Below, piece after piece: positions 1 to 64,000 of a DNA stretch of 64,000 nucleotides (positions are counted from its first letter, which is position 1; each line of letters begins with the position of its first letter). A program made the position numbers and the translations under genes. The stretch comes from a virus (taxonomy: Duplodnaviria; Caudoviricetes). A model generated the notes under the pieces. The model had not been told where the DNA came from. It ran no database searches and saw only the letters and a program-made list of their open reading frames with translations. The stretch is from the IMG/VR virus record IMGVR_UViG_3300042866_001263; one strand, written 5' to 3'.

Positions 1-210
1 GTCAAATCGACACGAAAGACGAAGAATACGAAGTCACAGGAGCTCGTATATTCTTCTGATCTAGCACTCTTTCCATATGTCGATATGTTCCCATATCGTC
101 TAGAAGATACAAGCGAAAAGAAAACCTGCTATTTCCAATGTGAAGACCATGCCCGAAAATACATCACTCGATACAATCCAGAATACAGACTATACTGTTA
201 TACTCGATGA
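1..210 (+). CDS. hypothetical phage protein (5' partial)
   Basis: Open frame from base 1 to TGA 208-210 (...FPYRLEDTSEKKTCYFQCEDHARKYITRY...). Not in the ORF track. Confidence 0.6.
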   Translation, partial: VKSTRKTKNTKSQELVYSSDLALFPYVDMFPYRLEDTSEKKTCYFQCEDHARKYITRYNPEYRLYCYTR

Positions 211-355
211 GGATGACAATGGTGACTTGTTCATGCCTATTCCAGCAGACTTCCTCGATGAACTTGGTTGGCAAGAGGATGACTTGTTGGAATGGATTGT
301 CGAAGATGACCAAATTGTACTACGTAAGGTAGAAGACGATGAAAACTGTGTATGA
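149..355 (+). CDS. AbrB/MazE/SpoVT-like DNA-binding domain protein
   Basis: VILDEDDNGDLFMPIPADFLDELGWQEDDLLEW..IVLRK fits the swapped-hairpin pattern (iP..l...lg...gd.l). ATG at 149, alternative GTG at 140. Confidence 0.6.
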   Translation: MPENTSLDTIQNTDYTVILDEDDNGDLFMPIPADFLDELGWQEDDLLEWIVEDDQIVLRKVEDDENCV

Positions 356-611
356 GAGCCCCGACAGGGGACAGACCATCCGTGAGCGCCCCTTCCGTCA
401 ACCAATTGGGCAAGTGAAGTCGAATTGGTACTATGTGTTCTGGGGCATTATGGCAGCCGCTGTATGTGGTGGACAATTGTATGTTGGACTTGGGTATCGT
501 GAGATGGCAAAAGCATCTAAAGCGATGGAAATTTCTGTTGCTTGCGTCACGCCATATGACACGCCCCAGCAACAGGATATGCGTGTAAGTAGAACCAAAC
601 CATTTGAATAA
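339..611 (+). CDS. hypothetical membrane protein
   Basis: 90 aa ORF with one hydrophobic segment (WYYVFWGIMAAAVCGGQLYVGLG). Confidence 0.7.
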   Translation: MKTVYESPDRGQTIRERPFRQPIGQVKSNWYYVFWGIMAAAVCGGQLYVGLGYREMAKASKAMEISVACVTPYDTPQQQDMRVSRTKPFE

Positions 612-616
612 TTATC

Positions 617-1024
617 ATGGGCATGTTCGATTACTTTAGATCATCCTATGATCTAGGACCAGAACTCACAAATGTAGAGTGTCAAACCAAAGATATTGAG
701 GATGGTATTGGTGGCACCATGACAGCATATTGGTTAGATCCTGCTGGTCAATTGTGGTATCCAACTTACGTCGGTACTCATATATTTGAGACTATCAAAC
801 AGGATGATCCTAGGTATGATCCCGAACGTGGTTTCTTGAACTACGAATGGATACCAACTGGTGCTCATGGTAGATATCAACCATGCATGATCACCAAATA
901 TGTTGAAGTCTATACATCAACATGGGGTGGTGAGTGGGAAGACTGGCCCCGTGCTATAATACACTTCAAATATGGCAAAGTAATGGACTATGAACTATTC
1001 AAGCGCAAAACTAGATCTGTTTAG
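617..1024 (+). CDS. hypothetical phage protein
   Basis: 135 aa ORF in a co-directional array; MGMFDY start is typical of a phage hypothetical family. Confidence 0.75.
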   Translation: MGMFDYFRSSYDLGPELTNVECQTKDIEDGIGGTMTAYWLDPAGQLWYPTYVGTHIFETIKQDDPRYDPERGFLNYEWIPTGAHGRYQPCMITKYVEVYTSTWGGEWEDWPRAIIHFKYGKVMDYELFKRKTRSV

Positions 1025-1289
1025 ATACACATACTCAGAAGACTTTGGTGATACGTGGTATTTCCAACTATTGAATTTCAATAAGCACTTCCCTGTACCT
1101 ATCAAGAGACGATCATTCCTACAGTGGTCATTCTCCTGGTCTGATTATCCTAGTTGGCCATACATGCAGATCACATCTGGTAGTAGTGGTGTGCTGAGTT
1201 TCATGTTCTGGGTGTATAAATTTGGATTTGACATAGACCTTTTCTCTTATACATGGAAGATGAGTAGTCTACCTGGGACATCACGATAA
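990..1289 (+). CDS. hypothetical protein
   Basis: 99 aa aromatic-rich ORF whose stop overlaps the next start. Confidence 0.65.
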   Translation: MNYSSAKLDLFRYTYSEDFGDTWYFQLLNFNKHFPVPIKRRSFLQWSFSWSDYPSWPYMQITSGSSGVLSFMFWVYKFGFDIDLFSYTWKMSSLPGTSR

Positions 1290-1642
1290 TGGCGTACAGT
1301 ACAGCAAAAACAAAAACTACTCTGAACTGGTGGGAATATTGGATTGGTCATTGCTGGATGACAGGATGGCAGAGTATGCGAATGACATTTCGCATATGGG
1401 CTGACTTAATGACATTCAACTATGATCACTATGCTCTACCTAGAACAGTAGAAGATCCAGAAACAGAGTGTATAGAATGGTTCTGGGCATCACTCAACGA
1501 GGATGATGTTTACCCAAAAGAATTCCTAGAATATCTACTGCAGATGGTAGAAGATATTGAGCTAGGTAAAGTAGAAACTTATTCAATTGATGAACTAATG
1601 GAGGATTTGCGCCATGATGGAGAACCCGAAACCGATACCTGA
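1289..1642 (+). CDS. hypothetical protein
   Basis: 117 aa ORF with TAATG stop/start coupling. Confidence 0.75.
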   Translation: MAYSTAKTKTTLNWWEYWIGHCWMTGWQSMRMTFRIWADLMTFNYDHYALPRTVEDPETECIEWFWASLNEDDVYPKEFLEYLLQMVEDIELGKVETYSIDELMEDLRHDGEPETDT

Positions 1643-1808
1643 TAAGAATCACCTAGACATCATGTGGACGGTGGCAACGAGTGGCAGTTTAGAAACTGGC
1701 ATACGACCCCACTACGGGTTCGCTCAGTTGCTGTATGATTACCTCATAGACAAAAAGTTCCCTGATGACTACTATCCGAGAAAAACGAGCACTGCTGAAG
1801 AAACTTGA
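1614..1808 (+). CDS. hypothetical protein
   Basis: 64 aa ORF in the array. Confidence 0.6.
   Translation: MMENPKPIPDKNHLDIMWTVATSGSLETGIRPHYGFAQLLYDYLIDKKFPDDYYPRKTSTAEET
1681..1739 (+). promoter_or_regulatory. early promoter, palindrome copy 1 (embedded in CDS)
   Basis: GTGGCAGT-N6-ACTGGCAT at 1681-1702, 31 bp gap, -10 TATGAT at 1734-1739, upstream of ORF 1765. Confidence 0.6.
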
Positions 1809-2040
1809 GACAGCATACAATACATGCTTTGATTGTGGTCAGAAATATGGCGTGTATTCTGTAGGTTGTTCATCTGTGTATGAAGCAAAGTGTGATGTCT
1901 GTGGTGAAACTAAACGTATCACAGAGACACGAGACTTTGCTTACTTTATTACTGGTATCCGCAAACTCAAACTTGAGATCAAAAATGAGAAAGGTAACAG
2001 TCAAACCCAAAAGCAGCAAGGCGAAGAACCGTCTAGCTAA
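1765..2040 (+). CDS. small Cys4 zinc-binding protein
   Basis: CFDC...CDVC pairs. Confidence 0.7.
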   Translation: MTTIREKRALLKKLETAYNTCFDCGQKYGVYSVGCSSVYEAKCDVCGETKRITETRDFAYFITGIRKLKLEIKNEKGNSQTQKQQGEEPSS

Positions 2041-2200
2041 CATTATGGACAATAACCCCATCTGTATTGTAGAGCAAGATACTGGTGGTGAGTTGTTCTT
2101 AGCATCAGAAAATCGCAAATACTTTTTCTGGGTTAGTACTCGTAGTGGTACTAATCGTTTCGGTGACAAATCTGACGCACACTGGGAGGTGATTGAATGA
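1985..2200 (+). CDS. hypothetical protein
   Basis: ATG 1985 (MRKVTVKPKSSKAKNRLAN...) preferred over the track's 1880 start. Confidence 0.7.
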   Translation: MRKVTVKPKSSKAKNRLANIMDNNPICIVEQDTGGELFLASENRKYFFWVSTRSGTNRFGDKSDAHWEVIE

Positions 2201-2373
2201 AACCCAAATTCCGTCCAGTATTGGAGATGGCAATTGAAGAAGGCGTTAGATTTGGTTGGAACCGTGCTCATAAACACAATCCTGAACCAGATGTAGATGC
2301 TGCTGCTGATGCTATAGTAAATGAGATCATGAATTCACTTGATACTTGGTTCAACATGGAGGATTTTGAATGA
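2197..2373 (+). CDS. hypothetical protein
   Basis: 58 aa (MKPKFRPVLEMAIEEGVRFGWNRAHKH...) with ATGA overlaps at both ends; below the track cutoff. Confidence 0.7.
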   Translation: MKPKFRPVLEMAIEEGVRFGWNRAHKHNPEPDVDAAADAIVNEIMNSLDTWFNMEDFE

Positions 2374-2654
2374 GTTTTACTAAGACTGTTTCTGTGTTTG
2401 CTGCTCTCGCTAGTATCTTTGCTGCTGGTGCTGCTGGTTGGAAACTAGCAGACAGTCAAAACCAAGTTCCTTTGACGCCATTAGATCAAAAGGTGATGGA
2501 ACTGGAAAAGAAACTCGAAGAAGCACAAAAATCTCAAGTTGCTCCACAACCAGTTAGTCTCCCAGCAGCTCCAGCACCTGTAGTTCAAACAGCACCACAA
2601 CCTGCTACACTACCTCCAGTAGCACCACCTCCACCTGTTCCTCCACAACCATGA
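2370..2654 (+). CDS. membrane-anchored protein with coiled coil and Pro-rich tail
   Basis: N-terminal hydrophobic helix, then KVMELEKKLEEAQK, then a Pro-rich C-terminus. Confidence 0.75.
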   Translation: MSFTKTVSVFAALASIFAAGAAGWKLADSQNQVPLTPLDQKVMELEKKLEEAQKSQVAPQPVSLPAAPAPVVQTAPQPATLPPVAPPPPVPPQP

Positions 2655-2866
2655 CTTTGATTGATACTCTCGAATACTTCATCGATGATACCAGGGCACG
2701 TCTATCTGACATAGAATGGGAAATCCGTGAAGAGACAAACTATGATGATGAGGGGCATGATCTGCGTATGCTTGACTTCTGCGAACAGTATGATGAAATT
2801 GATGAGCGACTACAAGATCTAGAAAAGATCAAATCTATTATTGAAATTATGGAGATTGAAGAATGA
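2651..2866 (+). CDS. acidic hypothetical protein
   Basis: 71 aa, D/E-rich, ATGA coupling. Confidence 0.7.
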   Translation: MTLIDTLEYFIDDTRARLSDIEWEIREETNYDDEGHDLRMLDFCEQYDEIDERLQDLEKIKSIIEIMEIEE

Positions 2867-3270
2867 AACAACAAAATGGATTTATTGACCCCGTTATTGT
2901 TCTGATCGTTGGTGGGGTTGTTGGTATTGGTCTTCTGCTGTTTATTGGTGGTCCTCAATACAATGTTTGGCAACAATCGCTAGCTGGTAAAGCAGAACTA
3001 CAGAAAGCAGAATACACTCGTCAAGTAGCGGTGTTGGAAGCACAAGCAAAGAAAGATAGTGCTCAACAACTTGCTGATGCTGAAATCATCCGTGCTACTG
3101 GTGTTGCCAAAGCAAACCAGATCATCGGTGACAGTCTGAAAGACAACCGTGAGTATCTTCAATATCTGTATATCACTGGTCTGGAAGATGGTAGTAAGAA
3201 TGGTAACGTGACGATCTATGTGCCTACCGAGGGTGGGATGCCTGTTCCGACTTTACAAATGAACAAGTGA
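2863..3270 (+). CDS. SPFH/prohibitin (HflC-like) coiled-coil membrane protein
   Basis: Transmembrane helix followed by an AEA-type coiled coil (EAQAK...AEIIRATGVAKANQII..SL..EYLQY..I) and IYVPT. Confidence 0.55.
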   Translation: MKQQNGFIDPVIVLIVGGVVGIGLLLFIGGPQYNVWQQSLAGKAELQKAEYTRQVAVLEAQAKKDSAQQLADAEIIRATGVAKANQIIGDSLKDNREYLQYLYITGLEDGSKNGNVTIYVPTEGGMPVPTLQMNK

Positions 3271-3324
3271 CACTTTGATAACTGGCACAGGGTCCGTCAC
3301 GGGCTCTGTGCTTTGCCCTATAAT
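3267..3324 (+). promoter_or_regulatory. early promoter, palindrome copy 2
   Basis: GTGACACT-N6-ACTGGCAC at 3267-3288, stem-loop at 3285-3311, -10 TATAAT at 3319-3324 (30 bp gap). Confidence 0.8.
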
Positions 3325-3347
3325 AACTTCATAAGCAACCGAGGCAA

Positions 3348-3506
3348 ATGACCGTCATTTCTCGCCAACACTGGGACACACTCTATACGATGCTGTATGA
3401 TGCGTATGAAGAGTGTAGCAAAAACCAGAATGAAACTTACCGACATATGATCGGTCAAGTTCTCGATCACATGATTTACAACGAAAAGCACTTGGTTATC
3501 AAATGA
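3348..3506 (+). CDS. hypothetical protein
   Basis: 52 aa (MTVISRQHWDTLYTMLYDAY...) directly after the promoter, SD-like GAGG. Confidence 0.7.
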   Translation: MTVISRQHWDTLYTMLYDAYEECSKNQNETYRHMIGQVLDHMIYNEKHLVIK

Positions 3507-3706
3507 CTTCTAACAACACTTCTACTCGTTCTGGTATGGGTTTCACTAGTTGGCTCACCATTCTGTTTATTGCTCTCAAACTTACTGGTCAGATTACTTG
3601 GCCGTGGGTGTGGGTATTGTCTCCTATTTGGATCAGTGGTCTGATTGTTTTTGCTCTCTTTATTATTCTTCTTGCTATTGCTATCATCAACGAGGTGCGT
3701 AAATGA
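3503..3706 (+). CDS. small two-TM membrane protein (common phage family, LKLTG.I.W.W.WVL.P.W motif)
   Basis: GFTSWLTILFIALKLTGQITWPWVWVLSPIW. Confidence 0.75.
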   Translation: MTSNNTSTRSGMGFTSWLTILFIALKLTGQITWPWVWVLSPIWISGLIVFALFIILLAIAIINEVRK

Positions 3707-3915
3707 GCGGCGTTAATTATGTTTGTATCATCGATGGTCTGCTAGAGTTTGCTAGCACCACTGCCAGAGATTTCGCACATTATCTGATGATGTATGAGGA
3801 TGAGATCTTTGAGGCGGAACACACTGGAGCATTTGTTCAGATGCTGTCTCTAACTGATGCGGAGTTTGAAGCTATGTTCCCTGTAGAAGATGATGAACTG
3901 GAGGAAGAAGAATGA
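3703..3915 (+). CDS. acidic hypothetical protein
   Basis: 70 aa ending in EDDELEEEE. Confidence 0.7.
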   Translation: MSGVNYVCIIDGLLEFASTTARDFAHYLMMYEDEIFEAEHTGAFVQMLSLTDAEFEAMFPVEDDELEEEE

Positions 3916-4193
3916 GCGGCGGACACTTCAACGATTGCGGTTACGATTACTACAAGGTAGCACAGTTTGCTGATGAACTTGAAGCAGAAGTATGTAACAA
4001 CTTTGAGCAAGATGAGTATGGTTTTGCTCACGAATATTCACCAGAAGTTTGTGAGTATCTGTTAGAGCAGGTTACCAAGATGCGTAAGATGGCAGAGATT
4101 ATGAGGCATATTGATTATCTGTATAGTGGTGATCATGGTGAGGATAGTTTTATGGATCGTGTGAAAGAAGTGGAGGCTAAGTATGAAATTTGA
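3912..4193 (+). CDS. hypothetical protein
   Basis: 93 aa, MSGGHF...YLYSGDHGEDSF, ATGA coupling. Confidence 0.75.
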   Translation: MSGGHFNDCGYDYYKVAQFADELEAEVCNNFEQDEYGFAHEYSPEVCEYLLEQVTKMRKMAEIMRHIDYLYSGDHGEDSFMDRVKEVEAKYEI

Positions 4194-4401
4194 AGGAATT
4201 GATTGGGCAGTTTTGTCTGTATTTTTTATTGCAATCGTTGCTGGTGCTATCATCAGCTATGATGCCCAACAACAACGAGTATTATTCCAACAAACATACA
4301 ATAAGAACTTAGAGTGTCGTCAAGCACTCAAAGACCAAACAGTAGGACGAGTGAATGAGATTTGTGGCGATGTTCCTGCTATTGGAGCTTTTGTGAAATG
4401 A
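4183..4401 (+). CDS. hypothetical membrane protein
   Basis: N-terminal TM helix and two Cys. Confidence 0.7.
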   Translation: MKFEGIDWAVLSVFFIAIVAGAIISYDAQQQRVLFQQTYNKNLECRQALKDQTVGRVNEICGDVPAIGAFVK

Positions 4402-4574
4402 TTGAACTTCGTATCGTTGAGAACGAAATGGGAATGAGGCCAGACATTCAGTATCGTTATCATCAGTTTGGATTTAATGCGAGTGGAGCATTATGCCCAT
4501 TAGCACCCGAATTTATTTGGAGTGAATGGAAAACTGCCGAATGGGTAACAGCAGAGGATATTGAAAATGATTAA
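4398..4574 (+). CDS. hypothetical protein
   Basis: ATG 4398 overlapping the upstream TGA is preferred over GTG 4362. Confidence 0.6.
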   Translation: MIELRIVENEMGMRPDIQYRYHQFGFNASGALCPLAPEFIWSEWKTAEWVTAEDIEND

Positions 4575-4734
4575 AATTCAAAAAACTTACTATCTTGCAC
4601 TCACAGAGCAACAAGCAAAAGAACTCTACGAACTTCTAAGATTTGCGAATGAAGGTTCTTATTTAACTCACGATAAAGAACTGATGCTTGTTTATCACGA
4701 ACTCAAAAACCTCTTTGATATTGGAATCCGATGA
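4567..4734 (+). CDS. hypothetical protein
   Basis: 55 aa (MIKIQKTYYLALTEQQAKELYELL...) filling the gap; below the track cutoff. Confidence 0.65.
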   Translation: MIKIQKTYYLALTEQQAKELYELLRFANEGSYLTHDKELMLVYHELKNLFDIGIR

Positions 4735-4946
4735 AAAACTATCGTATTGTCAAAAAAACCAAAGGAGACCGCACAAGGTATTATCCACAGGTGAAGTTTC
4801 TGTTTTGGTGGTATAATCCATTCAAGAATGAATATTATGATGGGGGGTTATTATCTCTGGAAGAAGCACAAGTGGAACTTTGTGAGTATATACGGAAAAC
4901 TACGGTAGAATTTATTGACTTTGACCCAAAGAGGGATTGTAAATGA
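4731..4946 (+). CDS. hypothetical protein
   Basis: 71 aa, YRIVK...YYPQVKFLFWW. Confidence 0.7.
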   Translation: MKNYRIVKKTKGDRTRYYPQVKFLFWWYNPFKNEYYDGGLLSLEEAQVELCEYIRKTTVEFIDFDPKRDCK

Positions 4947-5506
4947 CTGAAAGGTTAAATCACAAACTTGATGTAAGCAAACTCAAAACCATCAAAGATA
5001 TAAAGAATGTCTTTGAGTGTATGAATTTGTATGCTTCTGCTGAAGAAGACAACGAACAGTATGAACTTCTCAAAGAATACTTTACGATCCCAAACGAGCC
5101 ACAAGAAATCAAATTTGAATTGCCACGTAAGTCATTAGAAGAAATCTCACAGGAATTTGATGAGAAGATTGATAAACAGATTGAAGATGTAGAGTATAAG
5201 TTCGCACAACTCAAATATTATCAAGAGTATCAGTTTAGTAAAAAGATTACCAGGATTATTGAGGATATTGAGTATGCGAAGGAACACGGACAATTCCCAG
5301 TCAGACTTACAGTAGGTAAGTTAGATTGTTCTACTCTTGGTGTGAGCAGTGCTGTAGATTGGACTACAGAGTTTAGAATTGGTAAAGATGAGGTAGGATA
5401 CTGGGATATCAAACCAAACATCAAAGTGTATCTGAAAAAGAAACCAAATCGTGTTGTGAGATATTTTACTAAATTACTTCTTGATTTTACTTGGAAAGAC
5501 AAATGA
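4943..5506 (+). CDS. hypothetical protein
   Basis: 187 aa ORF with ATGA coupling. Confidence 0.75.
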   Translation: MTERLNHKLDVSKLKTIKDIKNVFECMNLYASAEEDNEQYELLKEYFTIPNEPQEIKFELPRKSLEEISQEFDEKIDKQIEDVEYKFAQLKYYQEYQFSKKITRIIEDIEYAKEHGQFPVRLTVGKLDCSTLGVSSAVDWTTEFRIGKDEVGYWDIKPNIKVYLKKKPNRVVRYFTKLLLDFTWKDK

Positions 5507-5706
5507 CTAAACTATCAGCAGCAGACCTTATGGTAATTCATAACACTCTTTATAAAAGTTTGAGTGTCGTTGGAAATAGTATTTGGACACAAGAAACCAG
5601 AGAAAGAGTTATGGATAAGGTGTCTATTATTATGGAACAAATGAAAGCAGAAGTTGTCTGTGGTGATGTAGAACCTATTGTAGTGAGTGGAGATTTGGGA
5701 GGATGA
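5503..5706 (+). CDS. hypothetical protein
   Basis: ATG 5503 overlaps the upstream stop. Confidence 0.65.
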   Translation: MTKLSAADLMVIHNTLYKSLSVVGNSIWTQETRERVMDKVSIIMEQMKAEVVCGDVEPIVVSGDLGG

Positions 5707-5927
5707 CCGAAGAAAAACTCACACTTCTCCTCAAGGTTCTCAAAGAAGTAGCAGAGGTAAAACACTGCTATGAAGGTCTATTTGGAGATGATTATACTCC
5801 AAGTGCTGGTAATTATGATGATGCCTTTGAAGATGGTTGTGCTTATGGTGAGATTACCTTTGCCCGCACTATGTTAGAATGTATTGGTGAAAAGTTTGAA
5901 TACCCTTGTATGAAAGAAAATGACTGA
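5703..5927 (+). CDS. hypothetical protein
   Basis: 74 aa with GNYDDAFEDG..YG motif. Confidence 0.7.
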   Translation: MTEEKLTLLLKVLKEVAEVKHCYEGLFGDDYTPSAGNYDDAFEDGCAYGEITFARTMLECIGEKFEYPCMKEND

Positions 5928-6102
5928 ACGAGTAAAATTCAAAAGTATCACACGAGTGATTGGTCCCAGGAGTGGTATTCATTATTTGGATGCTATTGAT
6001 GAGAATGGAATGCACTGGGTTGCACAAATGGAAACTGGTGTAGAGCCATGGATTACATATAAGGAGACATGGAAGAAAGACCCCCAGCAACCGTATGACT
6101 AA
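5920..6102 (+). CDS. hypothetical protein
   Basis: 60 aa ORF in the array. Confidence 0.65.
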   Translation: MTERVKFKSITRVIGPRSGIHYLDAIDENGMHWVAQMETGVEPWITYKETWKKDPQQPYD

Positions 6103-6913
6103 CCAACAAATCGATTTCAACCAAATTAAAGATCTGTTCTCTGATCAAGAGTGGGATGCTGCTTATCTGTCTGCTGAACACTTGCAAAGGTCTTCTAGTG
6201 CTCCAATCAAGGTTAAAATGCATGTCTTTGGTCATGATATGACGAATGCCATTCATGCCAAAGCTTTGAATGGTATTATTCTGGCAAAGTATTCGACGGA
6301 ATCAAATGATTATTCTCTGTATCGAGAATCATATGAGAAGTTGTTAACTCTCTTTGATAAGGAAGATTTTGCACCAGTGTATGTGAACTTCAAAGAAGCT
6401 TCCATTCTGTCTGGTTTTGGTGTGAGAGCAAAGAACTCATTGGTTTACAATCGTAAGTTTGGTTTTCAATGTAAGTTTTGTGCCTATATCTTCAGGGATG
6501 AAATTGCCAATCATGATGATCTAAAACCACAAAAGGGAATGTTGGATCTATGTGATGGTTGTGAGGATTGTATTCGAAACTGCCCCGTGAATGCCATTCA
6601 TGAGGATTGGATTGATGGCGCAAAGTGTGACAATTTCATTGGATATGGTAATGATCCAAGTGTGTCATCCTTGAAGTGGTTTTGGTATGAAAAGATGAGA
6701 CCACGGAACATTTCTAAGGATGAAGTGTATGAATGGAATTCTCATGCAACTCATGGTAAAAACATCGTATGGGGTAAAGGTATTGATGGTTCCTATGAGC
6801 TAACCATGGAAGGATTGATGAGGGATGGAAATCCAGTTAAGATCCCACACTGTAGGAACTGTCAAGAACAACCAAAGTGTAGTAAGGCACCATTTATTGA
6901 TGACCAATCATGA
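6095..6913 (+). CDS. epoxyqueuosine reductase QueG / reductive dehalogenase-like double [4Fe-4S] protein
   Basis: FKEASILSGFGVRAKNSLVYNRKFG resembles the A..AGLG..GKN.L.I...G motif. CDGCEDCIRNCPVNAI, IDGAKC and CRNCQEQPKC give 8 Cys. Confidence 0.7.
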   Translation: MTNQQIDFNQIKDLFSDQEWDAAYLSAEHLQRSSSAPIKVKMHVFGHDMTNAIHAKALNGIILAKYSTESNDYSLYRESYEKLLTLFDKEDFAPVYVNFKEASILSGFGVRAKNSLVYNRKFGFQCKFCAYIFRDEIANHDDLKPQKGMLDLCDGCEDCIRNCPVNAIHEDWIDGAKCDNFIGYGNDPSVSSLKWFWYEKMRPRNISKDEVYEWNSHATHGKNIVWGKGIDGSYELTMEGLMRDGNPVKIPHCRNCQEQPKCSKAPFIDDQS

Positions 6914-7092
6914 CTGAACAACAAATTGATCTGTTACGCACTCTCATACAAGCGGAGATTGAATATGCTATCCAGAATGAAAACGACTATCGGTTTGCTT
7001 TTGAACAGGATAAAGCAAATGACCAGGCATGGGAAACATTCAAACGAACTTTCAGAGGAGGAAATCTGGAAGACTATGTGGGAGAATGCTGA
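6910..7092 (+). CDS. hypothetical protein
   Basis: 60 aa, ATGA coupling. Confidence 0.6.
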   Translation: MTEQQIDLLRTLIQAEIEYAIQNENDYRFAFEQDKANDQAWETFKRTFRGGNLEDYVGEC

Positions 7093-7213
7093 AAAGATCT
7101 ATCTCCCAAAGGAAGATTATGATAGACTGGTAGAACGAATTAACCAACCACCCACACCAGAACAAATCGAGAGTATCAGGAAACTTATGCAACGTAAAGC
7201 ACCATGGGACTGA
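7076..7213 (+). CDS. small protein resembling the C-terminus of DUF1778/TacA-type antitoxins
   Basis: IYLPKEDYDRLVERINQPPTPEQIESIRKLMQRKAPW; ATG 7076 preferred over 6926. Confidence 0.45.
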   Translation: MWENAEKIYLPKEDYDRLVERINQPPTPEQIESIRKLMQRKAPWD

Positions 7214-7623
7214 ATGATGATATGCCGTGGGTCAATCTCACTCAAGAAGAAGTTGATGAACTCCGCACAAAGAAGTATGAACTCACGGAATACGGTAAAC
7301 ACCGCATACAACAACTGATGAACAATCAAGAACCATACCCTGATGCCATGTTTGAAGAAGCTGAGCGTAGGGAAAAGAGCAATCGTGTTCTACAACGCTA
7401 CAATGATTACTACAATATGGAATGTGCCAGTTTGCCTCATGGCACACCCATTACACCAGAACATCAACAAATGATTACTCTACAGTGTATGATTGATGCC
7501 ATACGCTGTGAATATCTCAATCAAGAATATAATCATATCGCTATCACTGATATTGAAGATCTGATCGAACAATTAGATCATCAAGCAACTAAGTTTCTAG
7601 AACGAGTGAGACAAAATGACTGA
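7204..7623 (+). CDS. hypothetical protein
   Basis: 139 aa ORF. Confidence 0.7.
   Translation: MGLNDDMPWVNLTQEEVDELRTKKYELTEYGKHRIQQLMNNQEPYPDAMFEEAERREKSNRVLQRYNDYYNMECASLPHGTPITPEHQQMITLQCMIDAIRCEYLNQEYNHIAITDIEDLIEQLDHQATKFLERVRQND
7424..7481 (+). promoter_or_regulatory. possible internal early promoter, palindrome copy 3
   Basis: GTGCCAGT-N6-CATGGCAC at 7424-7445, 30 bp gap, -10-like TACTCT at 7476-7481. Confidence 0.45.
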
Positions 7624-7816
7624 TAAAGAACTGTACAATCCAGATGAATTCCTACTGGACAATATCAAGAGCTATCACTATGAGGTAATGGATGAAGGTG
7701 AACATGTATGGATGGCATTTTACTTTAATAACGGTAATACAGGACACTTGAATATTTTTCTCAATAATGGTAAAATCAATACACGTTATGAAGAATGGGA
7801 TGAAGAAACAACATGA
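7616..7816 (+). CDS. hypothetical protein
   Basis: 66 aa, NPDEFLLDNI..HYEVMDEG.HVWM. Confidence 0.7.
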   Translation: MTDKELYNPDEFLLDNIKSYHYEVMDEGEHVWMAFYFNNGNTGHLNIFLNNGKINTRYEEWDEETT

Positions 7817-7908
7817 TCTTAATTACGTATGCAATTGGTGTCATGGCAGGATCTGTTCTAATTAATTACTTACTCATGAAATATACGGATGATGATGATG
7901 ACACTTAG
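7813..7908 (+). CDS. small membrane peptide
   Basis: 31 aa MILITYAIGVMAGSVLINYLLMKYTDDDDDT with ATGA coupling. Confidence 0.45.
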   Translation: MILITYAIGVMAGSVLINYLLMKYTDDDDDT

Positions 7909-8104
7909 AGCACAAACATTAATGCAAGAAGTATGGAATGAACGTAACACATGGGCAGATACAGAAAATAAACTTGTTGCAGCAATCATTCGTAAGATGA
8001 TCTCTCATGCTAAAACATACACAGCATCAACAATGAATGATCTACAAGTGATTGATAAGAATGATCTTATCACACTGTCAAAAGAACTAGAACAACTCAA
8101 ATGA
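7889..8104 (+). CDS. hypothetical protein
   Basis: Run of four ATGs, so the true start may be 7898. Confidence 0.65.
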   Translation: MMMMTLRAQTLMQEVWNERNTWADTENKLVAAIIRKMISHAKTYTASTMNDLQVIDKNDLITLSKELEQLK

Positions 8105-8277
8105 CATTCACTCAAACATCTAATCAACCATACGATAGACACAAGTATAAACTCTATCTAACAAATGGTAAGGTAGAACAGTATGAATGGTATGATGAAC
8201 TAATAGCACGATGGATACAAACACCATCACAGTTCCTATCACATGTAGAAGTCATAGATAGAAAGAAAAAACGATAG
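8101..8277 (+). CDS. hypothetical protein
   Basis: 58 aa (MTFTQTSNQPYDRHKYKL...); below the track cutoff. Confidence 0.65.
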   Translation: MTFTQTSNQPYDRHKYKLYLTNGKVEQYEWYDELIARWIQTPSQFLSHVEVIDRKKKR

Positions 8278-8278
8278 G

Positions 8279-8452
8279 ATGATTGACGAGAATACACCCT
8301 ACAAACTAGCAGAAATCATACGAGATACATGGCCTCAATTATATCATCTGAAGAGAGATGATATTGATAATCAACAAGGTTTTCAAGGTGCTTCCGCTCC
8401 AGTCATAGCAAGGGTTCTCAATAAGAAAGGTCTTATTGATAATCAACAATAA
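8279..8452 (+). CDS. hypothetical protein
   Basis: 57 aa (MIDENTPYKLAEIIRDTWPQLY...). Confidence 0.55.
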   Translation: MIDENTPYKLAEIIRDTWPQLYHLKRDDIDNQQGFQGASAPVIARVLNKKGLIDNQQ

Positions 8453-8581
8453 GAAATGGTTAAAAAAATATAGTATATCCGAGTGATACAGAGGTATTGA
8501 TCTGTATCGTTCGGTAACGTTCGAGAAGGTGCGGAGTGGTTGTTGGCTTAGCGTGTAACCTATCGAAAGTCAAGTTCAGGT

Positions 8582-8639
8582 GTGCCAGTACTCAAAGTGT
8601 CACAAAACCCCTCTGAGGACCTCCCAGATGCCTTATACT
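8582..8639 (+). promoter_or_regulatory. early promoter, palindrome copy 4
   Basis: GTGCCAGT-N6-AGTGTCAC at 8582-8603, 30 bp gap, -10 TATACT at 8634-8639. Confidence 0.8.
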
Positions 8640-8665
8640 ACCTAGGTAATCGAGAGACATCCCAA

Positions 8666-8833
8666 ATGCTCACCACCACTGAGGTTATTGAGAAACCCCT
8701 GACCCCTCAGCAGAAGATTGCCCTGGACAATCAGCAAGTCTGTGAGGCATTCGTAGAAGCTCTTAAGGCAGGTGATAAGAAGACTGCTACCGAGTATGCT
8801 AAAGTGATCATGTTGAAGGCGATGTCCCTCTGA
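8666..8833 (+). CDS. hypothetical protein
   Basis: ATG 8666 lies downstream of promoter copy 4; 55 aa. Confidence 0.65.
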   Translation: MLTTTEVIEKPLTPQQKIALDNQQVCEAFVEALKAGDKKTATEYAKVIMLKAMSL

Positions 8834-8835
8834 AG

Positions 8836-8865
8836 TTTTCCACAACCTGTGGAAACTGTGGAAAA
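8836..8865. promoter_or_regulatory. cluster of DnaA-box-like 9-mers
   Basis: TTTTCCACA at 8836-8844 (+), TGTGGAAAA at 8857-8865 (- strand TTTTCCACA) and a one-mismatch TGTGGAAAC at 8848-8856. Confidence 0.55.
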
Positions 8866-8870
8866 CTCAT

Positions 8871-9016
8871 TTATTGAGATTCTCAATAATCTTAAAATAT
8901 TGAAAATCCTAATATTTGAGTTTTTTGAGTTTTTCGAAAATCTTAAAAACTTAACTTTTTAGTTTTTTAAGATTTCTTGTTTTTCTTACCATTTAAACTT
9001 TAATCACACACACAAA
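8871..9016. other. AT-rich non-coding tract with inverted repeats (origin/DUE-like)
   Basis: Perfect IR TTATTGAGA-T-TCTCAATAA at 8871-8889, repeated AGTTTTTT runs, and an imperfect IR AAATCTTAAAAACT / AGTTTTTTAAGATTT. Confidence 0.5.
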
Positions 9017-9265
9017 ATGAACAAATCCTTCAATAATCTTCAGAGTTCAGCTATTAACTCTATTGAAGTAGTTGATAGTACAGTTAAAGTAGTGTATAAT
9101 AGTAATGTAGACAAAGAATATACATTTAACTGTGAAAATGTAGAAGAATTTGTAGAAGAATTGTCTAAAGAATTGATCAGTATTGAATTAGAAGATAATA
9201 AAGGATCTGTTGGTCGTTTTATCAACAAACAGATCAAAGATCAAGTCCTAGTTCAATCTAAATAA
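9017..9265 (+). CDS. KTSC-like small protein
   Basis: SSAINSIEV..TVKVVYNS..KEYTF...GSVGRFINKQIK resembles the KTSC pattern. Confidence 0.5.
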   Translation: MNKSFNNLQSSAINSIEVVDSTVKVVYNSNVDKEYTFNCENVEEFVEELSKELISIELEDNKGSVGRFINKQIKDQVLVQSK

Positions 9266-9299
9266 TCACACACTGTTTGAGTAACTAAACCCCAAGACA

Positions 9300-9461
9300 A
9301 TGAGCAACAAGAATTACCGTTCGAATAGCAACGATAAGTTTAAACAATTCGACGATGAATTTGAAGACTACGGCTACGATGTAAAGAATGTACGTAGGCA
9401 GTCTAAAAAGAAAGTTACCAAATTTAAGACCAAAGATGATTGGTATGAGGACAGTTTCTGA
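9300..9461 (+). CDS. hypothetical protein
   Basis: 53 aa (MSNKNYRSNSNDKFKQFDDEFEDYGY...) after a CTAAATA at 9258-9264. Confidence 0.6.
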   Translation: MSNKNYRSNSNDKFKQFDDEFEDYGYDVKNVRRQSKKKVTKFKTKDDWYEDSF

Positions 9462-9505
9462 AGTGGCACACTAACACCCCCAGACCCTCCCTGATGATGT
9501 ATTGT
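9448..9505 (+). promoter_or_regulatory. early promoter, palindrome copy 5
   Basis: AGGACAGT-N6-AGTGGCAC at 9448-9469, 30 bp gap, TATTGT at 9500-9505. Confidence 0.7.
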
Positions 9506-9529
9506 TAACAAGTCGTCAGGGATTGCCCC

Positions 9530-9733
9530 ATGATTTTCTACACTTCCACGAACCACGGTTGTGTATATTCTCTGTCTCAGGAAGATGGTGAAGAACTGTT
9601 CTATGCTCCCATCTATGCTAACGGTAGTGTGAATTTGAATGAATTTGCCCCTGTAGATATGGATGATATTGATATGGATGACATGGAGTTGTTTGATATC
9701 ATGAACCGCCTGCGTCAGATGGCAGCAGTGTGA
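9530..9733 (+). CDS. acidic early protein
   Basis: 67 aa with DMDDIDMDDME. Confidence 0.75.
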   Translation: MIFYTSTNHGCVYSLSQEDGEELFYAPIYANGSVNLNEFAPVDMDDIDMDDMELFDIMNRLRQMAAV

Positions 9734-9787
9734 CAGTCTCTGAACTGTCTACTAATCACTCCAAACCCCATCTGGGGATGCCATACT
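9730..9787 (+). promoter_or_regulatory. early promoter, palindrome copy 6
   Basis: GTGACAGT-N6-ACTGTCTA at 9730-9751, 30 bp gap, CATACT at 9782-9787, then an AAGTCAAACAAA leader. Confidence 0.8.
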
Positions 9788-9811
9788 AACCAAGTCAAAC
9801 AAATTTCACGA

Positions 9812-10042
9812 ATGACTAACACTTTCATGAAGGCATTTGTTAACACTTTGATGATCAATCTTGCCACCATCGCTGCTGTTATCGTTGGTGTGGTGAGTTA
9901 TGCTTACCGTGCTGCTAAGGTTTGGTATGCTGAGAATGGCGAAGATCTTCGCTACGATGTTAGTTTCCAACTCGCAGAATTCTTTGGTTCACTTCACTTT
10001 AAGTTTGCTGATATGGCAGGAGAGTTTGATGATGATGTGTGA
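9812..10042 (+). CDS. early membrane protein
   Basis: 76 aa with a hydrophobic segment LATIAAVIVGVVSYAY. Confidence 0.75.
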   Translation: MTNTFMKAFVNTLMINLATIAAVIVGVVSYAYRAAKVWYAENGEDLRYDVSFQLAEFFGSLHFKFADMAGEFDDDV

Positions 10043-10097
10043 CAGTTAAGCAAGTGGCACAAGGGGGGTTGCAATTGCCCCCATCCTGACCCATACT
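10039..10097 (+). promoter_or_regulatory. early promoter, palindrome copy 7, with sigma70-like -35
   Basis: GTGACAGT-N6-AGTGGCAC at 10039-10060; TTGCAA at 10069-10074, 17 bp spacer, CATACT at 10092-10097. Confidence 0.85.
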
Positions 10098-10123
10098 AAG
10101 CAAGTCAACCAAACGACCCGACA

Positions 10124-10438
10124 ATGCGTAAGATCGAACGTCTGATGAATGCTGCTATCAAAGCAGGCAAAGATTGGAAGCTCGCTAACACTGAGGTGGT
10201 GGCATGTTCTAACGTTACTGATGTCTTCCTGCATGGCAATCTGATTGCTCGCATTGGTGAAACCTGGATTGAATTGTTCGATGGTGGTTGGCAAACTGTT
10301 ACCACGAAGTCTCGCTTGAATGCTATTCTTCGTGAGCATGGTTTGCCTCATGAGGGTATCTTCCAGCGCAAAGGTCAGTGGTTTGTTAACATGAATGACA
10401 TGACCATTCCTTTCTTCTCGGGTATGCGTCTTAACTGA
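10124..10438 (+). CDS. early hypothetical protein (MRKIE... family)
   Basis: 104 aa, LHGNLIA...DGGWQTVTTKSRLNAIL. Confidence 0.8.
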   Translation: MRKIERLMNAAIKAGKDWKLANTEVVACSNVTDVFLHGNLIARIGETWIELFDGGWQTVTTKSRLNAILREHGLPHEGIFQRKGQWFVNMNDMTIPFFSGMRLN

Positions 10439-10481
10439 CGATTGCCCTCATTAAATATAATCAACACTCACGAGGGTTAGC

Positions 10482-10613
10482 ATGACTATTCAAGAGATGT
10501 ACCAAGAGATGAAAGATCAACAAGTGGAAGATCAGAAGCAAGGATATAATGACCCTGATATGTACGATGATTGCTATACTTTCATAGAGATCGATTACAC
10601 TACCCAAGAATAG
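10482..10613 (+). CDS. small acidic protein
   Basis: 43 aa MTIQEMYQEMKDQQVEDQKQGY..., preceded by TATAAT at 10456-10461 and GAGGG. Confidence 0.55.
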   Translation: MTIQEMYQEMKDQQVEDQKQGYNDPDMYDDCYTFIEIDYTTQE

Positions 10614-10619
10614 AGAACT

Positions 10620-10682
10620 GGGCGGCCGCTTCGCTGCCCCTTCCCTCCCCTCCCGCCCTCTAGGTTAGTCGCCTGGAGGGCG
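10620..10682. other. GC-rich double hairpin around a C-tract (G-quadruplex motif on the - strand)
   Basis: GGGCGG..CTGCCC hairpin; CCCC-TT-CCC-T-CCCC-T-CCC-G-CCC at 10637-10658; CGCCCTCTAGG / CCTGGAGGGCG 11-bp stem at 10654-10682. Confidence 0.5.
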
Positions 10683-10698
10683 TCTGTCTAGGTGGGCT

Positions 10699-10756
10699 GG
10701 GACAGTTCGGCAACTGACCACCAAACCCACCAGACTGCCCCTAGGGGTGCCATACT
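10699..10756 (+). promoter_or_regulatory. early promoter, palindrome copy 8 (leaderless)
   Basis: GGGACAGT-N6-ACTGACCA at 10699-10720, 30 bp gap, CATACT at 10751-10756, ATG at 10763. Confidence 0.75.
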
Positions 10757-10762
10757 GATCTC

Positions 10763-10933
10763 ATGAAACAAACCGCTCACACCGCTTACGCTCAGCAGAT
10801 CCTGGCAAAGGGTCGGGATCTGCCTACTGCCCCTGCCCCTAAGGCGCAGTACCCCCGTACTATCCATGGTCGGGTCTTTCAGACTGAGGCAGAGTATAGG
10901 GAGGCACTGCATGACTTCCTGAACGGCATGTGA
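10763..10933 (+). CDS. early hypothetical protein
   Basis: 56 aa MKQTAHTAYAQQILAKGRDLP...; below the track cutoff, flanked by motif copies. Confidence 0.7.
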   Translation: MKQTAHTAYAQQILAKGRDLPTAPAPKAQYPRTIHGRVFQTEAEYREALHDFLNGM

Positions 10934-10987
10934 CAGTCGGGAGGGTGGCCACCACCCCTTGACTTTACCCCTGATCTGATCCATACT
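10930..10987 (+). promoter_or_regulatory. early promoter, palindrome copy 9, with sigma70-like -35
   Basis: GTGACAGT-N6-GGTGGCCA at 10930-10951; TTGACT at 10959-10964, 17 bp spacer, CATACT at 10982-10987. Confidence 0.85.
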
Positions 10988-11011
10988 AACAAAGTCAAAT
11001 CAAACGAGACT

Positions 11012-11200
11012 ATGACAAAGACCGAAGCAACTGCCCTTGCGATCGCCGTTGTTCACAGCAACTGCCCGAACGCTGCTAATGGTCACGTTCGGATGCTGCA
11101 TCAGTCTGCCGATGGTGCTGAGATGCTGCGCCTGATCGTTCGTGATAATCTGGCAGGTGCTGGTGACATCGTAGCAGATGCCCTGATGGACAATCTCTGA
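11012..11200 (+). CDS. early hypothetical protein
   Basis: 62 aa between two motif copies. Confidence 0.75.
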   Translation: MTKTEATALAIAVVHSNCPNAANGHVRMLHQSADGAEMLRLIVRDNLAGAGDIVADALMDNL

Positions 11201-11244
11201 ACTGTCCACCAAACCTCCCAAACCCCGTCAAGGGGTGCCATACT
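11187..11244 (+). promoter_or_regulatory. early promoter, palindrome copy 10
   Basis: TGGACAAT-N6-ACTGTCCA at 11187-11208, 30 bp gap, CATACT at 11239-11244. Confidence 0.8.
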
Positions 11245-11268
11245 AAACAAGTCAACCAAACAAAGCAA

Positions 11269-11697
11269 ATGAGCATCACTCTCACCGCTAACTACAAAGA
11301 AGTTCTGAACGCTCACACTGTTAACAAGATCGATGAATTGATCGATGAGAACTATGCTCTGGATGACATGCTGGAGTTCATTGACGCTCACAATGAGGAT
11401 GACTTCTGCAACTATTATGAAGAGTATGTGCGTTGTGGTGAAGCGATCGGATATGATGCCGTTGATGCCCTGATCGAAGAAATGGGCGACATGTCCTATA
11501 TTGACTGCTGTGATGAGCGGTTCCGTGGTTGGTATGAATCCGAGGCAGACTTCGCTGAAGAATTCTACAACGAGATCAGCGATGTTCCCTCTGCATTGGT
11601 GATCGATTGGCAGGCGACCTACGATTCCTCCCTACGTTATGATTACACCTGCTGTGAGGTGAAGTATCGTCAGGTTGCTGTGTTCAGCGACTATTGA
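11269..11697 (+). CDS. ArdA-like antirestriction (DNA-mimic) protein
   Basis: Very acidic; FRGWYESEADFAEEFY..ISDVPSALVIDWQATY matches the ArdA C-terminal Y.G.Y.S..DFAEE...P..l..IDw.a pattern. Confidence 0.65.
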   Translation: MSITLTANYKEVLNAHTVNKIDELIDENYALDDMLEFIDAHNEDDFCNYYEEYVRCGEAIGYDAVDALIEEMGDMSYIDCCDERFRGWYESEADFAEEFYNEISDVPSALVIDWQATYDSSLRYDYTCCEVKYRQVAVFSDY

Positions 11698-11749
11698 GCA
11701 ATGGGAATGGGTGCGCCCTAAAGACGCCCAGCAAACTAACAACAATTCA

Positions 11750-11860
11750 ATGTCACACTACAACATGCCTAGTCTGCCTGTGATTCGTTCTAACCAGCAA
11801 CCTAGTGTGACACTTGCAGATCTGGTCTATCGTTGGTTGATGCGTCGTCTGGGGCTGTAG
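11750..11860 (+). CDS. small early peptide
   Basis: 36 aa MSHYNMPSLPVIRSNQQPSVTLADLVYRWLMRRLGL; its TAG stop is part of the next -10 box. Confidence 0.45.
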   Translation: MSHYNMPSLPVIRSNQQPSVTLADLVYRWLMRRLGL

Positions 11861-11863
11861 ACT
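11807..11863 (+). promoter_or_regulatory. early promoter, palindrome copy 11 (degenerate)
   Basis: GTGACACT-N6-TCTGGTCT at 11807-11828, 29 bp gap, TAGACT at 11858-11863. Confidence 0.55.
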
Positions 11864-11885
11864 GACAGCATCGAAACGAACCATC

Positions 11886-12062
11886 ATGACGACCCTCGCC
11901 AAATCAATTCTCGTGATGCTGACCGCCAGCGTTACCATCGTTGCAGGATCCCACGTGCTAGACGCTGCTCTGAAGGTTCGTGATAAGATCGACCACCGCA
12001 ACGCCCTAACCTGCCAGCAGATCAACGAGGTGATGCCAGGCGGGTGCCAGATGCCCAAGTGA
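11886..12062 (+). CDS. early membrane or secreted peptide
   Basis: 58 aa with hydrophobic N-terminus and two C-terminal Cys; below the track cutoff. Confidence 0.65.
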   Translation: MTTLAKSILVMLTASVTIVAGSHVLDAALKVRDKIDHRNALTCQQINEVMPGGCQMPK

Positions 12063-12102
12063 CCACCAGCTGCCCCGATGGGCACCGCTGACCCTGTAGA
12101 CT
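12044..12102 (+). promoter_or_regulatory. early promoter, palindrome copy 12
   Basis: GTGCCAGA-N6-AGTGACCA at 12044-12065, 31 bp gap, TAGACT at 12097-12102. Confidence 0.75.
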
Positions 12103-12127
12103 AACCTCAGTTCAAACGAAACGACCC

Positions 12128-12406
12128 ATGACCAAAGCAACCGCCACCCTTCCTACCTACAACGGTTGGGCAACTTACGAAACCTGGAATGCTGCCCTGT
12201 GGATCGGCAATGATCAATTCCTCTACAATACCGCCAAGGCATGTGTAGAGTACTGTGGCGACAATGAGACCCCCTGGGATAAGTTCGTGCGTTGCATGAT
12301 GGATGGCATGATCGGTCGCCACCTCGGGCAGACTGGTGACGGCGTGGCATGGGATAGCGTCGCCATCGATGCCGATGAGATGAACGCCATGATGGCAGAT
12401 CTGTGA
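12128..12406 (+). CDS. early phage protein with YNGW.xYETW motif
   Basis: TYNGWATYETWNAALWIGND, a widespread phage early-gene motif. Confidence 0.8.
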   Translation: MTKATATLPTYNGWATYETWNAALWIGNDQFLYNTAKACVEYCGDNETPWDKFVRCMMDGMIGRHLGQTGDGVAWDSVAIDADEMNAMMADL

Positions 12407-12461
12407 CGGTCGGGAGACTGTCCCCCATCTGCCCCGATCCTGCCTCCTGACCCTGTAGACT
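12403..12461 (+). promoter_or_regulatory. early promoter, palindrome copy 13 (leaderless)
   Basis: GTGACGGT-N6-ACTGTCCC at 12403-12424, 31 bp gap, TAGACT at 12456-12461, ATG at 12468. Confidence 0.8.
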
Positions 12462-12467
12462 AACAGC

Positions 12468-12662
12468 ATGAAAGAAAACACCTTCACCCTCTCGCTCCGT
12501 GACCGCTGCCTCGCCCTCGCTGAGGCACAGGCATGGGAGATCAATGGCGACATCGACGCTGTGGATCCTGACGACCTCGAATCCTGCCTGGCAGGTCTGA
12601 CCGAGGACAACCTGGAGGAGACGGCTGGCAATCTGGCACACCTCGCCGCCTGGTGCGCCTGA
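12468..12662 (+). CDS. acidic early protein
   Basis: 64 aa, D/E-rich core. Confidence 0.7.
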   Translation: MKENTFTLSLRDRCLALAEAQAWEINGDIDAVDPDDLESCLAGLTEDNLEETAGNLAHLAAWCA

Positions 12663-12676
12663 GCGCCCTGTAGACT
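12618..12676 (+). promoter_or_regulatory. early promoter, palindrome copy 14 (inside the upstream CDS, leaderless)
   Basis: GAGACGGC-N6-TCTGGCAC at 12618-12639, 31 bp gap, TAGACT at 12671-12676, ATG at 12683. Confidence 0.65.
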
Positions 12677-12682
12677 AACAGC

Positions 12683-12859
12683 ATGAACAAAACCAAGATG
12701 ACCCACAACGAACTGATCGCCTCCGTGATGGCATCCTACACTGAGCGCCTCGCCCGTGAGGAGGCACACCGTCAAGCGATCCGTGATGCCGTCGCTAACG
12801 GGACCTACCAGGCACCCGAGGGACAGTGGGGCGAGTGGAACATCAGCGATCGGGACTGA
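12683..12859 (+). CDS. early hypothetical protein
   Basis: 58 aa MNKTKMTHNELIASVMASYTERLAREE...; below the track cutoff. Confidence 0.7.
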   Translation: MNKTKMTHNELIASVMASYTERLAREEAHRQAIRDAVANGTYQAPEGQWGEWNISDRD

Positions 12860-12878
12860 CCCCCAGACCGTCTAGACT
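12820..12878 (+). promoter_or_regulatory. early promoter, palindrome copy 15 (inside the upstream CDS)
   Basis: GGGACAGT-N6-AGTGGAAC at 12820-12841, 31 bp gap, TAGACT at 12873-12878. Confidence 0.7.
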
Positions 12879-12902
12879 AACCCCATACCAAACGAACCGA
12901 GC

Positions 12903-13100
12903 ATGGCACTCTACAGCATGGCAACCGACCTCCAGACCCGCCAGACCGTGTGGGTCAGCACCAACGTGGTGAAGGGTCGCCCCCAGCTGAACTCCCACCG
13001 TCAAGACCGCCTAGGCGCATCCCTGGCAGCAGGGGGCATCGATGGGTTCAGCGCAGCAGAGCTGGCAGGTCTCCACACAGACTACCAGGGCAAGGGGTGA
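12903..13100 (+). CDS. early hypothetical protein
   Basis: 65 aa ORF after the promoter. Confidence 0.7.
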   Translation: MALYSMATDLQTRQTVWVSTNVVKGRPQLNSHRQDRLGASLAAGGIDGFSAAELAGLHTDYQGKG

Positions 13101-13139
13101 CCCCCCATCCTACCACGTCCCCATTCTCTACACTAACTC

Positions 13140-13313
13140 ATGACCAGCAAACAATTGCACAAACTCGCAAAGGTGCATGGTTGGGTATTACAAAGGAACG
13201 GCAGCAAGCATTACATCTATCGCCACGAAGATGCAGGCAAGCAGATCACAATTCCCTATCAAGTGCGTGAGTTCGTAGGACGCAAGATCGCCAAGGATTT
13301 GGCAGCAGTTTGA
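13140..13313 (+). CDS. HicA-family mRNA interferase-like protein (no adjacent HicB)
   Basis: MTSKQLHKLAKVHGWVLQRNGSKHYIYRHEDAGKQITIPYQVREFVGRKIAKDLAAV matches the dsRBD-like HicA pattern (L...Gw...R..GS.H..y.h...K.itiP). Not in the ORF track. Confidence 0.65.
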   Translation: MTSKQLHKLAKVHGWVLQRNGSKHYIYRHEDAGKQITIPYQVREFVGRKIAKDLAAV

Positions 13314-13319
13314 GACACT

Positions 13320-13345
13320 GGGGGCAGTTAATATGCCCCCCCTTC
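13320..13345 (+). terminator. possible terminator closing the early island
   Basis: GGGGGCA-gttaata-TGCCCCC 7-bp stem with a weak U tail. Confidence 0.4.
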
Positions 13346-13415
13346 GTTATATCGGGGCGGCCGAGCGGGTCCCATATCGCACCTCCCCTAACCTACAAAA
13401 GTATCCAGACGAGCG

Positions 13416-13422
13416 ATAAATA
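13416..13422 (+). promoter_or_regulatory. T4-type late promoter
   Basis: ATAAATA upstream of the first AT-rich gene. Confidence 0.6.
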
Positions 13423-13481
13423 TTTTTGAAAATGGTTTTTTGAAAACCTCTGAAAGAAAAAAATTTCCCCCAGAAAAAATC

Positions 13482-13730
13482 ATGGAAAAACCCGATTTCG
13501 ATAGTTTCAATAATATACTAGATAACTTTGATGACTTCTGTGACGCCTTCGAAAGTCGTGCGGCGGAAGCATTCCTACGAGGAGATCAGAATGATGGAAG
13601 AGTTACAAGAGCAACAGCAGAAATTGGATCAAGTACTCCTAACGCTGTCAGAGAGATTGCAGAGCCTGGAGGAACGCCTATTGAGATTGGAGAGACCTTC
13701 GTTAATGTATCGTCGTCCGAATGCGAGTGA
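13482..13730 (+). CDS. hypothetical protein
   Basis: ATG 13482 (MEKPDFDSFNNILDNFDDFCDAFE...). Confidence 0.6.
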   Translation: MEKPDFDSFNNILDNFDDFCDAFESRAAEAFLRGDQNDGRVTRATAEIGSSTPNAVREIAEPGGTPIEIGETFVNVSSSECE

Positions 13731-13821
13731 TTACGAAACACTCTCAAACACTCTAGATTATCTACATAATAACGTGGAAGGAATTAAAAAAGATTTGTTG
13801 CAAGTCGCAAGATCGGTATAA
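13591..13821 (+). CDS. coiled-coil hypothetical protein
   Basis: GAGGAG SD before ATG 13591/13594; heptad LSERLQSLEERLLRLE. Confidence 0.7.
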   Translation: MMEELQEQQQKLDQVLLTLSERLQSLEERLLRLERPSLMYRRPNASDYETLSNTLDYLHNNVEGIKKDLLQVARSV

Positions 13822-14210
13822 TGCCAAACATCGTAGGACCAGAAACAATCGACACGCCCAGTACAGATGGAAATTGTCTGTATCCAGAAAAGAAGCTAGG
13901 AGGAACGCCATATGTTTCTCCCAACGTGAAGATGGAGGGAGAAGAGGTAAAACTATATAATTCATTAAATTTACCAGCATCTGTGGATGGCGTTAAGATT
14001 AATCCCGCCATTCCTCTGCCATGTCAACCAGGAATACGAAGAATTGAACCAGTGATTAACGATAGTGTGTTAATTAATGGTCAACTCTTCGCAGTAACTG
14101 GTGATGAGGCAGATTTACTGACTGGGGCAACAACACCAAGGCCCTTGACAGGACCGTACAGTTATCCTACAATACAGATTGGTACACAAAAAGCATTGGA
14201 GAATTCATAA
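13821..14210 (+). CDS. divergent PAAR-like baseplate spike tip protein
   Basis: SPNVKMEG and DSVLINGQLFAVTGDEA resemble PAAR repeats (S.tV.inG.p.a..GD); located just before gp25. Confidence 0.5.
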   Translation: MPNIVGPETIDTPSTDGNCLYPEKKLGGTPYVSPNVKMEGEEVKLYNSLNLPASVDGVKINPAIPLPCQPGIRRIEPVINDSVLINGQLFAVTGDEADLLTGATTPRPLTGPYSYPTIQIGTQKALENS

Positions 14211-14363
14211 ATGGCAGCAAAATCGAAAGTTGGTCTAGTAAAGACTGGTTACACCGAGGGATCACCGAAAAAGACCCGTCAAGGGCGTTCACAGAACACT
14301 CACCTAGGTGCAAGTTCACGTAATGGTCGTAAGAAGCGTTATCGTGGTCAGGGCAAGGGTTGA
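14211..14363 (+). CDS. small very basic protein
   Basis: 50 aa MAAKSKVGL...PKKTRQGRS...SSRNGRKKRYRGQGKG; below the track cutoff. Confidence 0.75.
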   Translation: MAAKSKVGLVKTGYTEGSPKKTRQGRSQNTHLGASSRNGRKKRYRGQGKG

Positions 14364-14454
14364 AGACATTAAATAGTTATGAGCGCCGACATCTCCGAAC
14401 GGGATAGCAACCCCGAAAAAAGTTCTAATATTAGATCTTTTAAGGAGCAAAACA

Positions 14455-14661
14455 ATGGGACTATATCCAGTCGATAAAAGTAAAGAATTTATTGATGAAG
14501 GTATGACTCTAATTACAGAGACAGATAGTGAAAAATATCTGAAGGCACATAAAAAAATGAAGAAGAAAGAAGAACTTTATTCAATTCCCGAGGATCGTTA
14601 TGAGCGTCCTTGTGGTGGTTCTGGCGGTTTCGATGATTTCGTAGAACGCTGGCACGAGTGA
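14455..14661 (+). CDS. hypothetical protein
   Basis: 68 aa with AAGGAG SD. Confidence 0.7.
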   Translation: MGLYPVDKSKEFIDEGMTLITETDSEKYLKAHKKMKKKEELYSIPEDRYERPCGGSGGFDDFVERWHE

Positions 14662-14668
14662 ATAAATA
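14662..14668 (+). promoter_or_regulatory. T4-type late promoter
   Basis: ATAAATA 22 nt before the gp25 start. Confidence 0.7.
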
Positions 14669-14690
14669 GTAACAGCCTTGCTGTGTCTAA

Positions 14691-15083
14691 ATGCCCGAAT
14701 TTCAGACGTTCAAAGATTTGAGCGTTACTTTTAAGAAGCATCCAGTCACTGATGATCTTGTCACAGTGAAGGATAAGGCTGCGATATCGCAGTCTATTGT
14801 TAATCTGCTTCTTACTAGTAAGGGTGAGAGATTATTTCAACCAAATTTGGGTTCTGGTATATACCGTAGTTTATTTGAACCTTTAGATTATGGTACTGCT
14901 GGTCTTATCCGAGCAGAGGTTGCTGACGTTCTAGAACGTTACGAACCAAGAATTGTTGTCAGAAAAATTATTTGTATGCCAGATTTTGACAATAATGGGT
15001 ATTCAATTGAGATTACCTATGAAATTCGTGGAAGAGAAGACACACCTGTAGCAGTCGAATTCTTTCTAGAGCGTACTCGATAA
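14691..15083 (+). CDS. gp25: baseplate wedge subunit gp25
   Basis: AISQSIVNLLLTSKGERLFQPNLGS...EPL...YEPRI. Confidence 0.92.
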   Translation: MPEFQTFKDLSVTFKKHPVTDDLVTVKDKAAISQSIVNLLLTSKGERLFQPNLGSGIYRSLFEPLDYGTAGLIRAEVADVLERYEPRIVVRKIICMPDFDNNGYSIEITYEIRGREDTPVAVEFFLERTR

Positions 15084-16879
15084 TGCCTTACACTCAACTT
15101 GCCAATTTAGACTTTAATGATATTAAAGTTGCTCTGAAAGAATATCTCAGAGCTCAATCTGAATTTACTGATTATGATTTTGAGGGTTCGGCATTATCGA
15201 ACCTAATTGACGTACTCGCCTATAACACCTACTACACGGCGTTTAACACCAATATGGTAGTCAATGAACTATTCATTGATTCTGCCACCTTGAGGGACAA
15301 CGTAGTGGCGATTGCGAAGCAATTAGGGTACAGACCAAAAAGTATAACGTCTCCAACGGCGTATATTTCTTTTTCTGTAAATTATACAAATACAACAACA
15401 GATACTCAGATCATTTTAAAGAAGGGCACAGGATTTGTTGCTTCTTACGATAATGTGTTATATCAGTATGTTGTTTTAGACGATGCGAAGGCACAAGTTG
15501 CAAATCAGACTGCAACATTTACTAATGTGCCAATTAGAGAAGGAAATCAACTTCTTAACACGTTTACAGTAAATAGTTCACAACAATCGCAGAGATTTAT
15601 TCTTGATAATGCGAATATTGACACAAATACAATTCAAGTAAAAGTATTCCCAACTGGTAGTGGATTTTCAGAGCAATACTTAGTTTCAGATAATATTCTT
15701 GGTGTAGATGGAACTTCCAAGGTATTTTTCTTAAATGAGATCGAAGATGAAAGATACGAACTCATCTTTGGTGATGGAGTACTAGGAAAGAAATTAGAAA
15801 ATGGAGCAGTGATTGAAGCTTCGTATATTGTAACATCAGGTCCAGCATCGAACGGTGTTAAGACATTTGTATTTTCTGGTGTTCTAGAAAATCAGGATGG
15901 ATCTACTGCTGGTCCTCTTTCAATTACAGTAAATTCGACTGTTCCTGCTTCTGGTGGAGAGGCAATCGAATCTACTAAGAAAATTAAGTTCAATGCACCA
16001 AAGTCATACGGGACACAAAATCGTGCTGTAACTGCCGATGACTATACTGCTATTGTTCGTAACATTTATCCAGCAACGAGTGATGTGATCATTTTTGGTG
16101 GAGAAGATCAAGTTCCACCACAATATGGAAAAGTCTTTATTGCTTTAAAACCAAATGATGCATCGTATATAACTTCATTCACAAAGAAAGAAATAATCAA
16201 GCAATTAAAGAATTTTATTGTTGCTTCAGTAGAACCAGTGATTGTAGATCCATCAATTCTATTTGTTGAATTGACAAGTAAGATTTACTACAATTCTTCA
16301 ATGACTTCCGATACTACTGCACAAATTAGAGATAAAGTTATAACTGCACTGCAAAATTATATCGATGTTTCCGATCTAGAAAAGTTTAATGGTAAGTTTA
16401 GATACAGTAAAGCAATTGGTGTTATTGATGAGGCAGATAAATCCATCAATTCCAACATTACTACTGTTACTATGAGGAAGGATTTTTATCCTCAACTAAA
16501 TTCCACCTTCTATTATGAGATATGTTTTCAGAATTCTTTTGACATAGATTGTGATGCTCCAGTCCTTTCTACGACTGGATTTAGAGTTACCGAGTATCCA
16601 AACTTTGATGTCTATCTTGAGGATAGGGGTGGCAAAATTGTCCTATATACACTAGATGCTATAACTGGTGAGAAAGTTGTCCTAGACAAGGAAGTTGGCG
16701 ATATTGATTATGCTAAAGGCGAATTAAAAATGTATGATTTAACGATCATAAAAGGAAGCTTCTTTGACAACAGAATATCAGTTAGAGTAAAACCATTATC
16801 TAATGATATCCAGGCATTCCGAGAGGTTTATCTTGATGTTGATATTGCTAATTCATCCTTTAGTGCATACAAAGAGTAA
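15083..16879 (+). CDS. gp6: baseplate wedge subunit gp6
   Basis: LDFNDIK..L..YL...EFTDYDFEGSALSNLIDVLAYNTYY...ELFIDSATLR; QNRAVTADDY. Confidence 0.93.
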   Translation: MPYTQLANLDFNDIKVALKEYLRAQSEFTDYDFEGSALSNLIDVLAYNTYYTAFNTNMVVNELFIDSATLRDNVVAIAKQLGYRPKSITSPTAYISFSVNYTNTTTDTQIILKKGTGFVASYDNVLYQYVVLDDAKAQVANQTATFTNVPIREGNQLLNTFTVNSSQQSQRFILDNANIDTNTIQVKVFPTGSGFSEQYLVSDNILGVDGTSKVFFLNEIEDERYELIFGDGVLGKKLENGAVIEASYIVTSGPASNGVKTFVFSGVLENQDGSTAGPLSITVNSTVPASGGEAIESTKKIKFNAPKSYGTQNRAVTADDYTAIVRNIYPATSDVIIFGGEDQVPPQYGKVFIALKPNDASYITSFTKKEIIKQLKNFIVASVEPVIVDPSILFVELTSKIYYNSSMTSDTTAQIRDKVITALQNYIDVSDLEKFNGKFRYSKAIGVIDEADKSINSNITTVTMRKDFYPQLNSTFYYEICFQNSFDIDCDAPVLSTTGFRVTEYPNFDVYLEDRGGKIVLYTLDAITGEKVVLDKEVGDIDYAKGELKMYDLTIIKGSFFDNRISVRVKPLSNDIQAFREVYLDVDIANSSFSAYKE

Positions 16880-16883
16880 GTAG

Positions 16884-19800
16884 ATGGCAGTCAAGACCAA
16901 AAGAATTTCTACTCTTATTGAGTCACAACTTCCAGAGTTCATTTCTTCGGAATATGAACTTTTTGGTAAGTTTGTAGAGAAATACTATGAATCTCAAGAG
17001 GTTCAAGGAGGGCCACTTGATATCATCAGTAATATACAGAAATATCTAGATATTGATTATTACGAGAAGTCACTACTTAAGCAGAATACAATTCTAGTAT
17101 CATCTATTAATAATTCGGCAACTTCTATAACATTAGAGGATGCTTCTGGATTTCCAGAAAAAAATGGTTATCTTAAAATTGGTAATGAGATTATTTTTTA
17201 TGCAGAAAGAACTGGTAATGTAATCTCAGAATGCTTCCGAGGAGTAAGTGGAAATATTTCACTTGGAGATCTATACGAAAAATCAGCATTTACTACTACT
17301 AGTGCTGAATCGCATTCTTCTGGAGATCTTGTTCTTAACGTTAGCAATTTATTTTTATATGCTATTGTTAAAAATTTCGAATCGCAATATCTAGCGTCAT
17401 TTCCCGAAAAATACTTAAGAGGGGAAGTAGACAAAAGAACTCTGATTAAAAATATTCAGAAATTTTATAAGGCAAAGGGAACAGATAGTTCAATCAAGTT
17501 TATCTTCAATACAATTGTTACTCAAGATATTGAAGATAAACCATCTGTTTATAAGCCAAGAGATTTTACATATAAGTCTTCTGAATCTGATTGGATCAAC
17601 ATTTATGCTCTAAAAGTTAAAGTTGTATCTGGAAATCCAAAGACTTTAATAGGAAAGACCATTGTACAGTCTCCAACAGACGAGTATGGATATGCTTCTG
17701 CTACAGTTGATAATGTATTTGCTGATGGCACAGTTGATAATGAGCAAATATGGAATATTGTTCTTGCTCCAGAGACAGTCAACGGTTTATTCTCTGTATC
17801 GACAAAGACTAGATTAGAAAAAGACCTATTAGCATCCAGTGGATCAACAAAAAGAGTTAGTGTTTTCTCAACTCTTGGTTGGGATCAATCTGGGGAAATT
17901 TTAATTGATGATGAGATCATTAAGTTCTCTGATAAAAATGCTACTCAATTTATAATTGAAAGCAGAGGATCAACACCAGTTTTACATAGTAAAGATGCTT
18001 TTGTCTATAAACCAGTAGTTCTCAGTGGATCTGGTGTAAAACTAATTAGTTTAGGTATTGTTTATAATTTAATTCCAACAGATACACAACCATACTCATC
18101 TGTTGGCGATGAAATACAAATTTCTACACCTGGATTTGAAACTGCAGATCCAAAGATTGTAGTAACTGGAACTAATCAACCAAGATGGATATTAGGTCAA
18201 GGTAATCCTGTTAATATACCAACCAATCCAGCACTTGCTAGTAGTCTAGATGATGTGCCAACTGATGTTTCTGCAATTTTTGAGGATGACCAATACTATT
18301 ATATTGCAAGCTCTAGTTATCCATCATACAAAATTCTTGATGGATCTACAGTAGATCAACAGTTGCTAGATCAAAAGCAATTAAGAATACTAAGAAAATT
18401 TCCAACTAGAACCACTGAAGTCTATAAAACGCCAAAAAGAGATGTTGGTGTTCTTGTAAATGGCACTCCAATATTTAGTTTTAGAGATGAAGAGAGCATC
18501 CGTTTTGGAATACTTGAGGAAATTAAAGTAGATACTCAAGGAACTGGATATGATAAACCACCATTTGTTCTTTTGGATGGAGTACCAAACCAAGCAAGAG
18601 CAGTTTTATCTGGTCAAGTCGTAGAAAAAATTATTGTTGATACAAATACAGTTTTCCCAAGAACTCCAGAGGTAACTGTTACTTCGGGAAGAGATGCTGT
18701 TGTGAGAGCGGTGGTTACCAAAGGAAAAGTCACTAGTCTTATAATTGATAATCCTGGTGAATACTATTCTTCTCCACCTATTATAAGAATTAGAGATAAT
18801 GCTGGAAGAGGAAGATTTGCTGATTATACAGCAGTTGTAAACACAGACGGAAAGATTACCGATTTTGTGCAAAATGCTGAGGGTAACTTCTATAATCAAT
18901 CAACAGTTATTGTTGATGTAATTCCTGTTGGTCGTGGTGCATCTGGAATTCCATATCTGAAAGAATGGAACAAAAATAGATTTGCAAAGTATTCAACCAG
19001 ATTGGATACCGAATATGGATATATTTTCGAAAATTACAATAGTGTTTTAAAATATGGATATGGTCATGTTGCAAACCCAAAGGCATTAAGAGTTGCATTA
19101 AATGACAATATTAATATTGCTGGAGCAGAACCATCTACTAAGACCCACTCTCCAATAATTGGATTTGCTTATGATGGCAATCCAATTTATGGTCCTTTTG
19201 GACACCAGGATGCATTAAATTCACAGTCTCCTATTGTTAGGATGACATCTAGTTACAGTTTAAATAACAACCGCTCTCAGGGTCCATCACTAACAATATA
19301 TCCTATAGGATCATTCGTTAATGACTACAGATACATTCACAAAAGTGGATCACTAGATCAAAATAACGGTAGATTTTGTGTTACTCCAGATTACCCACAA
19401 GGAACATATGCGTACTTCTTAACAATAGATAGTAATCAAGTTCCACAGTTTCCATATTTTGTTGGAGAGAATTTTTATTCTCTTCCAGTAGATAGTAACT
19501 ATAATTCAAATATAAATCAGGCAGATATTCCTAAAAAGTCTAAGAGACTGTTTATTCCTGGTATGCCAAGAAATGGTGATGGAGTAATTGCTCAAATTGC
19601 TGAGGTAAAATCTGGAACTGTAGATTCGATCTCCATACTAAATTCATCAGACAATTTTTCTGTAAATTCAAAGGTTTATTTCGATAATTCTGGCACAGAA
19701 GGAAAAGAAGCAGCTACGGTTGTTTCTTTTGTAAAGGGAAAACCAGTAAATTATTTGTACAGTAAAGAAAATAAAGTTGTACAATTAACTACTGTTCAAA

Positions 19801-22800
19801 CTGCCTACTTATTTGCAAATGACACCCTTAGTCAACCAGCTTCTGGTGCATATGGTGAAATAGTTGGTACTGTAGCAAATGATAATCTAATTGTACTTAA
19901 AAATGTCATCGGAACTTTCAATGGCACTGGTACATTCTCTGCTGCAATTAAAACTTTCTCTATCTTAATTGATCAAAACAGTTCATATACAGAAGGAGCT
20001 ATTCTAAGCTTAACAGATGGAATAAATCTTCCAGTAGCTACCGCACAAGTATTAGAGGGAACATCTAGTCAAAATATCGTTAAAATTAAGGTTTTAACTG
20101 GAACTTGGAGTGTAGATGATAATTATTTCATTCAATCTAGCGATCTTTTTAATACCTCTGGTTCTAGAATTGTAACTCTTACATCTCTAAGTGATGGTTT
20201 AGTTCCATTTGACGTTAACCAAAGTGTTGCATTAGTAGAAACTACGGTTGACCATGGATTGGGAATTGGGGATGAAGTCAAGGTTGATATTTTACCAAAT
20301 GATGTAACGAAGACAAAGACGTATTATCTAAGAAAAAGACTATATCAAACCGTAAAATTAAAGGCACCATCATATCAGTCATCAATTAATTATACTGGTG
20401 TCGGTAGATTTGAAATCTTAAATGGTGGGGCATTTTATACCCCAGGAACATACACAAACGTTTCACTAACAGGAGGTTCTGGCAGTGAAGCAAAAGCTAC
20501 TATTGTTGTGTCTTCTTCTGGTGTTGTATCTTCTGTCACCTTACAAGATGGTGGATCTGGATATAGAAAGGCAGATTACTTGAGTGTTTCTGATGAGGCA
20601 TTAAGTAGATCAAATACTGCTACATCTGGAAGCTCCAGATTGACTTTATATGTAGATCATGCTGGATTTGCAATAGGATCGACAAAGTTAATCGTTGATA
20701 GTACAATAGGAATTTCTGTTGGAGATTTATTGGGTGTTGGAAAAGAGGTAGTTCAAGTTTCATCAATACTAAACAACACCATTACCGTTCTTAGAGCAAA
20801 AGATGGTACAGTAGAAGGAGACCATTTTAATGGAGAAATAGTATATCTCTACAAACCAAAATATAATTTTACAAATAATTTTCAACTATCTCCATCTAGT
20901 TTATCTGGACGCATCAAAAATTATAATCCAGAAACTCAAGAAGTCATTATCACTTTTGATTATGCAACACAGAAAACGAATGCTGAAAAAGTAGAACTTA
21001 CTACCAGTTTCTTTGATTCGAGTGTTCCACAAAGATTAGTTGCAATTGATTCGATTGAAGATGTATCATACAAGTTCGAATTTTCTGCAGATAATGTAAA
21101 TTTTGTTTCAAATCCAAATATTGATTTACAAGAATATTACAATTATAAATTTGATACTTCACATTCATCATTAACTGGCACTTATTTTGATATAAGTCCC
21201 AGTAAGAATTTTAACATCATTACTGAAGAAAAAATTTCATCTGTAATTCTTCCAGGAAATCCTGGATCATTTACATATGTAAAATTTGGATTTGGATCCG
21301 CTTTATCTGAAAATAACTATTCAACTAAAAAGGGAACTCAGTTCTCCAATTTCTATTATTTTGATAAAAATTCAATAGTCGATTCCGAAGGAAAGTACTT
21401 TAAAATAATTACTGATCCATTACAGGGAACTAAAAAAGTAACATATGTTACTCCAAATAGATTTGTATACCAACTAAATTCAACTCCACTTTGGGATGGT
21501 TCTGGAGTAATTACATATACAACAAGTGGTGAATTTGCAATTGGTCAGATTGATCAGATTAAAATGATTAATTTGGGATTGAACTATAAAAAAGTACCAG
21601 TAATAATTGGTTGTGATCCAACAAGAAATTACAGAGCAAAAGCAACTGTTTTATACGATACATCAACTAATACCATAACCGATGTTAGAGTTGACGATAC
21701 TGGATCTAATTATATAAATCCAAGAATTATTATAACAAAGGGTGATGGTGTTGATGCAAGTTTCAATATAATTGTTAGAGATGGCAAAATATTTTCAATC
21801 GTTGTAGATAATCCTGGGAAGGGATATACTTTTGCTCCAGAAATCTCAATTATAGAAGGATCTGTTGTAGCATACGCAGAAAGTACAAGTATTGGTGTTC
21901 CTCAAAGTGTAAGAATACTACAAAATGGAGCATCTTTCCACCTTGATAAAACTATATCTTCATCGTTCACTTCGAAATATATTTTTGGATTATCTAGTAT
22001 TGTCGGAAATTATCAAAGAGGTGAAATTGTAGTACAAAAAATTAATAATGTTGAAGTAGCAAGAGCTGTAGTTTCTGAGTGGAGATCTGGATCCAACTTA
22101 TTAAAAGTAGAGAAAATAACAGGAATTTTCAGAAGAGGATATCCAGTTCAATCTATTTTAACAAATGCTTCTGGATTGATAAAATCTGTTTTTGTCTCAT
22201 CGTTCCAGGATGAGATTGCCAGTTTCTATGATAATCTTGGGTATTATTCTTCAGATAGAGGTAAAATCGGTGTATCCAACCAAAAGATTTTAGATAGTCA
22301 TTTCTATCAAGATTATTCCTATGTTATAGAATCAAAAACTCCAATTGAAAAATGGAGAGACTTAATCAAGTCAACAACACATCCAGCTGGATTTAAACTC
22401 TTTGGTCAGGTTGATGTTGAATCAACTGCTCAATCTGAGATGCCAGGGCAGTCACATAATACTAATTCTCACTTTAGTATAATTCAATTGTGGGATCCAA
22501 ATAAAAATAAAATTACAGTTGAAAACACAAAGAGGACAATTACTCAGATTGTTCAAAAAGTAGAAAATCAAAGAATACGTAGAGGTATTGGATCTGCTGC
22601 TCCATCAGAATTTAACTTTAGTGAATATAGAGCATTTGAAATTAAACTATCTGCTCCATTTGATGGATATTATGATACAGATGGCATATTACAAGGAACA
22701 ACAATTTTCCAATTAAGAAATTCAAATACCAACGCACCATTTACTCCATTAAGTGCTACCAATTTAATTATCACATTAGATGGAATACTGCAGGAACCAG

Positions 22801-25800
22801 GAGTAGCATATACAGTTCAAAATGATACAATTGTTTTCTCTAAACCCCCTCTTGGTGCTGGATTAGAAAGAACTGGAAATAATTTGACAGATCTTACTTC
22901 CTACAGAGGAGTAACATTCTATGGTAAGTATTTTGCGTTTAAGGATAATCAATATAATAATAGATACCTCAAAAAGATTAGGAATATTTTCCAGCGTAGT
23001 GGAAGATGGTTAGATGCTGCTAATCAAATTGATAGAAATAGAACTTTTATTATCGAAGAGGCAGTTGGATATGGAAAGAATAAGTATCCAACATTAGACT
23101 GGAGTACGAAGTTAGACGATTATCAAAGAGATATTGGTTATATTCTAGATGCATATCAGCATGATATTAGATTTGGTGGAAATATAAAAACAGTAGATTA
23201 TATTGGAATTTTTAGAAACAATAGTGACTATGATTACATAACCAAAAATAAAACAAAATCTTTAGATATATTTGAATATGCTACAAGACTAGCTTCTCTT
23301 GCAATTAGAAATTGGGACATTGTTGAAGAAAATGTATCTTATACACAAGGATCTACGACTGTAACTGTATCCAATACAGATAAATTGGTTGTAGGAATGT
23401 ACGTAAGTTCTGGAAATGCATTTTCACAGAACACAAGGATTACTTCAATTAATAATTCTACACAAATTACTGTTTCAAATGCTGCTTTAATAAATTCAGT
23501 TTCAATTTCTGGATCTCCATATAATGCAACATTCTATCTAAATGGAATTAATAATGGAACATACTATGATGCTTCAAATTTAATTCTTGCAAATAAACTC
23601 TATTTACAAGAAGAAGTTAGCGAATACATTTACGATAATTATAGTTTACCAACAACAGATAAACAAAAATGTAAGAGAGATTTGGGATATTTGATTGACG
23701 CTGTTGTTTATCACTTACGTTTTGGTGGAAATGAAAAAATTGTAGAATTTGCAAGATCTTACTACGAATTTTATGGTTATCCATATGGTGAAAAACTAAC
23801 ACGTATAAACAGATCTCAAGAAGAAACTAATGCTGCAATAGATGCTTGGGAAACTCTTGGTGATTTGATGATATTGGCAATGAAGAACCAGTTATCTTCT
23901 GGTGCCTATACACTAATTACTCCAGTTATTGACAATACAATTTTATCAGATCCAATTTTACCTCTATGCGAAGAAGTTACATCTAGTATCAATACGATGA
24001 TCGATATCGTAAAGGATATTATATCAGATGGTGCTGGAATTGTTCAGATAACTCCAATCAATTTAAATAAGTCTGGATATTGGACAAATACTTTAACTTA
24101 CTCAAATTATAATATTATCAACGATCCTCTCTTACTAGCACAAGAATGCGATAATGTGATTTCTTCAGTGGATTCGCTATATGCAAATGTGAAAGATATA
24201 CTTGATAAAAAAACGGTACAAAGAAGTTTACCAGATTATATTGATGGATCAAATAAAGTATTTGAGTTGTATTGGGAAGATGGAACAGAAGTTATTACGG
24301 ATGAAGATGAGGACTTATTCTTAACTATTAATGCTGTTCTACAGAGACCAAAATACAATCAAGAATATCCAAGATTTGATTCGTATTATATTGATAGAAC
24401 TGTAATTCCTAATCTACTTGTATTTGATGTAGCTCCTATATGGGATCAAGATTTTAGTGCGAAAAGTATAGGTGAAGCAACAGCAGTAGAAAAAGTTGTT
24501 GGTATTGGGGTAGGTAACTACAAGAGATTGACAATAGATTATAATTTGGTAAATGATGTTAAATCTGGTCCATTCTTAATTTTAGATGTAGAAGACTATA
24601 CAGTTCAGAATATCGAAGAACCAGATTTCATGTATGTCTTCCTAGATGGTGTACTTCAAAGACAAGGTTACTCGTATACAGTATCTGGTCCCAATATTAC
24701 TTTTAATGTTCCAATATTAAAAGAAATGAAAATTGATATTAGATATTTGTATGGTAGAGATATTGGACAAGTACTTAATATTTTTGATTTCAATCCAGAT
24801 ACTTTCTATGCCAGATCAAAGGTTAATCTAACTGTTACTTCTGGACTGGAAGATTTCATTAAGTATTACTGGATGGGAGATAAAATAGGAACACCAATTC
24901 ATGCCTACCAAGAAGGTACAAATGGAAGGTGTGAAGTTATAGGAGAAATTTCAAATATACTTTCTAATGGCAATTCACTATCATTTGATGTTTTTGGTAA
25001 TAATTATGCGATAGATGTATCTAAACCAGTTTTCTTTGCTGTAAGAGGATTTTATAATATTAACACTCAGTTAACTATTTCAAATGCAACAGTTGCAAAA
25101 GAAACAGATGAGTCTGGAAGATTGATCCTATCAGATCTCAATCAAATCTGGTCTGGAACAATTATCGGAAAGTCATACAGACTTCCATTTATCGGTCTTT
25201 CGAATAGTGATAAAATCCGTATTGATGGACAAGATTCTTTCAGAGAAATAAAGAAACTTCCAGGAACAACAACAAGTAAAGAACATAGAAATTATCAACA
25301 ACTTTCAAATTCTTTATTTGGTTCCGTTGATATTGAAACATATAATGGAATAACCAGAGGAGAAGGATTAAGTGTCGTATGTACAATTCAAAATGGAAAA
25401 GTCGTTGCACTTACTTGGAATCAAAGAAGTTATGATCCAATAACTCAACCAACTGCATATCAGTATTATAATCCACCAATTTTACAATTTATTCCTCAAG
25501 ATGGTAATGGTGGTGGTGCAAGAGCTAATGTACTTGTAAGTAAAGGACAAGTTATTAGCGTAGATTTAATTGATGGAGGATCTGGATATACTCAAGCGCC
25601 CAAAATTGTTGTAGCGAGAGGTTATGATGTTTTAAACACCAGGGATATTGGAGTATCTCTAATCAATATCAGCATGAGTCCATATGTGGAAAATGCTGGA
25701 TTGAATATTATATCAACTATAAATGTTCTTGGAAATCAAGTTGCCTCAGTTTTCTCAGTTACTTCTGTTGTATTAGAAAGTCCAATTAATACTGATAGAG

Positions 25801-27245
25801 TAATAACTGCACAAATACAGTTACTTGAAAATACTGGATCAAATCTATCAAGAAAGCATATAGAATTTTTTGGTAGAGTTTCTCCAAATAGAGATGAAAT
25901 AGAAGTAATTGATATTTTCTACAATAAAACTCAAGTAATTAATCAAATTTCTGGCAGAGTTGCTGACATTGTTTCTACATCAGTTCTTACAACTAACAGA
26001 CAAATTACCACATCTTTTGAAAATCTAATTCCAAATGATGCTTTAACTAATGTCAATTACTATGCTACTGGTGCTTATCTAGATGTAGATTTAGCAATTA
26101 CTGACAATATTGTTTATGTTTCTGATACATCTAAATTTAAATCCAATGGTTATTTACTAATAGGCGATGAAATTGTAAGATACTACAGAAAACTAAATGA
26201 TCGTTTCCTTAAAGTACAAAGGGGTCAATCAAACACAACTGCAAAGTTATGGCTAGCTGGAACATTCTTACGTCAAATACCAGATCCAATTTCTACTGTA
26301 TTTGGTGGCGTTTCTATTATCGAATCTCAGTCTCAGATTGTTAGCATTCAGGGTGGAATTGGAACTGTGAATCTGTCACAGAGAACTACTCAGACACAAA
26401 ATGTAATTCCATCTCCAACTATTATATCAACTTCAAACTTTATTGAAATTGGAATTCTTCCTGTAGTTTCATTAACTTCTACATCTAATCTTACTGCAAA
26501 TACATTTATTGTATTTGATATTAATATTATTTCATCCGTTCAATCCTCGTATTATGGATTACAACATTCTTCTATAGTTCAATCAATACAATCTGAATTA
26601 GATATCAGTAAAGGATCATTAGAATTTTTACTAATTCCACCACCTTCTGGAGTTGTAGATGGTTATGTGGAGAGTATTTTTATTTCTGATCCACTTCAAA
26701 CTAGATTAAATGGATTTATAGATCTTGTAAACACCAATGATCAATATTCAGTAACTTTGAGAAATGGAACTTCAGTAGTTATTAGAAACTCTGTATTTGG
26801 AGTTGATACTCAATATATCGGTGACTATACTCCCACAAACGCTGGACATAGAATATCTCACTTCTCTGGAATATTTGACGATGGATCTTCTGGTGTTTCT
26901 GGATTGACAATAAACGAGATTGATACATACTATCCTTCCCTAACATTACAAGATTTTACTGATAGGGCAAATTCTAGTTACACTATTTCTGGAGAATACT
27001 TCAATCTTCTTCCACCATCTATTCAAAATCCAGTAACATTATCACAATCATCTGGATCTATTGGATCTACAATATCAGTTCAAAAAACAACATATTTTAA
27101 ATCAAGCGGATACATTTTAACAGGTAATGGTGGAGTAATTCAGTATACTGGAAAAACTTCAACATCATTTACTGGATGTTCTGTGGTTAGGGGATCGAAT
27201 ACGTTAAGTGTTGGCACAGAAATCATTCCATTCCAATTGACATAA
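16884..27245 (+). CDS. gp7: giant baseplate wedge initiator (gp7-like), 3453 aa
   Basis: Position after gp6; LIKNIQKFYKAKGTDSSIKFIF; ILDSHFYQDYSYVI..HPAGFKLFG; repeated G.GY beta modules. Confidence 0.85.
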   Translation: MAVKTKRISTLIESQLPEFISSEYELFGKFVEKYYESQEVQGGPLDIISNIQKYLDIDYYEKSLLKQNTILVSSINNSATSITLEDASGFPEKNGYLKIGNEIIFYAERTGNVISECFRGVSGNISLGDLYEKSAFTTTSAESHSSGDLVLNVSNLFLYAIVKNFESQYLASFPEKYLRGEVDKRTLIKNIQKFYKAKGTDSSIKFIFNTIVTQDIEDKPSVYKPRDFTYKSSESDWINIYALKVKVVSGNPKTLIGKTIVQSPTDEYGYASATVDNVFADGTVDNEQIWNIVLAPETVNGLFSVSTKTRLEKDLLASSGSTKRVSVFSTLGWDQSGEILIDDEIIKFSDKNATQFIIESRGSTPVLHSKDAFVYKPVVLSGSGVKLISLGIVYNLIPTDTQPYSSVGDEIQISTPGFETADPKIVVTGTNQPRWILGQGNPVNIPTNPALASSLDDVPTDVSAIFEDDQYYYIASSSYPSYKILDGSTVDQQLLDQKQLRILRKFPTRTTEVYKTPKRDVGVLVNGTPIFSFRDEESIRFGILEEIKVDTQGTGYDKPPFVLLDGVPNQARAVLSGQVVEKIIVDTNTVFPRTPEVTVTSGRDAVVRAVVTKGKVTSLIIDNPGEYYSSPPIIRIRDNAGRGRFADYTAVVNTDGKITDFVQNAEGNFYNQSTVIVDVIPVGRGASGIPYLKEWNKNRFAKYSTRLDTEYGYIFENYNSVLKYGYGHVANPKALRVALNDNINIAGAEPSTKTHSPIIGFAYDGNPIYGPFGHQDALNSQSPIVRMTSSYSLNNNRSQGPSLTIYPIGSFVNDYRYIHKSGSLDQNNGRFCVTPDYPQGTYAYFLTIDSNQVPQFPYFVGENFYSLPVDSNYNSNINQADIPKKSKRLFIPGMPRNGDGVIAQIAEVKSGTVDSISILNSSDNFSVNSKVYFDNSGTEGKEAATVVSFVKGKPVNYLYSKENKVVQLTTVQTAYLFANDTLSQPASGAYGEIVGTVANDNLIVLKNVIGTFNGTGTFSAAIKTFSILIDQNSSYTEGAILSLTDGINLPVATAQVLEGTSSQNIVKIKVLTGTWSVDDNYFIQSSDLFNTSGSRIVTLTSLSDGLVPFDVNQSVALVETTVDHGLGIGDEVKVDILPNDVTKTKTYYLRKRLYQTVKLKAPSYQSSINYTGVGRFEILNGGAFYTPGTYTNVSLTGGSGSEAKATIVVSSSGVVSSVTLQDGGSGYRKADYLSVSDEALSRSNTATSGSSRLTLYVDHAGFAIGSTKLIVDSTIGISVGDLLGVGKEVVQVSSILNNTITVLRAKDGTVEGDHFNGEIVYLYKPKYNFTNNFQLSPSSLSGRIKNYNPETQEVIITFDYATQKTNAEKVELTTSFFDSSVPQRLVAIDSIEDVSYKFEFSADNVNFVSNPNIDLQEYYNYKFDTSHSSLTGTYFDISPSKNFNIITEEKISSVILPGNPGSFTYVKFGFGSALSENNYSTKKGTQFSNFYYFDKNSIVDSEGKYFKIITDPLQGTKKVTYVTPNRFVYQLNSTPLWDGSGVITYTTSGEFAIGQIDQIKMINLGLNYKKVPVIIGCDPTRNYRAKATVLYDTSTNTITDVRVDDTGSNYINPRIIITKGDGVDASFNIIVRDGKIFSIVVDNPGKGYTFAPEISIIEGSVVAYAESTSIGVPQSVRILQNGASFHLDKTISSSFTSKYIFGLSSIVGNYQRGEIVVQKINNVEVARAVVSEWRSGSNLLKVEKITGIFRRGYPVQSILTNASGLIKSVFVSSFQDEIASFYDNLGYYSSDRGKIGVSNQKILDSHFYQDYSYVIESKTPIEKWRDLIKSTTHPAGFKLFGQVDVESTAQSEMPGQSHNTNSHFSIIQLWDPNKNKITVENTKRTITQIVQKVENQRIRRGIGSAAPSEFNFSEYRAFEIKLSAPFDGYYDTDGILQGTTIFQLRNSNTNAPFTPLSATNLIITLDGILQEPGVAYTVQNDTIVFSKPPLGAGLERTGNNLTDLTSYRGVTFYGKYFAFKDNQYNNRYLKKIRNIFQRSGRWLDAANQIDRNRTFIIEEAVGYGKNKYPTLDWSTKLDDYQRDIGYILDAYQHDIRFGGNIKTVDYIGIFRNNSDYDYITKNKTKSLDIFEYATRLASLAIRNWDIVEENVSYTQGSTTVTVSNTDKLVVGMYVSSGNAFSQNTRITSINNSTQITVSNAALINSVSISGSPYNATFYLNGINNGTYYDASNLILANKLYLQEEVSEYIYDNYSLPTTDKQKCKRDLGYLIDAVVYHLRFGGNEKIVEFARSYYEFYGYPYGEKLTRINRSQEETNAAIDAWETLGDLMILAMKNQLSSGAYTLITPVIDNTILSDPILPLCEEVTSSINTMIDIVKDIISDGAGIVQITPINLNKSGYWTNTLTYSNYNIINDPLLLAQECDNVISSVDSLYANVKDILDKKTVQRSLPDYIDGSNKVFELYWEDGTEVITDEDEDLFLTINAVLQRPKYNQEYPRFDSYYIDRTVIPNLLVFDVAPIWDQDFSAKSIGEATAVEKVVGIGVGNYKRLTIDYNLVNDVKSGPFLILDVEDYTVQNIEEPDFMYVFLDGVLQRQGYSYTVSGPNITFNVPILKEMKIDIRYLYGRDIGQVLNIFDFNPDTFYARSKVNLTVTSGLEDFIKYYWMGDKIGTPIHAYQEGTNGRCEVIGEISNILSNGNSLSFDVFGNNYAIDVSKPVFFAVRGFYNINTQLTISNATVAKETDESGRLILSDLNQIWSGTIIGKSYRLPFIGLSNSDKIRIDGQDSFREIKKLPGTTTSKEHRNYQQLSNSLFGSVDIETYNGITRGEGLSVVCTIQNGKVVALTWNQRSYDPITQPTAYQYYNPPILQFIPQDGNGGGARANVLVSKGQVISVDLIDGGSGYTQAPKIVVARGYDVLNTRDIGVSLINISMSPYVENAGLNIISTINVLGNQVASVFSVTSVVLESPINTDRVITAQIQLLENTGSNLSRKHIEFFGRVSPNRDEIEVIDIFYNKTQVINQISGRVADIVSTSVLTTNRQITTSFENLIPNDALTNVNYYATGAYLDVDLAITDNIVYVSDTSKFKSNGYLLIGDEIVRYYRKLNDRFLKVQRGQSNTTAKLWLAGTFLRQIPDPISTVFGGVSIIESQSQIVSIQGGIGTVNLSQRTTQTQNVIPSPTIISTSNFIEIGILPVVSLTSTSNLTANTFIVFDINIISSVQSSYYGLQHSSIVQSIQSELDISKGSLEFLLIPPPSGVVDGYVESIFISDPLQTRLNGFIDLVNTNDQYSVTLRNGTSVVIRNSVFGVDTQYIGDYTPTNAGHRISHFSGIFDDGSSGVSGLTINEIDTYYPSLTLQDFTDRANSSYTISGEYFNLLPPSIQNPVTLSQSSGSIGSTISVQKTTYFKSSGYILTGNGGVIQYTGKTSTSFTGCSVVRGSNTLSVGTEIIPFQLT

Positions 27246-27266
27246 ATAACCCTATAAATATAAATA
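27242..27266 (+). promoter_or_regulatory. three stacked late promoters
   Basis: ATAAATA at 27242-27248, TATAAATA at 27253-27260 and TATAAATA at 27259-27266. Confidence 0.75.
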
Positions 27267-27300
27267 ACTTTGGCACAACTCACGTCGGAACGAAAAACCA

Positions 27301-29127
27301 ATGGCTGCTATTATCTCTGATAAATTTAGAATTTTTAATGCGAAGCAATTTCTAGAATCGCTAACTGAAGGTGCTACGGATACTGGTTCCGAGCGTAGTA
27401 GAATGTACTTCTTCGTGGGTCGCCCACAACCTTGGAGAGCATATTTAGAAATTTATTCCAAAGGATCTGTTGCTTTTACAGCAGGACACAAGATCTTTGT
27501 TGGAACAACTGCTGGTCAGTATGGTGCCTCTGCTTTTAAAGCAACTATCGCTGCAGTTTATGATACTGCCCTCCTTCTAACTGACGTTTTTGGAACTAGT
27601 GGTGTTAATTCCACTCCACCTGTAGGAAGCACAATTACTGCAACAGCAGATAATGGAGCAACTATTGTTACAAACGCAACCGCCGTTACAGGTATCTATC
27701 GTTATGCTACCGAGGATGTGCCACCTCTTCCTCTAGATAACCAAGCAGAAGTAATTTCCATCTACGACGAAATTATTGCTGCTAAGAGAATTACCGACAC
27801 TTTTGCTAGAGCAGTCATTAGACGTTATAATTGGGACTTAGTTGCTAACCCCAAGTTTGATATGTGGAAGCCAGACTACTCTGCTACTCCAGGTGGCGGT
27901 GGTCAAATCGGAAAAGCAGCAGCAACTGGTGCAACTTCAATTGCTGATGCTAAATTCTATGTAATGAACTCCGCATACGAAGTATTCAAGTGCCTCTATA
28001 ATGGTCAAAATCCTTCAAATGCTAGTGGTCAAAACGCAACCGAAGAGCCAATTACAACTGGTGCTAATTATGCATCAGGAACTGGTCTCTATACAGAAAC
28101 AACTGGTGCTGGATATATTTGGAAATATATGTACACCATCCCAACTGATGATGTACTAAGATTCCTATCATCAGACTTTAAGCCAATCGTTCTTCCATCA
28201 AACACTTCACGTAGTACTGTTACAGCATCTGCTGTTGCTGGAGCATGTGATGTTGTTCTGATTGAAGATGCTGGATCTGGTCTTCCTGCTTCACAAACTC
28301 TCTATACATCCATCAAGGGAGATGGAACAGGTGGTATTGTTAAATTCACTACAAATGGTGGTGGAAATATCACATCTGCTTCAATTCAAGCAAGAGGATC
28401 TGGTTATACATATGCAAACGTACTACTAGGAAATGGCAACCTATTCAGTAATGTAGGTCTTACAACTGCGGTTGCTACTACTGCAGGATGGAAAGGTGCT
28501 CTAGAAGTTATCCTTCCACCTCTTGGCGGTCATGGTAAAGATCATGAAGCAGAATTAAATGCTAAGAGAATTATGACGAATATTCGTCTAACATACTCAG
28601 AAGGTTCAGGAGACTTCCCAGTTGATAACGATTTCCGCAGAATTGGTATTCTCAAGGACCCATATAATTATGGCACAACAACTTTCTCAACTGCTGATAC
28701 ACTAACTGGTCTAAAAGCAATCAAGATTACTGGTGCAACTGCAGACTTCATCCCAGACGAAAGAATTCAACAAACAGTAAGTGGTGGAACTGCTTATGGT
28801 ACTGTTGTTTCTTGGACCCTCGATAGTGGTTCAACAACTGCTGGTGTTCTGAAGTATATCCAGACAAATGATGCTCATGCTGACAGCGGTGTTGTCAGAG
28901 CTTTTGCTAGCAACGGAGCAAACGCCGTTACTGGTGCTTTGTCAAGTAGTTCTGGCACTGTCAATACCGCATACGCTGGTTCACTTCTAGGTATGACTTT
29001 TGCTGCTGGTCTTGCAAATCCAGAGATCGAAAATAATTCTGGCGAGATTATCTACGTAGAAAATCGTCGTCTAATTACTCGTGCTCCAGACCAGATTGAA
29101 GATATCAAACTCGTAATCGAGTTCTGA
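27301..29127 (+). CDS. gp8: baseplate wedge subunit gp8
   Basis: MAAIISDKFRIFNA.QF; FYVMNS..VFKCLYN; GYIWKYMYTI; IIYVENR..ITRA.DQ.EDIKLVIEF. Confidence 0.9.
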   Translation: MAAIISDKFRIFNAKQFLESLTEGATDTGSERSRMYFFVGRPQPWRAYLEIYSKGSVAFTAGHKIFVGTTAGQYGASAFKATIAAVYDTALLLTDVFGTSGVNSTPPVGSTITATADNGATIVTNATAVTGIYRYATEDVPPLPLDNQAEVISIYDEIIAAKRITDTFARAVIRRYNWDLVANPKFDMWKPDYSATPGGGGQIGKAAATGATSIADAKFYVMNSAYEVFKCLYNGQNPSNASGQNATEEPITTGANYASGTGLYTETTGAGYIWKYMYTIPTDDVLRFLSSDFKPIVLPSNTSRSTVTASAVAGACDVVLIEDAGSGLPASQTLYTSIKGDGTGGIVKFTTNGGGNITSASIQARGSGYTYANVLLGNGNLFSNVGLTTAVATTAGWKGALEVILPPLGGHGKDHEAELNAKRIMTNIRLTYSEGSGDFPVDNDFRRIGILKDPYNYGTTTFSTADTLTGLKAIKITGATADFIPDERIQQTVSGGTAYGTVVSWTLDSGSTTAGVLKYIQTNDAHADSGVVRAFASNGANAVTGALSSSSGTVNTAYAGSLLGMTFAAGLANPEIENNSGEIIYVENRRLITRAPDQIEDIKLVIEF

Positions 29128-29136
29128 TTTATATTT

Positions 29137-29182
29137 TACTCCGCTAAATACTAACGATTAGATGTTTGTATTTGGCGGAGTA
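29137..29182 (+). promoter_or_regulatory. late promoter inside a hairpin that sequesters the RBS
   Basis: TACTCCGCTAAATAC / GTATTTGGCGGAGTA 15-bp stem; TAAATA is in the 5' arm and GGAG in the 3' arm; ATG at 29185. Confidence 0.7.
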
Positions 29183-29184
29183 CG

Positions 29185-32100
29185 ATGCCACAGAAGACCA
29201 ATCTCAACGTAAATCCTTATTACGAGGACTTTGATGCGAATAAGAATTTTTATAAGGTTCTTTTTCGCCCTGGTTACTCAATTCAAGGCAGAGAACTAAC
29301 ACAACTACAGTCTATTCTACAGAATCAGATTGAAAGTTTTGGTAAGTATGCCTTCAAACAGGGCGAAATGGTTATACCTGGAGAGGTTGGATTAAATACT
29401 AAATTAGATTATGTAAAGTTATCTTCCGTTTCTGAAGTAGCAATAAACGAAGGTAATGATATTGTTTATAAAAAGTACGACATCTCACAACTAGTTGGTC
29501 AACAAGTTGTTGGATTAACATCTGGTGTTGTAGCAACAATATTGACAACGAAAGAATCGACAGATACTTCTGTCGATACAATTTATGTAAATTATATCAC
29601 AAGTGGAAATTCAAATACTGAACCAACTTTTAGACAAGGAGAAACTCTAGAGGTAGTTGACGGTGTTAATACTCCACTTCTTGTTGTAGGTACAAATGGC
29701 AGTGTTCTTCCAACAAGTATTAGTGTAATAAATCCAGATACTGGAGACGTAGCATCAGTAGAAAGTCCTGCTATGGGATTTGCATCTGCTGTTAAAGTAG
29801 AAGAGGGAATTTATTTTATTAATGGATACTTTGTTCGCAACGATGCAGAACTTTTAGTAATTGATGAATATTATGACAAACCTTCTGCTAAAATTGGATT
29901 TACTATATCAGAGACAATTGTAACTCCTGAGCAAGATAGCTCACTGTATGATAATGCAATTGGATCTTCAAACTATACTGCTCCAGGAGCACATAGATTA
30001 AAAATTGGAGTAAAGTTAACCGAGTTTGATCTTGGAGCAATTACTGACAAGAATTTTATTCAACTTCTAACAGTTTCTAGAGGAGTTGTAAAATCAAAAG
30101 TAACTCAGACAGATTATAACTTACTAGAAGAAACACTTGCAAGAAGAACTTTCGATGAAAGTGGCGACTACGTTGTAGACAATTTTGCAGTTGATGTTAG
30201 AGAATACGCACAGAAAGATGGCAATAAAGGCATCTTTTCCGCAGATGAGTTTGGATTATATAATGGATTAACATCTGCAGAATCATCTAAAAAAATGATT
30301 GCCAGTGTTGGTTCTGGTAAAGCATATGTTAAGGGATATGAAATTGTCAACAAAGAAACAAAATATCTCCCGATCAACAAAGCAAGAGAAAGTCTCAGCA
30401 GTGATAATGTAACGCTAAAGACAAAAGGATTACCAACATTTAGTGTTACGAATGTATATGGCAGTGTTCCCCTAAACAAAGAGGGTTCTGATCTCACTGC
30501 ATATCCAGATGTATTTTTATATTCAACATTTAATGATGGATCTATTGGTCTTAATAATACAGAACTTCCAACCGATCACAGACAAACTTTAGATAGAAGA
30601 GGATTGATTTTTAATAGTAATGATGCTATTAAAACAATCACTATTCAAGTAACAAATACTGTTACTACGATTGCATCTATTACTGATGGAACGTTTGAAG
30701 ACAAGATTGGCACACTGTACTATGTAAAAACTAGAGGCAATACTAATGCTCCAACTGCCATCGGAAGCATTAAATCTTTGTCATATGCTGTAGTCAGTAA
30801 GCCACTTGTAAATCCAAATACAGCAGTTAAATTTATAGAACTAACTGTTTTAGGTCCAAAGGACGAGTTGGAGTTGCTATTACTTGAGTATGATAATGGA
30901 GACACTAGTTTTTTACGTAAATTATATCTAACTCAAGCATCAGCTCAACTTGGAGCAAATAATAGTGAATTTGGTTTCATCGTTGATTATAGACCAACTA
31001 TAACACCAGTAATTGGAAAAGTAAAGCCAAGCAATTTCTATCTCCAAAGCAGAGGATCTGGTTTCAACTCAGATTCCGATATTGTACTTTCTAGAGGTCG
31101 TTTATCTGGTGGATCATCAGCCTACAATGGCGTCTTTGGATTGTCGTATTTTGATCCATCTTTCTTCACCAAGATCACTCTAGAATCGGTGCCAACAGGT
31201 GTTGGTGCCTTTGATACTGGTAAGTATGTATTTGGTCTAGAAAGCGGCGCCTACGGCGTTGTAGAGGGGTCTCCATCAGGAGTATACACAACCAATAATC
31301 TATTGTTTGTTAAAACTCTTTCTGGAAGGTTTAAATCTGGAGAAACTATCAGAGATGAATCTGGAAGTACAGTAAAGATTGCAAAAGACAACACAATTTC
31401 ACATTTTGTTGTGCAAAATAGAGGTCTTGGTTATGCAGATGGAGTGAGTATTATAATTAATGGATTGGAATACGACTCATCAAAAGTAGAGTTATTCAAA
31501 ACAAATTCTGGATCGATTTATAAAGCACTCATTAACAATCGTCGTGCTGTCAATATAGAATTCTCACAACCTCCAGCAGTAAGTGTAAAGAATCCATCAG
31601 ACGCAACTCCACCAAGTTCTGGCGCAGTTGTTGTTCCTATTTTATTCAGAGATACTGTAGTTACATACTCTCCACAAAATGTTAAATCTATTGGTTGTAG
31701 ATATGGATCTGGAAATGCTAATGTGTTTAGTGCAGATGCTGTAGTAGATAGTAAAGTATATTCAGAGATAAAATCAGTAACAGACTTCACTTTCTTTGGC
31801 ACTGCTGGATATGATTTCATTGAATCAACTAGCTTTAGTGCTGATGCTAGCACTGCAGTTACACAAGGAGATGTTGTACAATTTTCTGATGTAAATAACA
31901 ATTTGGTTCGTGCAGTTGTTCAATCTGCTACTGAACCATCTGGATCTGCGAAGACGAGAATTTATTTGGATACTGTACTTCCTGGAAATGTAACAAATAC
32001 AAGCATTGTTCGTCTCAGACCAGTATTAAAAAATCCCAATTCTGGAACTCTCTTGTTCCCAACTGGAAGCAAGCAGGTTGGTAAAATATCTGCTGGTGGA

Positions 32101-35100
32101 GATGATACAAAAATCAAGTACTATTTCCGTAGAGATTTTGTTACTACTGCTTCTGCAAGTGGAGGAACAGTTACATTTGCTGCACAACTTCCATTTGGAA
32201 CACAAAGATTTGCAGCATTCACCGAAGAAAATTATGTAATTACTGTATTAGATAAGGGTGATGCTCCTGATATTGAAAATGGAGATATCATTTATATCAA
32301 TTCGGATGCTGTAGAAATTTCATCCGCAACTGATACAGCTAGCGGTTTAACATCTGGCAGTATTAGTTTACAGTTACCTTCAACTTATTTTGGCACAATT
32401 CCATCGAATGGAACATTTCCAAAGTTGAAACTAACAGCAACTCTAGAAGTTAGTAACGCAAAACCAAGATTAAAGACAGCAATAAAGAATAAGAGAATTA
32501 CTGTTAATTCATCTGGAGATAGAGTAGTTCCATTTAGAGGAAATGACTATGATGTAGAGACTGTTGAAATTCTTTCATATTCCGATGCATATAAGTTAAG
32601 ATATGTTTATGAAGGAACCAGCACAACACCTCCCGAAGTAGATACGGCTGGCAATCTAATCTCTGGAACTGATGTTACTTCAAGATTTACATTTGATAAT
32701 GGACAGAGAGATACAATCTATGATGTATCACGAATTGTTTTAAAACCAGGATTTGAACCAACAAGTGGTCAGTTATTGATTGCATTTGATTATTTCGAAC
32801 ATTCACAGGGAGATTTCTGCACAATTGATAGTTACTTACATGAAGCTGGTGTTGATGAATCTGAAATTCCCACATTCAATTCTTCGGTTCATGGCAATCT
32901 TGAACTCAAAAATGTTCTGGACTTTAGACCAAAGGTAGATAATCAAGCAATTATTCCTGGATTCCAAGATACATCTTCTCTTGAAGTTACTACTGGTCAG
33001 TTCTCTGGTTCTGGATCTGTAATTGCGGCAACTCCTGCTGCAGATCTTGGACTTGAGTACACATTCTCGTTCAGTCAAGTTCAGTATCTTGATAGGATTG
33101 ATGGTATTTTCCTAAACAAAAAAGGTGAATTCTTCATTAAAGAAGGCAATTCATCTCTAAATCCATCCAAACCAGATAGCGTTGATGATGCGATTGCTCT
33201 TTTCTATGTTTACATTCCAGCTTATACAAAGACCAGCAATGATGTACGTTTAACTCCAGTTGATAATCGTAGATATACGATGAGAGATATTGGAAAACTT
33301 GAGAAGCGTATTGAAAGACTTGAGTACTATACAACTCTAAGCATCTTAGAGCAACAGGCATTAAATATGCAGATCAAGGATGAAATTGGACTTGATAGAT
33401 TTAAGAGTGGATTTTTCGTAGATAACTTCGAATCACATAGAGTTGGCAATCTTTCATCTCTAGATTACAAGTGTGCTATTGATAGTCAACAGTCAGTATT
33501 GCGTCCACAATCAAAAGAAAACTCCGTATCCCTCAAAGAAGTCTACACAAGAGAAGATCAAAGAGCAGTTGCTGGTTATAAGAAGACTGGAAATATAATC
33601 ACTCTTCCATACACAAATCTAGAATTACTTGGTAATTCTTTTGCATCCAAGACCTTAAATCCAAATCCATTTGTTGTTATCCAATATGTTGGTGATGTTA
33701 ATGTTTCACCAAATATCGATCAGTGGTATGATCAGAATATTGATCCAGTTGTTGTAGATACTAATACATCTCTGTTTAACATCTTCTTAGCGAAGAGTGA
33801 TTCGAAAGAGAGTTTCTCAAGTCTCTATAATTCATTTGTTGTTAATTGGGTTGGTGCAGCAACAGCGTTTACAAGCATCAATTCACTTGGAGAAGTAAAT
33901 ACCCAGCAAGCAACATCAGCAGTGACATCTGCTTCTGTTTCTAGTTCTTCAAATATCAGTCCACAAAATAATGATATTGGTAAGGGAGTTCAAACAAAGT
34001 CTATCAACAATAAACTAGTATCAACTTCACTTTCATTCTTCACAAGAAGCATTCCAGTAAAGTATGTCATTAGAAGACTGAAGCCAAATACAATTGTCAA
34101 TGTTTTCCTTGAAGGAAGAAAGATTAATCGTTGGGTAAATCCAGATCTAAGATTTACTGGCATTGCTGGCAATTCACTGTCATCATTTAATGGAACAGTA
34201 ATCACCGATGAAAATGGAAATGCTAGTGGATTAATTCTAATTCCAGCAGGAGCTCCACCAAGGGAAAATGCTACTTGGTCTGGTGATGTCAATACTGTTG
34301 ATTATGATACAAGTGGAGAAGAGATCCGTTTAACGACTGGCAATCTGACATTTAGGTTTACATCTAGTGCTACAGATGCTCCAAAAGATACTGTTGATAC
34401 ATACGCAGAAGTTAAGTACTATGCTACTGGTATCTTACCAGAAAATCCAGTAAGTATCGTATCCACAAAACCAGCATACTTCAAGTCAAATGAAGGTGTG
34501 CAGATTATCAATAACAATACTGATAATCCACTCAGACCAAATCCACTCGCTCAAACATTCAAAGTTCAAAACTTTGATGGCGGACTATTTGTTACTGGAG
34601 TAGATCTATTCTTCTCAACTAAGAGTAATGATATTCCAGTAAAAGTCTATCTAACTGATGTTGTATCTGGAAAACCAGGAAAGAATGTAATTCCTGGAAC
34701 TGAAAAAGTTTTAAATCCAAATACATTCCTGAAGTGTTATGCTAGTGGCAATGTTATTGTTACAAAGGGAGAAAATGTAACTGGCACTAAGTCTGCTGCA
34801 AGTGGACCAATCTTGAAGATTATTGATAAGAATGGAGTAGAGGTTGTACCATCTGCTTCTGGTAAATTCTCTCTCACTAATGAGCAAGTCTATACATTAG
34901 TACTCAGTAATCACAACGGAAGATCATTTGCTCAAAATGAGGATCTATCAATTCCATCAGTAACTTTAGCAAATGCCAAGGATGGAACAGATTTGAAATT
35001 GACAATTGCAAAAGATAGTGGCAGATTATCAGATATTAGAATTAAGAATACTGGTGCAAATTATGATAGTGCAATCTTAACGATTGAAAGTCCACAACTT

Positions 35101-37317
35101 CCTGGAGGGTCAGTTGCTACTGCTCGTATTGAAGTCTCTGGTGGAAAAATCTATAATGCAGAAATTTCACTGAGCGGATTTGGATATACTGAACCACCAT
35201 CAGTTGTAGTTAAAGGAGTTGGAAATGGAGCTGGTGGTTGTGAAATTGAAACCTTCATTGAGATCGATACTCCTGCTGTTCAAATGGGTATTGCTACTGA
35301 TATAGTTGGAATAACAAATTCAACAATACCAACACATTTTGCTTTTGATTATCCAGTTTATCTACAAAATGACACTGAATATGCTATGGCAGTCGAGACA
35401 GATTCCATAGATTATAAGATCTGGGCTTCTAGACTTGGAGAAGTTGATATTGCTACAAGCACCGTTATCACAACTCAACCATCTCTAGGATCTGTTTATA
35501 GATCACAAAATGTTGATGATTGGACTGAAGATATTTTTGAAGATCTCAAGTTCAAACTTTATAGAGCAGAGTTTGCTATCACAAGACCAGCAGAATTATT
35601 ACTAACAAATGAAAATCTTGGTTATGAATTACTGAATGTAAATCCATTTGAAACAAATGCTGGATCTAGCACAAATGCAACCTCAAAGCTATTCAAGAAC
35701 AATAACAATATTGTTAAAGTTAACCATAGAGATAATGGATTTGAGGATTCAGGAAAATCATATGTATTTTTCAGAAGTGCCGAGGAAGTCGCTGGTGTTA
35801 CATCAAATATCTTGAACAATACGCTATTTAAGATCAGTAATTCTGGTATTGATACTTACAATATCACATCTTCGTCGAAGGCAACTGGAAACTCATTCGG
35901 TGGTGGAGAATCAGTTTATGCCAGCTTCAACAGAAAATTTGAGATCTTATACCCACAAATTCGCTATATCACCGTGACTGGAACAAAGATTGAATCTTCT
36001 GTTAAGACTACCAATATTATTCCAGTAGATTCCAAGACAACAAATTATGTTTCATATTCACAGACAGATGATTATGAAAAGACATTCTTGAATGAACCAC
36101 ATTATTTTGCTAATCAAAAAATGATGGCATCAAGGATTAATGAATCTCTCAATAATCTCACAAGATCATTAACTTATAAGATTGCTTTGACATCGGAAAA
36201 ATCTTATCTATCACCAGTCATAGATATTTCCACTGCCTCTATAAAGAGTAGCACAAATAGAATTGAAAATGCTAGTGGTCAAGAGGATAGATTTGGAAGA
36301 AGAGATCAACTAATTGAATTCTACCCAGTATATCAGTTCCAACTTGTTGATAATGGATCGACGCAAATTCAATCTAATCAAACGATCCAAGGATATAACA
36401 CCAAAGCTACTGGAACTATTGCTCGTGTCGTTGGAAATGTAGTTTATGTAAGAGTTAAAACAACTCAATTCTTTGAAAGAGGTGAAAGAGTTATTCTTGG
36501 AAATCAGCAAGGATTAACAGAAAATGTTGATGGAGTAATTCTACCAAAGGTCAAGATTAATAGCAACCCATCACAAGTATTTGTAAGTATAGCAGATGCT
36601 TCTACAATAGTTGCTCGCAATCCATCGTCTATCCTACAGACATATGATAATATCATTACTGGCAAGACTGTTATTTGGAATAATAAAACTCAGGAGTTAG
36701 TTGTCCGTACTGATATTCAACCAATTATTGATGATTTCAATTCCAGAATTATTGATAACGCTGTATTCAATAGAAATGCAGTAGTGATCGATCAAATTGC
36801 CGACATCTTTAGAATTGGTGATTTTATTAAGTATCCAAATCAACCAGATGCAGAAGCATCATATTGGGAGATTGGTAAGGTTTCTTATAGAAATGGTATT
36901 GATTTTGTTTCTGATGATACATCGAAGAATAGTTCTTCTGTTGCAAAATATGTAACAAAAGAGGTTTCTATCAATAGTCCAGCTACTTCAATTGATGTTC
37001 GCCTAACCGCAAATGTCAAGGATGTTCAAAGTGTTCAAGTTCTTTACCGTTACAAGAAAGCATCCAGTCAAGAAAACTTTGAAGATATTGATTGGATCTA
37101 CTTTAATCAGGATGGACAACCAGATACACTAGAGATTGCTACTAGCGAAAATACCATTTCTTCAACTACAGAGAAGCAATCTTCTTATCAGGAGTTTAAG
37201 TATAGTGTTTCCAATCTTCCAGAATTTTCGTCGTTTGCTGTAAAGATTGTCATGAAGTCAGTTGATCCAGCATACGTTCCCAAAATTCAAGATATTCGTG
37301 CAGTAGCATCCTTCTGA
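29185..37317 (+). CDS. VrlC-like / DUF4815 large virion structural protein, 2710 aa
   Basis: NLNVNPYYEDFDANKNFYKVLFRPG..QGRELTQLQSILQNQ; APGAHRLKI; ARRTFDESGDY; LAQTF.V. Confidence 0.88.
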   Translation: MPQKTNLNVNPYYEDFDANKNFYKVLFRPGYSIQGRELTQLQSILQNQIESFGKYAFKQGEMVIPGEVGLNTKLDYVKLSSVSEVAINEGNDIVYKKYDISQLVGQQVVGLTSGVVATILTTKESTDTSVDTIYVNYITSGNSNTEPTFRQGETLEVVDGVNTPLLVVGTNGSVLPTSISVINPDTGDVASVESPAMGFASAVKVEEGIYFINGYFVRNDAELLVIDEYYDKPSAKIGFTISETIVTPEQDSSLYDNAIGSSNYTAPGAHRLKIGVKLTEFDLGAITDKNFIQLLTVSRGVVKSKVTQTDYNLLEETLARRTFDESGDYVVDNFAVDVREYAQKDGNKGIFSADEFGLYNGLTSAESSKKMIASVGSGKAYVKGYEIVNKETKYLPINKARESLSSDNVTLKTKGLPTFSVTNVYGSVPLNKEGSDLTAYPDVFLYSTFNDGSIGLNNTELPTDHRQTLDRRGLIFNSNDAIKTITIQVTNTVTTIASITDGTFEDKIGTLYYVKTRGNTNAPTAIGSIKSLSYAVVSKPLVNPNTAVKFIELTVLGPKDELELLLLEYDNGDTSFLRKLYLTQASAQLGANNSEFGFIVDYRPTITPVIGKVKPSNFYLQSRGSGFNSDSDIVLSRGRLSGGSSAYNGVFGLSYFDPSFFTKITLESVPTGVGAFDTGKYVFGLESGAYGVVEGSPSGVYTTNNLLFVKTLSGRFKSGETIRDESGSTVKIAKDNTISHFVVQNRGLGYADGVSIIINGLEYDSSKVELFKTNSGSIYKALINNRRAVNIEFSQPPAVSVKNPSDATPPSSGAVVVPILFRDTVVTYSPQNVKSIGCRYGSGNANVFSADAVVDSKVYSEIKSVTDFTFFGTAGYDFIESTSFSADASTAVTQGDVVQFSDVNNNLVRAVVQSATEPSGSAKTRIYLDTVLPGNVTNTSIVRLRPVLKNPNSGTLLFPTGSKQVGKISAGGDDTKIKYYFRRDFVTTASASGGTVTFAAQLPFGTQRFAAFTEENYVITVLDKGDAPDIENGDIIYINSDAVEISSATDTASGLTSGSISLQLPSTYFGTIPSNGTFPKLKLTATLEVSNAKPRLKTAIKNKRITVNSSGDRVVPFRGNDYDVETVEILSYSDAYKLRYVYEGTSTTPPEVDTAGNLISGTDVTSRFTFDNGQRDTIYDVSRIVLKPGFEPTSGQLLIAFDYFEHSQGDFCTIDSYLHEAGVDESEIPTFNSSVHGNLELKNVLDFRPKVDNQAIIPGFQDTSSLEVTTGQFSGSGSVIAATPAADLGLEYTFSFSQVQYLDRIDGIFLNKKGEFFIKEGNSSLNPSKPDSVDDAIALFYVYIPAYTKTSNDVRLTPVDNRRYTMRDIGKLEKRIERLEYYTTLSILEQQALNMQIKDEIGLDRFKSGFFVDNFESHRVGNLSSLDYKCAIDSQQSVLRPQSKENSVSLKEVYTREDQRAVAGYKKTGNIITLPYTNLELLGNSFASKTLNPNPFVVIQYVGDVNVSPNIDQWYDQNIDPVVVDTNTSLFNIFLAKSDSKESFSSLYNSFVVNWVGAATAFTSINSLGEVNTQQATSAVTSASVSSSSNISPQNNDIGKGVQTKSINNKLVSTSLSFFTRSIPVKYVIRRLKPNTIVNVFLEGRKINRWVNPDLRFTGIAGNSLSSFNGTVITDENGNASGLILIPAGAPPRENATWSGDVNTVDYDTSGEEIRLTTGNLTFRFTSSATDAPKDTVDTYAEVKYYATGILPENPVSIVSTKPAYFKSNEGVQIINNNTDNPLRPNPLAQTFKVQNFDGGLFVTGVDLFFSTKSNDIPVKVYLTDVVSGKPGKNVIPGTEKVLNPNTFLKCYASGNVIVTKGENVTGTKSAASGPILKIIDKNGVEVVPSASGKFSLTNEQVYTLVLSNHNGRSFAQNEDLSIPSVTLANAKDGTDLKLTIAKDSGRLSDIRIKNTGANYDSAILTIESPQLPGGSVATARIEVSGGKIYNAEISLSGFGYTEPPSVVVKGVGNGAGGCEIETFIEIDTPAVQMGIATDIVGITNSTIPTHFAFDYPVYLQNDTEYAMAVETDSIDYKIWASRLGEVDIATSTVITTQPSLGSVYRSQNVDDWTEDIFEDLKFKLYRAEFAITRPAELLLTNENLGYELLNVNPFETNAGSSTNATSKLFKNNNNIVKVNHRDNGFEDSGKSYVFFRSAEEVAGVTSNILNNTLFKISNSGIDTYNITSSSKATGNSFGGGESVYASFNRKFEILYPQIRYITVTGTKIESSVKTTNIIPVDSKTTNYVSYSQTDDYEKTFLNEPHYFANQKMMASRINESLNNLTRSLTYKIALTSEKSYLSPVIDISTASIKSSTNRIENASGQEDRFGRRDQLIEFYPVYQFQLVDNGSTQIQSNQTIQGYNTKATGTIARVVGNVVYVRVKTTQFFERGERVILGNQQGLTENVDGVILPKVKINSNPSQVFVSIADASTIVARNPSSILQTYDNIITGKTVIWNNKTQELVVRTDIQPIIDDFNSRIIDNAVFNRNAVVIDQIADIFRIGDFIKYPNQPDAEASYWEIGKVSYRNGIDFVSDDTSKNSSSVAKYVTKEVSINSPATSIDVRLTANVKDVQSVQVLYRYKKASSQENFEDIDWIYFNQDGQPDTLEIATSENTISSTTEKQSSYQEFKYSVSNLPEFSSFAVKIVMKSVDPAYVPKIQDIRAVASF

Positions 37318-37326
37318 TTTCCGCAT

Positions 37327-37533
37327 ATGGATTATATCAAAGTTAGTGGGCATGATGGTCTCGTGAGGGATGAAAACACAGGCGCCATCTTGAATTTGGA
37401 CGATTCTGCGATAGAAGCAAGGCGCAAATCAAAACACCTTGGTTCCGCATTAGAAGACATAAATATGTTGAAGAATGAAATCTCTGAAATCAAGTCCCTA
37501 CTGCAAGAGTTAATAAAACATGGCAATACTTAG
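37327..37533 (+). CDS. small conserved virion-associated protein
   Basis: [19 protein letters not shown] followed by a C-terminal coiled coil. Confidence 0.8.
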
Positions 37534-40500
37534 AAACGTTGCTAGAACAGATACCTTTGAGCAACAAAGGGTAAAAATTAATGAAATTGCTTCTGACCTG
37601 TTTACGGTTCAGACAAGCGTTGGTGCTGGCGCATTTAGTATGAGTGATGGCACTGTTCAAGCGCCAGCGTTATTCTTTACCAATGCTAATGATGTAGGTA
37701 TTTTCAGAGGTGGTCCAAAATCATTATATATTGCTGCAGAAGGAAAATCTGTAGCTTCTTTTGATAAGTCATATCTCACATCTTTGCAGAATTTTAGAAC
37801 TTTGGTTTCTGCAATTCCAACTGGAGATGGTGGAATTACACTAAGTAACGGAGGTTCATTATATTACGGAGGAACTTTTTCCAGTGTTCCATTAACAGGT
37901 GGATCTGGAAATGGAGCAAAAGCTACCTTAACAGTAATTCCAATTGTAGGAACTATTACTAATGGTGGAACTGGGTATGTTGGTGGTAGTTATGTAGACG
38001 TTCCCCTCATCAATGGTTCTGGATCTGGAGCAAAAGCGATTATAACTGTTTCTCCATTTACAGGAAGTATTCAACGAGGTGGAGCTGGTGGAGATATTGG
38101 TCAAAATCAAACACAAATTTTCACTAATGTTTCACTAACTGGTGGTTTTGGAAATGGAATGAGAGCCGACATTACTGTTGGTGTTGCTGGTCCTGTTACT
38201 GCTGTTACTGGAGTTAGTATAATCAATCAGGGTTCTGGTTATCAAACTGGAGATGTTCTGAGTGCTGTACCAAACACAATTGGTGGTGTTACTGGATTTC
38301 AATATGTAATTAATGGTGTTGGTAACGTATCTGCTATTAGTGTTTTGAATGGTGGCAATAACTTATATACAGTAGGAAATACTCTATCCGTAAATAATTC
38401 TAGTTTAGGTGGTAGTGGTTCTGGATTTGTATTTACTATTACTGGCGTAGGTCAAGTAACAAATGCAGTAATTTCGGATGGTGGGGATGGTTACTTAACG
38501 AATGATGTTCTATCAGTAAATAATACCGAATTTGCGGCTACTGATACTTATTATGTTAAGATGTATCTAACTCAATTATTGACATTTAGTGGTACATTAC
38601 CAACAACAAATTTTGATGTTGGACAGACATTAACATACAACGGTTTATCAAAAACAATTGTAAAGAAATACACGTCTGGAAGTAATATAGAAGCAGTAAT
38701 TATTCAGGTAGATGCCAATAATTTAGATTATAGTCCAGGTCTTAGTGCAACATGTAATGGTTCAACTGCCGCTGTAGCTTCAATACAGACTGCTTTAAAT
38801 TATTATTTTACTGAGCCGAATGCATCTTCTACATCACCTTACACAAATCTTCCAAATTTCACCTTTAAGAAAAACAGAAGATATATTTTCAATCAACAAG
38901 ATTTTAGTAATAACACACACCCATTAAGGTTCAGTACGACTAGAGACGGATGGCATACTGTTATTAGCGGAGAAGGAGCACAACGAGTTTTTGGTGAAGA
39001 ATATAACGGTCCAGAAGTAAATTATGAGTATGGTGCAAATATTATTTCAATCGTTCCAAGTGATGACACCCCAACAACATTATATTATTATTGCGGAAAC
39101 GGTAATGATTTAGCACACCTAGATGAAGGTGGTTATAATAATAGAGAGGCAGTTATCACTATTAGTGGCAGTGATCCAGTAAGTGGTAGTGGTCTACAGA
39201 TTACTGTTGGAACAATCAATACTGCCAGTAATATTGTATTAAACAGAGATGGTTCTGCTACTTTAGGGAGTTTGACCTCAGGACCTGGAACTTTTACTGG
39301 TGCGGTGTCAGCAGCATCTCTATCTACAGCAGGTAATTTTTCAGTAAATAATACAAAATTTACTATTGCTTCATCAACTGGTGATACTTATATTGATGGT
39401 GGATTGACAGTAAATGGAGAATTGGCATTCCTTGGTGATGCTTCTTTAGGATCTACTCTATATGTTGATTCTGTAAATAATAAAGTATCCATCAATAGAG
39501 ATCCAGCAGTAACTGCTTTAACATATGATTTGGAGATTGTTGGTAGTTTATATAATGATGGCGACGTTGTTTTAGCAGAGACTGCACTATCGTCAGCAAT
39601 TATTGGAGATGTCGCAAATATTTCTGGTACTCCAAAACTTGGAGTTGATGGAAGCATTTATTCCGATGGTTCTTTCCTAGGAAATCCAACAGGAAACATT
39701 AAAATTCCTGCATATAGTTTTGATTCAAATACCAGATATGGATTATCATTCAATCCAACAAATTCCACATTATCCATCGCCACTGGTAGCGGAGAAACGG
39801 TAAGATATGGAGACTTATTAACATCTTTCTATAGAAATATTGATTTTGTAAATACAACTATTACCTCAACAACTCTTGTTAATGGTGCTGGATACACAAA
39901 TGGTTCTTATTCTGGATTGCAACCAACTGGTGGAACAGGTACTGGATTAACTGTAAATGCTATTGTTGCTTTTAGAGTTAATATACCAACTGCTGGTGCT
40001 GGTTATACACCTGGAACATATGATAATGTGCCACTAACTGGTGGTGATGGAACTGGAGCACAAGCTACTATTGTGATTGGACCTTCTGGTGGAGTAACCG
40101 AAGTTATTGTCACAAATGCTGGTAATGGATTATATGCTGTAGGTAACTCATTAGCGTTTGCATATACTTCTCTCACTACAATTGTTGGTGGATCACCTGT
40201 AACATCAACTGTTCCAACAACCGTTGCTTCTCTATCGGTTTCTGTTTTGGGAGCAGTAACTAAGGTAACAATCACTGACAGTGGTGATGGATATGTTACT
40301 GGAGATGAATTGACTGTTACTCCACCAGGAACACCAACAATAGTATCAAAAATAACTATTGGAACTACAACTAATTCTATAACTGCTGGTGTTAATAAAT
40401 CTACTGGAACAATTACAGCTCAATCTATCAATACTCTAGGTTCTGGTATTCTCGTAGATAACAACCTATCTATCGATGGCGTTACAATATCTTCTACACA

Positions 40501-41650
40501 GAATGAAGATATTGTCATTGCTCCTGGTGCTTCATCTAAGATCCTTTCCGTTTCTGGAACTGGTGGTGTAAAACTCCCAGTTGGAAACTCTACTAATAGA
40601 CCTTCTGCTTCTACTGCTGGTATTGTTAGATATAACAATCAAACATCACAGTACGAGGGTTCGAATGGTGTAAACTTCATCTCTCTAGGTGGAGTAAGAG
40701 ACGTTGATGGAAATACGTATATTATCGCTGAAGAGACTGTAGGTGCTAATGACAATATCTTATACTTCTTCAACGATAATTATAACTCAGCAAGATTAAA
40801 CAGAACAGAGTTAGAACTAACAACTGCCAACAAAATTTCTTCTAAAGATACGGATGGCAAGTTTGTATGGAAGGCAAATACAGCATATCTTCTAAATGCA
40901 TATGTTTATTATGGCGATAACATTTATAAGGTAACCACTGCTGGCATAACTTCAACACAAGCACCAACACACACATCTGGATCAGTTACCGATGGAACTG
41001 CAGTTCTTGAATATTACAGCGATGCATATGCAAATCTTGAGATAAGAGCAGATGAAGTAAAGATTGGAATTAGATTAAACGTAAATGACAAACTTGCTTT
41101 ATATTCATATAACACAAGTAATCTAATTTTTGAAAATCAAGTTGATAATTTCCAGTTTGCGTTTGGAAATATTATTGGAGTACCAGATACTTTCCTAACA
41201 TTAGATACTGCTGGCACTCTAAAGATCAACAGAAATTATGATACATCTGGTCCAACAGATAATCAAATTATTTTAGACAAAACACTCAAGTATATTGAAT
41301 TGGATGATGTTATTTTATCAACTGCAGATTCAACTTTAGTAAAAGGAATTACTAACACAGGTGCTGCAATTGTTTATAACTCAACCACGCATAAAGGAGC
41401 TAAAGTTGTTGCAGTTGCTGATAATATCACAACTGGTGATAGACATATTGTTGAATACAATGTCATTCACAAAAACTCAAATATATATGTTAATGAATAT
41501 GGCAATTTAGATACTGGAACAGAGCAGTTCTCAGCAGCATTTGATTTTGATGGATCTGGTAATGTTAGAGTAACTTATACAGTATCTGACGCCGTTGCCT
41601 CTGGTAACAATATTGTGATCACTACTACCAAAACTCAAATCAAGAAGTAA
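37520..41650 (+). CDS. tail fibre / baseplate-associated structural protein, 1376 aa
   Basis: N-terminal [15 protein letters not shown], Gly-rich G.GY repeats, [14 protein letters not shown], cupredoxin-like and CBM-like inserts. Confidence 0.8.
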
Positions 41651-41656
41651 TAAAAG

Positions 41657-42163
41657 ATGGCAACTACTATCAAGACTTTTAACTCAGAAGGTGGGTTTGG
41701 TGTAAATCAAGTCACACTTGTTACCAATAAATTAGATCTCCAAAATGTCAACACTTTCAGTTTAAAAAATTCAAACTATGCAGATGCTACTAGAACTGAT
41801 TACATCCTTCGTGGATTGAATACAGCAGTTCTAACTTTAGATGGGACTTTTCCTATCATATTAGGATCAAATACTATCAATTTTATTACTGGATATATTG
41901 TTGCTGTAAATCCCACTGGATCAGGGCACTATTCTGTAAAGTTAGAATCGGCAGTAACTTGTGATACAAATGGTGACGTTCAAGTTCTATCAGAACTATT
42001 CACTACTATTAAAGACAGTATCCCTAGTTTGGAAACATGGACTGTTTCCAGTTACGATGCTGGATCACCAAATCAATTTAGTTATACCACATCAAGAGGT
42101 GGTACAACTGACACTATTAAATGGATTGCTAATACTCAAGTTGTGTCAGTTTCCTGGTCCTGA
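41657..42163 (+). CDS. virion structural protein
   Basis: 168 aa beta-rich ORF within the tail cluster (FNSEGGFGV). Confidence 0.7.
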   Translation: MATTIKTFNSEGGFGVNQVTLVTNKLDLQNVNTFSLKNSNYADATRTDYILRGLNTAVLTLDGTFPIILGSNTINFITGYIVAVNPTGSGHYSVKLESAVTCDTNGDVQVLSELFTTIKDSIPSLETWTVSSYDAGSPNQFSYTTSRGGTTDTIKWIANTQVVSVSWS

Positions 42164-42165
42164 TA

Positions 42166-42172
42166 CTAAATA
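42166..42172 (+). promoter_or_regulatory. late promoter
   Basis: CTAAATA before the long tail fibre gene. Confidence 0.6.
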
Positions 42173-42211
42173 AAATAGAAGAAAAAGAACTCCTAGAGGC
42201 ACTGCGATAAA

Positions 42212-45200
42212 ATGAGTTTAGAATTTAATGCTGATAAGCAGATAATCAAATCAACAAATCCTCGTATTATTGGTAGTGGAGACTTTACTATTAGATCAGG
42301 CAGTGGTTCTGATGAAAAGGAAGTCTTTAGGGTTCAACTAGATAATACCACAAAACTTCCCCGTATTGGTGTCAATAGAACTGGGGAAAAAATTGAGAAA
42401 ATTTTAATCAATCAGGGTTTTAATGGAAGTGGATATACCACACAACCATCTGTATTAATTGATCCACCAAGTCTTCCTGGTGGTATTCAGGCACAAGCTT
42501 CTGCTATTATTTCAGCTGGATCGGTAGTTGCTATTATTGTTGATAACGTTGGTTCTGGTTATACTTCTGCTCCTTCCGTAACTATTACTGGAGGTAATGG
42601 TAATGGAGCAGCTGCTACAGCGTATCTTGATACTGTAGATTATGAACTAGATGTTAATGGTGCTATTCGTACATCTACTTCTATTATTTCTGATACTGCA
42701 AGAATTTTAAACCTTGATATCGATAACTTTGTAACCGCTGATGCTAAGTTTCGTGCTCCTTCATTAAAGACTTACGCAAATAATACTGGCACTTTATGGG
42801 CCTCATCAACATCCGTAAGTATCAATTCAACTTTATATTTTGGTAATAACATTTACCAAGCATTAAATACTGGTCTGAGTGGAAGTGTGCCACCAACTCA
42901 TTCAGATGGCATAGTTTCAAATGGTACAGTAAGTCTCAAGCATATTGGTTATAGAGTATCAAGTCCTCTACTTAAAGGATATAATGAGGATATGAGTTAT
43001 CCTCGTTCAATTACTCCACCTTTTGGAGATGATTCCGATAAAATCGCTACCACAGAATACGTTTTAAACCTTGCTACAAATGACGTTGGTGGTCGTGTTT
43101 ATGTTTCTGCTGAGATTGGTAACGATTCAAATAATGGCAGATCTGCTGCTGCTCCTGTAAGAACAATCAAGAGAGCATGTCAGATTGCTTCCCAGACAAA
43201 AGGAATTAAAGAAACGGTTGTTGTTTCTGGTGGTGAATATGTAGAAGATAACCCAATTTCCATTCCAGCAGATTGTTCAGTTGTTGGTGACTCACTTCGT
43301 ATTGTTATTGTTCGTCCGAACAATCCGAACAAACACATGTTCAAGTTTGCGGACAAGAACTATATTTCTGGTTTGACATTTAGAGATAAGATTGATAGTA
43401 ATGGAGATCCTATTGCTACTTGGAAATATGCTTGTGTATTTGACGACAAGCAAAGAATTTATTATGATCCAGCGTCTGGTGGAGATTTCAAGAGAAGTTT
43501 TCCAATCGGACATCAGATTTTTGGACCAGCAAAAATTAGAGTTACTTTCCAAACAAACACAGGTGGTACAGCAATTGCTGAAAACGAATATGTAACTGGT
43601 GTTAACACTGGAGCAGTTGGTTTAGTTACGGCAAGAACATTTACATCTGGAACTGTAAGTGGAACTGTTGATGTTAGAGTTCTAAGTGGTTCTTTCCAAA
43701 CTGGTGAAACATTTACATATCCTGGTGATGGTGCAAGATCTTGGCAAGCAAATACTGTTTATACTTTAAACACTATTATCTACAATGCCAATAATGTTTA
43801 TTCAGTAACTACTGCAGGTACTTCTGGTTCAACTTCACCAACTCATACAACTGGAGCAGAGGCTAACGGAACTGCTACTTTAACTTGGATCCGCAACGTA
43901 TATAACTTAATTGCTGTTCAAGTTGAATCAATTAGAGCGGAAGGTGAAGTTGTAGATCATATTACAGATTTAACTACCACACTACCAATTACAAGAGTAG
44001 ATGGATCACTACAAGCAGATCCAGCAACTGGTGGTATTGTTTTATATACCAATCCATTAGTTGGAAGAAACAATTTTCATAACTTTAAAGAAAATCAAGA
44101 AATTGAAATTTCTGGGTTACCAACATCTACCCCAGATCTTTCATCTCTAAATGGTAAGCAAAGAGTTTTCAAAATTATTCGTGATGCGGATGGAAGATCC
44201 AGACGTATTGTTCTATACAAACAACTAGCAGCATTTACAGATGTCAACTATATTCCAGTAAATGCCAGTGTAAAATCAGCAAATAATTATATTACACTAT
44301 CGCTACTAAACTCTCCAAACAAGTTTCCACTGCCAAACTTTGTTTTAAGACGTTATCAGGATGCTTGTAATCTAATCAGAAATAATATTGACTTCATTAA
44401 AGATGAAGCATATTTACAAATACAAGATGAGTTTAGCCCCAACTTCTCAATCACTTCAATTCAAACAACATCTGGTACTGGTGGTGATGCTGGATATGTA
44501 ATTTTTAGAGTTACAACAACTGGCAATCATGGTTTCTATCTTAATGATACGGTTTCCATTTTCAAAAATGGTTTAACCAATAATATTAACGGAACATTTA
44601 CTGTAACTAATAGAGTAAGTGCAACAGCATTTGAAGTAAAATGGTTGGGTGTTATTGGAACACTTGGTTTAACTTCAGGAACAATTTACACCACATCATC
44701 AACTCCAGCTCTATCTGCGAGTGCTTACGTTCAAAGATCATTTAGTGTACCAAACGAAGCAAAGTGTCGTAGAGATATTGGACACGTGGTAAATGCCATC
44801 ATCATGGATCTTGAGTATGGTGGAAACTATAATGTTATTGAAGCTGCTAAAACTTATGTAACTGGTACTCAGATTGGATACGTTAGCAACGAAATTGCCG
44901 AAACAGTTAGATCAGTTGAGATTGTACGCCAACTTTGTATTCTTGCGATGCGTCGTTGGAGAACTGGAAATGGACAAATAGCAGATCCTCTGTACACTCC
45001 AGTTTACTCTAATGTAGCACGTTATTTTGATACATCAGTAGTACAGGATACATCAAGTCCAGCATGTAATGATGTTGCTTCTGCAATCACAACGCTTGCT
45101 TACGTTTATACAGATACATTATCAAATAACGCAACTGGAACTCAATTAGATGCAGGATATTTAATTTCCAGAAACGCAGACTTTATTGCTTCAGAAGCAC

Positions 45201-48200
45201 TTGGATATGCCAAGGCACTTTATCCTGCGCTTGGATTAACTACAGATCAAGAAAGAAAGTGCAAGAGAGATATTAGATATGTTCTTGCTGGATTAAGAAG
45301 AGACCTTATCTTAGGTGGCAATGCTGGTATTGTAACCGCTGCAGAATCATATTTTACTGGAACAGAACTTACTGGCATTCCTTCTGCTGAGTTAACAGCA
45401 ACTCGTTACGCATTCACTAAAGTCAAAGAGCTAGCACAACTAGCGATGCGTAATTGGAAAACGGGTGCTAATGGAACAGGAGCAACATATACTCCAACTT
45501 ACGAAACATCAATTTCATTATTTACAGATGCAACAATTCTGGTAGATCCAGCAACTTCAAAGTGTGCTGGTATTCTCAGCGCAATTGATACTGAGATGAC
45601 ACTATTGGATGGTATCCTTGCTGGAACTACAGTTGCAGGAACTACCACAAAAACATATGGCACCCTATATTCCCCAACGATTACATATCCAGATGGTGCT
45701 TTATATGATGCTGACAATAAGTATATTACTCCACGAGGAGTATGGGATGATCTGCCAGCAATTGAAGCATCGCCATATATTCAAAACGCTTCAGTTATCT
45801 CATTCTTAGGTGGTGGTGGTTGTGAAATTGATGGAGATAAGGTAACTCAACCAAACTCACCATTTGCAGGATTAGAACTTAATGGTGCAGCATCTTATCC
45901 AAACCAGGGCAAATCCATGGTTGCTGCTCAGTTCACCATTGTTTCGTTTGGTGGAACAGGATACAGAGTAGTCAACGATGGTTACTGCCAGTTGGTTTCC
46001 GTATTCGTTCTATTCTGTGCTGATGGTGTTTATGCTGATAGTGGTGGTTATGCTTCTGTTACCAACGCTGCTACCAACTTTGGTATCTATGCTCTAAGAG
46101 CTCGTGGATATAGAAAAGATCCATACACATTTGATATTGGAACCATTACTAATATCACCACATCTGTTACAGGAAAAACAGAAATTACTGTTAGTGGATT
46201 AGGTAGAAGACCATTTGAACATTACGTTGTTAAGGTTGATGGTTATACTAACACAAACACTAACATTGAATACTTTGTCGAATCTGTAAGAAACGTAACT
46301 GTTGGTCCTCCTTTCACAGCAACAATTGTTCTAAATGAAGGAACAGATTTCACGAAGATATCTACAGGAACTCCAGTAGGCAATTCGAATGGAGAGTTTG
46401 TTGGTAAGACAATTAAACTACACAGACCTTCGATTGTTAACTCATCTGGTCACACTTGGGAATTTGCTGGATCTGGCACAAACTACAATGCTCTACCAGA
46501 AAACGGTGGTATTAAGATTGAAGCATACGAACAGGTTTCGGAAAACTATGGTCGTGTTTATACCTCTGGTACTGATGAACTTGGAGACTTCAAAGTAGGT
46601 TACTTTGCTCGTATTGAAAACAGAACTGGTGCTATTACCTTCACAGGTACTGTTACCATCTCGGAAGTTGAATTCCTAAAACTAAAAGGTGGTGACGTTG
46701 TTGTTACTGGTTTCGATGCTTCTAATACTCTTGGTGGTGCTTTTGCTACTGACTCCAAACTACCCACGCAGAAGGCAGTTAAGGATTATATCTCGAATAA
46801 CCTTGGACCATACATCAACAAGCCATATTCCACTAATGCCGTCCCTAGGGCGCTTGTAGAACTCACAGACAGCGGTAAGATCTCTATTGACCAGATCCCT
46901 GCACTAAGACCTTTCAACGTCTTCACAGTGGCAAATCAGGCGGCTCGTCTTGCGTTAGAGGGAGCACTTGCTGGTGACATTGCTATTCAATCCGATACAA
47001 CTACATCATATATTCTCAATAATGACCTAACCAGTTTGTATCTTGGTTTCCCAGTAGATACTGCTTTAGTATTCAATACTGGAAATATCTTTACTGGTTC
47101 TGGATCAGGTGGTCAAATTCAAGCAACAGAATACAGACAAGGTGTTGTCTGGAAGATTAACATTACCAATCCTGGTTCTGGTTATACTGTTGCACCAAAT
47201 ATTGTTATCTCTGGTGGCAATCCTCAAGGTGGTGCAGTATCAGCAACTGCTACTTGTACGATTGCTAACGGTCAAGTTGTTTCTGTAACAATCACGGAAA
47301 ACAATGGTTATATTGGTGGTACAGGATACACAACACAACCATCAGTTATCTTCACTGGTCCTGGTGGTGCTGGTATTACTGCTACTGCTTCTGCTCTGAT
47401 TGAAAATAGATTGTATGGTGATATCGTCAACAACATCAAGATTGTTGACACAGATACAGTTACTTCAAATAATACTCCAACTGGAACTGTTGTTGATATC
47501 TCAAGAGTTGTCAATACTTCATCGAAGATAAATGGCAACTGGGTATCTCTATCATCCAACCAAATCTCAGCCGATGCGATTACTTCTGGTGTTATTGCTA
47601 CGACCCGTCTGGCACAAAACTCATCAGAAGCAAACTCATTTACTTTCCTTAGAGGCGACCAAGCTTATGCACCAGTCCTCCAATCACTAAAAGGAACTGA
47701 AACAAGATACTTTGCCAAGTTGAATAATGCTGTTTCCTCTGGATCAAGCACATTCGTATTCACAACAAACGCAAATGTTCTCAAGGGTCATGGAATTGTC
47801 AGTGACGTTACTGGCATCCCATCAGGAACATTAGTTAATTCTGTTGTAACTGCTGCTGGATTTACCACGGTTCAATTGAATAACCCAGTAACAGCAAACA
47901 TTTCTGCTGCTACAATTATCCAGTTTACACGTCCAGCATCACCACTAATTATCGATGCTGCTTATACAGTAGGAAACTTTGTTGATAGTGTTGTTATTGC
48001 TAATGGTGGCAGTGGATTTACAAATGGTTCTTACTTCGACGTTTCATTGTCGGGCGGAACTGGAACTGGTCTGAAAGCTAACATCATTGTTTCTGGTAAT
48101 GCAGTAACTACAATTACCGTAACGAATGGTGGTGTCAATTACAATGCTGACTTTAGTGTTACTTCAGCACCATCTATTATTGGTTCTGGATCTGGTCTAG

Positions 48201-50476
48201 TTCTTCTAGCAAAAACAGCTACGACTAATAAGAACTATGCTAATGCTGCAGTTGATATCAGGAGAGTTGATGATCTAACTATATCTGCTGACCCATATGG
48301 AACAGCAGGTATTTGCCGTTTCCAAAAGTCACAGTTTACTCTAGGTGCTGCTGGCAACGGATCAGTAACACTCAAGACTGGTGCTGATAGTGGATTGGAT
48401 GCTGACTTGCTTGATGGCGCACAAGGCGCTTATTACTTGAATGCTAGCAATCTAAATGCTGGTACTCTGTCAGTTGATCGTCTTGCTGGAACATACAACA
48501 TCTCCATCTCAGGTCAGTCTGGTAACACATTACGTCTGATTACCTCTACAAATAACCCAACATCTTCACCTTCCCCAAGCGCATTTGCTGAAGGTATTAT
48601 TGCTGACACTAGAAACAATACTTCAGATAGTTTGGAAGATGGTGGAACCAGACACCTCGTTCTCACACTAAGGAATGGATCGTCTGGTTTCGATGCTACT
48701 TTTGGTGGCGTAAGGCAACTTGCCTTCACTGACAACAACAATATGTGGCTTCGTGGTTCTGGAACTGGAGTTACCACATTTGGTTCCTGGGCTAAAGTCT
48801 GGACCGATCTAAATGATGGTTCTGGAACTGGTTTGGACGCTGACAAACTTGATGGTCGCCAAGGAGCATTCTACCAAAATGCTTATAATATAAACGCTGG
48901 CACTATTAGTGATAATCGCTTACCATCATACGCTACTCAAAAGAGTTTCAATAATAGCGTAAAAGTTCTAACAACGACCAATAATCCTTATTATGACATT
49001 TACGTTACTGGTTTTGTATTGACAGCATCTCCATTCCTTGCTGGTCAAAACGTAAACCTATATGATGTCAACTCACAAGGAACTGGAACCATCCTCATCA
49101 CCAATGTAATTACATATAATGATGCTGATGATATGATGGATTATAGCATCATTACTGGTGTTCTAACTACTGGTACATTTAATGGTGCTCAGACAATTGG
49201 TACTGCATCAAACAGAGTTGCTTTCCAAGACTATAGCCTAAACTCAAGTGGAACCTTTGAAACGGCATCACTTGTCAGCAGTACTGGAACTGCTCTACTA
49301 AAACTTGGTAGGAAGGATGGCACTGCATCATCCCCTGCTATCTACTTCAGCAGCAGCTCTTCAGCAGCATCCAACTATAACGTTGCTCTTGTTGCTTCTG
49401 GTGGTAGCAATACTGATGGAAGTGGTAACCTCAACATTGTTGCTGGTAATGCAAGTGCAGTAACGATCAACAACAACGCTATCTGGAACGCTGGTAACCT
49501 AACTCCAGCAACCAACAACGTTGCGAATACCGTTGTTCTCCGTGATGCTTCTGGTAACTTCGCTGCTGGCACAATCACCGCTAGCGTTACTGGTGCTGCT
49601 TCTCTCAACGTATTGAAAGCAGGCGATACGATGACAGGTCAGTTGAAGATTGCCTTTAACAGTGGTCTAGGCATTAGCGAGACTGGCGGAAATGGAGCAA
49701 GATTAACAATTACTTCATCTTCTGCTGGATCTATTCTAAATGTTGTTGATAACTCAGCACTTATTTTCCAAACAGATAGTGGTGTAGAGCAAGGTAGATT
49801 TAGAAATAATGCTGCTGGAGGCGGATTATTAGTCAATACTGCTCTTCGTTTGGTAAATGGTAATATTACACAGGCACAAACTGGAACAACTGCTATTGAT
49901 AATAGCTTTACTTCAGGTAGTAATCCACAAGCATGGAGAATGATTATTCCAGATAATGCCAATACTTCTGGTTTTGGAGTTGGAGCAAATAATCTTGGAA
50001 TTTATTATAATGGATTATCGGATTACCACGCTAAGTTTGTAACTGGAGCAAATAATGTATTTTTCCCTGGAAGAGTTTGGGTTGGTAATAGCAATCAAGC
50101 AGCTACAACCAGTTATCAACTTCAAGTAACTGGTTCTTTTGCCGCTACATCTAAGTCATTCCGTATTCCTCACCCAACCAAAGAGAACCATGACCTCGTT
50201 TATGGTTCGTTGGAAGGACCAGAGCACGGCGTATATGTTCGTGGTAAGTCATCTGGTGTCGTTGAGTTACCTGATTACTGGGGTGCTCTTGTTGATGAAA
50301 ACACCATCACCGTTCAACTCACCCCAATCGGCAATCATATGTCATGGGTTGAGAAGATTGAAGATAACAAGATCCTTATTGGTGGAGGTGAAGCATTCTA
50401 CTTCGTTCAGGCGATGCGTAAGGATATTGAGAAGTTAGAGGTTGAAGTTGAGTTACCTGTCGAGGAGGAAGAGTGA
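42212..50476 (+). CDS. long tail fibre protein, 2754 aa (beta-helix region, LDADxLDG repeats, C-terminal chaperone-like domain)
   Basis: YVSAEIGNDSNNG...TIKRA beta-helix start; GLDADLLDG and GLDADKLDG repeats; C-terminal KSFRIPHP...GSLEGPEHGVYVRG. Confidence 0.85.
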   Translation: MSLEFNADKQIIKSTNPRIIGSGDFTIRSGSGSDEKEVFRVQLDNTTKLPRIGVNRTGEKIEKILINQGFNGSGYTTQPSVLIDPPSLPGGIQAQASAIISAGSVVAIIVDNVGSGYTSAPSVTITGGNGNGAAATAYLDTVDYELDVNGAIRTSTSIISDTARILNLDIDNFVTADAKFRAPSLKTYANNTGTLWASSTSVSINSTLYFGNNIYQALNTGLSGSVPPTHSDGIVSNGTVSLKHIGYRVSSPLLKGYNEDMSYPRSITPPFGDDSDKIATTEYVLNLATNDVGGRVYVSAEIGNDSNNGRSAAAPVRTIKRACQIASQTKGIKETVVVSGGEYVEDNPISIPADCSVVGDSLRIVIVRPNNPNKHMFKFADKNYISGLTFRDKIDSNGDPIATWKYACVFDDKQRIYYDPASGGDFKRSFPIGHQIFGPAKIRVTFQTNTGGTAIAENEYVTGVNTGAVGLVTARTFTSGTVSGTVDVRVLSGSFQTGETFTYPGDGARSWQANTVYTLNTIIYNANNVYSVTTAGTSGSTSPTHTTGAEANGTATLTWIRNVYNLIAVQVESIRAEGEVVDHITDLTTTLPITRVDGSLQADPATGGIVLYTNPLVGRNNFHNFKENQEIEISGLPTSTPDLSSLNGKQRVFKIIRDADGRSRRIVLYKQLAAFTDVNYIPVNASVKSANNYITLSLLNSPNKFPLPNFVLRRYQDACNLIRNNIDFIKDEAYLQIQDEFSPNFSITSIQTTSGTGGDAGYVIFRVTTTGNHGFYLNDTVSIFKNGLTNNINGTFTVTNRVSATAFEVKWLGVIGTLGLTSGTIYTTSSTPALSASAYVQRSFSVPNEAKCRRDIGHVVNAIIMDLEYGGNYNVIEAAKTYVTGTQIGYVSNEIAETVRSVEIVRQLCILAMRRWRTGNGQIADPLYTPVYSNVARYFDTSVVQDTSSPACNDVASAITTLAYVYTDTLSNNATGTQLDAGYLISRNADFIASEALGYAKALYPALGLTTDQERKCKRDIRYVLAGLRRDLILGGNAGIVTAAESYFTGTELTGIPSAELTATRYAFTKVKELAQLAMRNWKTGANGTGATYTPTYETSISLFTDATILVDPATSKCAGILSAIDTEMTLLDGILAGTTVAGTTTKTYGTLYSPTITYPDGALYDADNKYITPRGVWDDLPAIEASPYIQNASVISFLGGGGCEIDGDKVTQPNSPFAGLELNGAASYPNQGKSMVAAQFTIVSFGGTGYRVVNDGYCQLVSVFVLFCADGVYADSGGYASVTNAATNFGIYALRARGYRKDPYTFDIGTITNITTSVTGKTEITVSGLGRRPFEHYVVKVDGYTNTNTNIEYFVESVRNVTVGPPFTATIVLNEGTDFTKISTGTPVGNSNGEFVGKTIKLHRPSIVNSSGHTWEFAGSGTNYNALPENGGIKIEAYEQVSENYGRVYTSGTDELGDFKVGYFARIENRTGAITFTGTVTISEVEFLKLKGGDVVVTGFDASNTLGGAFATDSKLPTQKAVKDYISNNLGPYINKPYSTNAVPRALVELTDSGKISIDQIPALRPFNVFTVANQAARLALEGALAGDIAIQSDTTTSYILNNDLTSLYLGFPVDTALVFNTGNIFTGSGSGGQIQATEYRQGVVWKINITNPGSGYTVAPNIVISGGNPQGGAVSATATCTIANGQVVSVTITENNGYIGGTGYTTQPSVIFTGPGGAGITATASALIENRLYGDIVNNIKIVDTDTVTSNNTPTGTVVDISRVVNTSSKINGNWVSLSSNQISADAITSGVIATTRLAQNSSEANSFTFLRGDQAYAPVLQSLKGTETRYFAKLNNAVSSGSSTFVFTTNANVLKGHGIVSDVTGIPSGTLVNSVVTAAGFTTVQLNNPVTANISAATIIQFTRPASPLIIDAAYTVGNFVDSVVIANGGSGFTNGSYFDVSLSGGTGTGLKANIIVSGNAVTTITVTNGGVNYNADFSVTSAPSIIGSGSGLVLLAKTATTNKNYANAAVDIRRVDDLTISADPYGTAGICRFQKSQFTLGAAGNGSVTLKTGADSGLDADLLDGAQGAYYLNASNLNAGTLSVDRLAGTYNISISGQSGNTLRLITSTNNPTSSPSPSAFAEGIIADTRNNTSDSLEDGGTRHLVLTLRNGSSGFDATFGGVRQLAFTDNNNMWLRGSGTGVTTFGSWAKVWTDLNDGSGTGLDADKLDGRQGAFYQNAYNINAGTISDNRLPSYATQKSFNNSVKVLTTTNNPYYDIYVTGFVLTASPFLAGQNVNLYDVNSQGTGTILITNVITYNDADDMMDYSIITGVLTTGTFNGAQTIGTASNRVAFQDYSLNSSGTFETASLVSSTGTALLKLGRKDGTASSPAIYFSSSSSAASNYNVALVASGGSNTDGSGNLNIVAGNASAVTINNNAIWNAGNLTPATNNVANTVVLRDASGNFAAGTITASVTGAASLNVLKAGDTMTGQLKIAFNSGLGISETGGNGARLTITSSSAGSILNVVDNSALIFQTDSGVEQGRFRNNAAGGGLLVNTALRLVNGNITQAQTGTTAIDNSFTSGSNPQAWRMIIPDNANTSGFGVGANNLGIYYNGLSDYHAKFVTGANNVFFPGRVWVGNSNQAATTSYQLQVTGSFAATSKSFRIPHPTKENHDLVYGSLEGPEHGVYVRGKSSGVVELPDYWGALVDENTITVQLTPIGNHMSWVEKIEDNKILIGGGEAFYFVQAMRKDIEKLEVEVELPVEEEE

Positions 50477-51159
50477 TGGGTATTGGATATAACACTTTCT
50501 CTTTTTCTAATGGATTAATATTTTGTTATGATGCCAGAAATACTAAATCGTATTCTGGTTCTGGAACTACTTTTAATGATATTGGTGGTGGATTGACAAG
50601 TAGTTCTGGAAGCTTTGCTTCATATAATTTAAATCCTGGTCATATTTCCTTTAATGGATCTAATGGTTCTGGCATTCAGTTTCCATCTAGTTCCATACAT
50701 GATACCCAAACACCATCGGTTGAAGTTTGGGTGAGAACAAATGCACTTTCTCAAAATGGTTTTTGGTTTGAAAAAGGAACTGTAAATACACAGTATTCTT
50801 TGTTTCAGGAAGGTGGAGTAATTCAGTGGAGACAGTATTTTACTAGTGGACAGGGATTGACTAACTTATCAACAACAACATCTTCTTATATAACAACAGG
50901 TGTTTGGTATCAAGTGGTTGGAACTTTTACTGCTGGCAGTAGAAAATTATATATTAATGGTTCTCTAGTTAATTCGGATACTCAAAGCGGAACAATAAAT
51001 ACAGGCCAAGCTGGTATTGGGTTGGGTTCCTTTGGAGGTGGAAATACTGGATATCAATTTAATGGTGATCTGGCAATAGTCAAGGCATACAACGTGGAAC
51101 TTTCTGCATCTCAGGTCTTACAAAATTTTAACGCACTCAGAGGGAGGTTTGGAATATAA
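50476..51159 (+). CDS. LamG/concanavalin A-like lectin domain protein 1
   Basis: GLIFCYDARNTKSYSGSGT...WYQVVGT..KLYING...FNGDLAIVKAYNVELS. Confidence 0.8.
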   Translation: MGIGYNTFSFSNGLIFCYDARNTKSYSGSGTTFNDIGGGLTSSSGSFASYNLNPGHISFNGSNGSGIQFPSSSIHDTQTPSVEVWVRTNALSQNGFWFEKGTVNTQYSLFQEGGVIQWRQYFTSGQGLTNLSTTTSSYITTGVWYQVVGTFTAGSRKLYINGSLVNSDTQSGTINTGQAGIGLGSFGGGNTGYQFNGDLAIVKAYNVELSASQVLQNFNALRGRFGI

Positions 51160-51824
51160 TGGCACTAGGTCACTCTCCATTTATAACGTCAAACGGATTA
51201 GTATTTTGTGTTGATGCTGGTAACGCCAAAAGTTATCCTGGTTCAGGAACTACTTGGTTTGATATTGGTGGTGGGGGTAGTGGTAATGCTACTTTGGGAT
51301 CTGGAGTTACTTATAGTTCTTCCAATGGTGGTATCTTGGCATTTAATGGAACATTTCCAAATGGTCAAGCAACTGTTCCACTTTCTTCATTTGATTTTCG
51401 TTCAACTAATCACACTATAATAGCAGCAACTAGATATACTGGCGTAGGACCAAATGGCAGAATTGTCACTTCTTCCATTAGCACTGGCGGCAATAACTGG
51501 TTGATGGGAAATTGGGGTGGTCAAGTAAATAAGTATTATGCTGAAGGTTGGGTGTCATCTTCTGGTGGAGACACCGCAGATACTTCTTGGTTTATTTGGG
51601 CAGCAACTGGAAACATTGGAACAGATACTTGGGAACTTTATAGGAATGGATCTATAATCTATTCAAATAATGGTGGGTCTGCTGGACCATATGGATTGAC
51701 TGTTGGTGGAAGTGGTGAAGCTTCAAATGCTCAAGTTGGATTTGTTTTTGCTTATAACAGAGTTTTAACATCAGCAGAAATTTTACAACATTATAACGTA
51801 CATAGAGGAAGGTTTGGTATCTAA
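51159..51824 (+). CDS. LamG/concanavalin A-like lectin domain protein 2
   Basis: GLVFCVDAGNAKSYPGSGTTWFD...YNRVLTSAEILQHYN. Confidence 0.8.
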   Translation: MALGHSPFITSNGLVFCVDAGNAKSYPGSGTTWFDIGGGGSGNATLGSGVTYSSSNGGILAFNGTFPNGQATVPLSSFDFRSTNHTIIAATRYTGVGPNGRIVTSSISTGGNNWLMGNWGGQVNKYYAEGWVSSSGGDTADTSWFIWAATGNIGTDTWELYRNGSIIYSNNGGSAGPYGLTVGGSGEASNAQVGFVFAYNRVLTSAEILQHYNVHRGRFGI

Positions 51825-52459
51825 TGGCATGTTTTTCAGGAGCTTACATACCAGATAGTGGATTGGTATTTGCTTTAGACGCTTCAAATCAAAAGTATCT
51901 AAGTAATGCTGGTATCATATCAACATCAAATATTACTTATAGTAGTTCATTTGGTGGAGGAAGTATTATTTTCAATGGATCTTCTAGTAGCATATCTATT
52001 CCAAATCCACTAAATCAAGCAAATCTTTCGCAGGTTTGGACGGTATCTGCTTGGATTAATGTTTCTTCTGCTCAACAAACCCAAACTTTATTGGGTGGAT
52101 TGAATAATGGGATCCACGTTGATTGGTTTAATGGTGGGTCCTTATTATATTTAAATGGTGGCGCTAATGATTATTATACATATGGCGGAAATATTAGAAC
52201 ATCTACATGGAAGTTAGTTACATATAGATTTAATAATGTTAATGGAAATAGAACAATATATGATGGTATTACAAATATTAGTACAAGTGGTCCAAATTTT
52301 ACCAGCACTCCATCTGGTCAATCATCATCATTTACAATAGGATCTGGCAGTGGATATATGTTAGGTAATTTAGCACAAATGTTGATTTATAACCGATACA
52401 TTACCGATACTGAATTGACAACCATATACAATAATACCAGGGCACGTTATGGTATATAA
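51824..52459 (+). CDS. LamG/concanavalin A-like lectin domain protein 3
   Basis: GLVFALDASN...WTVSAWIN...IYNRYITDTE. Confidence 0.8.
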   Translation: MACFSGAYIPDSGLVFALDASNQKYLSNAGIISTSNITYSSSFGGGSIIFNGSSSSISIPNPLNQANLSQVWTVSAWINVSSAQQTQTLLGGLNNGIHVDWFNGGSLLYLNGGANDYYTYGGNIRTSTWKLVTYRFNNVNGNRTIYDGITNISTSGPNFTSTPSGQSSSFTIGSGSGYMLGNLAQMLIYNRYITDTELTTIYNNTRARYGI

Positions 52460-52462
52460 ATA
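52455..52462 (+). promoter_or_regulatory. late promoter
   Basis: TATAAATA, the canonical T4 late consensus. Confidence 0.75.
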
Positions 52463-52484
52463 CTCAATAAAAGGCTTATAGGAA

Positions 52485-54572
52485 ATGGCAAATTCTGATA
52501 AGGATATCCTTATAACGCCGAATAAAGGCACAACATCATTACCAGAACTTAGTTTTGTCGGTCAAGTCAATTCACCGATCAAGCTTCGTGTGCTTGATGA
52601 TAACACACTATCCTTTGAGGGTTCTGCTGGTCAGTTATTTTCAATCAACAACAACCTAACCGCTGGAACAATCTTTGCAGTTTCTGATGTTTCTGGTGTT
52701 CCTGGATTATCTTATGATGCTAATGGAGCATTAAAATTAACTCCGTTTAATGGAGTTACGATGGTTGGTGGCACAACCACCACATCGTCAAACAAACTAG
52801 TAGTTGTAAAACCCAACGCAGGAACAAGTTACTCTTTAGCAATTCAAGTTAATAGTGGTATTGTTGACGGTCAATATGATGGTATTGCCTTCACTCAAGG
52901 TGCTGATGGATCTGCTCCATTAGGTGGTATTCGTGTAGAATATAAATCTAATGGGTCACCTGATTTAGGTTTTTATACAAGAAGTGGTGCTTCAACAGAG
53001 AGTAGAAAACTTTTAATTTATAATGGTGGTAACGTTTCAGTTGGTGGAGATTTTGCTAACTATTCTCGTCTTAATGTTATTGGTGGTTCTGGTATTACCA
53101 TTAGAGCTGATAGTTCATCAACTAGCAATAGATACATTTATTTTAGACAAGCACCAAATGATTACGGTTTCCGTATTACACAAGATGATGCTTCCGTTGG
53201 TATGCTTTTCTTCCGAGCAGTTGATGCTGGAAATGATACTAACCCATTAATTACTTTAGATAGACCAAACTTAAGAGTTGGTATTGGTCAATCCTGGAGC
53301 ACAACAACAAGACCTGGATATACCCTTGATGTTAATGGAGACATCAACTTCTCTGGTAACCTTTATCAGGGTGGTTCTATCTTCAAAACTCTACCAACTC
53401 AAACTGCCACAACTGATGGTTCGGTCCTCAGAACACGCTGGAACTCAGCAACATCAGCATATGAAGCATACTGGACACACGATCTAGATGCTAACTATCG
53501 TCTAGAGAACCCAGATCAGTGGTCATTCCGTTATATCATCAACAGAGGTTATACAGTTGCTGGTTATCAAAATGCTAATCCATGGAGAAATGGCAATAGA
53601 ACTTCACACCCATCAGACGTAACAATTTCTATTGGAGACGTTATTGACTACTCTGCTGCTTATATTGGCGGTTCACATAACGGCGTAAATCTATTTGTAT
53701 ATAATTGCGCCAACTCTTGGTTGCCAGCTTCTGCTGCAACTTGTTCCATGAGCATGATTACTGAGACGAACAGAGGTCTAAACTCATCATGGAATGATAC
53801 AAGGGCACGTTCGTATTCTGGAGCATGGATTGACTTTATGGGTAACCAGTGGAGAACAAATGCTGGCAGAAATAGAGCATATATTAGTTCTGGTAATGGC
53901 AATACATCACGTCATGATCTGAATACAGAGGCGATGATTGCTGAAATTGGTGGCACTATTTCTTATGTTTCTCACGCAGAAGGAGAATATTTTGCTTGGG
54001 TTTCTCAAGGTCAAAATAGATTTGAGTTCTCGACAGAAACGTTTACAGCATGGTCAAGTTACTCCCCAGCTCCTGGATGTGATGGAATTAACAAGCACCA
54101 AGCAACACGTATTGGTTTCTTCTATTGTTCAGAAGGTGGCAACACAGATAGAAACGTAACGAAGAGAAGAGATAGTGATGCTGTTATTCTAAGATCTGGC
54201 ATTATTAAACCAGAAACTGGAGGAGAAGAAAACCTACATACTGGTATGAATAAAGGATATTGTATTTCAAACTACAATTATGCTCAGAATAACAACGCTT
54301 GGATTTACCAATATTATAATGATGTTATCCGTTTTGCTGATGGAACACTCACATACCGCAAAGGAATTCCTGGTGCTTCTTCTGGAACTGGTCAAGAAGG
54401 TGGAGATATGATGGGCGCTGGCGTACCACCAAGAACTTACATGACTTATGCTGGTGGTCAACAAGCTGCTCCTGGCACAGTTGTGTATGGTGGATCTACT
54501 GGTGCCACTCAACTTGGTGGTGCGGCAGTTACTGATGGTGCTGGTGCTACTGGTGGAATTGGAACTTACTAA
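52485..54572 (+). CDS. tail-fibre-related structural protein, 695 aa
   Basis: MANSDKDILITPN N-terminus; LSFEGSAGQLFSI; PGYTLDVNGDINF; beta-rich C-terminal domain. Confidence 0.75.
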   Translation: MANSDKDILITPNKGTTSLPELSFVGQVNSPIKLRVLDDNTLSFEGSAGQLFSINNNLTAGTIFAVSDVSGVPGLSYDANGALKLTPFNGVTMVGGTTTTSSNKLVVVKPNAGTSYSLAIQVNSGIVDGQYDGIAFTQGADGSAPLGGIRVEYKSNGSPDLGFYTRSGASTESRKLLIYNGGNVSVGGDFANYSRLNVIGGSGITIRADSSSTSNRYIYFRQAPNDYGFRITQDDASVGMLFFRAVDAGNDTNPLITLDRPNLRVGIGQSWSTTTRPGYTLDVNGDINFSGNLYQGGSIFKTLPTQTATTDGSVLRTRWNSATSAYEAYWTHDLDANYRLENPDQWSFRYIINRGYTVAGYQNANPWRNGNRTSHPSDVTISIGDVIDYSAAYIGGSHNGVNLFVYNCANSWLPASAATCSMSMITETNRGLNSSWNDTRARSYSGAWIDFMGNQWRTNAGRNRAYISSGNGNTSRHDLNTEAMIAEIGGTISYVSHAEGEYFAWVSQGQNRFEFSTETFTAWSSYSPAPGCDGINKHQATRIGFFYCSEGGNTDRNVTKRRDSDAVILRSGIIKPETGGEENLHTGMNKGYCISNYNYAQNNNAWIYQYYNDVIRFADGTLTYRKGIPGASSGTGQEGGDMMGAGVPPRTYMTYAGGQQAAPGTVVYGGSTGATQLGGAAVTDGAGATGGIGTY

Positions 54573-54583
54573 TAGGAACTAAA

Positions 54584-55375
54584 ATGGAAAGAGTTTATTA
54601 CTTAACAAAAGACACTTCAACTTTTACTATCATTTACGATTTACGAGTTCTCCGTTCTTTATTGAATTGGTATGCGGTTTCTATGCCAATTACTGAAGAA
54701 GGAATGTTTAAGGAGATAGTAAAGGGTAAGTATTACCCAATGGATCCAATTACTGGTTTCAAAGGATTTAAAACATTTGCTGATATTAGAGATAAGATTA
54801 AAATTGTAGAACAAGAAGCAAATGGTGAAGTAGTAGCGTTCCAATCAGAAGGTGTTTATAATTCTATAGGAGACGAACCAATACCAGGAGTTAAAAAAAT
54901 TGTATTGGAAATGGATGCTGAGCGAACAAATGCTGTTATTAATGCTATGAGAATTGTAGCGAAAGCAGTAATAGAAGAAGAGTTTGATAAAAGATTTATG
55001 GAACTCGATACATCATCTCAGATGGAAAGTATGTCATTTGAATTACAATATGAAGAGGCACTACTATACATTAACGACAATGATGCCGATGTTCCATTAT
55101 TGAAAGCTCTAGCAGAGACAAGGGAAATAACCGTAGAAGAAATGGCAAATAAAGTAGTTTCTGCTAGAAGTTCATACAAACAAAAAATTACTACATTATT
55201 GAAGCGAATGACTGAGGTTAAAGGTAAATTCAAAAATGCCAATACCATCAGAGATCTAAATAGATTATATGAGGATTGTTTTAATATTGCCATGCCCGAA
55301 AGTCAAGCAATTGAAGAGGGAAGAGTGGTAGATTTTAAAAGAGTAGTTCCCGTAGGTATTGGTCTGAGATTTTAA
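54584..55375 (+). CDS. putative tail-fibre assembly / DUF4376-like protein
   Basis: E..SF..QY.EA.......VPLL.ALAE.R.IT.EEMA.KV pattern. Confidence 0.5.
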   Translation: MERVYYLTKDTSTFTIIYDLRVLRSLLNWYAVSMPITEEGMFKEIVKGKYYPMDPITGFKGFKTFADIRDKIKIVEQEANGEVVAFQSEGVYNSIGDEPIPGVKKIVLEMDAERTNAVINAMRIVAKAVIEEEFDKRFMELDTSSQMESMSFELQYEEALLYINDNDADVPLLKALAETREITVEEMANKVVSARSSYKQKITTLLKRMTEVKGKFKNANTIRDLNRLYEDCFNIAMPESQAIEEGRVVDFKRVVPVGIGLRF

Positions 55376-55390
55376 TTTTTGGAGATTGTT

Positions 55391-56134
55391 ATGTTAAGTA
55401 AAGAAACCATTTTAGCAAATGCTACGCAGTTTGCTACTGGACAAACTGATTATCAAAATGATAACTTTGTAATGAATTCCCATGTTACAAAGTATCGCCA
55501 AGTTCGTCAAGCTCTCTTAGAAATTGAAAACAGATATCATGGTATCAAAAAAATTAAACTTGATGTTCGCAGGGACGAGATAAAAATAAAGGCACTTGAA
55601 AGAGATTTAGAAAAGTGTGAGGACGAATTAGAAATAGAACTAATCAGATTGGATATAGAAGAACTACAATCTGATAATGATATTCGTAAAAGGAAACTAC
55701 ATAGACAAGAACAAGAAATAGATGTTTTTGTCAAAAGAGTTCAAGAAGAAGTAGAAAGCGAAGAAGATATCCAAAGATATTTTGATCAAGACCCAGAGGA
55801 AGAAAGAAAGTATTGGATTGCTCGAATGGGCAAACAGGCTGCTATGGATATTCTTTCGTTTGGAAGAATTAGTACAGGAAATTTGGATTCGATTGCTATG
55901 CTTCCAGAAGAAGAGCAATTACAAATTCTTTCCATTGGTTTCCAATATTCAAATCTTCTTGGCGGTCAGTTAGCAAAAATCGAAGGTAAGACAAGAGAAT
56001 ATACACAACAACTTTTATCTGATGCCAACAATCTTCATCTACCAACGTTTGAAGGTATTGAGGATAACATGGAATTGAAGATGATTAATTCACTCAAGGA
56101 AATTGTGGAGCAAAAGAAACTGAACGGAAATTGA
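55391..56134 (+). CDS. coiled-coil hypothetical protein
   Basis: GGAG SD before ATG 55391; long heptad region. Confidence 0.75.
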   Translation: MLSKETILANATQFATGQTDYQNDNFVMNSHVTKYRQVRQALLEIENRYHGIKKIKLDVRRDEIKIKALERDLEKCEDELEIELIRLDIEELQSDNDIRKRKLHRQEQEIDVFVKRVQEEVESEEDIQRYFDQDPEEERKYWIARMGKQAAMDILSFGRISTGNLDSIAMLPEEEQLQILSIGFQYSNLLGGQLAKIEGKTREYTQQLLSDANNLHLPTFEGIEDNMELKMINSLKEIVEQKKLNGN

Positions 56135-56136
56135 AA

Positions 56137-56889
56137 ATGAATGAGAATTTTTGGGATTATAGTGCGATTGAAAAGAAGATTGAATTAAATAACGTCCATA
56201 GTATTTTTTCAATACCATTATTTGAAGGCACTATCATGGTTTCAAATCAAGATGAAATCATGAGCGATTTGAAAACAAAATACAATTCTTTAGGTGAAGG
56301 AGACGAACTGCTATCATCAACTGGTTCTACACTCACTCCACTAAAGGCAGAGGAACAAAAAAATGTTTCAGTAAGAAATAGAATTTCCTACTATAGTGAA
56401 GACACTTTACACGAACAAGAACTTTACAAAGAGCTGACTGTTGCTGTTGAAAAAGTAGCGCAGGATATGTTTGATCTTTATGAATACGATTGTATTACAC
56501 CACACGTAGTTACGATGTGGGGAAATGTGTTGGGTCAGCAGGGATACATCCATGCTCATTCCCATAGCAATTCTATGTTCTCTGGTGTTTGGTATCCAGA
56601 AGATCCCCCAGAAACTGAAGAGGGTTCTTTATCAAATTATATAAAATTTATTGATCCGACTAGAATTAAATTTTTCTACATGCCACAGATTAAGAAGAAA
56701 AATTCTCTTAACTCTGGTGAGATATTCATTAAACCAAGGAAAGGAATGTGTTTAATATTTCCATCGTGGTTAGAGCATGATACTATTGCAAATGAAAATC
56801 CTTTCGTTCAACGTTATAGTATTTCATTCAATATTTTTCCCAAAGGAATTTTGGGATATCCAAATTCACTAAATCGCCTTACGTTATGA
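56137..56889 (+). CDS. 2OG-Fe(II) oxygenase (TIGR02466-like)
   Basis: HAHSHSNSMFSGVWY; PRKGMCLIFPSWLEHDT; RYSISFNI. Confidence 0.85.
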   Translation: MNENFWDYSAIEKKIELNNVHSIFSIPLFEGTIMVSNQDEIMSDLKTKYNSLGEGDELLSSTGSTLTPLKAEEQKNVSVRNRISYYSEDTLHEQELYKELTVAVEKVAQDMFDLYEYDCITPHVVTMWGNVLGQQGYIHAHSHSNSMFSGVWYPEDPPETEEGSLSNYIKFIDPTRIKFFYMPQIKKKNSLNSGEIFIKPRKGMCLIFPSWLEHDTIANENPFVQRYSISFNIFPKGILGYPNSLNRLTL

Positions 56890-57536
56890 GCACTCTTGAA
56901 ATATTCCCAGAAGCTATTGGGAAGTATTCTTTTGATTATGAAAGTAGAATTAAAATTAAAGATCTTTGTTTTGATATAATCAAAAGAAATTCTTTTTCTA
57001 AGAATAAAGATAGTAATAATTTATACCACTATTGTAATACCAACAAAGAAAATTTATTAAATCTGGAGCAGTTTAAATGGTTTGAAGAAAAGATCTCAAC
57101 ATTTGCTGCCGACTATATCGAAAATATTTTAGGATATGAGTTAAAAGATGGTGTTGTAATTACAGACTGCTGGATGAATTTATGCCAAAATAATGGTGAT
57201 CAGTTTTTACACAATCATGGCAACTCATTTATTTCTGGAACATACTATGTCAATTTTAATCCAGATGTTCATGGCAAATTAAAATTTCAGAATAAAAATA
57301 TGATGTCTGGAATGAACTCTGCTCCTTATCTAGAATTAACAATTAAAAAGAATACAAAATACAACTCTGGAGGAGCAATAATGAATTATAATGAAGGCGA
57401 TGTATTGCTATGGCAATCACATTTAATTCATGGATATAGTGGTAATAATTCAGACAATCGCATTAGCATCTCATTTAATATTATGCCCAAACATTTTTAT
57501 AATAATTCATATTCATTTAAGGTGGTGAGAGAATGA
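56886..57536 (+). CDS. 2OG-Fe(II) oxygenase (TIGR02466-like)
   Basis: HNHGNSFISGTYY; EGDVLLWQSHLIHG; RISISFNI. Confidence 0.85.
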   Translation: MSTLEIFPEAIGKYSFDYESRIKIKDLCFDIIKRNSFSKNKDSNNLYHYCNTNKENLLNLEQFKWFEEKISTFAADYIENILGYELKDGVVITDCWMNLCQNNGDQFLHNHGNSFISGTYYVNFNPDVHGKLKFQNKNMMSGMNSAPYLELTIKKNTKYNSGGAIMNYNEGDVLLWQSHLIHGYSGNNSDNRISISFNIMPKHFYNNSYSFKVVRE

Positions 57537-58201
57537 TATTAATAGAAAGTGATTATCTCGAAAGAGTTTGTCAAATTAATCCAGAGGCAAAGATCGAAGA
57601 CGTTGTATACGATGGGGTTAAGTTTAAGTGTATCAGAAACTTTCTTAAAAATCCAGAAGAGTACATCGAGTTAATACAACAATTTCCAGCAACTAGAGAT
57701 CACACATATTCTCCTGGTTTCAGACAAGACATCCCACCATGGGTAGCTAAATTTATTACCCTGTATATTCAAGAACATGTGGGTCAATGGAAACCTGCTA
57801 GGGTTTCTTGTAACATTTACAGTGGTAATATGCTAATGAAAGAGCATTCTAATTTACCACATTCAGATCCATTCTATGGTATTTGGAATTTATGGTTAAA
57901 CAAAAAATGTTTAGGTGGAACTGCTTTTTGGGCACATAAAAATAAGTTGCATGTTAGTGAGTTGTCAGAAGAAGAATATAATTACTTATTTGATAAACCA
58001 TTAAATGGTTCTGGTTACGAAACTTGGAAAAACTTTAAAGGAGATGAGGACTGGAAGATGACATGTATTGCTCCCATGGAGTATAACACACTTCTCTTCT
58101 ATAATGGTGGATTTTTTCATTCTCCATGGATCCAAGAAAGCTGGTATTTAGATGAGTATAGATACAGTATGGTTGGCATGGGAGATTTTGAAAATGTTTA
58201 G
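57533..58201 (+). CDS. 2OG-Fe(II) oxygenase (DUF6445-like)
   Basis: PHSDP; GGTAFW; YNTLLFYNGGFFHSP. Confidence 0.75.
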   Translation: MILIESDYLERVCQINPEAKIEDVVYDGVKFKCIRNFLKNPEEYIELIQQFPATRDHTYSPGFRQDIPPWVAKFITLYIQEHVGQWKPARVSCNIYSGNMLMKEHSNLPHSDPFYGIWNLWLNKKCLGGTAFWAHKNKLHVSELSEEEYNYLFDKPLNGSGYETWKNFKGDEDWKMTCIAPMEYNTLLFYNGGFFHSPWIQESWYLDEYRYSMVGMGDFENV

Positions 58202-59885
58202 TTTACCAATTAATCCAAAGATCGATGAGAACTTCGCTAATAATATTCTCATTCCTTTTCTAAAAAAATACAAGCAATACATCTTTGACTTATATTTCAC
58301 TTGTCGTATGCCTCCCTTTATGCAGGATGCCATGGGTGATGTGTTCGAAGATGACTTGAGACAGACAACCTTTAATGCATTATACATTCAAAAGCAAACT
58401 GGTATTCCTCTGTCTGCTACGTTCAACAATCCTTATGTAAGACCAACCCAAGAAAATTTGGATTTGTTTATCAATAACTTCAAATACATCTATGAAGCTG
58501 GTGTTAGAACAGTAACTCTTCCACACACTTCATGGATGCTTACTGGGCAAATTCAAAAGGAGATGCCAGAACTTTATATCAAGAATACTATTCTACATGA
58601 AGTCACAAAGGCAAATGATATTGTCTCGCTTGCTAAAGCAGGTTTTAATTACATCAACCTCGATAGAGATTTGATGAGAGATCAAGACCAACTCAGGCGT
58701 CTCAAGGAAGCAAAAGAGTATTGTGCTTCTATCGGAAAACCAGTTAAGTTCTCTATGCTTGCTAATGAAGGATGCTGGGGTGGATGCCCTATCATGCCAG
58801 AGCATTACCACTATAATAACACAAGAGAGAACCACGAACCACCATACTTTGGTAACATCATCAGTCGTGTATCTTGTGCTAAGTGGGAACAGCAAGATAG
58901 TTCTGCTGTCCTGAAATCATCTAATCTACCACCCTGGAAAAAAGATTGGGAAGAGATGTTTGATCTAGGCATCGATGTTTTCAAACTACATGGCAGAGAA
59001 AGTGTCATGCGTCTTAGGGAAAGTATGGATATCATTGAACGTTGGGCGAAAGATGAAGAACTGCTGTTCCCAGAACTCAATACCTATATCCAAGATAAGA
59101 GTTTGAATGAAAGACCTATTGATATCTGGCGTGAGAAGATCAAAACTTGTAAGTTTGATTGCTGGGACTGTAACTACTGCGAGGCAGTAATTGACGCTCA
59201 CCACAAGAAGCAAGATAGAGTAGTTCATCCATTAGTTACTCTAACACTTGACGCTATTGATAAATCTGCTACTGGAGACACTAAGTTCGATCCACAAGGA
59301 TTTAATATCGAAGGTTTATCTTCTGATAGAGTAAGACATTTTCTCAATCACCTATGTTCTGATCCAAAGAATACTTATTTGGAAATTGGATGTTATACGG
59401 GCAGCACATACTTTGCTGCTATTATGGGAAACAATATTGTTTCATATGCTGTCGATAACTTTGCAGCACCCATATCACCAGCTAGAGATGACATCGAATG
59501 GAAAGGATCTAAGGATCCCAAGGCAGAACTTGCAAGAAATAATGTCTTGTTCGGCAGTTTAAAATCTGCTATAATTGATGTGGATGCGAGACAATTAACT
59601 CAGTCTCACTTCTCAAAAAAACCCAACATCATATTCTATGATGGAGAGCACGATGAACAGCAAATAGATTGTCTGAATAATCTATTACCCAATCTACCAG
59701 ATACATTTATTTTGGTTTTGGATGATGCTAATTTTGATGGAGTTATCCGTAATGGGGAAAAATTTATAGGTATAAATAACCTACAGGTTCTATTTGAAAG
59801 GCAAATCATAACGCCTCAGATAGAAGATGCCGCCAGTTGGTGGAATGGATTAGCAGTTTATGTTTTAACTAAAAAGGAGATTTGA
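58194..59885 (+). CDS. U32-family Fe-S TIM-barrel protein fused to a class I SAM methyltransferase
   Basis: N-terminal half: LANEGCWGGCP, RVSC, GIDVFKLHGRE (cf. U32 KIEGR), CKFDCWDCNYC. C-terminal half: YLEIGCYTGST, AVDNF, IFYDGEH, LVLDDANF. ATG 58194 follows GGAGA. Confidence 0.75.
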   Translation: MFSLPINPKIDENFANNILIPFLKKYKQYIFDLYFTCRMPPFMQDAMGDVFEDDLRQTTFNALYIQKQTGIPLSATFNNPYVRPTQENLDLFINNFKYIYEAGVRTVTLPHTSWMLTGQIQKEMPELYIKNTILHEVTKANDIVSLAKAGFNYINLDRDLMRDQDQLRRLKEAKEYCASIGKPVKFSMLANEGCWGGCPIMPEHYHYNNTRENHEPPYFGNIISRVSCAKWEQQDSSAVLKSSNLPPWKKDWEEMFDLGIDVFKLHGRESVMRLRESMDIIERWAKDEELLFPELNTYIQDKSLNERPIDIWREKIKTCKFDCWDCNYCEAVIDAHHKKQDRVVHPLVTLTLDAIDKSATGDTKFDPQGFNIEGLSSDRVRHFLNHLCSDPKNTYLEIGCYTGSTYFAAIMGNNIVSYAVDNFAAPISPARDDIEWKGSKDPKAELARNNVLFGSLKSAIIDVDARQLTQSHFSKKPNIIFYDGEHDEQQIDCLNNLLPNLPDTFILVLDDANFDGVIRNGEKFIGINNLQVLFERQIITPQIEDAASWWNGLAVYVLTKKEI

Positions 59886-59890
59886 TTACT

Positions 59891-60082
59891 ATGGCAACCG
59901 ATACCGCAACACTGAAAGAAAATTTCACTACTCAACTTACTAACGTTGACGCTCAGATTGTCAAACTAGAAGAAGAACTAGCAAAAGCAAAGGAATACAA
60001 ACTCAAGCTTCAAGGTGGTCTAGAAACTCTAGAACTTCTCACTCCAACTGAAGAAGCACCTGCCGAAGCAGCAGCAGAATAA
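59891..60082 (+). CDS. small coiled-coil protein
   Basis: AGGAG SD before ATG 59891. Confidence 0.7.
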   Translation: MATDTATLKENFTTQLTNVDAQIVKLEEELAKAKEYKLKLQGGLETLELLTPTEEAPAEAAAE

Positions 60083-60088
60083 TCCCAG

Positions 60089-60125
60089 ATCCCTTCTTAC
60101 TAAATATGTAAGAAGGGATTTTTTG
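60089..60125 (+). terminator. intrinsic terminator with a late promoter in its loop
   Basis: ATCCCTTCTTAC-taaatat-GTAAGAAGGGAT perfect 12-bp stem followed by a T run. Confidence 0.8.
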
Positions 60126-60131
60126 TGTCTA

Positions 60132-60932
60132 ATGGCATCTCCAAACAGCAGGGCTTCTCTCATCACATATTGTAAGAGACAACTGGGAGAGCCAGTCCTC
60201 CAAATCAATATTGATGACGAGCAAGTAAGTAACGTTATTGACGACACCATACAGTTTTTCCAAGAGAACTGCTACAACGGTATGGAGCGTTGCTACCTAC
60301 GCCACGAGATGAATGCTGCAGATAAAGCAAGATTATCCGATAAGATCACAACTTTAAATGGGACCACTAGCTGGGAAGAAGCAACAAATTATATCCCAAT
60401 CCCAGATCATATTGTGGGTGTTAGTAAAGTATTTGGAATGGTTGGAAATAGCATTCGCAGCAATCTATTTGGTATCGAATATCAGATCTTCCTTAATGAC
60501 CTCTACGCTTTTGGATCTCTCGATATTCTAAACTACTTCATGACAAAGCAGTATCTAGAAACTCTAGATATGATCCTAAACAACGGATCATTCCAGCAGT
60601 TCAGATATACGATGCGTCGTGATCGTCTGTATCTAGATATTGACAAAGACTTCTTACAAGAGGGCCAGTGGTTATTGATTGAGGCACACCGCCTTGTCAA
60701 TCCAAATGATGCAACAGAAATGTATAACGATATGTTCGTGAAGCGTTATGCTACTGCTCTTATGAAAAAGCAGTGGGGACAAAATCTCATCAAATACAAT
60801 AACGTTCAACTGCCTGGTGGTATTACACTGAATGGCAGACAGTTGTATGAAGATGCTATCGCTGAGATTGAAAAGATCGAAAGCGAAGTGCTAAGTAAGT
60901 ATGCAGAACCACCTATGGATATGATCGGATAA
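60132..60932 (+). CDS. gp13: neck protein gp13
   Basis: LITYCKRQLGEPVLQINIDDEQ; KKQWGQNLIKY..VQLPGGITLNG..LYEDA. Confidence 0.93.
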   Translation: MASPNSRASLITYCKRQLGEPVLQINIDDEQVSNVIDDTIQFFQENCYNGMERCYLRHEMNAADKARLSDKITTLNGTTSWEEATNYIPIPDHIVGVSKVFGMVGNSIRSNLFGIEYQIFLNDLYAFGSLDILNYFMTKQYLETLDMILNNGSFQQFRYTMRRDRLYLDIDKDFLQEGQWLLIEAHRLVNPNDATEMYNDMFVKRYATALMKKQWGQNLIKYNNVQLPGGITLNGRQLYEDAIAEIEKIESEVLSKYAEPPMDMIG

Positions 60933-60933
60933 G

Positions 60934-61818
60934 ATGCCTACCAGTCCTTATTTTCCCACCTACTACCAAGGTCATCCTGGCGAACAAAACCTAGCCCAGG
61001 ATCTAGCAGACGAACAGATCAAACTGTTTGGAACAGATATCTATTATCTTCCCAGAACCATGCTGAAAGATAATACGTTAGATGACATCATCTATTCCAA
61101 ATATCAAGATCAATTCCAGATTGAAATGCTACTACAGAATGTGGAAGGTTTTGGTGAGCAGTCAGAATTCATCAGTAAGTTTGGTGTTCAGATTACGGAT
61201 GAGGTAAAGTTTATTGTCTCATCTAGAAGATGGGATCAGGCAGAGGCGCAGTACAATCCAACGCTTACTGTTCCTGGAAGACCTAATGATGGTGATTTAT
61301 TATTCTTCCCACTCACTACAGATATTTACGAAATCAAATTTGTAGAAAGAGAAACTCCATTCTACCAGTTTGGTAAAATCCAATTCTTTATTCTTACTGC
61401 TGAAATCTATAACGTCGGTAATGACTTTATCGATACTGGAGTTCCAGCAATTGACGAGATCGAAAATCTATTCAGTTCTGCAATTGCGATTACATTTGGT
61501 CCTGGTGGAACTGATACTTTTGAACCAGGAGAATTGGTAACTGGAGGAACAACTGGCACAGAAGCAGTTGTCAAGTCTTGGAACCCAACAACAAGAGTGC
61601 TTCAGGTCATTCATAGAACTGGCACTTTTGCTACTGGCGAAACCGTAACTGGAGATGATAGTGGAGCTGTGTGGGTAGTTGGTACATTTGATACTCTAAA
61701 TAATACCAACAGTCCATACGATCAGAACAGAGAGATCGAAGATACCGCTGACGAAATCGTTGATTGGACTGAAAGAAACCCATTTGGTGAATTTGGAAAT
61801 TATACAGGTAGCGTCTGA
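60934..61818 (+). CDS. gp14: neck protein gp14
   Basis: EQIKLFG.DIYYLPR; FISKFG.Q..DE; RPNDGDLLFFPL..IYEIKFVE.E.PFYQ.G; NPFGE. Confidence 0.93.
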   Translation: MPTSPYFPTYYQGHPGEQNLAQDLADEQIKLFGTDIYYLPRTMLKDNTLDDIIYSKYQDQFQIEMLLQNVEGFGEQSEFISKFGVQITDEVKFIVSSRRWDQAEAQYNPTLTVPGRPNDGDLLFFPLTTDIYEIKFVERETPFYQFGKIQFFILTAEIYNVGNDFIDTGVPAIDEIENLFSSAIAITFGPGGTDTFEPGELVTGGTTGTEAVVKSWNPTTRVLQVIHRTGTFATGETVTGDDSGAVWVVGTFDTLNNTNSPYDQNREIEDTADEIVDWTERNPFGEFGNYTGSV

Positions 61819-62621
61819 TGTTAGGATCACATTTTTATAACGAGATTACCCGCAAGAATATTATTGCTTTTGGTACTCTCTTCAACAATATTACGTTGAG
61901 AAAGGTAGATCCAAATAATGGAGATATTCTTGAGGAAGAAAAAGTACCTCTAGCATATGGTCCAAAACAAAAATTCCTTGCTCGCCTAGAACAGAACCCA
62001 GATGTAGGCAGAAAGGTAGGTATTACTTTGCCACGTCTCTATTTCGAGATGACAGGAATTGACTACGATGCTGCCCGTAAAACGTCTCCAATTCAAAAAT
62101 ACAAAACAATCATTGCTGATAATGGTAGTGAGGTCAGAGTTCAGTATGTTCCTGTTCCTTATAATATGAGTTTTGAATTGGGTATCATATCCAAATCACA
62201 GGATGATGCCCTACAAATTATTGAACAGATCCTACCATACTTCCAACCATCTTTCTCATTGACGCTCAACATGATCCCAGAGATGGATGAGAAGAAAGAT
62301 GTTGCTATCGTTCTCAACGATATCAGTTATGAAGATGAGTGGGAAGATGACTACATGCAACGTAGATACATTACTTACACACTAAGATTTACTGCCAAAA
62401 CATACTTCTACGGTCCATACAGTCAGTCCGATATTATCAAGAAAGCAATTGTTTACGAAACTCTTGGTGATGCTGCTGTTAGCAGAAGAACCATCAAGAG
62501 AACATATACTCCTGTTGCGATCGAAGATGAGGATGGAGATAATGATGTAGATGCTCAGGATACAGCAATCCTAACTGCTGACGATAATTTTGGTTTCAAC
62601 GAAGGTATAGAATTCTATTGA
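61818..62621 (+). CDS. gp15: tail sheath stabiliser / tail terminator gp15
   Basis: IIAFGTLFNNI; KVPLAYGPKQKFLARL; LPRL.FEMTG; PVPYN..FEL; QIIEQILPYFQP. Confidence 0.93.
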   Translation: MLGSHFYNEITRKNIIAFGTLFNNITLRKVDPNNGDILEEEKVPLAYGPKQKFLARLEQNPDVGRKVGITLPRLYFEMTGIDYDAARKTSPIQKYKTIIADNGSEVRVQYVPVPYNMSFELGIISKSQDDALQIIEQILPYFQPSFSLTLNMIPEMDEKKDVAIVLNDISYEDEWEDDYMQRRYITYTLRFTAKTYFYGPYSQSDIIKKAIVYETLGDAAVSRRTIKRTYTPVAIEDEDGDNDVDAQDTAILTADDNFGFNEGIEFY

Positions 62622-62622
62622 T

Positions 62623-63030
62623 ATGAGCTTAGAGGAAAACATGGAAGAACTATTGAATATCGAGGCGGAGGTTATCGAAGAACCAAAACCTGTGAGGGTT
62701 GAGCGTGAAGGTGACAAGGAAGACAAGATCAAAGACTACGAATATACACGAGGAGAATTATACAACCTCATCAGCAAGGGTCAGGAGGCGGTACAAGGCG
62801 CCTTAGAGGTCGCACAGGAGAGCGGACACCCTAGAGCATATGAAGTCGCTGTGAACGCCATGAAGCAGGTAGCAGACATGACTGACAAGCTTGTAGATCT
62901 TCAGAAGAAGATGAAGGATCTAGATGCAGAGAATAAAAAAGTTACAAATGTTACAAACAATGCCATGTTTGTAGGCAGCACAACTGAGCTTCAGAAGATG
63001 CTGAAGCAGATGGGAGGAGGCAAACGATAA
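62623..63030 (+). CDS. gp16: terminase small subunit gp16
   Basis: DYEYTRGELYNLISKG..A...ALEVA.ES.HPRAYEV; NNAMFVGST.ELQKML. Confidence 0.92.
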   Translation: MSLEENMEELLNIEAEVIEEPKPVRVEREGDKEDKIKDYEYTRGELYNLISKGQEAVQGALEVAQESGHPRAYEVAVNAMKQVADMTDKLVDLQKKMKDLDAENKKVTNVTNNAMFVGSTTELQKMLKQMGGGKR

Positions 63031-63033
63031 ATA
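63027..63033 (+). promoter_or_regulatory. late promoter
   Basis: ATAAATA overlapping the gp16 stop. Confidence 0.6.
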
Positions 63034-63057
63034 TTTTGTTGTCTCCATATTCAAGCG

Positions 63058-63159
63058 ATGGCAAAGTCTGCTAACAAGAAGGGAAAGAAAGCACCTTCAA
63101 AACAAAACCAAGGTAATGCAACTGCGAAGAAAGCAAAGAATGGAGGCAAGAAAAAATGA
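63058..63159 (+). CDS. Lys-rich basic peptide
   Basis: 33 aa MAKSANKKGKKAPSKQNQGNATAKKAKNGGKKK, ATGA-coupled to the next ORF. Confidence 0.6.
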   Translation: MAKSANKKGKKAPSKQNQGNATAKKAKNGGKKK

Positions 63160-63347
63160 TGTCTGCTATAGCTTTTGTAATTATCGGCATGTCAGAGGTC
63201 TCGCCAAATATTTGCCAGATTGATTACATGAGATATGTAGATATTCAATCTGTAAAGGTTCCATGTGATCTCATAAAACTAAATACTATTGATACGAAGT
63301 CGGAAGATGCCAGTTCCAGCAACCAACCTAAACTACATCAGAAATGA
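63156..63347 (+). CDS. hypothetical protein
   Basis: 63 aa with hydrophobic N-terminus and two Cys. Confidence 0.55.
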   Translation: MMSAIAFVIIGMSEVSPNICQIDYMRYVDIQSVKVPCDLIKLNTIDTKSEDASSSNQPKLHQK

Positions 63348-63585
63348 TGCGAACTGTGATCCACTAGCGATACAACCTGCTTCTACTACCGTTGATGTAT
63401 TCGACGGAACAGAAGGTTGGACGGCATTTCAGTATAAAGACTTCAATGGTGATTATGTAGCTAGGAATATAGATAATACATCAAGAACTCCTGGAACATT
63501 TCAAGCAAGGAACTACGATAATACTACTAGAACTCCTGCTGATTATCAACGTTATGACACAACAAATAATCCAGTATTAGCATAA
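63307..63585 (+). CDS. hypothetical protein with short internal repeat
   Basis: ARNIDNTSRTP / ARNYDNTTRTP; ATG 63307 follows a CTAAATA at 63279-63285. Confidence 0.7.
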   Translation: MPVPATNLNYIRNDANCDPLAIQPASTTVDVFDGTEGWTAFQYKDFNGDYVARNIDNTSRTPGTFQARNYDNTTRTPADYQRYDTTNNPVLA

Positions 63586-64000
63586 TGGCACAGTATAGCA
63601 AACACTACGAGGATCTCCTACCACAGGAGAAAACAAACTTTGAGGTAGTCATGATTGCCGATAACTTCGGTAATCTTACTGCTGGAACTGGTGCGACTGC
63701 TGTTGATGCCTTTGGTCGTTTGAGAGTTGCCGAGACATTTACTCTAGGTGATTACAAGCATCTCTATGCTATTGACCCTAACTTCAACAATAGAACATTG
63801 AATGGTGCTACTATTCAATATGACGTGAATAAAGCATGTGCTAGGATGACAACAACATCTAATGTTGCTTCGAGTGCTGCTCACCAAACAAAGTTTTATC
63901 ATCATTACCAGCCAGGTAAATCACAAGTTATCTTTAGTTCGGTATGCTTTGGTTACGCCCAACAGAATGTAACCAAGAGAACTGGATATTTTGATGACAG
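63585..64000 (+). CDS. conserved virion-associated protein (3' partial)
   Basis: MAQYSKHY...AVDAFGRLRVAETFTLGDYKH..., open to the end of the window. Confidence 0.75.
   Translation, partial: MAQYSKHYEDLLPQEKTNFEVVMIADNFGNLTAGTGATAVDAFGRLRVAETFTLGDYKHLYAIDPNFNNRTLNGATIQYDVNKACARMTTTSNVASSAAHQTKFYHHYQPGKSQVIFSSVCFGYAQQNVTKRTGYFDD

Follow-up and report, generated by a model that had tools for sequence, protein, structure and literature searches.

A candidate hydroxylating and methylating enzyme with a divergent U32-like domain in a gene cassette of marine cyanophages

In a marine T4-like cyanophage, one late gene fuses an O-methyltransferase to a far-diverged U32-superfamily domain, and our best explanation, to which we give about an even chance, is that its product is a two-domain tailoring enzyme that would hydroxylate and then methylate a substrate other than a nucleic acid. 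The gene lies in a 64-kb stretch of viral DNA (64,000 nucleotides, hereafter the window), where it closes a conserved cassette, p695-p263-p251-fusion (T4-GC351-354), that is new here and that, previously uncharacterised, occurs in hundreds of ocean phages (Table 1). U32 proteins are a large, almost exclusively bacterial family, divided into 12 subfamilies by Kimura et al., with few assigned functions; UbiU/UbiV, TrhP and RlhA were recently recognised as [4Fe-4S]-dependent, O2-independent, prephenate-requiring aromatic-ring hydroxylases, and hydroxylation in vitro has so far been demonstrated for no U32 protein (PMC10990095). The phage proteins appear to form a virus-borne U32 sister clade with an extra putative cluster site, repeatedly tied, whether by fusion or by synteny, to an O-methyltransferase, to a radical SAM enzyme and to a pair of helper proteins, and could provide a compact single-chain system for U32 chemistry in vitro.

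Table 1 Features of the fusion gene and its cassette, in positions of the window
Feature	Position	Strand	Basis
T4-type late-promoter-like octamer TATAAATA, 23 nt before the p695 start	52455..52462	+	
p695 (C-terminal phrog_1417; T4-GC351, 'sericin-like'), opening gene of the cassette	52485..54572	+	
p263 (phrog_1604/10301; T4-GC352), second helical cassette protein	54584..55375	+	
p251 (phrog_1409; T4-GC353), helical acidic protein, universal neighbour of the U32-like gene	55379..56134	+	
Three oxygenase genes (two 2OG-FeII_Oxy_5, one DUF6445) between p251 and the fusion	56131..58201	+	
Fusion gene, 563 aa, U32-like putative Fe-S domain plus O-methyltransferase (phrog_1458; T4-GC354)	58194..59885	+	
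N-terminal TIM barrel, aa 1 to ~340, U32 superfamily	58194..59213	+	fold model
LDRDL, aa 156-160, at the aligned position of U32 L(S/A)REL	58659..58673	+	
Cysteine triad C194-X3-C198-X29-C228, putative first Fe-S site	58773..58877	+	
KLHGRE, aa 264-269, counterpart of U32 KIEGR	58983..59000	+	alignments
CKFDCWDCNYC box (C319, C323, C326, C329), second, fully Cys-ligated putative metal site	59148..59180	+	
Methyltransf_24 / cation-dependent O-methyltransferase-like domain, aa ~375-563	59316..59882	+	

A U32-like barrel joined to an O-methyltransferase

Positions 58194-59885 (+) translate as one open frame of 563 aa in which all motifs quoted in the original prediction are present, namely EGCWGGCP (with C194 and C198), SC (C228), KLHGRE (264-269) and CKFDCWDCNYC (319-329); the class I methyltransferase motifs of the C-terminal half are LEIGCYTGS, YAVD, FYDGEHD and LDDANF. 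An alternative longer frame begins at 58152 (+), but the start at 58194 is likely since the N-termini of relatives read MFSLPINPK. The fusion is genuine and not an assembly artefact: it is full-length in 123 of 126 matched phage records (isolate cyanophage genomes), occurs in 563 viral contigs and 1642 protein clusters, and is abundant in marine cyanomyoviruses. Across 74 relatives, down to ~23% identity, C194, C198, C228, C319, C323, C326 and C329 are invariant and K264, G267 and R268 nearly so, and these motif residues are therefore under selection rather than present by chance.

The N-terminal half was confidently modelled as a TIM barrel (pLDDT 92.6), and among solved structures it is matched best by the U32 peptidase Mk0906 (PDB 5d88; Z 16.7, rmsd 3.1, 223 residues aligned; next fold 12.6). 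Foldseek likewise ranked 5d88 first (E 1.7e-6, TMt 0.70), and in the protein atlas the same half matched a cluster that is 99% PF01136 (TM 0.74 over 307 residues); in its nearest language-model clusters, PF01136 was carried by 20% of members. The likeness to Mk0906 is confined to the barrel (247 residues, 10% identity), and Mk0906 has no counterpart of the phage Cys box or of the methyltransferase. Peptidase_U32 (PF01136) matched neither the fusion protein (E<=1) nor any of 66 relatives (E<=0.01), and Pfam and NCBIfam searches of the fusion protein returned just weak matches to a Lys-5,6-aminomutase TIM barrel and Methyltransf_24, with Peptidase_U32_C and other RNA-binding domains absent. U32 homology is supported despite the missing Pfam match because our family profile A3 matched only trhP (E 2.3e-4) and rlhA in the six-frame translated E. 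coli K-12 chromosome, and because spirochaete ORFs of 456-462 aa match both A3 (E ~1e-15) and PF01136 (39.7-42.8 bits, cut-off 22.4). By hhalign, the family profile gave a weak match to an alignment of the four E. coli paralogues (E 5.5e-4, probability 12%) and none to single UbiU or UbiV sequences. The fold and these sequence links support assignment of the N-terminal half to the U32 superfamily as a deeply divergent member, in keeping with the original prediction.

The methyltransferase proposed for the C-terminal half was also sustained. Methyltransf_24 (PF13578) matched 25 of 29 relatives (best 2.1e-9), and the fusion protein itself scored 19.5 bits, below the cut-off of 26.3. The closest folds to residues ~360-562 are all O-methyltransferases (MeT1, TomG, COMT, TrmR, SpnH and MycF), tied at Z 14.6-16.2 with TrmR at 15.9. 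Invariant residues comprise motif I (E397-x-G399-x3-G403), D421, H486 and the acidic set D483, D510, D511 and N513, which would be putative equivalents of the COMT/NovP metal ligands. The domain has the Rossmann fold of TylF/MycF/SpnH/MeT1 and COMT/CCoAOMT (Methyltransf_24/Methyltransf_3), with a motif I and an acidic D...DD-x-N set that may correspond to theirs, and differs from that group in its sub-threshold Pfam score, its lack of a sequence-level PDB match (searches with full-length and C-terminal profiles gave nothing meaningful) and its fusion to a U32-like domain. A COMT/TrmR/TylF-type O-methyltransferase is therefore the supported assignment, and the domain would be SAM-dependent and probably Mg2+-dependent. 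For the full-length model, the top Foldseek hits were PRMT5 structures; these have the same TIM-barrel-plus-methyltransferase layout at an rmsd of ~23 A, show no homology, and were rejected.

Cysteines and active-face motifs

MAFFT placed C194/C198/C228 over UbiU C176/C193/C232, which are proven [4Fe-4S] ligands, with ligand roles described for both UbiU and UbiV (PMC6747719), so that the conserved cysteines noticed earlier in this half align with experimentally defined U32 Fe-S ligands. The canonical U32 [4Fe-4S] motif is CX6CX15CX3/4C and the UbiV version CXnCX12CX3C; the CX3CX29C of the fusion aligns to ligand positions 2, 3 and the UbiU-type 4, a placement that varies by alignment method, as does the choice of U32 cysteines corresponding to C194 and C198. 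On that placement the fusion would keep three of the four canonical cluster cysteines and, like UbiV, lack the first. E162, C170 and C177 are essential in TrhP (PMC6599085), and among these only C177 is matched, by C194, whereas S179 and S187 stand in the places of E162 and C170. FKLHGRE and NLDRDL stand at the aligned positions of the U32 K-I-E-G-R and L-(S/A)-R-E-L motifs, and D157 and R158 of the latter are nearly invariant in the alignment of relatives.

The four-Cys box C319-C329 is invariant in 66-74 relatives and appears in the spirochaete intermediates as CX4CX2CX2C; the alignment contains no counterpart in E. coli TrhP, RlhA, UbiU or UbiV. With this extra site, one fusion chain may hold the two clusters that the UbiU-UbiV heterodimer holds. 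That system (with UbiT and UbiG) is among the closest known, a TIM-barrel U32 pair with [4Fe-4S] clusters, two per functional unit, and an accessory, non-catalytic protein, UbiT, to which the phage protein can be likened with its putative two sites and p251/p263. It differs in being a heterodimer of two U32 paralogues; in the phage a single chain carries the novel putative second site and a fused methyltransferase, there is no SCP2 partner, and identity is ~10%.

The spacing C319-X3-C323-X2-C326 does have the radical SAM form CX3CX2C. In radical SAM enzymes this motif follows strand beta-1 in a partial TIM barrel and provides three Cys ligands, leaving an open Fe for SAM. We rejected that identity for the phage box, which comes after the barrel, includes a fourth Cys that is also invariant and becomes CX4CX2CX2C in relatives; the fusion protein has no PF04055 match in the Pfam search, and where true radical SAM domains occur they are distinct partners. 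The same box, as CX3CX2CX2C, might form a Zn(Cys)4 knuckle, in which case the cysteines would bind zinc or form disulfides and the barrel would be a non-redox enzyme or fibre-maturation factor (peptidase or chaperone) with an unrelated methyltransferase attached. The nearest fold being the solved U32 structure Mk0906, the original description of U32 proteins as peptidases ('U32 collagenase') and a Gly/Ser-rich, fibre-like protein encoded by the first cassette gene are compatible with such a role. We nevertheless consider it very unlikely, as every U32 protein with conserved cysteines that has been characterised depends on Fe-S and is connected with hydroxylation, proven cluster ligands are the aligned counterparts of the three barrel cysteines, and coupling to radical SAM Fe-S enzymes recurs at the level of both genes and fusions.

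Cassette and genomic neighbourhood

The cassette is located among tail-fibre and neck genes. Its first product, the Gly/Ser-rich p695, is probably a fibre-associated protein. p263 was present in 61 of 66 viral contigs, with homologues in a Leptospirales operon and in L121/L122, and p251 precedes the fusion in 66 of 69; p251 also occurs in S-CAM4, P-HM2, S-RIM2, Ralstonia phage RP12, the Leptospirales MAG and L119 and L120-L122. A protein atlas search returned no match for p251, and complex prediction of the N-domain with p251 scored 0.00, which is evidence neither way. In most relatives p251 adjoins the fusion directly, and the three-oxygenase insertion between them was seen in this lineage only; 2OG genes, where present elsewhere, lie downstream. 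Tight coupling of the 2OG/DUF6445 genes to the fusion was therefore rejected on account of this lineage-specific, positionally variable insertion. A 66-aa ORF (59882-60082) was also rejected as a partner, for it remains with the neck gene gp13 when genes intervene.

Orthologues in P-HM2 (PHM2_099-101) were classed as Late (D) (PMC5082946, supplementary file 3). The late-promoter-like octamer TATAAATA is a hint only, since the count of such octamers across the window is not above chance.

Split versions of the module were found in distant phage relatives (L120-L123), in which the U32-like and methyltransferase domains are encoded by adjacent separate genes. The original prediction had linked separate halves in close relatives with an assembly artefact; the halves do occur apart, in distant relatives, and the artefact was not borne out, their adjacency pointing instead to functional coupling. 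A radical-SAM gene precedes the split halves in other phages, with transporter-like genes after them, and in two relatives (P0391/P0392) the radical SAM, U32-like and methyltransferase domains are all fused. A search for related loci with P0135 found none, and BLAST of the surroundings of the Leptospirales operon against the ORFs of the window gave no prophage signal.

Candidate substrates and chemistry

One precedent for coupling the two activities comes from RNA modification. TrhP (YegQ; TrhP1/TrhP2 in B. subtilis) and TrmR (YrrM), which make up the tRNA pathway leading through ho5U34 to mo5U34, are likewise a U32-type protein and a COMT-like O-methyltransferase that are genetically coupled, as separate proteins rather than the one chain of the phage; the B. 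subtilis yrrMNO operon and TrhO-TrmR fusions in eukaryotes serve as precedents (PMC6599085). The phage protein could by analogy introduce 5-hydroxyuridine, or else 5-hydroxycytidine, into the tRNA or rRNA of host or phage, to be turned into a 5-methoxy base by the TrmR-like domain, so retuning decoding for an AT-rich phage. That trhP is the best and nearly sole E. coli match of the family profile, that TrmR is among the tied best folds and that JGI labels some fusion homologues 'O-methyltransferase YrrM' agree with such a role, although sugar and catechol O-methyltransferases tie with TrmR. The late orthologue, co-transcribed with structural genes, the fixed place of the gene beside p695, p263 and p251 (elsewhere beside radical SAM and transporter-like genes) and the missing RNA-binding U32 C-terminal domain disfavour the tRNA, rRNA and DNA acceptors put forward in the original prediction. 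The phage protein further differs from TrhP in its lack of a Pfam U32 match and of equivalents of E162 and C170, and in its added four-Cys box; the window holds no tRNA genes. The acidity of the protein (pI 5.3; methyltransferase domain 4.7) sits poorly with RNA as well, although pI does not discriminate between the candidate substrates. Overall, we judge RNA modification unlikely, and the substrate is most likely not a nucleic acid.

Another reading takes the module as a small-molecule auxiliary metabolic pathway for uptake or synthesis of a possibly aromatic or sugar-derived compound, in which radical SAM chemistry, U32-type hydroxylation and O-methylation would act in the way that UbiU/V and UbiG modify ubiquinone precursors. 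RP12, the Leptospirales MAG, L122 and L123 encode a DUF401/CitMHS-type permease immediately 3' of the U32-like gene. A Phenol_MetA_deg-like outer-membrane channel, a lead only, lies between methyltransferase and permease. One relative is found together with four radical SAM genes in a sugar-nucleotide/glycosyltransferase cluster, and the methyltransferase resembles MeT1, SpnH, MycF, TomG and COMT. UbiU/V hydroxylation is itself followed by O-methylation (PMC6747719). The cyanophage cassette, however, has no transporter gene, the fusion is a late gene amid tail-fibre and neck genes, and the module is accompanied by a p695-type protein in three phage groups and by a large LamG/TafC-like surface protein in the bacterium. 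We regard this pathway as possible but clearly short of even odds. The call on the substrate itself is weak because the transporter-like and sugar-gene neighbours indicate different substrates: one tentative candidate is the p695-type protein of the cassette itself, modified at some residue or group, and a small, possibly aromatic, metabolite is an equally tentative one.

Under the tailoring-enzyme explanation, domain 1 would introduce or oxidise a hydroxyl on the acceptor, using a barrel that appears to retain the active-face motifs L-x-R-x-L and K-x-x-G-R and three cluster cysteines and to add the four-cysteine site, and domain 2 would then methylate that hydroxyl. The enzyme would act with partners, here the late cassette p695-p263-p251 and elsewhere a radical-SAM enzyme and transporter-like genes. 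Such hydroxylate-then-methylate chemistry is plausible; the domain folds, homology links, conserved residues, synteny and late transcription of the orthologue are established, and the Fe-S binding, the hydroxylase activity, the order of steps and the substrate are what we infer. Two further considerations count against it: an oxygen-sensitive Fe-S enzyme would be odd in an oxygenic host, and any hydroxylation that is needed could come from the 2OG oxygenases encoded nearby. A bolder and decidedly doubtful version is that the proteins are an unrecognised U32 clade with two metal clusters per chain which, with p251/p263 as helpers (and radical SAM in some phages), would carry out O2-independent, prephenate-type hydroxylation and then O-methylation of a phage fibre or receptor-binding protein, or of a cofactor built on it. 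If true, abundant ocean phages would have an enzymatically 'methoxylated' virion component, a new form of viral post-translational tailoring. The cassette may reveal a new virion or metabolite modification affecting phage-host interaction in the ocean, for which P-HM2, with the cassette, and the co-isolated P-HM1, without it, constitute a natural test pair.

The fusion gene and its cyanophage cassette

The window phage is a T4-like cyanomyovirus and, among isolates, is closest to Synechococcus phages of the Kyanoviridae. Translation of the 563-aa open frame (P0001) bore out the motifs behind the original prediction: EGCWGGCP, SC, KLHGRE, and CKFDCWDCNYC all fall within residues 1–330, and the class I methyltransferase motifs LEIGCYTGS, YAVD, FYDGEHD, and LDDANF lie in the remainder. 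An alternative longer frame opens at 58152; since homologues begin with MFSLPINPK, 58194 is the probable start. The proposed fusion of a U32-like domain and a methyltransferase in one chain is genuine. Of 126 phage records matched by tblastn, 123 contain the full-length protein (51–56% identity), always annotated as 'hypothetical protein'; at least 563 IMG/VR contigs carry the fusion, and its relatives form 1642 clusters in a large protein collection. In PHROGs, phrog_1458 represents the full-length family (function not assigned) and phrog_36869 an N-domain-only family.

A cassette of genes ends with the fusion, and this context is what is new here. The prevailing order in viral contigs, p695-p263-p251-fusion, is also that of S-CAM4, P-HM2, and S-RIM2. 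Where viral contigs extend far enough upstream, a p251 homologue precedes the fusion in 66 of 69, 61 of these 66 also have p263, and the constant partner of the fusion is p251, often with p263. Sullivan et al. 2010 list the cassette genes as T4-GC351-354 and as hypothetical; they belong to the gene set that P-HM2 has and its co-isolate P-HM1 lacks (PMC3037559 supplement). PHM2_099, PHM2_100, and PHM2_101 are all 'Late (D)' during P-HM2 infection in both light and dark (PMC5082946 supplementary file 3).

Coordinates of the fusion, its neighbors and related loci (window positions unless another contig or locus is named)
Feature	Position	Strand	Remark
Tail-fibre ORF, 2754 aa (phrog_5342)	42212-50476	+	upstream of fusion
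Three small proteins after tail fibre	50473-51159, 51159-51824, 51824-52459	+	adjoining ORFs
TATAAATA octamers, T4 late-promoter-like	52455-52462 and 59771-59778	+
Two 2OG-FeII_Oxy_5 genes and one DUF6445 gene	56131-58201	+	insertion at p251/fusion junction
Fusion gene (P0001)	58194-59885	+	563 aa
Coiled-coil ORF, 66 aa (phrog_580)	59882-60082	+	60% identical to 65-aa S-CAM4 gene
Leptospirales MAG operon (L012/L018)	contig CBDEUV010000002.1, about 5.26 Mb
Triple fusion U32-like + Methyltransf_24 + radical SAM	L119:1465-4041		P0391/P0392, 843-858 aa

The three-oxygenase insertion between p251 and the fusion occurs only in close relatives of the window phage; S-CAM4 has a DUF6445 gene downstream of the fusion instead. 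One TATAAATA octamer lies within the 25-nt gap before p695; another falls in the 3'-terminal part of the fusion gene, where it precedes the 66-aa gene and gp13. Their count across the whole window is not above chance. Downstream, the fusion is followed by genes for the neck proteins gp13 and gp14, for gp15, and for the small terminase. The 66-aa ORF was rejected as a partner of the fusion, as it always stands immediately before the neck gene gp13, which makes a function in the neck or in assembly probable. The first and third of the small proteins behind the tail fibre contain a Laminin_G_3 (concanavalin-like) domain, and the group looks like fibre-tip or accessory lectins.

Fold and conserved residues of the two domains

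The U32 assignment proposed for the N-terminal half holds at the level of the superfamily but not of the Pfam family: PF01136 (Peptidase_U32) matched neither P0001, for which Pfam returned a weak lysine-aminomutase TIM-barrel match alone, nor any of 66 distant relatives. The N-domain model, built with a 74-sequence alignment, is a (beta/alpha)8 barrel with a helical tail (pLDDT 92.6). In an exhaustive structural search, the U32 peptidase Mk0906 (5d88) ranked first by a clear margin (Z 16.7, rmsd 3.1 Å, 223 residues), generic TIM barrels reaching Z 12.6 at most, and Foldseek concurs on 5d88 (E 1.7e-6, TMt 0.70). The ESM Atlas match is a cluster that is 99% PF01136 (TM 0.74 over 307 residues), and among language-model neighbors 20% of members carry PF01136. 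Against the six-frame E. coli K-12 chromosome the family profile found two places only, trhP (E 2.3e-4) and rlhA, both among the four U32 genes that PF01136 itself finds there. It also found relatives in 14 of 401 Spirochaetota genomes, in three of which the same 456-462-aa ORF matches PF01136 at 39.7-42.8 bits (cut-off 22.4 bits); these ORFs form a transitive link between the phage family and PF01136. Because of the fold, the E. coli search, and the spirochaete link, we assign the N-domain to the U32 superfamily, where it forms a clade of its own, so far undescribed and outside the Pfam family as defined.

Over 74 relatives, C194, C198, C228, C319, C323, C326, and C329 are invariant and D157, R158, E192, E203, H204, K264, G267, and R268 nearly so; in the model, the conserved residues sit on the face formed by the C-terminal strand ends of the barrel, which is normally the active one. 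HMMER pairs NLDRDL with U32 L(S/A)REL, MLANEGC with TrhP MAYSGRC (so that C194 would equal C177), and FKLHGRE with LKIEGR. When the phage family was aligned by MAFFT with the spirochaete intermediates and the four paralogues of E. coli, C194/C198/C228 fell on UbiU C176/C193/C232, which are demonstrated [4Fe-4S] ligands (PMC6747719). Global hhalign differs, pairing C194/C198 with the CX3/4C pair, and the exact cysteine register is therefore uncertain. The first canonical U32 cysteine has no counterpart in the phage domain, as in UbiV, and neither do E162 and C170, two of the three essential residues of TrhP (PMC6599085), have an aligned equivalent. The CX3CX2CX2C box is universal in the clade (CX4CX2CX2C in the spirochaete intermediates) and has no counterpart in the aligned four E. 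coli U32 proteins; its spacing in the intermediates and its fourth cysteine speak against a radical SAM site. We infer a two-site arrangement, in which C194/C198/C228 would hold a substrate-side cluster through three Cys ligands and the box a fully ligated second cluster, or zinc. One phage chain would then contain what UbiU-UbiV hold as a heterodimer.

The predicted methyltransferase half was confirmed by Methyltransf_24 matches in 25 of 29 relatives (best 2.1e-9; P0001 itself is sub-threshold) and by the fold. For residues ~360-562 of the full-length model (pLDDT 85.4), several O-methyltransferases score about equally well (Z 14.6-16.2), namely MeT1, TomG, COMTs, TrmR (Z 15.9), SpnH, and MycF; the fold fails to discriminate RNA, sugar, and catechol acceptors. 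The invariant E397/G399/G403, D421, D483, H486, and D510/D511/N513 presumably correspond to the SAM and cation sites of COMT-type enzymes. PRMT5, the top Foldseek match of the full-length model (mc8fcc4b1c5c8), shares its order of domains, TIM barrel first and Rossmann methyltransferase second, but the rmsd of ~23 Å indicates architectural coincidence, not homology. In one relative from alignment A5, probably P0124, the U32-like domain is followed by DUF7483 (E 1e-49) instead of the methyltransferase; the C-terminal partner has therefore been swapped at least once.

Module pieces outside cyanomyoviruses

The universal companion of the U32-like gene is p251. Ralstonia jumbo phage RP12 encodes a p251-like protein, a stand-alone U32-like protein, and a DUF401/CitMHS-type permease. 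A Leptospirales MAG (6.4 Mb) combines a 1511-aa LamG/TafC-like protein (DUF6519/DUF2341/LamG, weakly TafC-like) with p251-like, p263-like, and U32-like proteins, a DUF401 permease, and a patatin, and a BLAST search revealed no structural phage genes up to 60 kb from this operon. Other stand-alone relatives directly follow a radical SAM gene, and one is clustered with transketolase halves, a glycosyltransferase, sugar epimerases/dehydratases, and four radical SAM genes.

On four IMG/VR contigs (L120-L123) the whole module is present in separate genes: two p695-type genes, p251-like, p263-like, radical SAM, U32-like, methyltransferase, and channel-like genes, and a DUF401 permease. The halves, fused in the cyanophage records, are thus separate adjoining genes in these relatives, 45% (U32-like) and 32-35% (methyltransferase) identical to the respective P0001 domains. 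The Phenol_MetA_deg-like features of the channel-like protein on these contigs are a lead only. The triple fusions P0391/P0392 are 44% identical to P0001 over its entire length and end in a radical SAM domain with canonical CX3CX2C, homologous to the gene adjoining the stand-alone relative P0128; their contigs are AT-rich (26% GC), with a p251-like gene directly upstream. Neighborhoods and fusions therefore link the U32-like domain, the methyltransferase, and a radical SAM enzyme; the window contains no radical SAM gene.

Chemistry and candidate substrates

The original prediction of a hydroxylate-then-methylate enzyme stands firmly in its domain-level identities, and its catalysis is extrapolated from the family. 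Sequential hydroxylation and O-methylation is reasonable because the two activities are persistently coupled and have two precedents, yrrM-yrrN-yrrO with TrhO-TrmR fusions, and UbiU/V hydroxylation followed by O-methylation. By analogy, the N-domain would bind Fe-S and act as a hydroxylase; in vitro reconstitution has so far been achieved for no U32 protein (PMC10990095). Of the known systems, TrhP/TrmR and UbiU-UbiV come closest. Unlike these, the phage system is viral and its enzyme single-chain, the domain is without part of the canonical signature and has the extra four-Cys site, and the enzyme belongs to a module with two uncharacterised helper proteins, joined elsewhere by a radical SAM enzyme.

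Several observations argue against tRNA, rRNA, and DNA, which were among the substrates originally considered: expression is late, the cassette is fixed, no RNA-binding U32 C-domain is present, and relatives lie in transporter and sugar contexts. Two options are left: the substrate may be a protein, namely the p695-type product of the cassette itself or, in the bacterium, a large surface protein; or it may be a small, perhaps aromatic, metabolite, for which the permease and channel-like gene in relatives speak.
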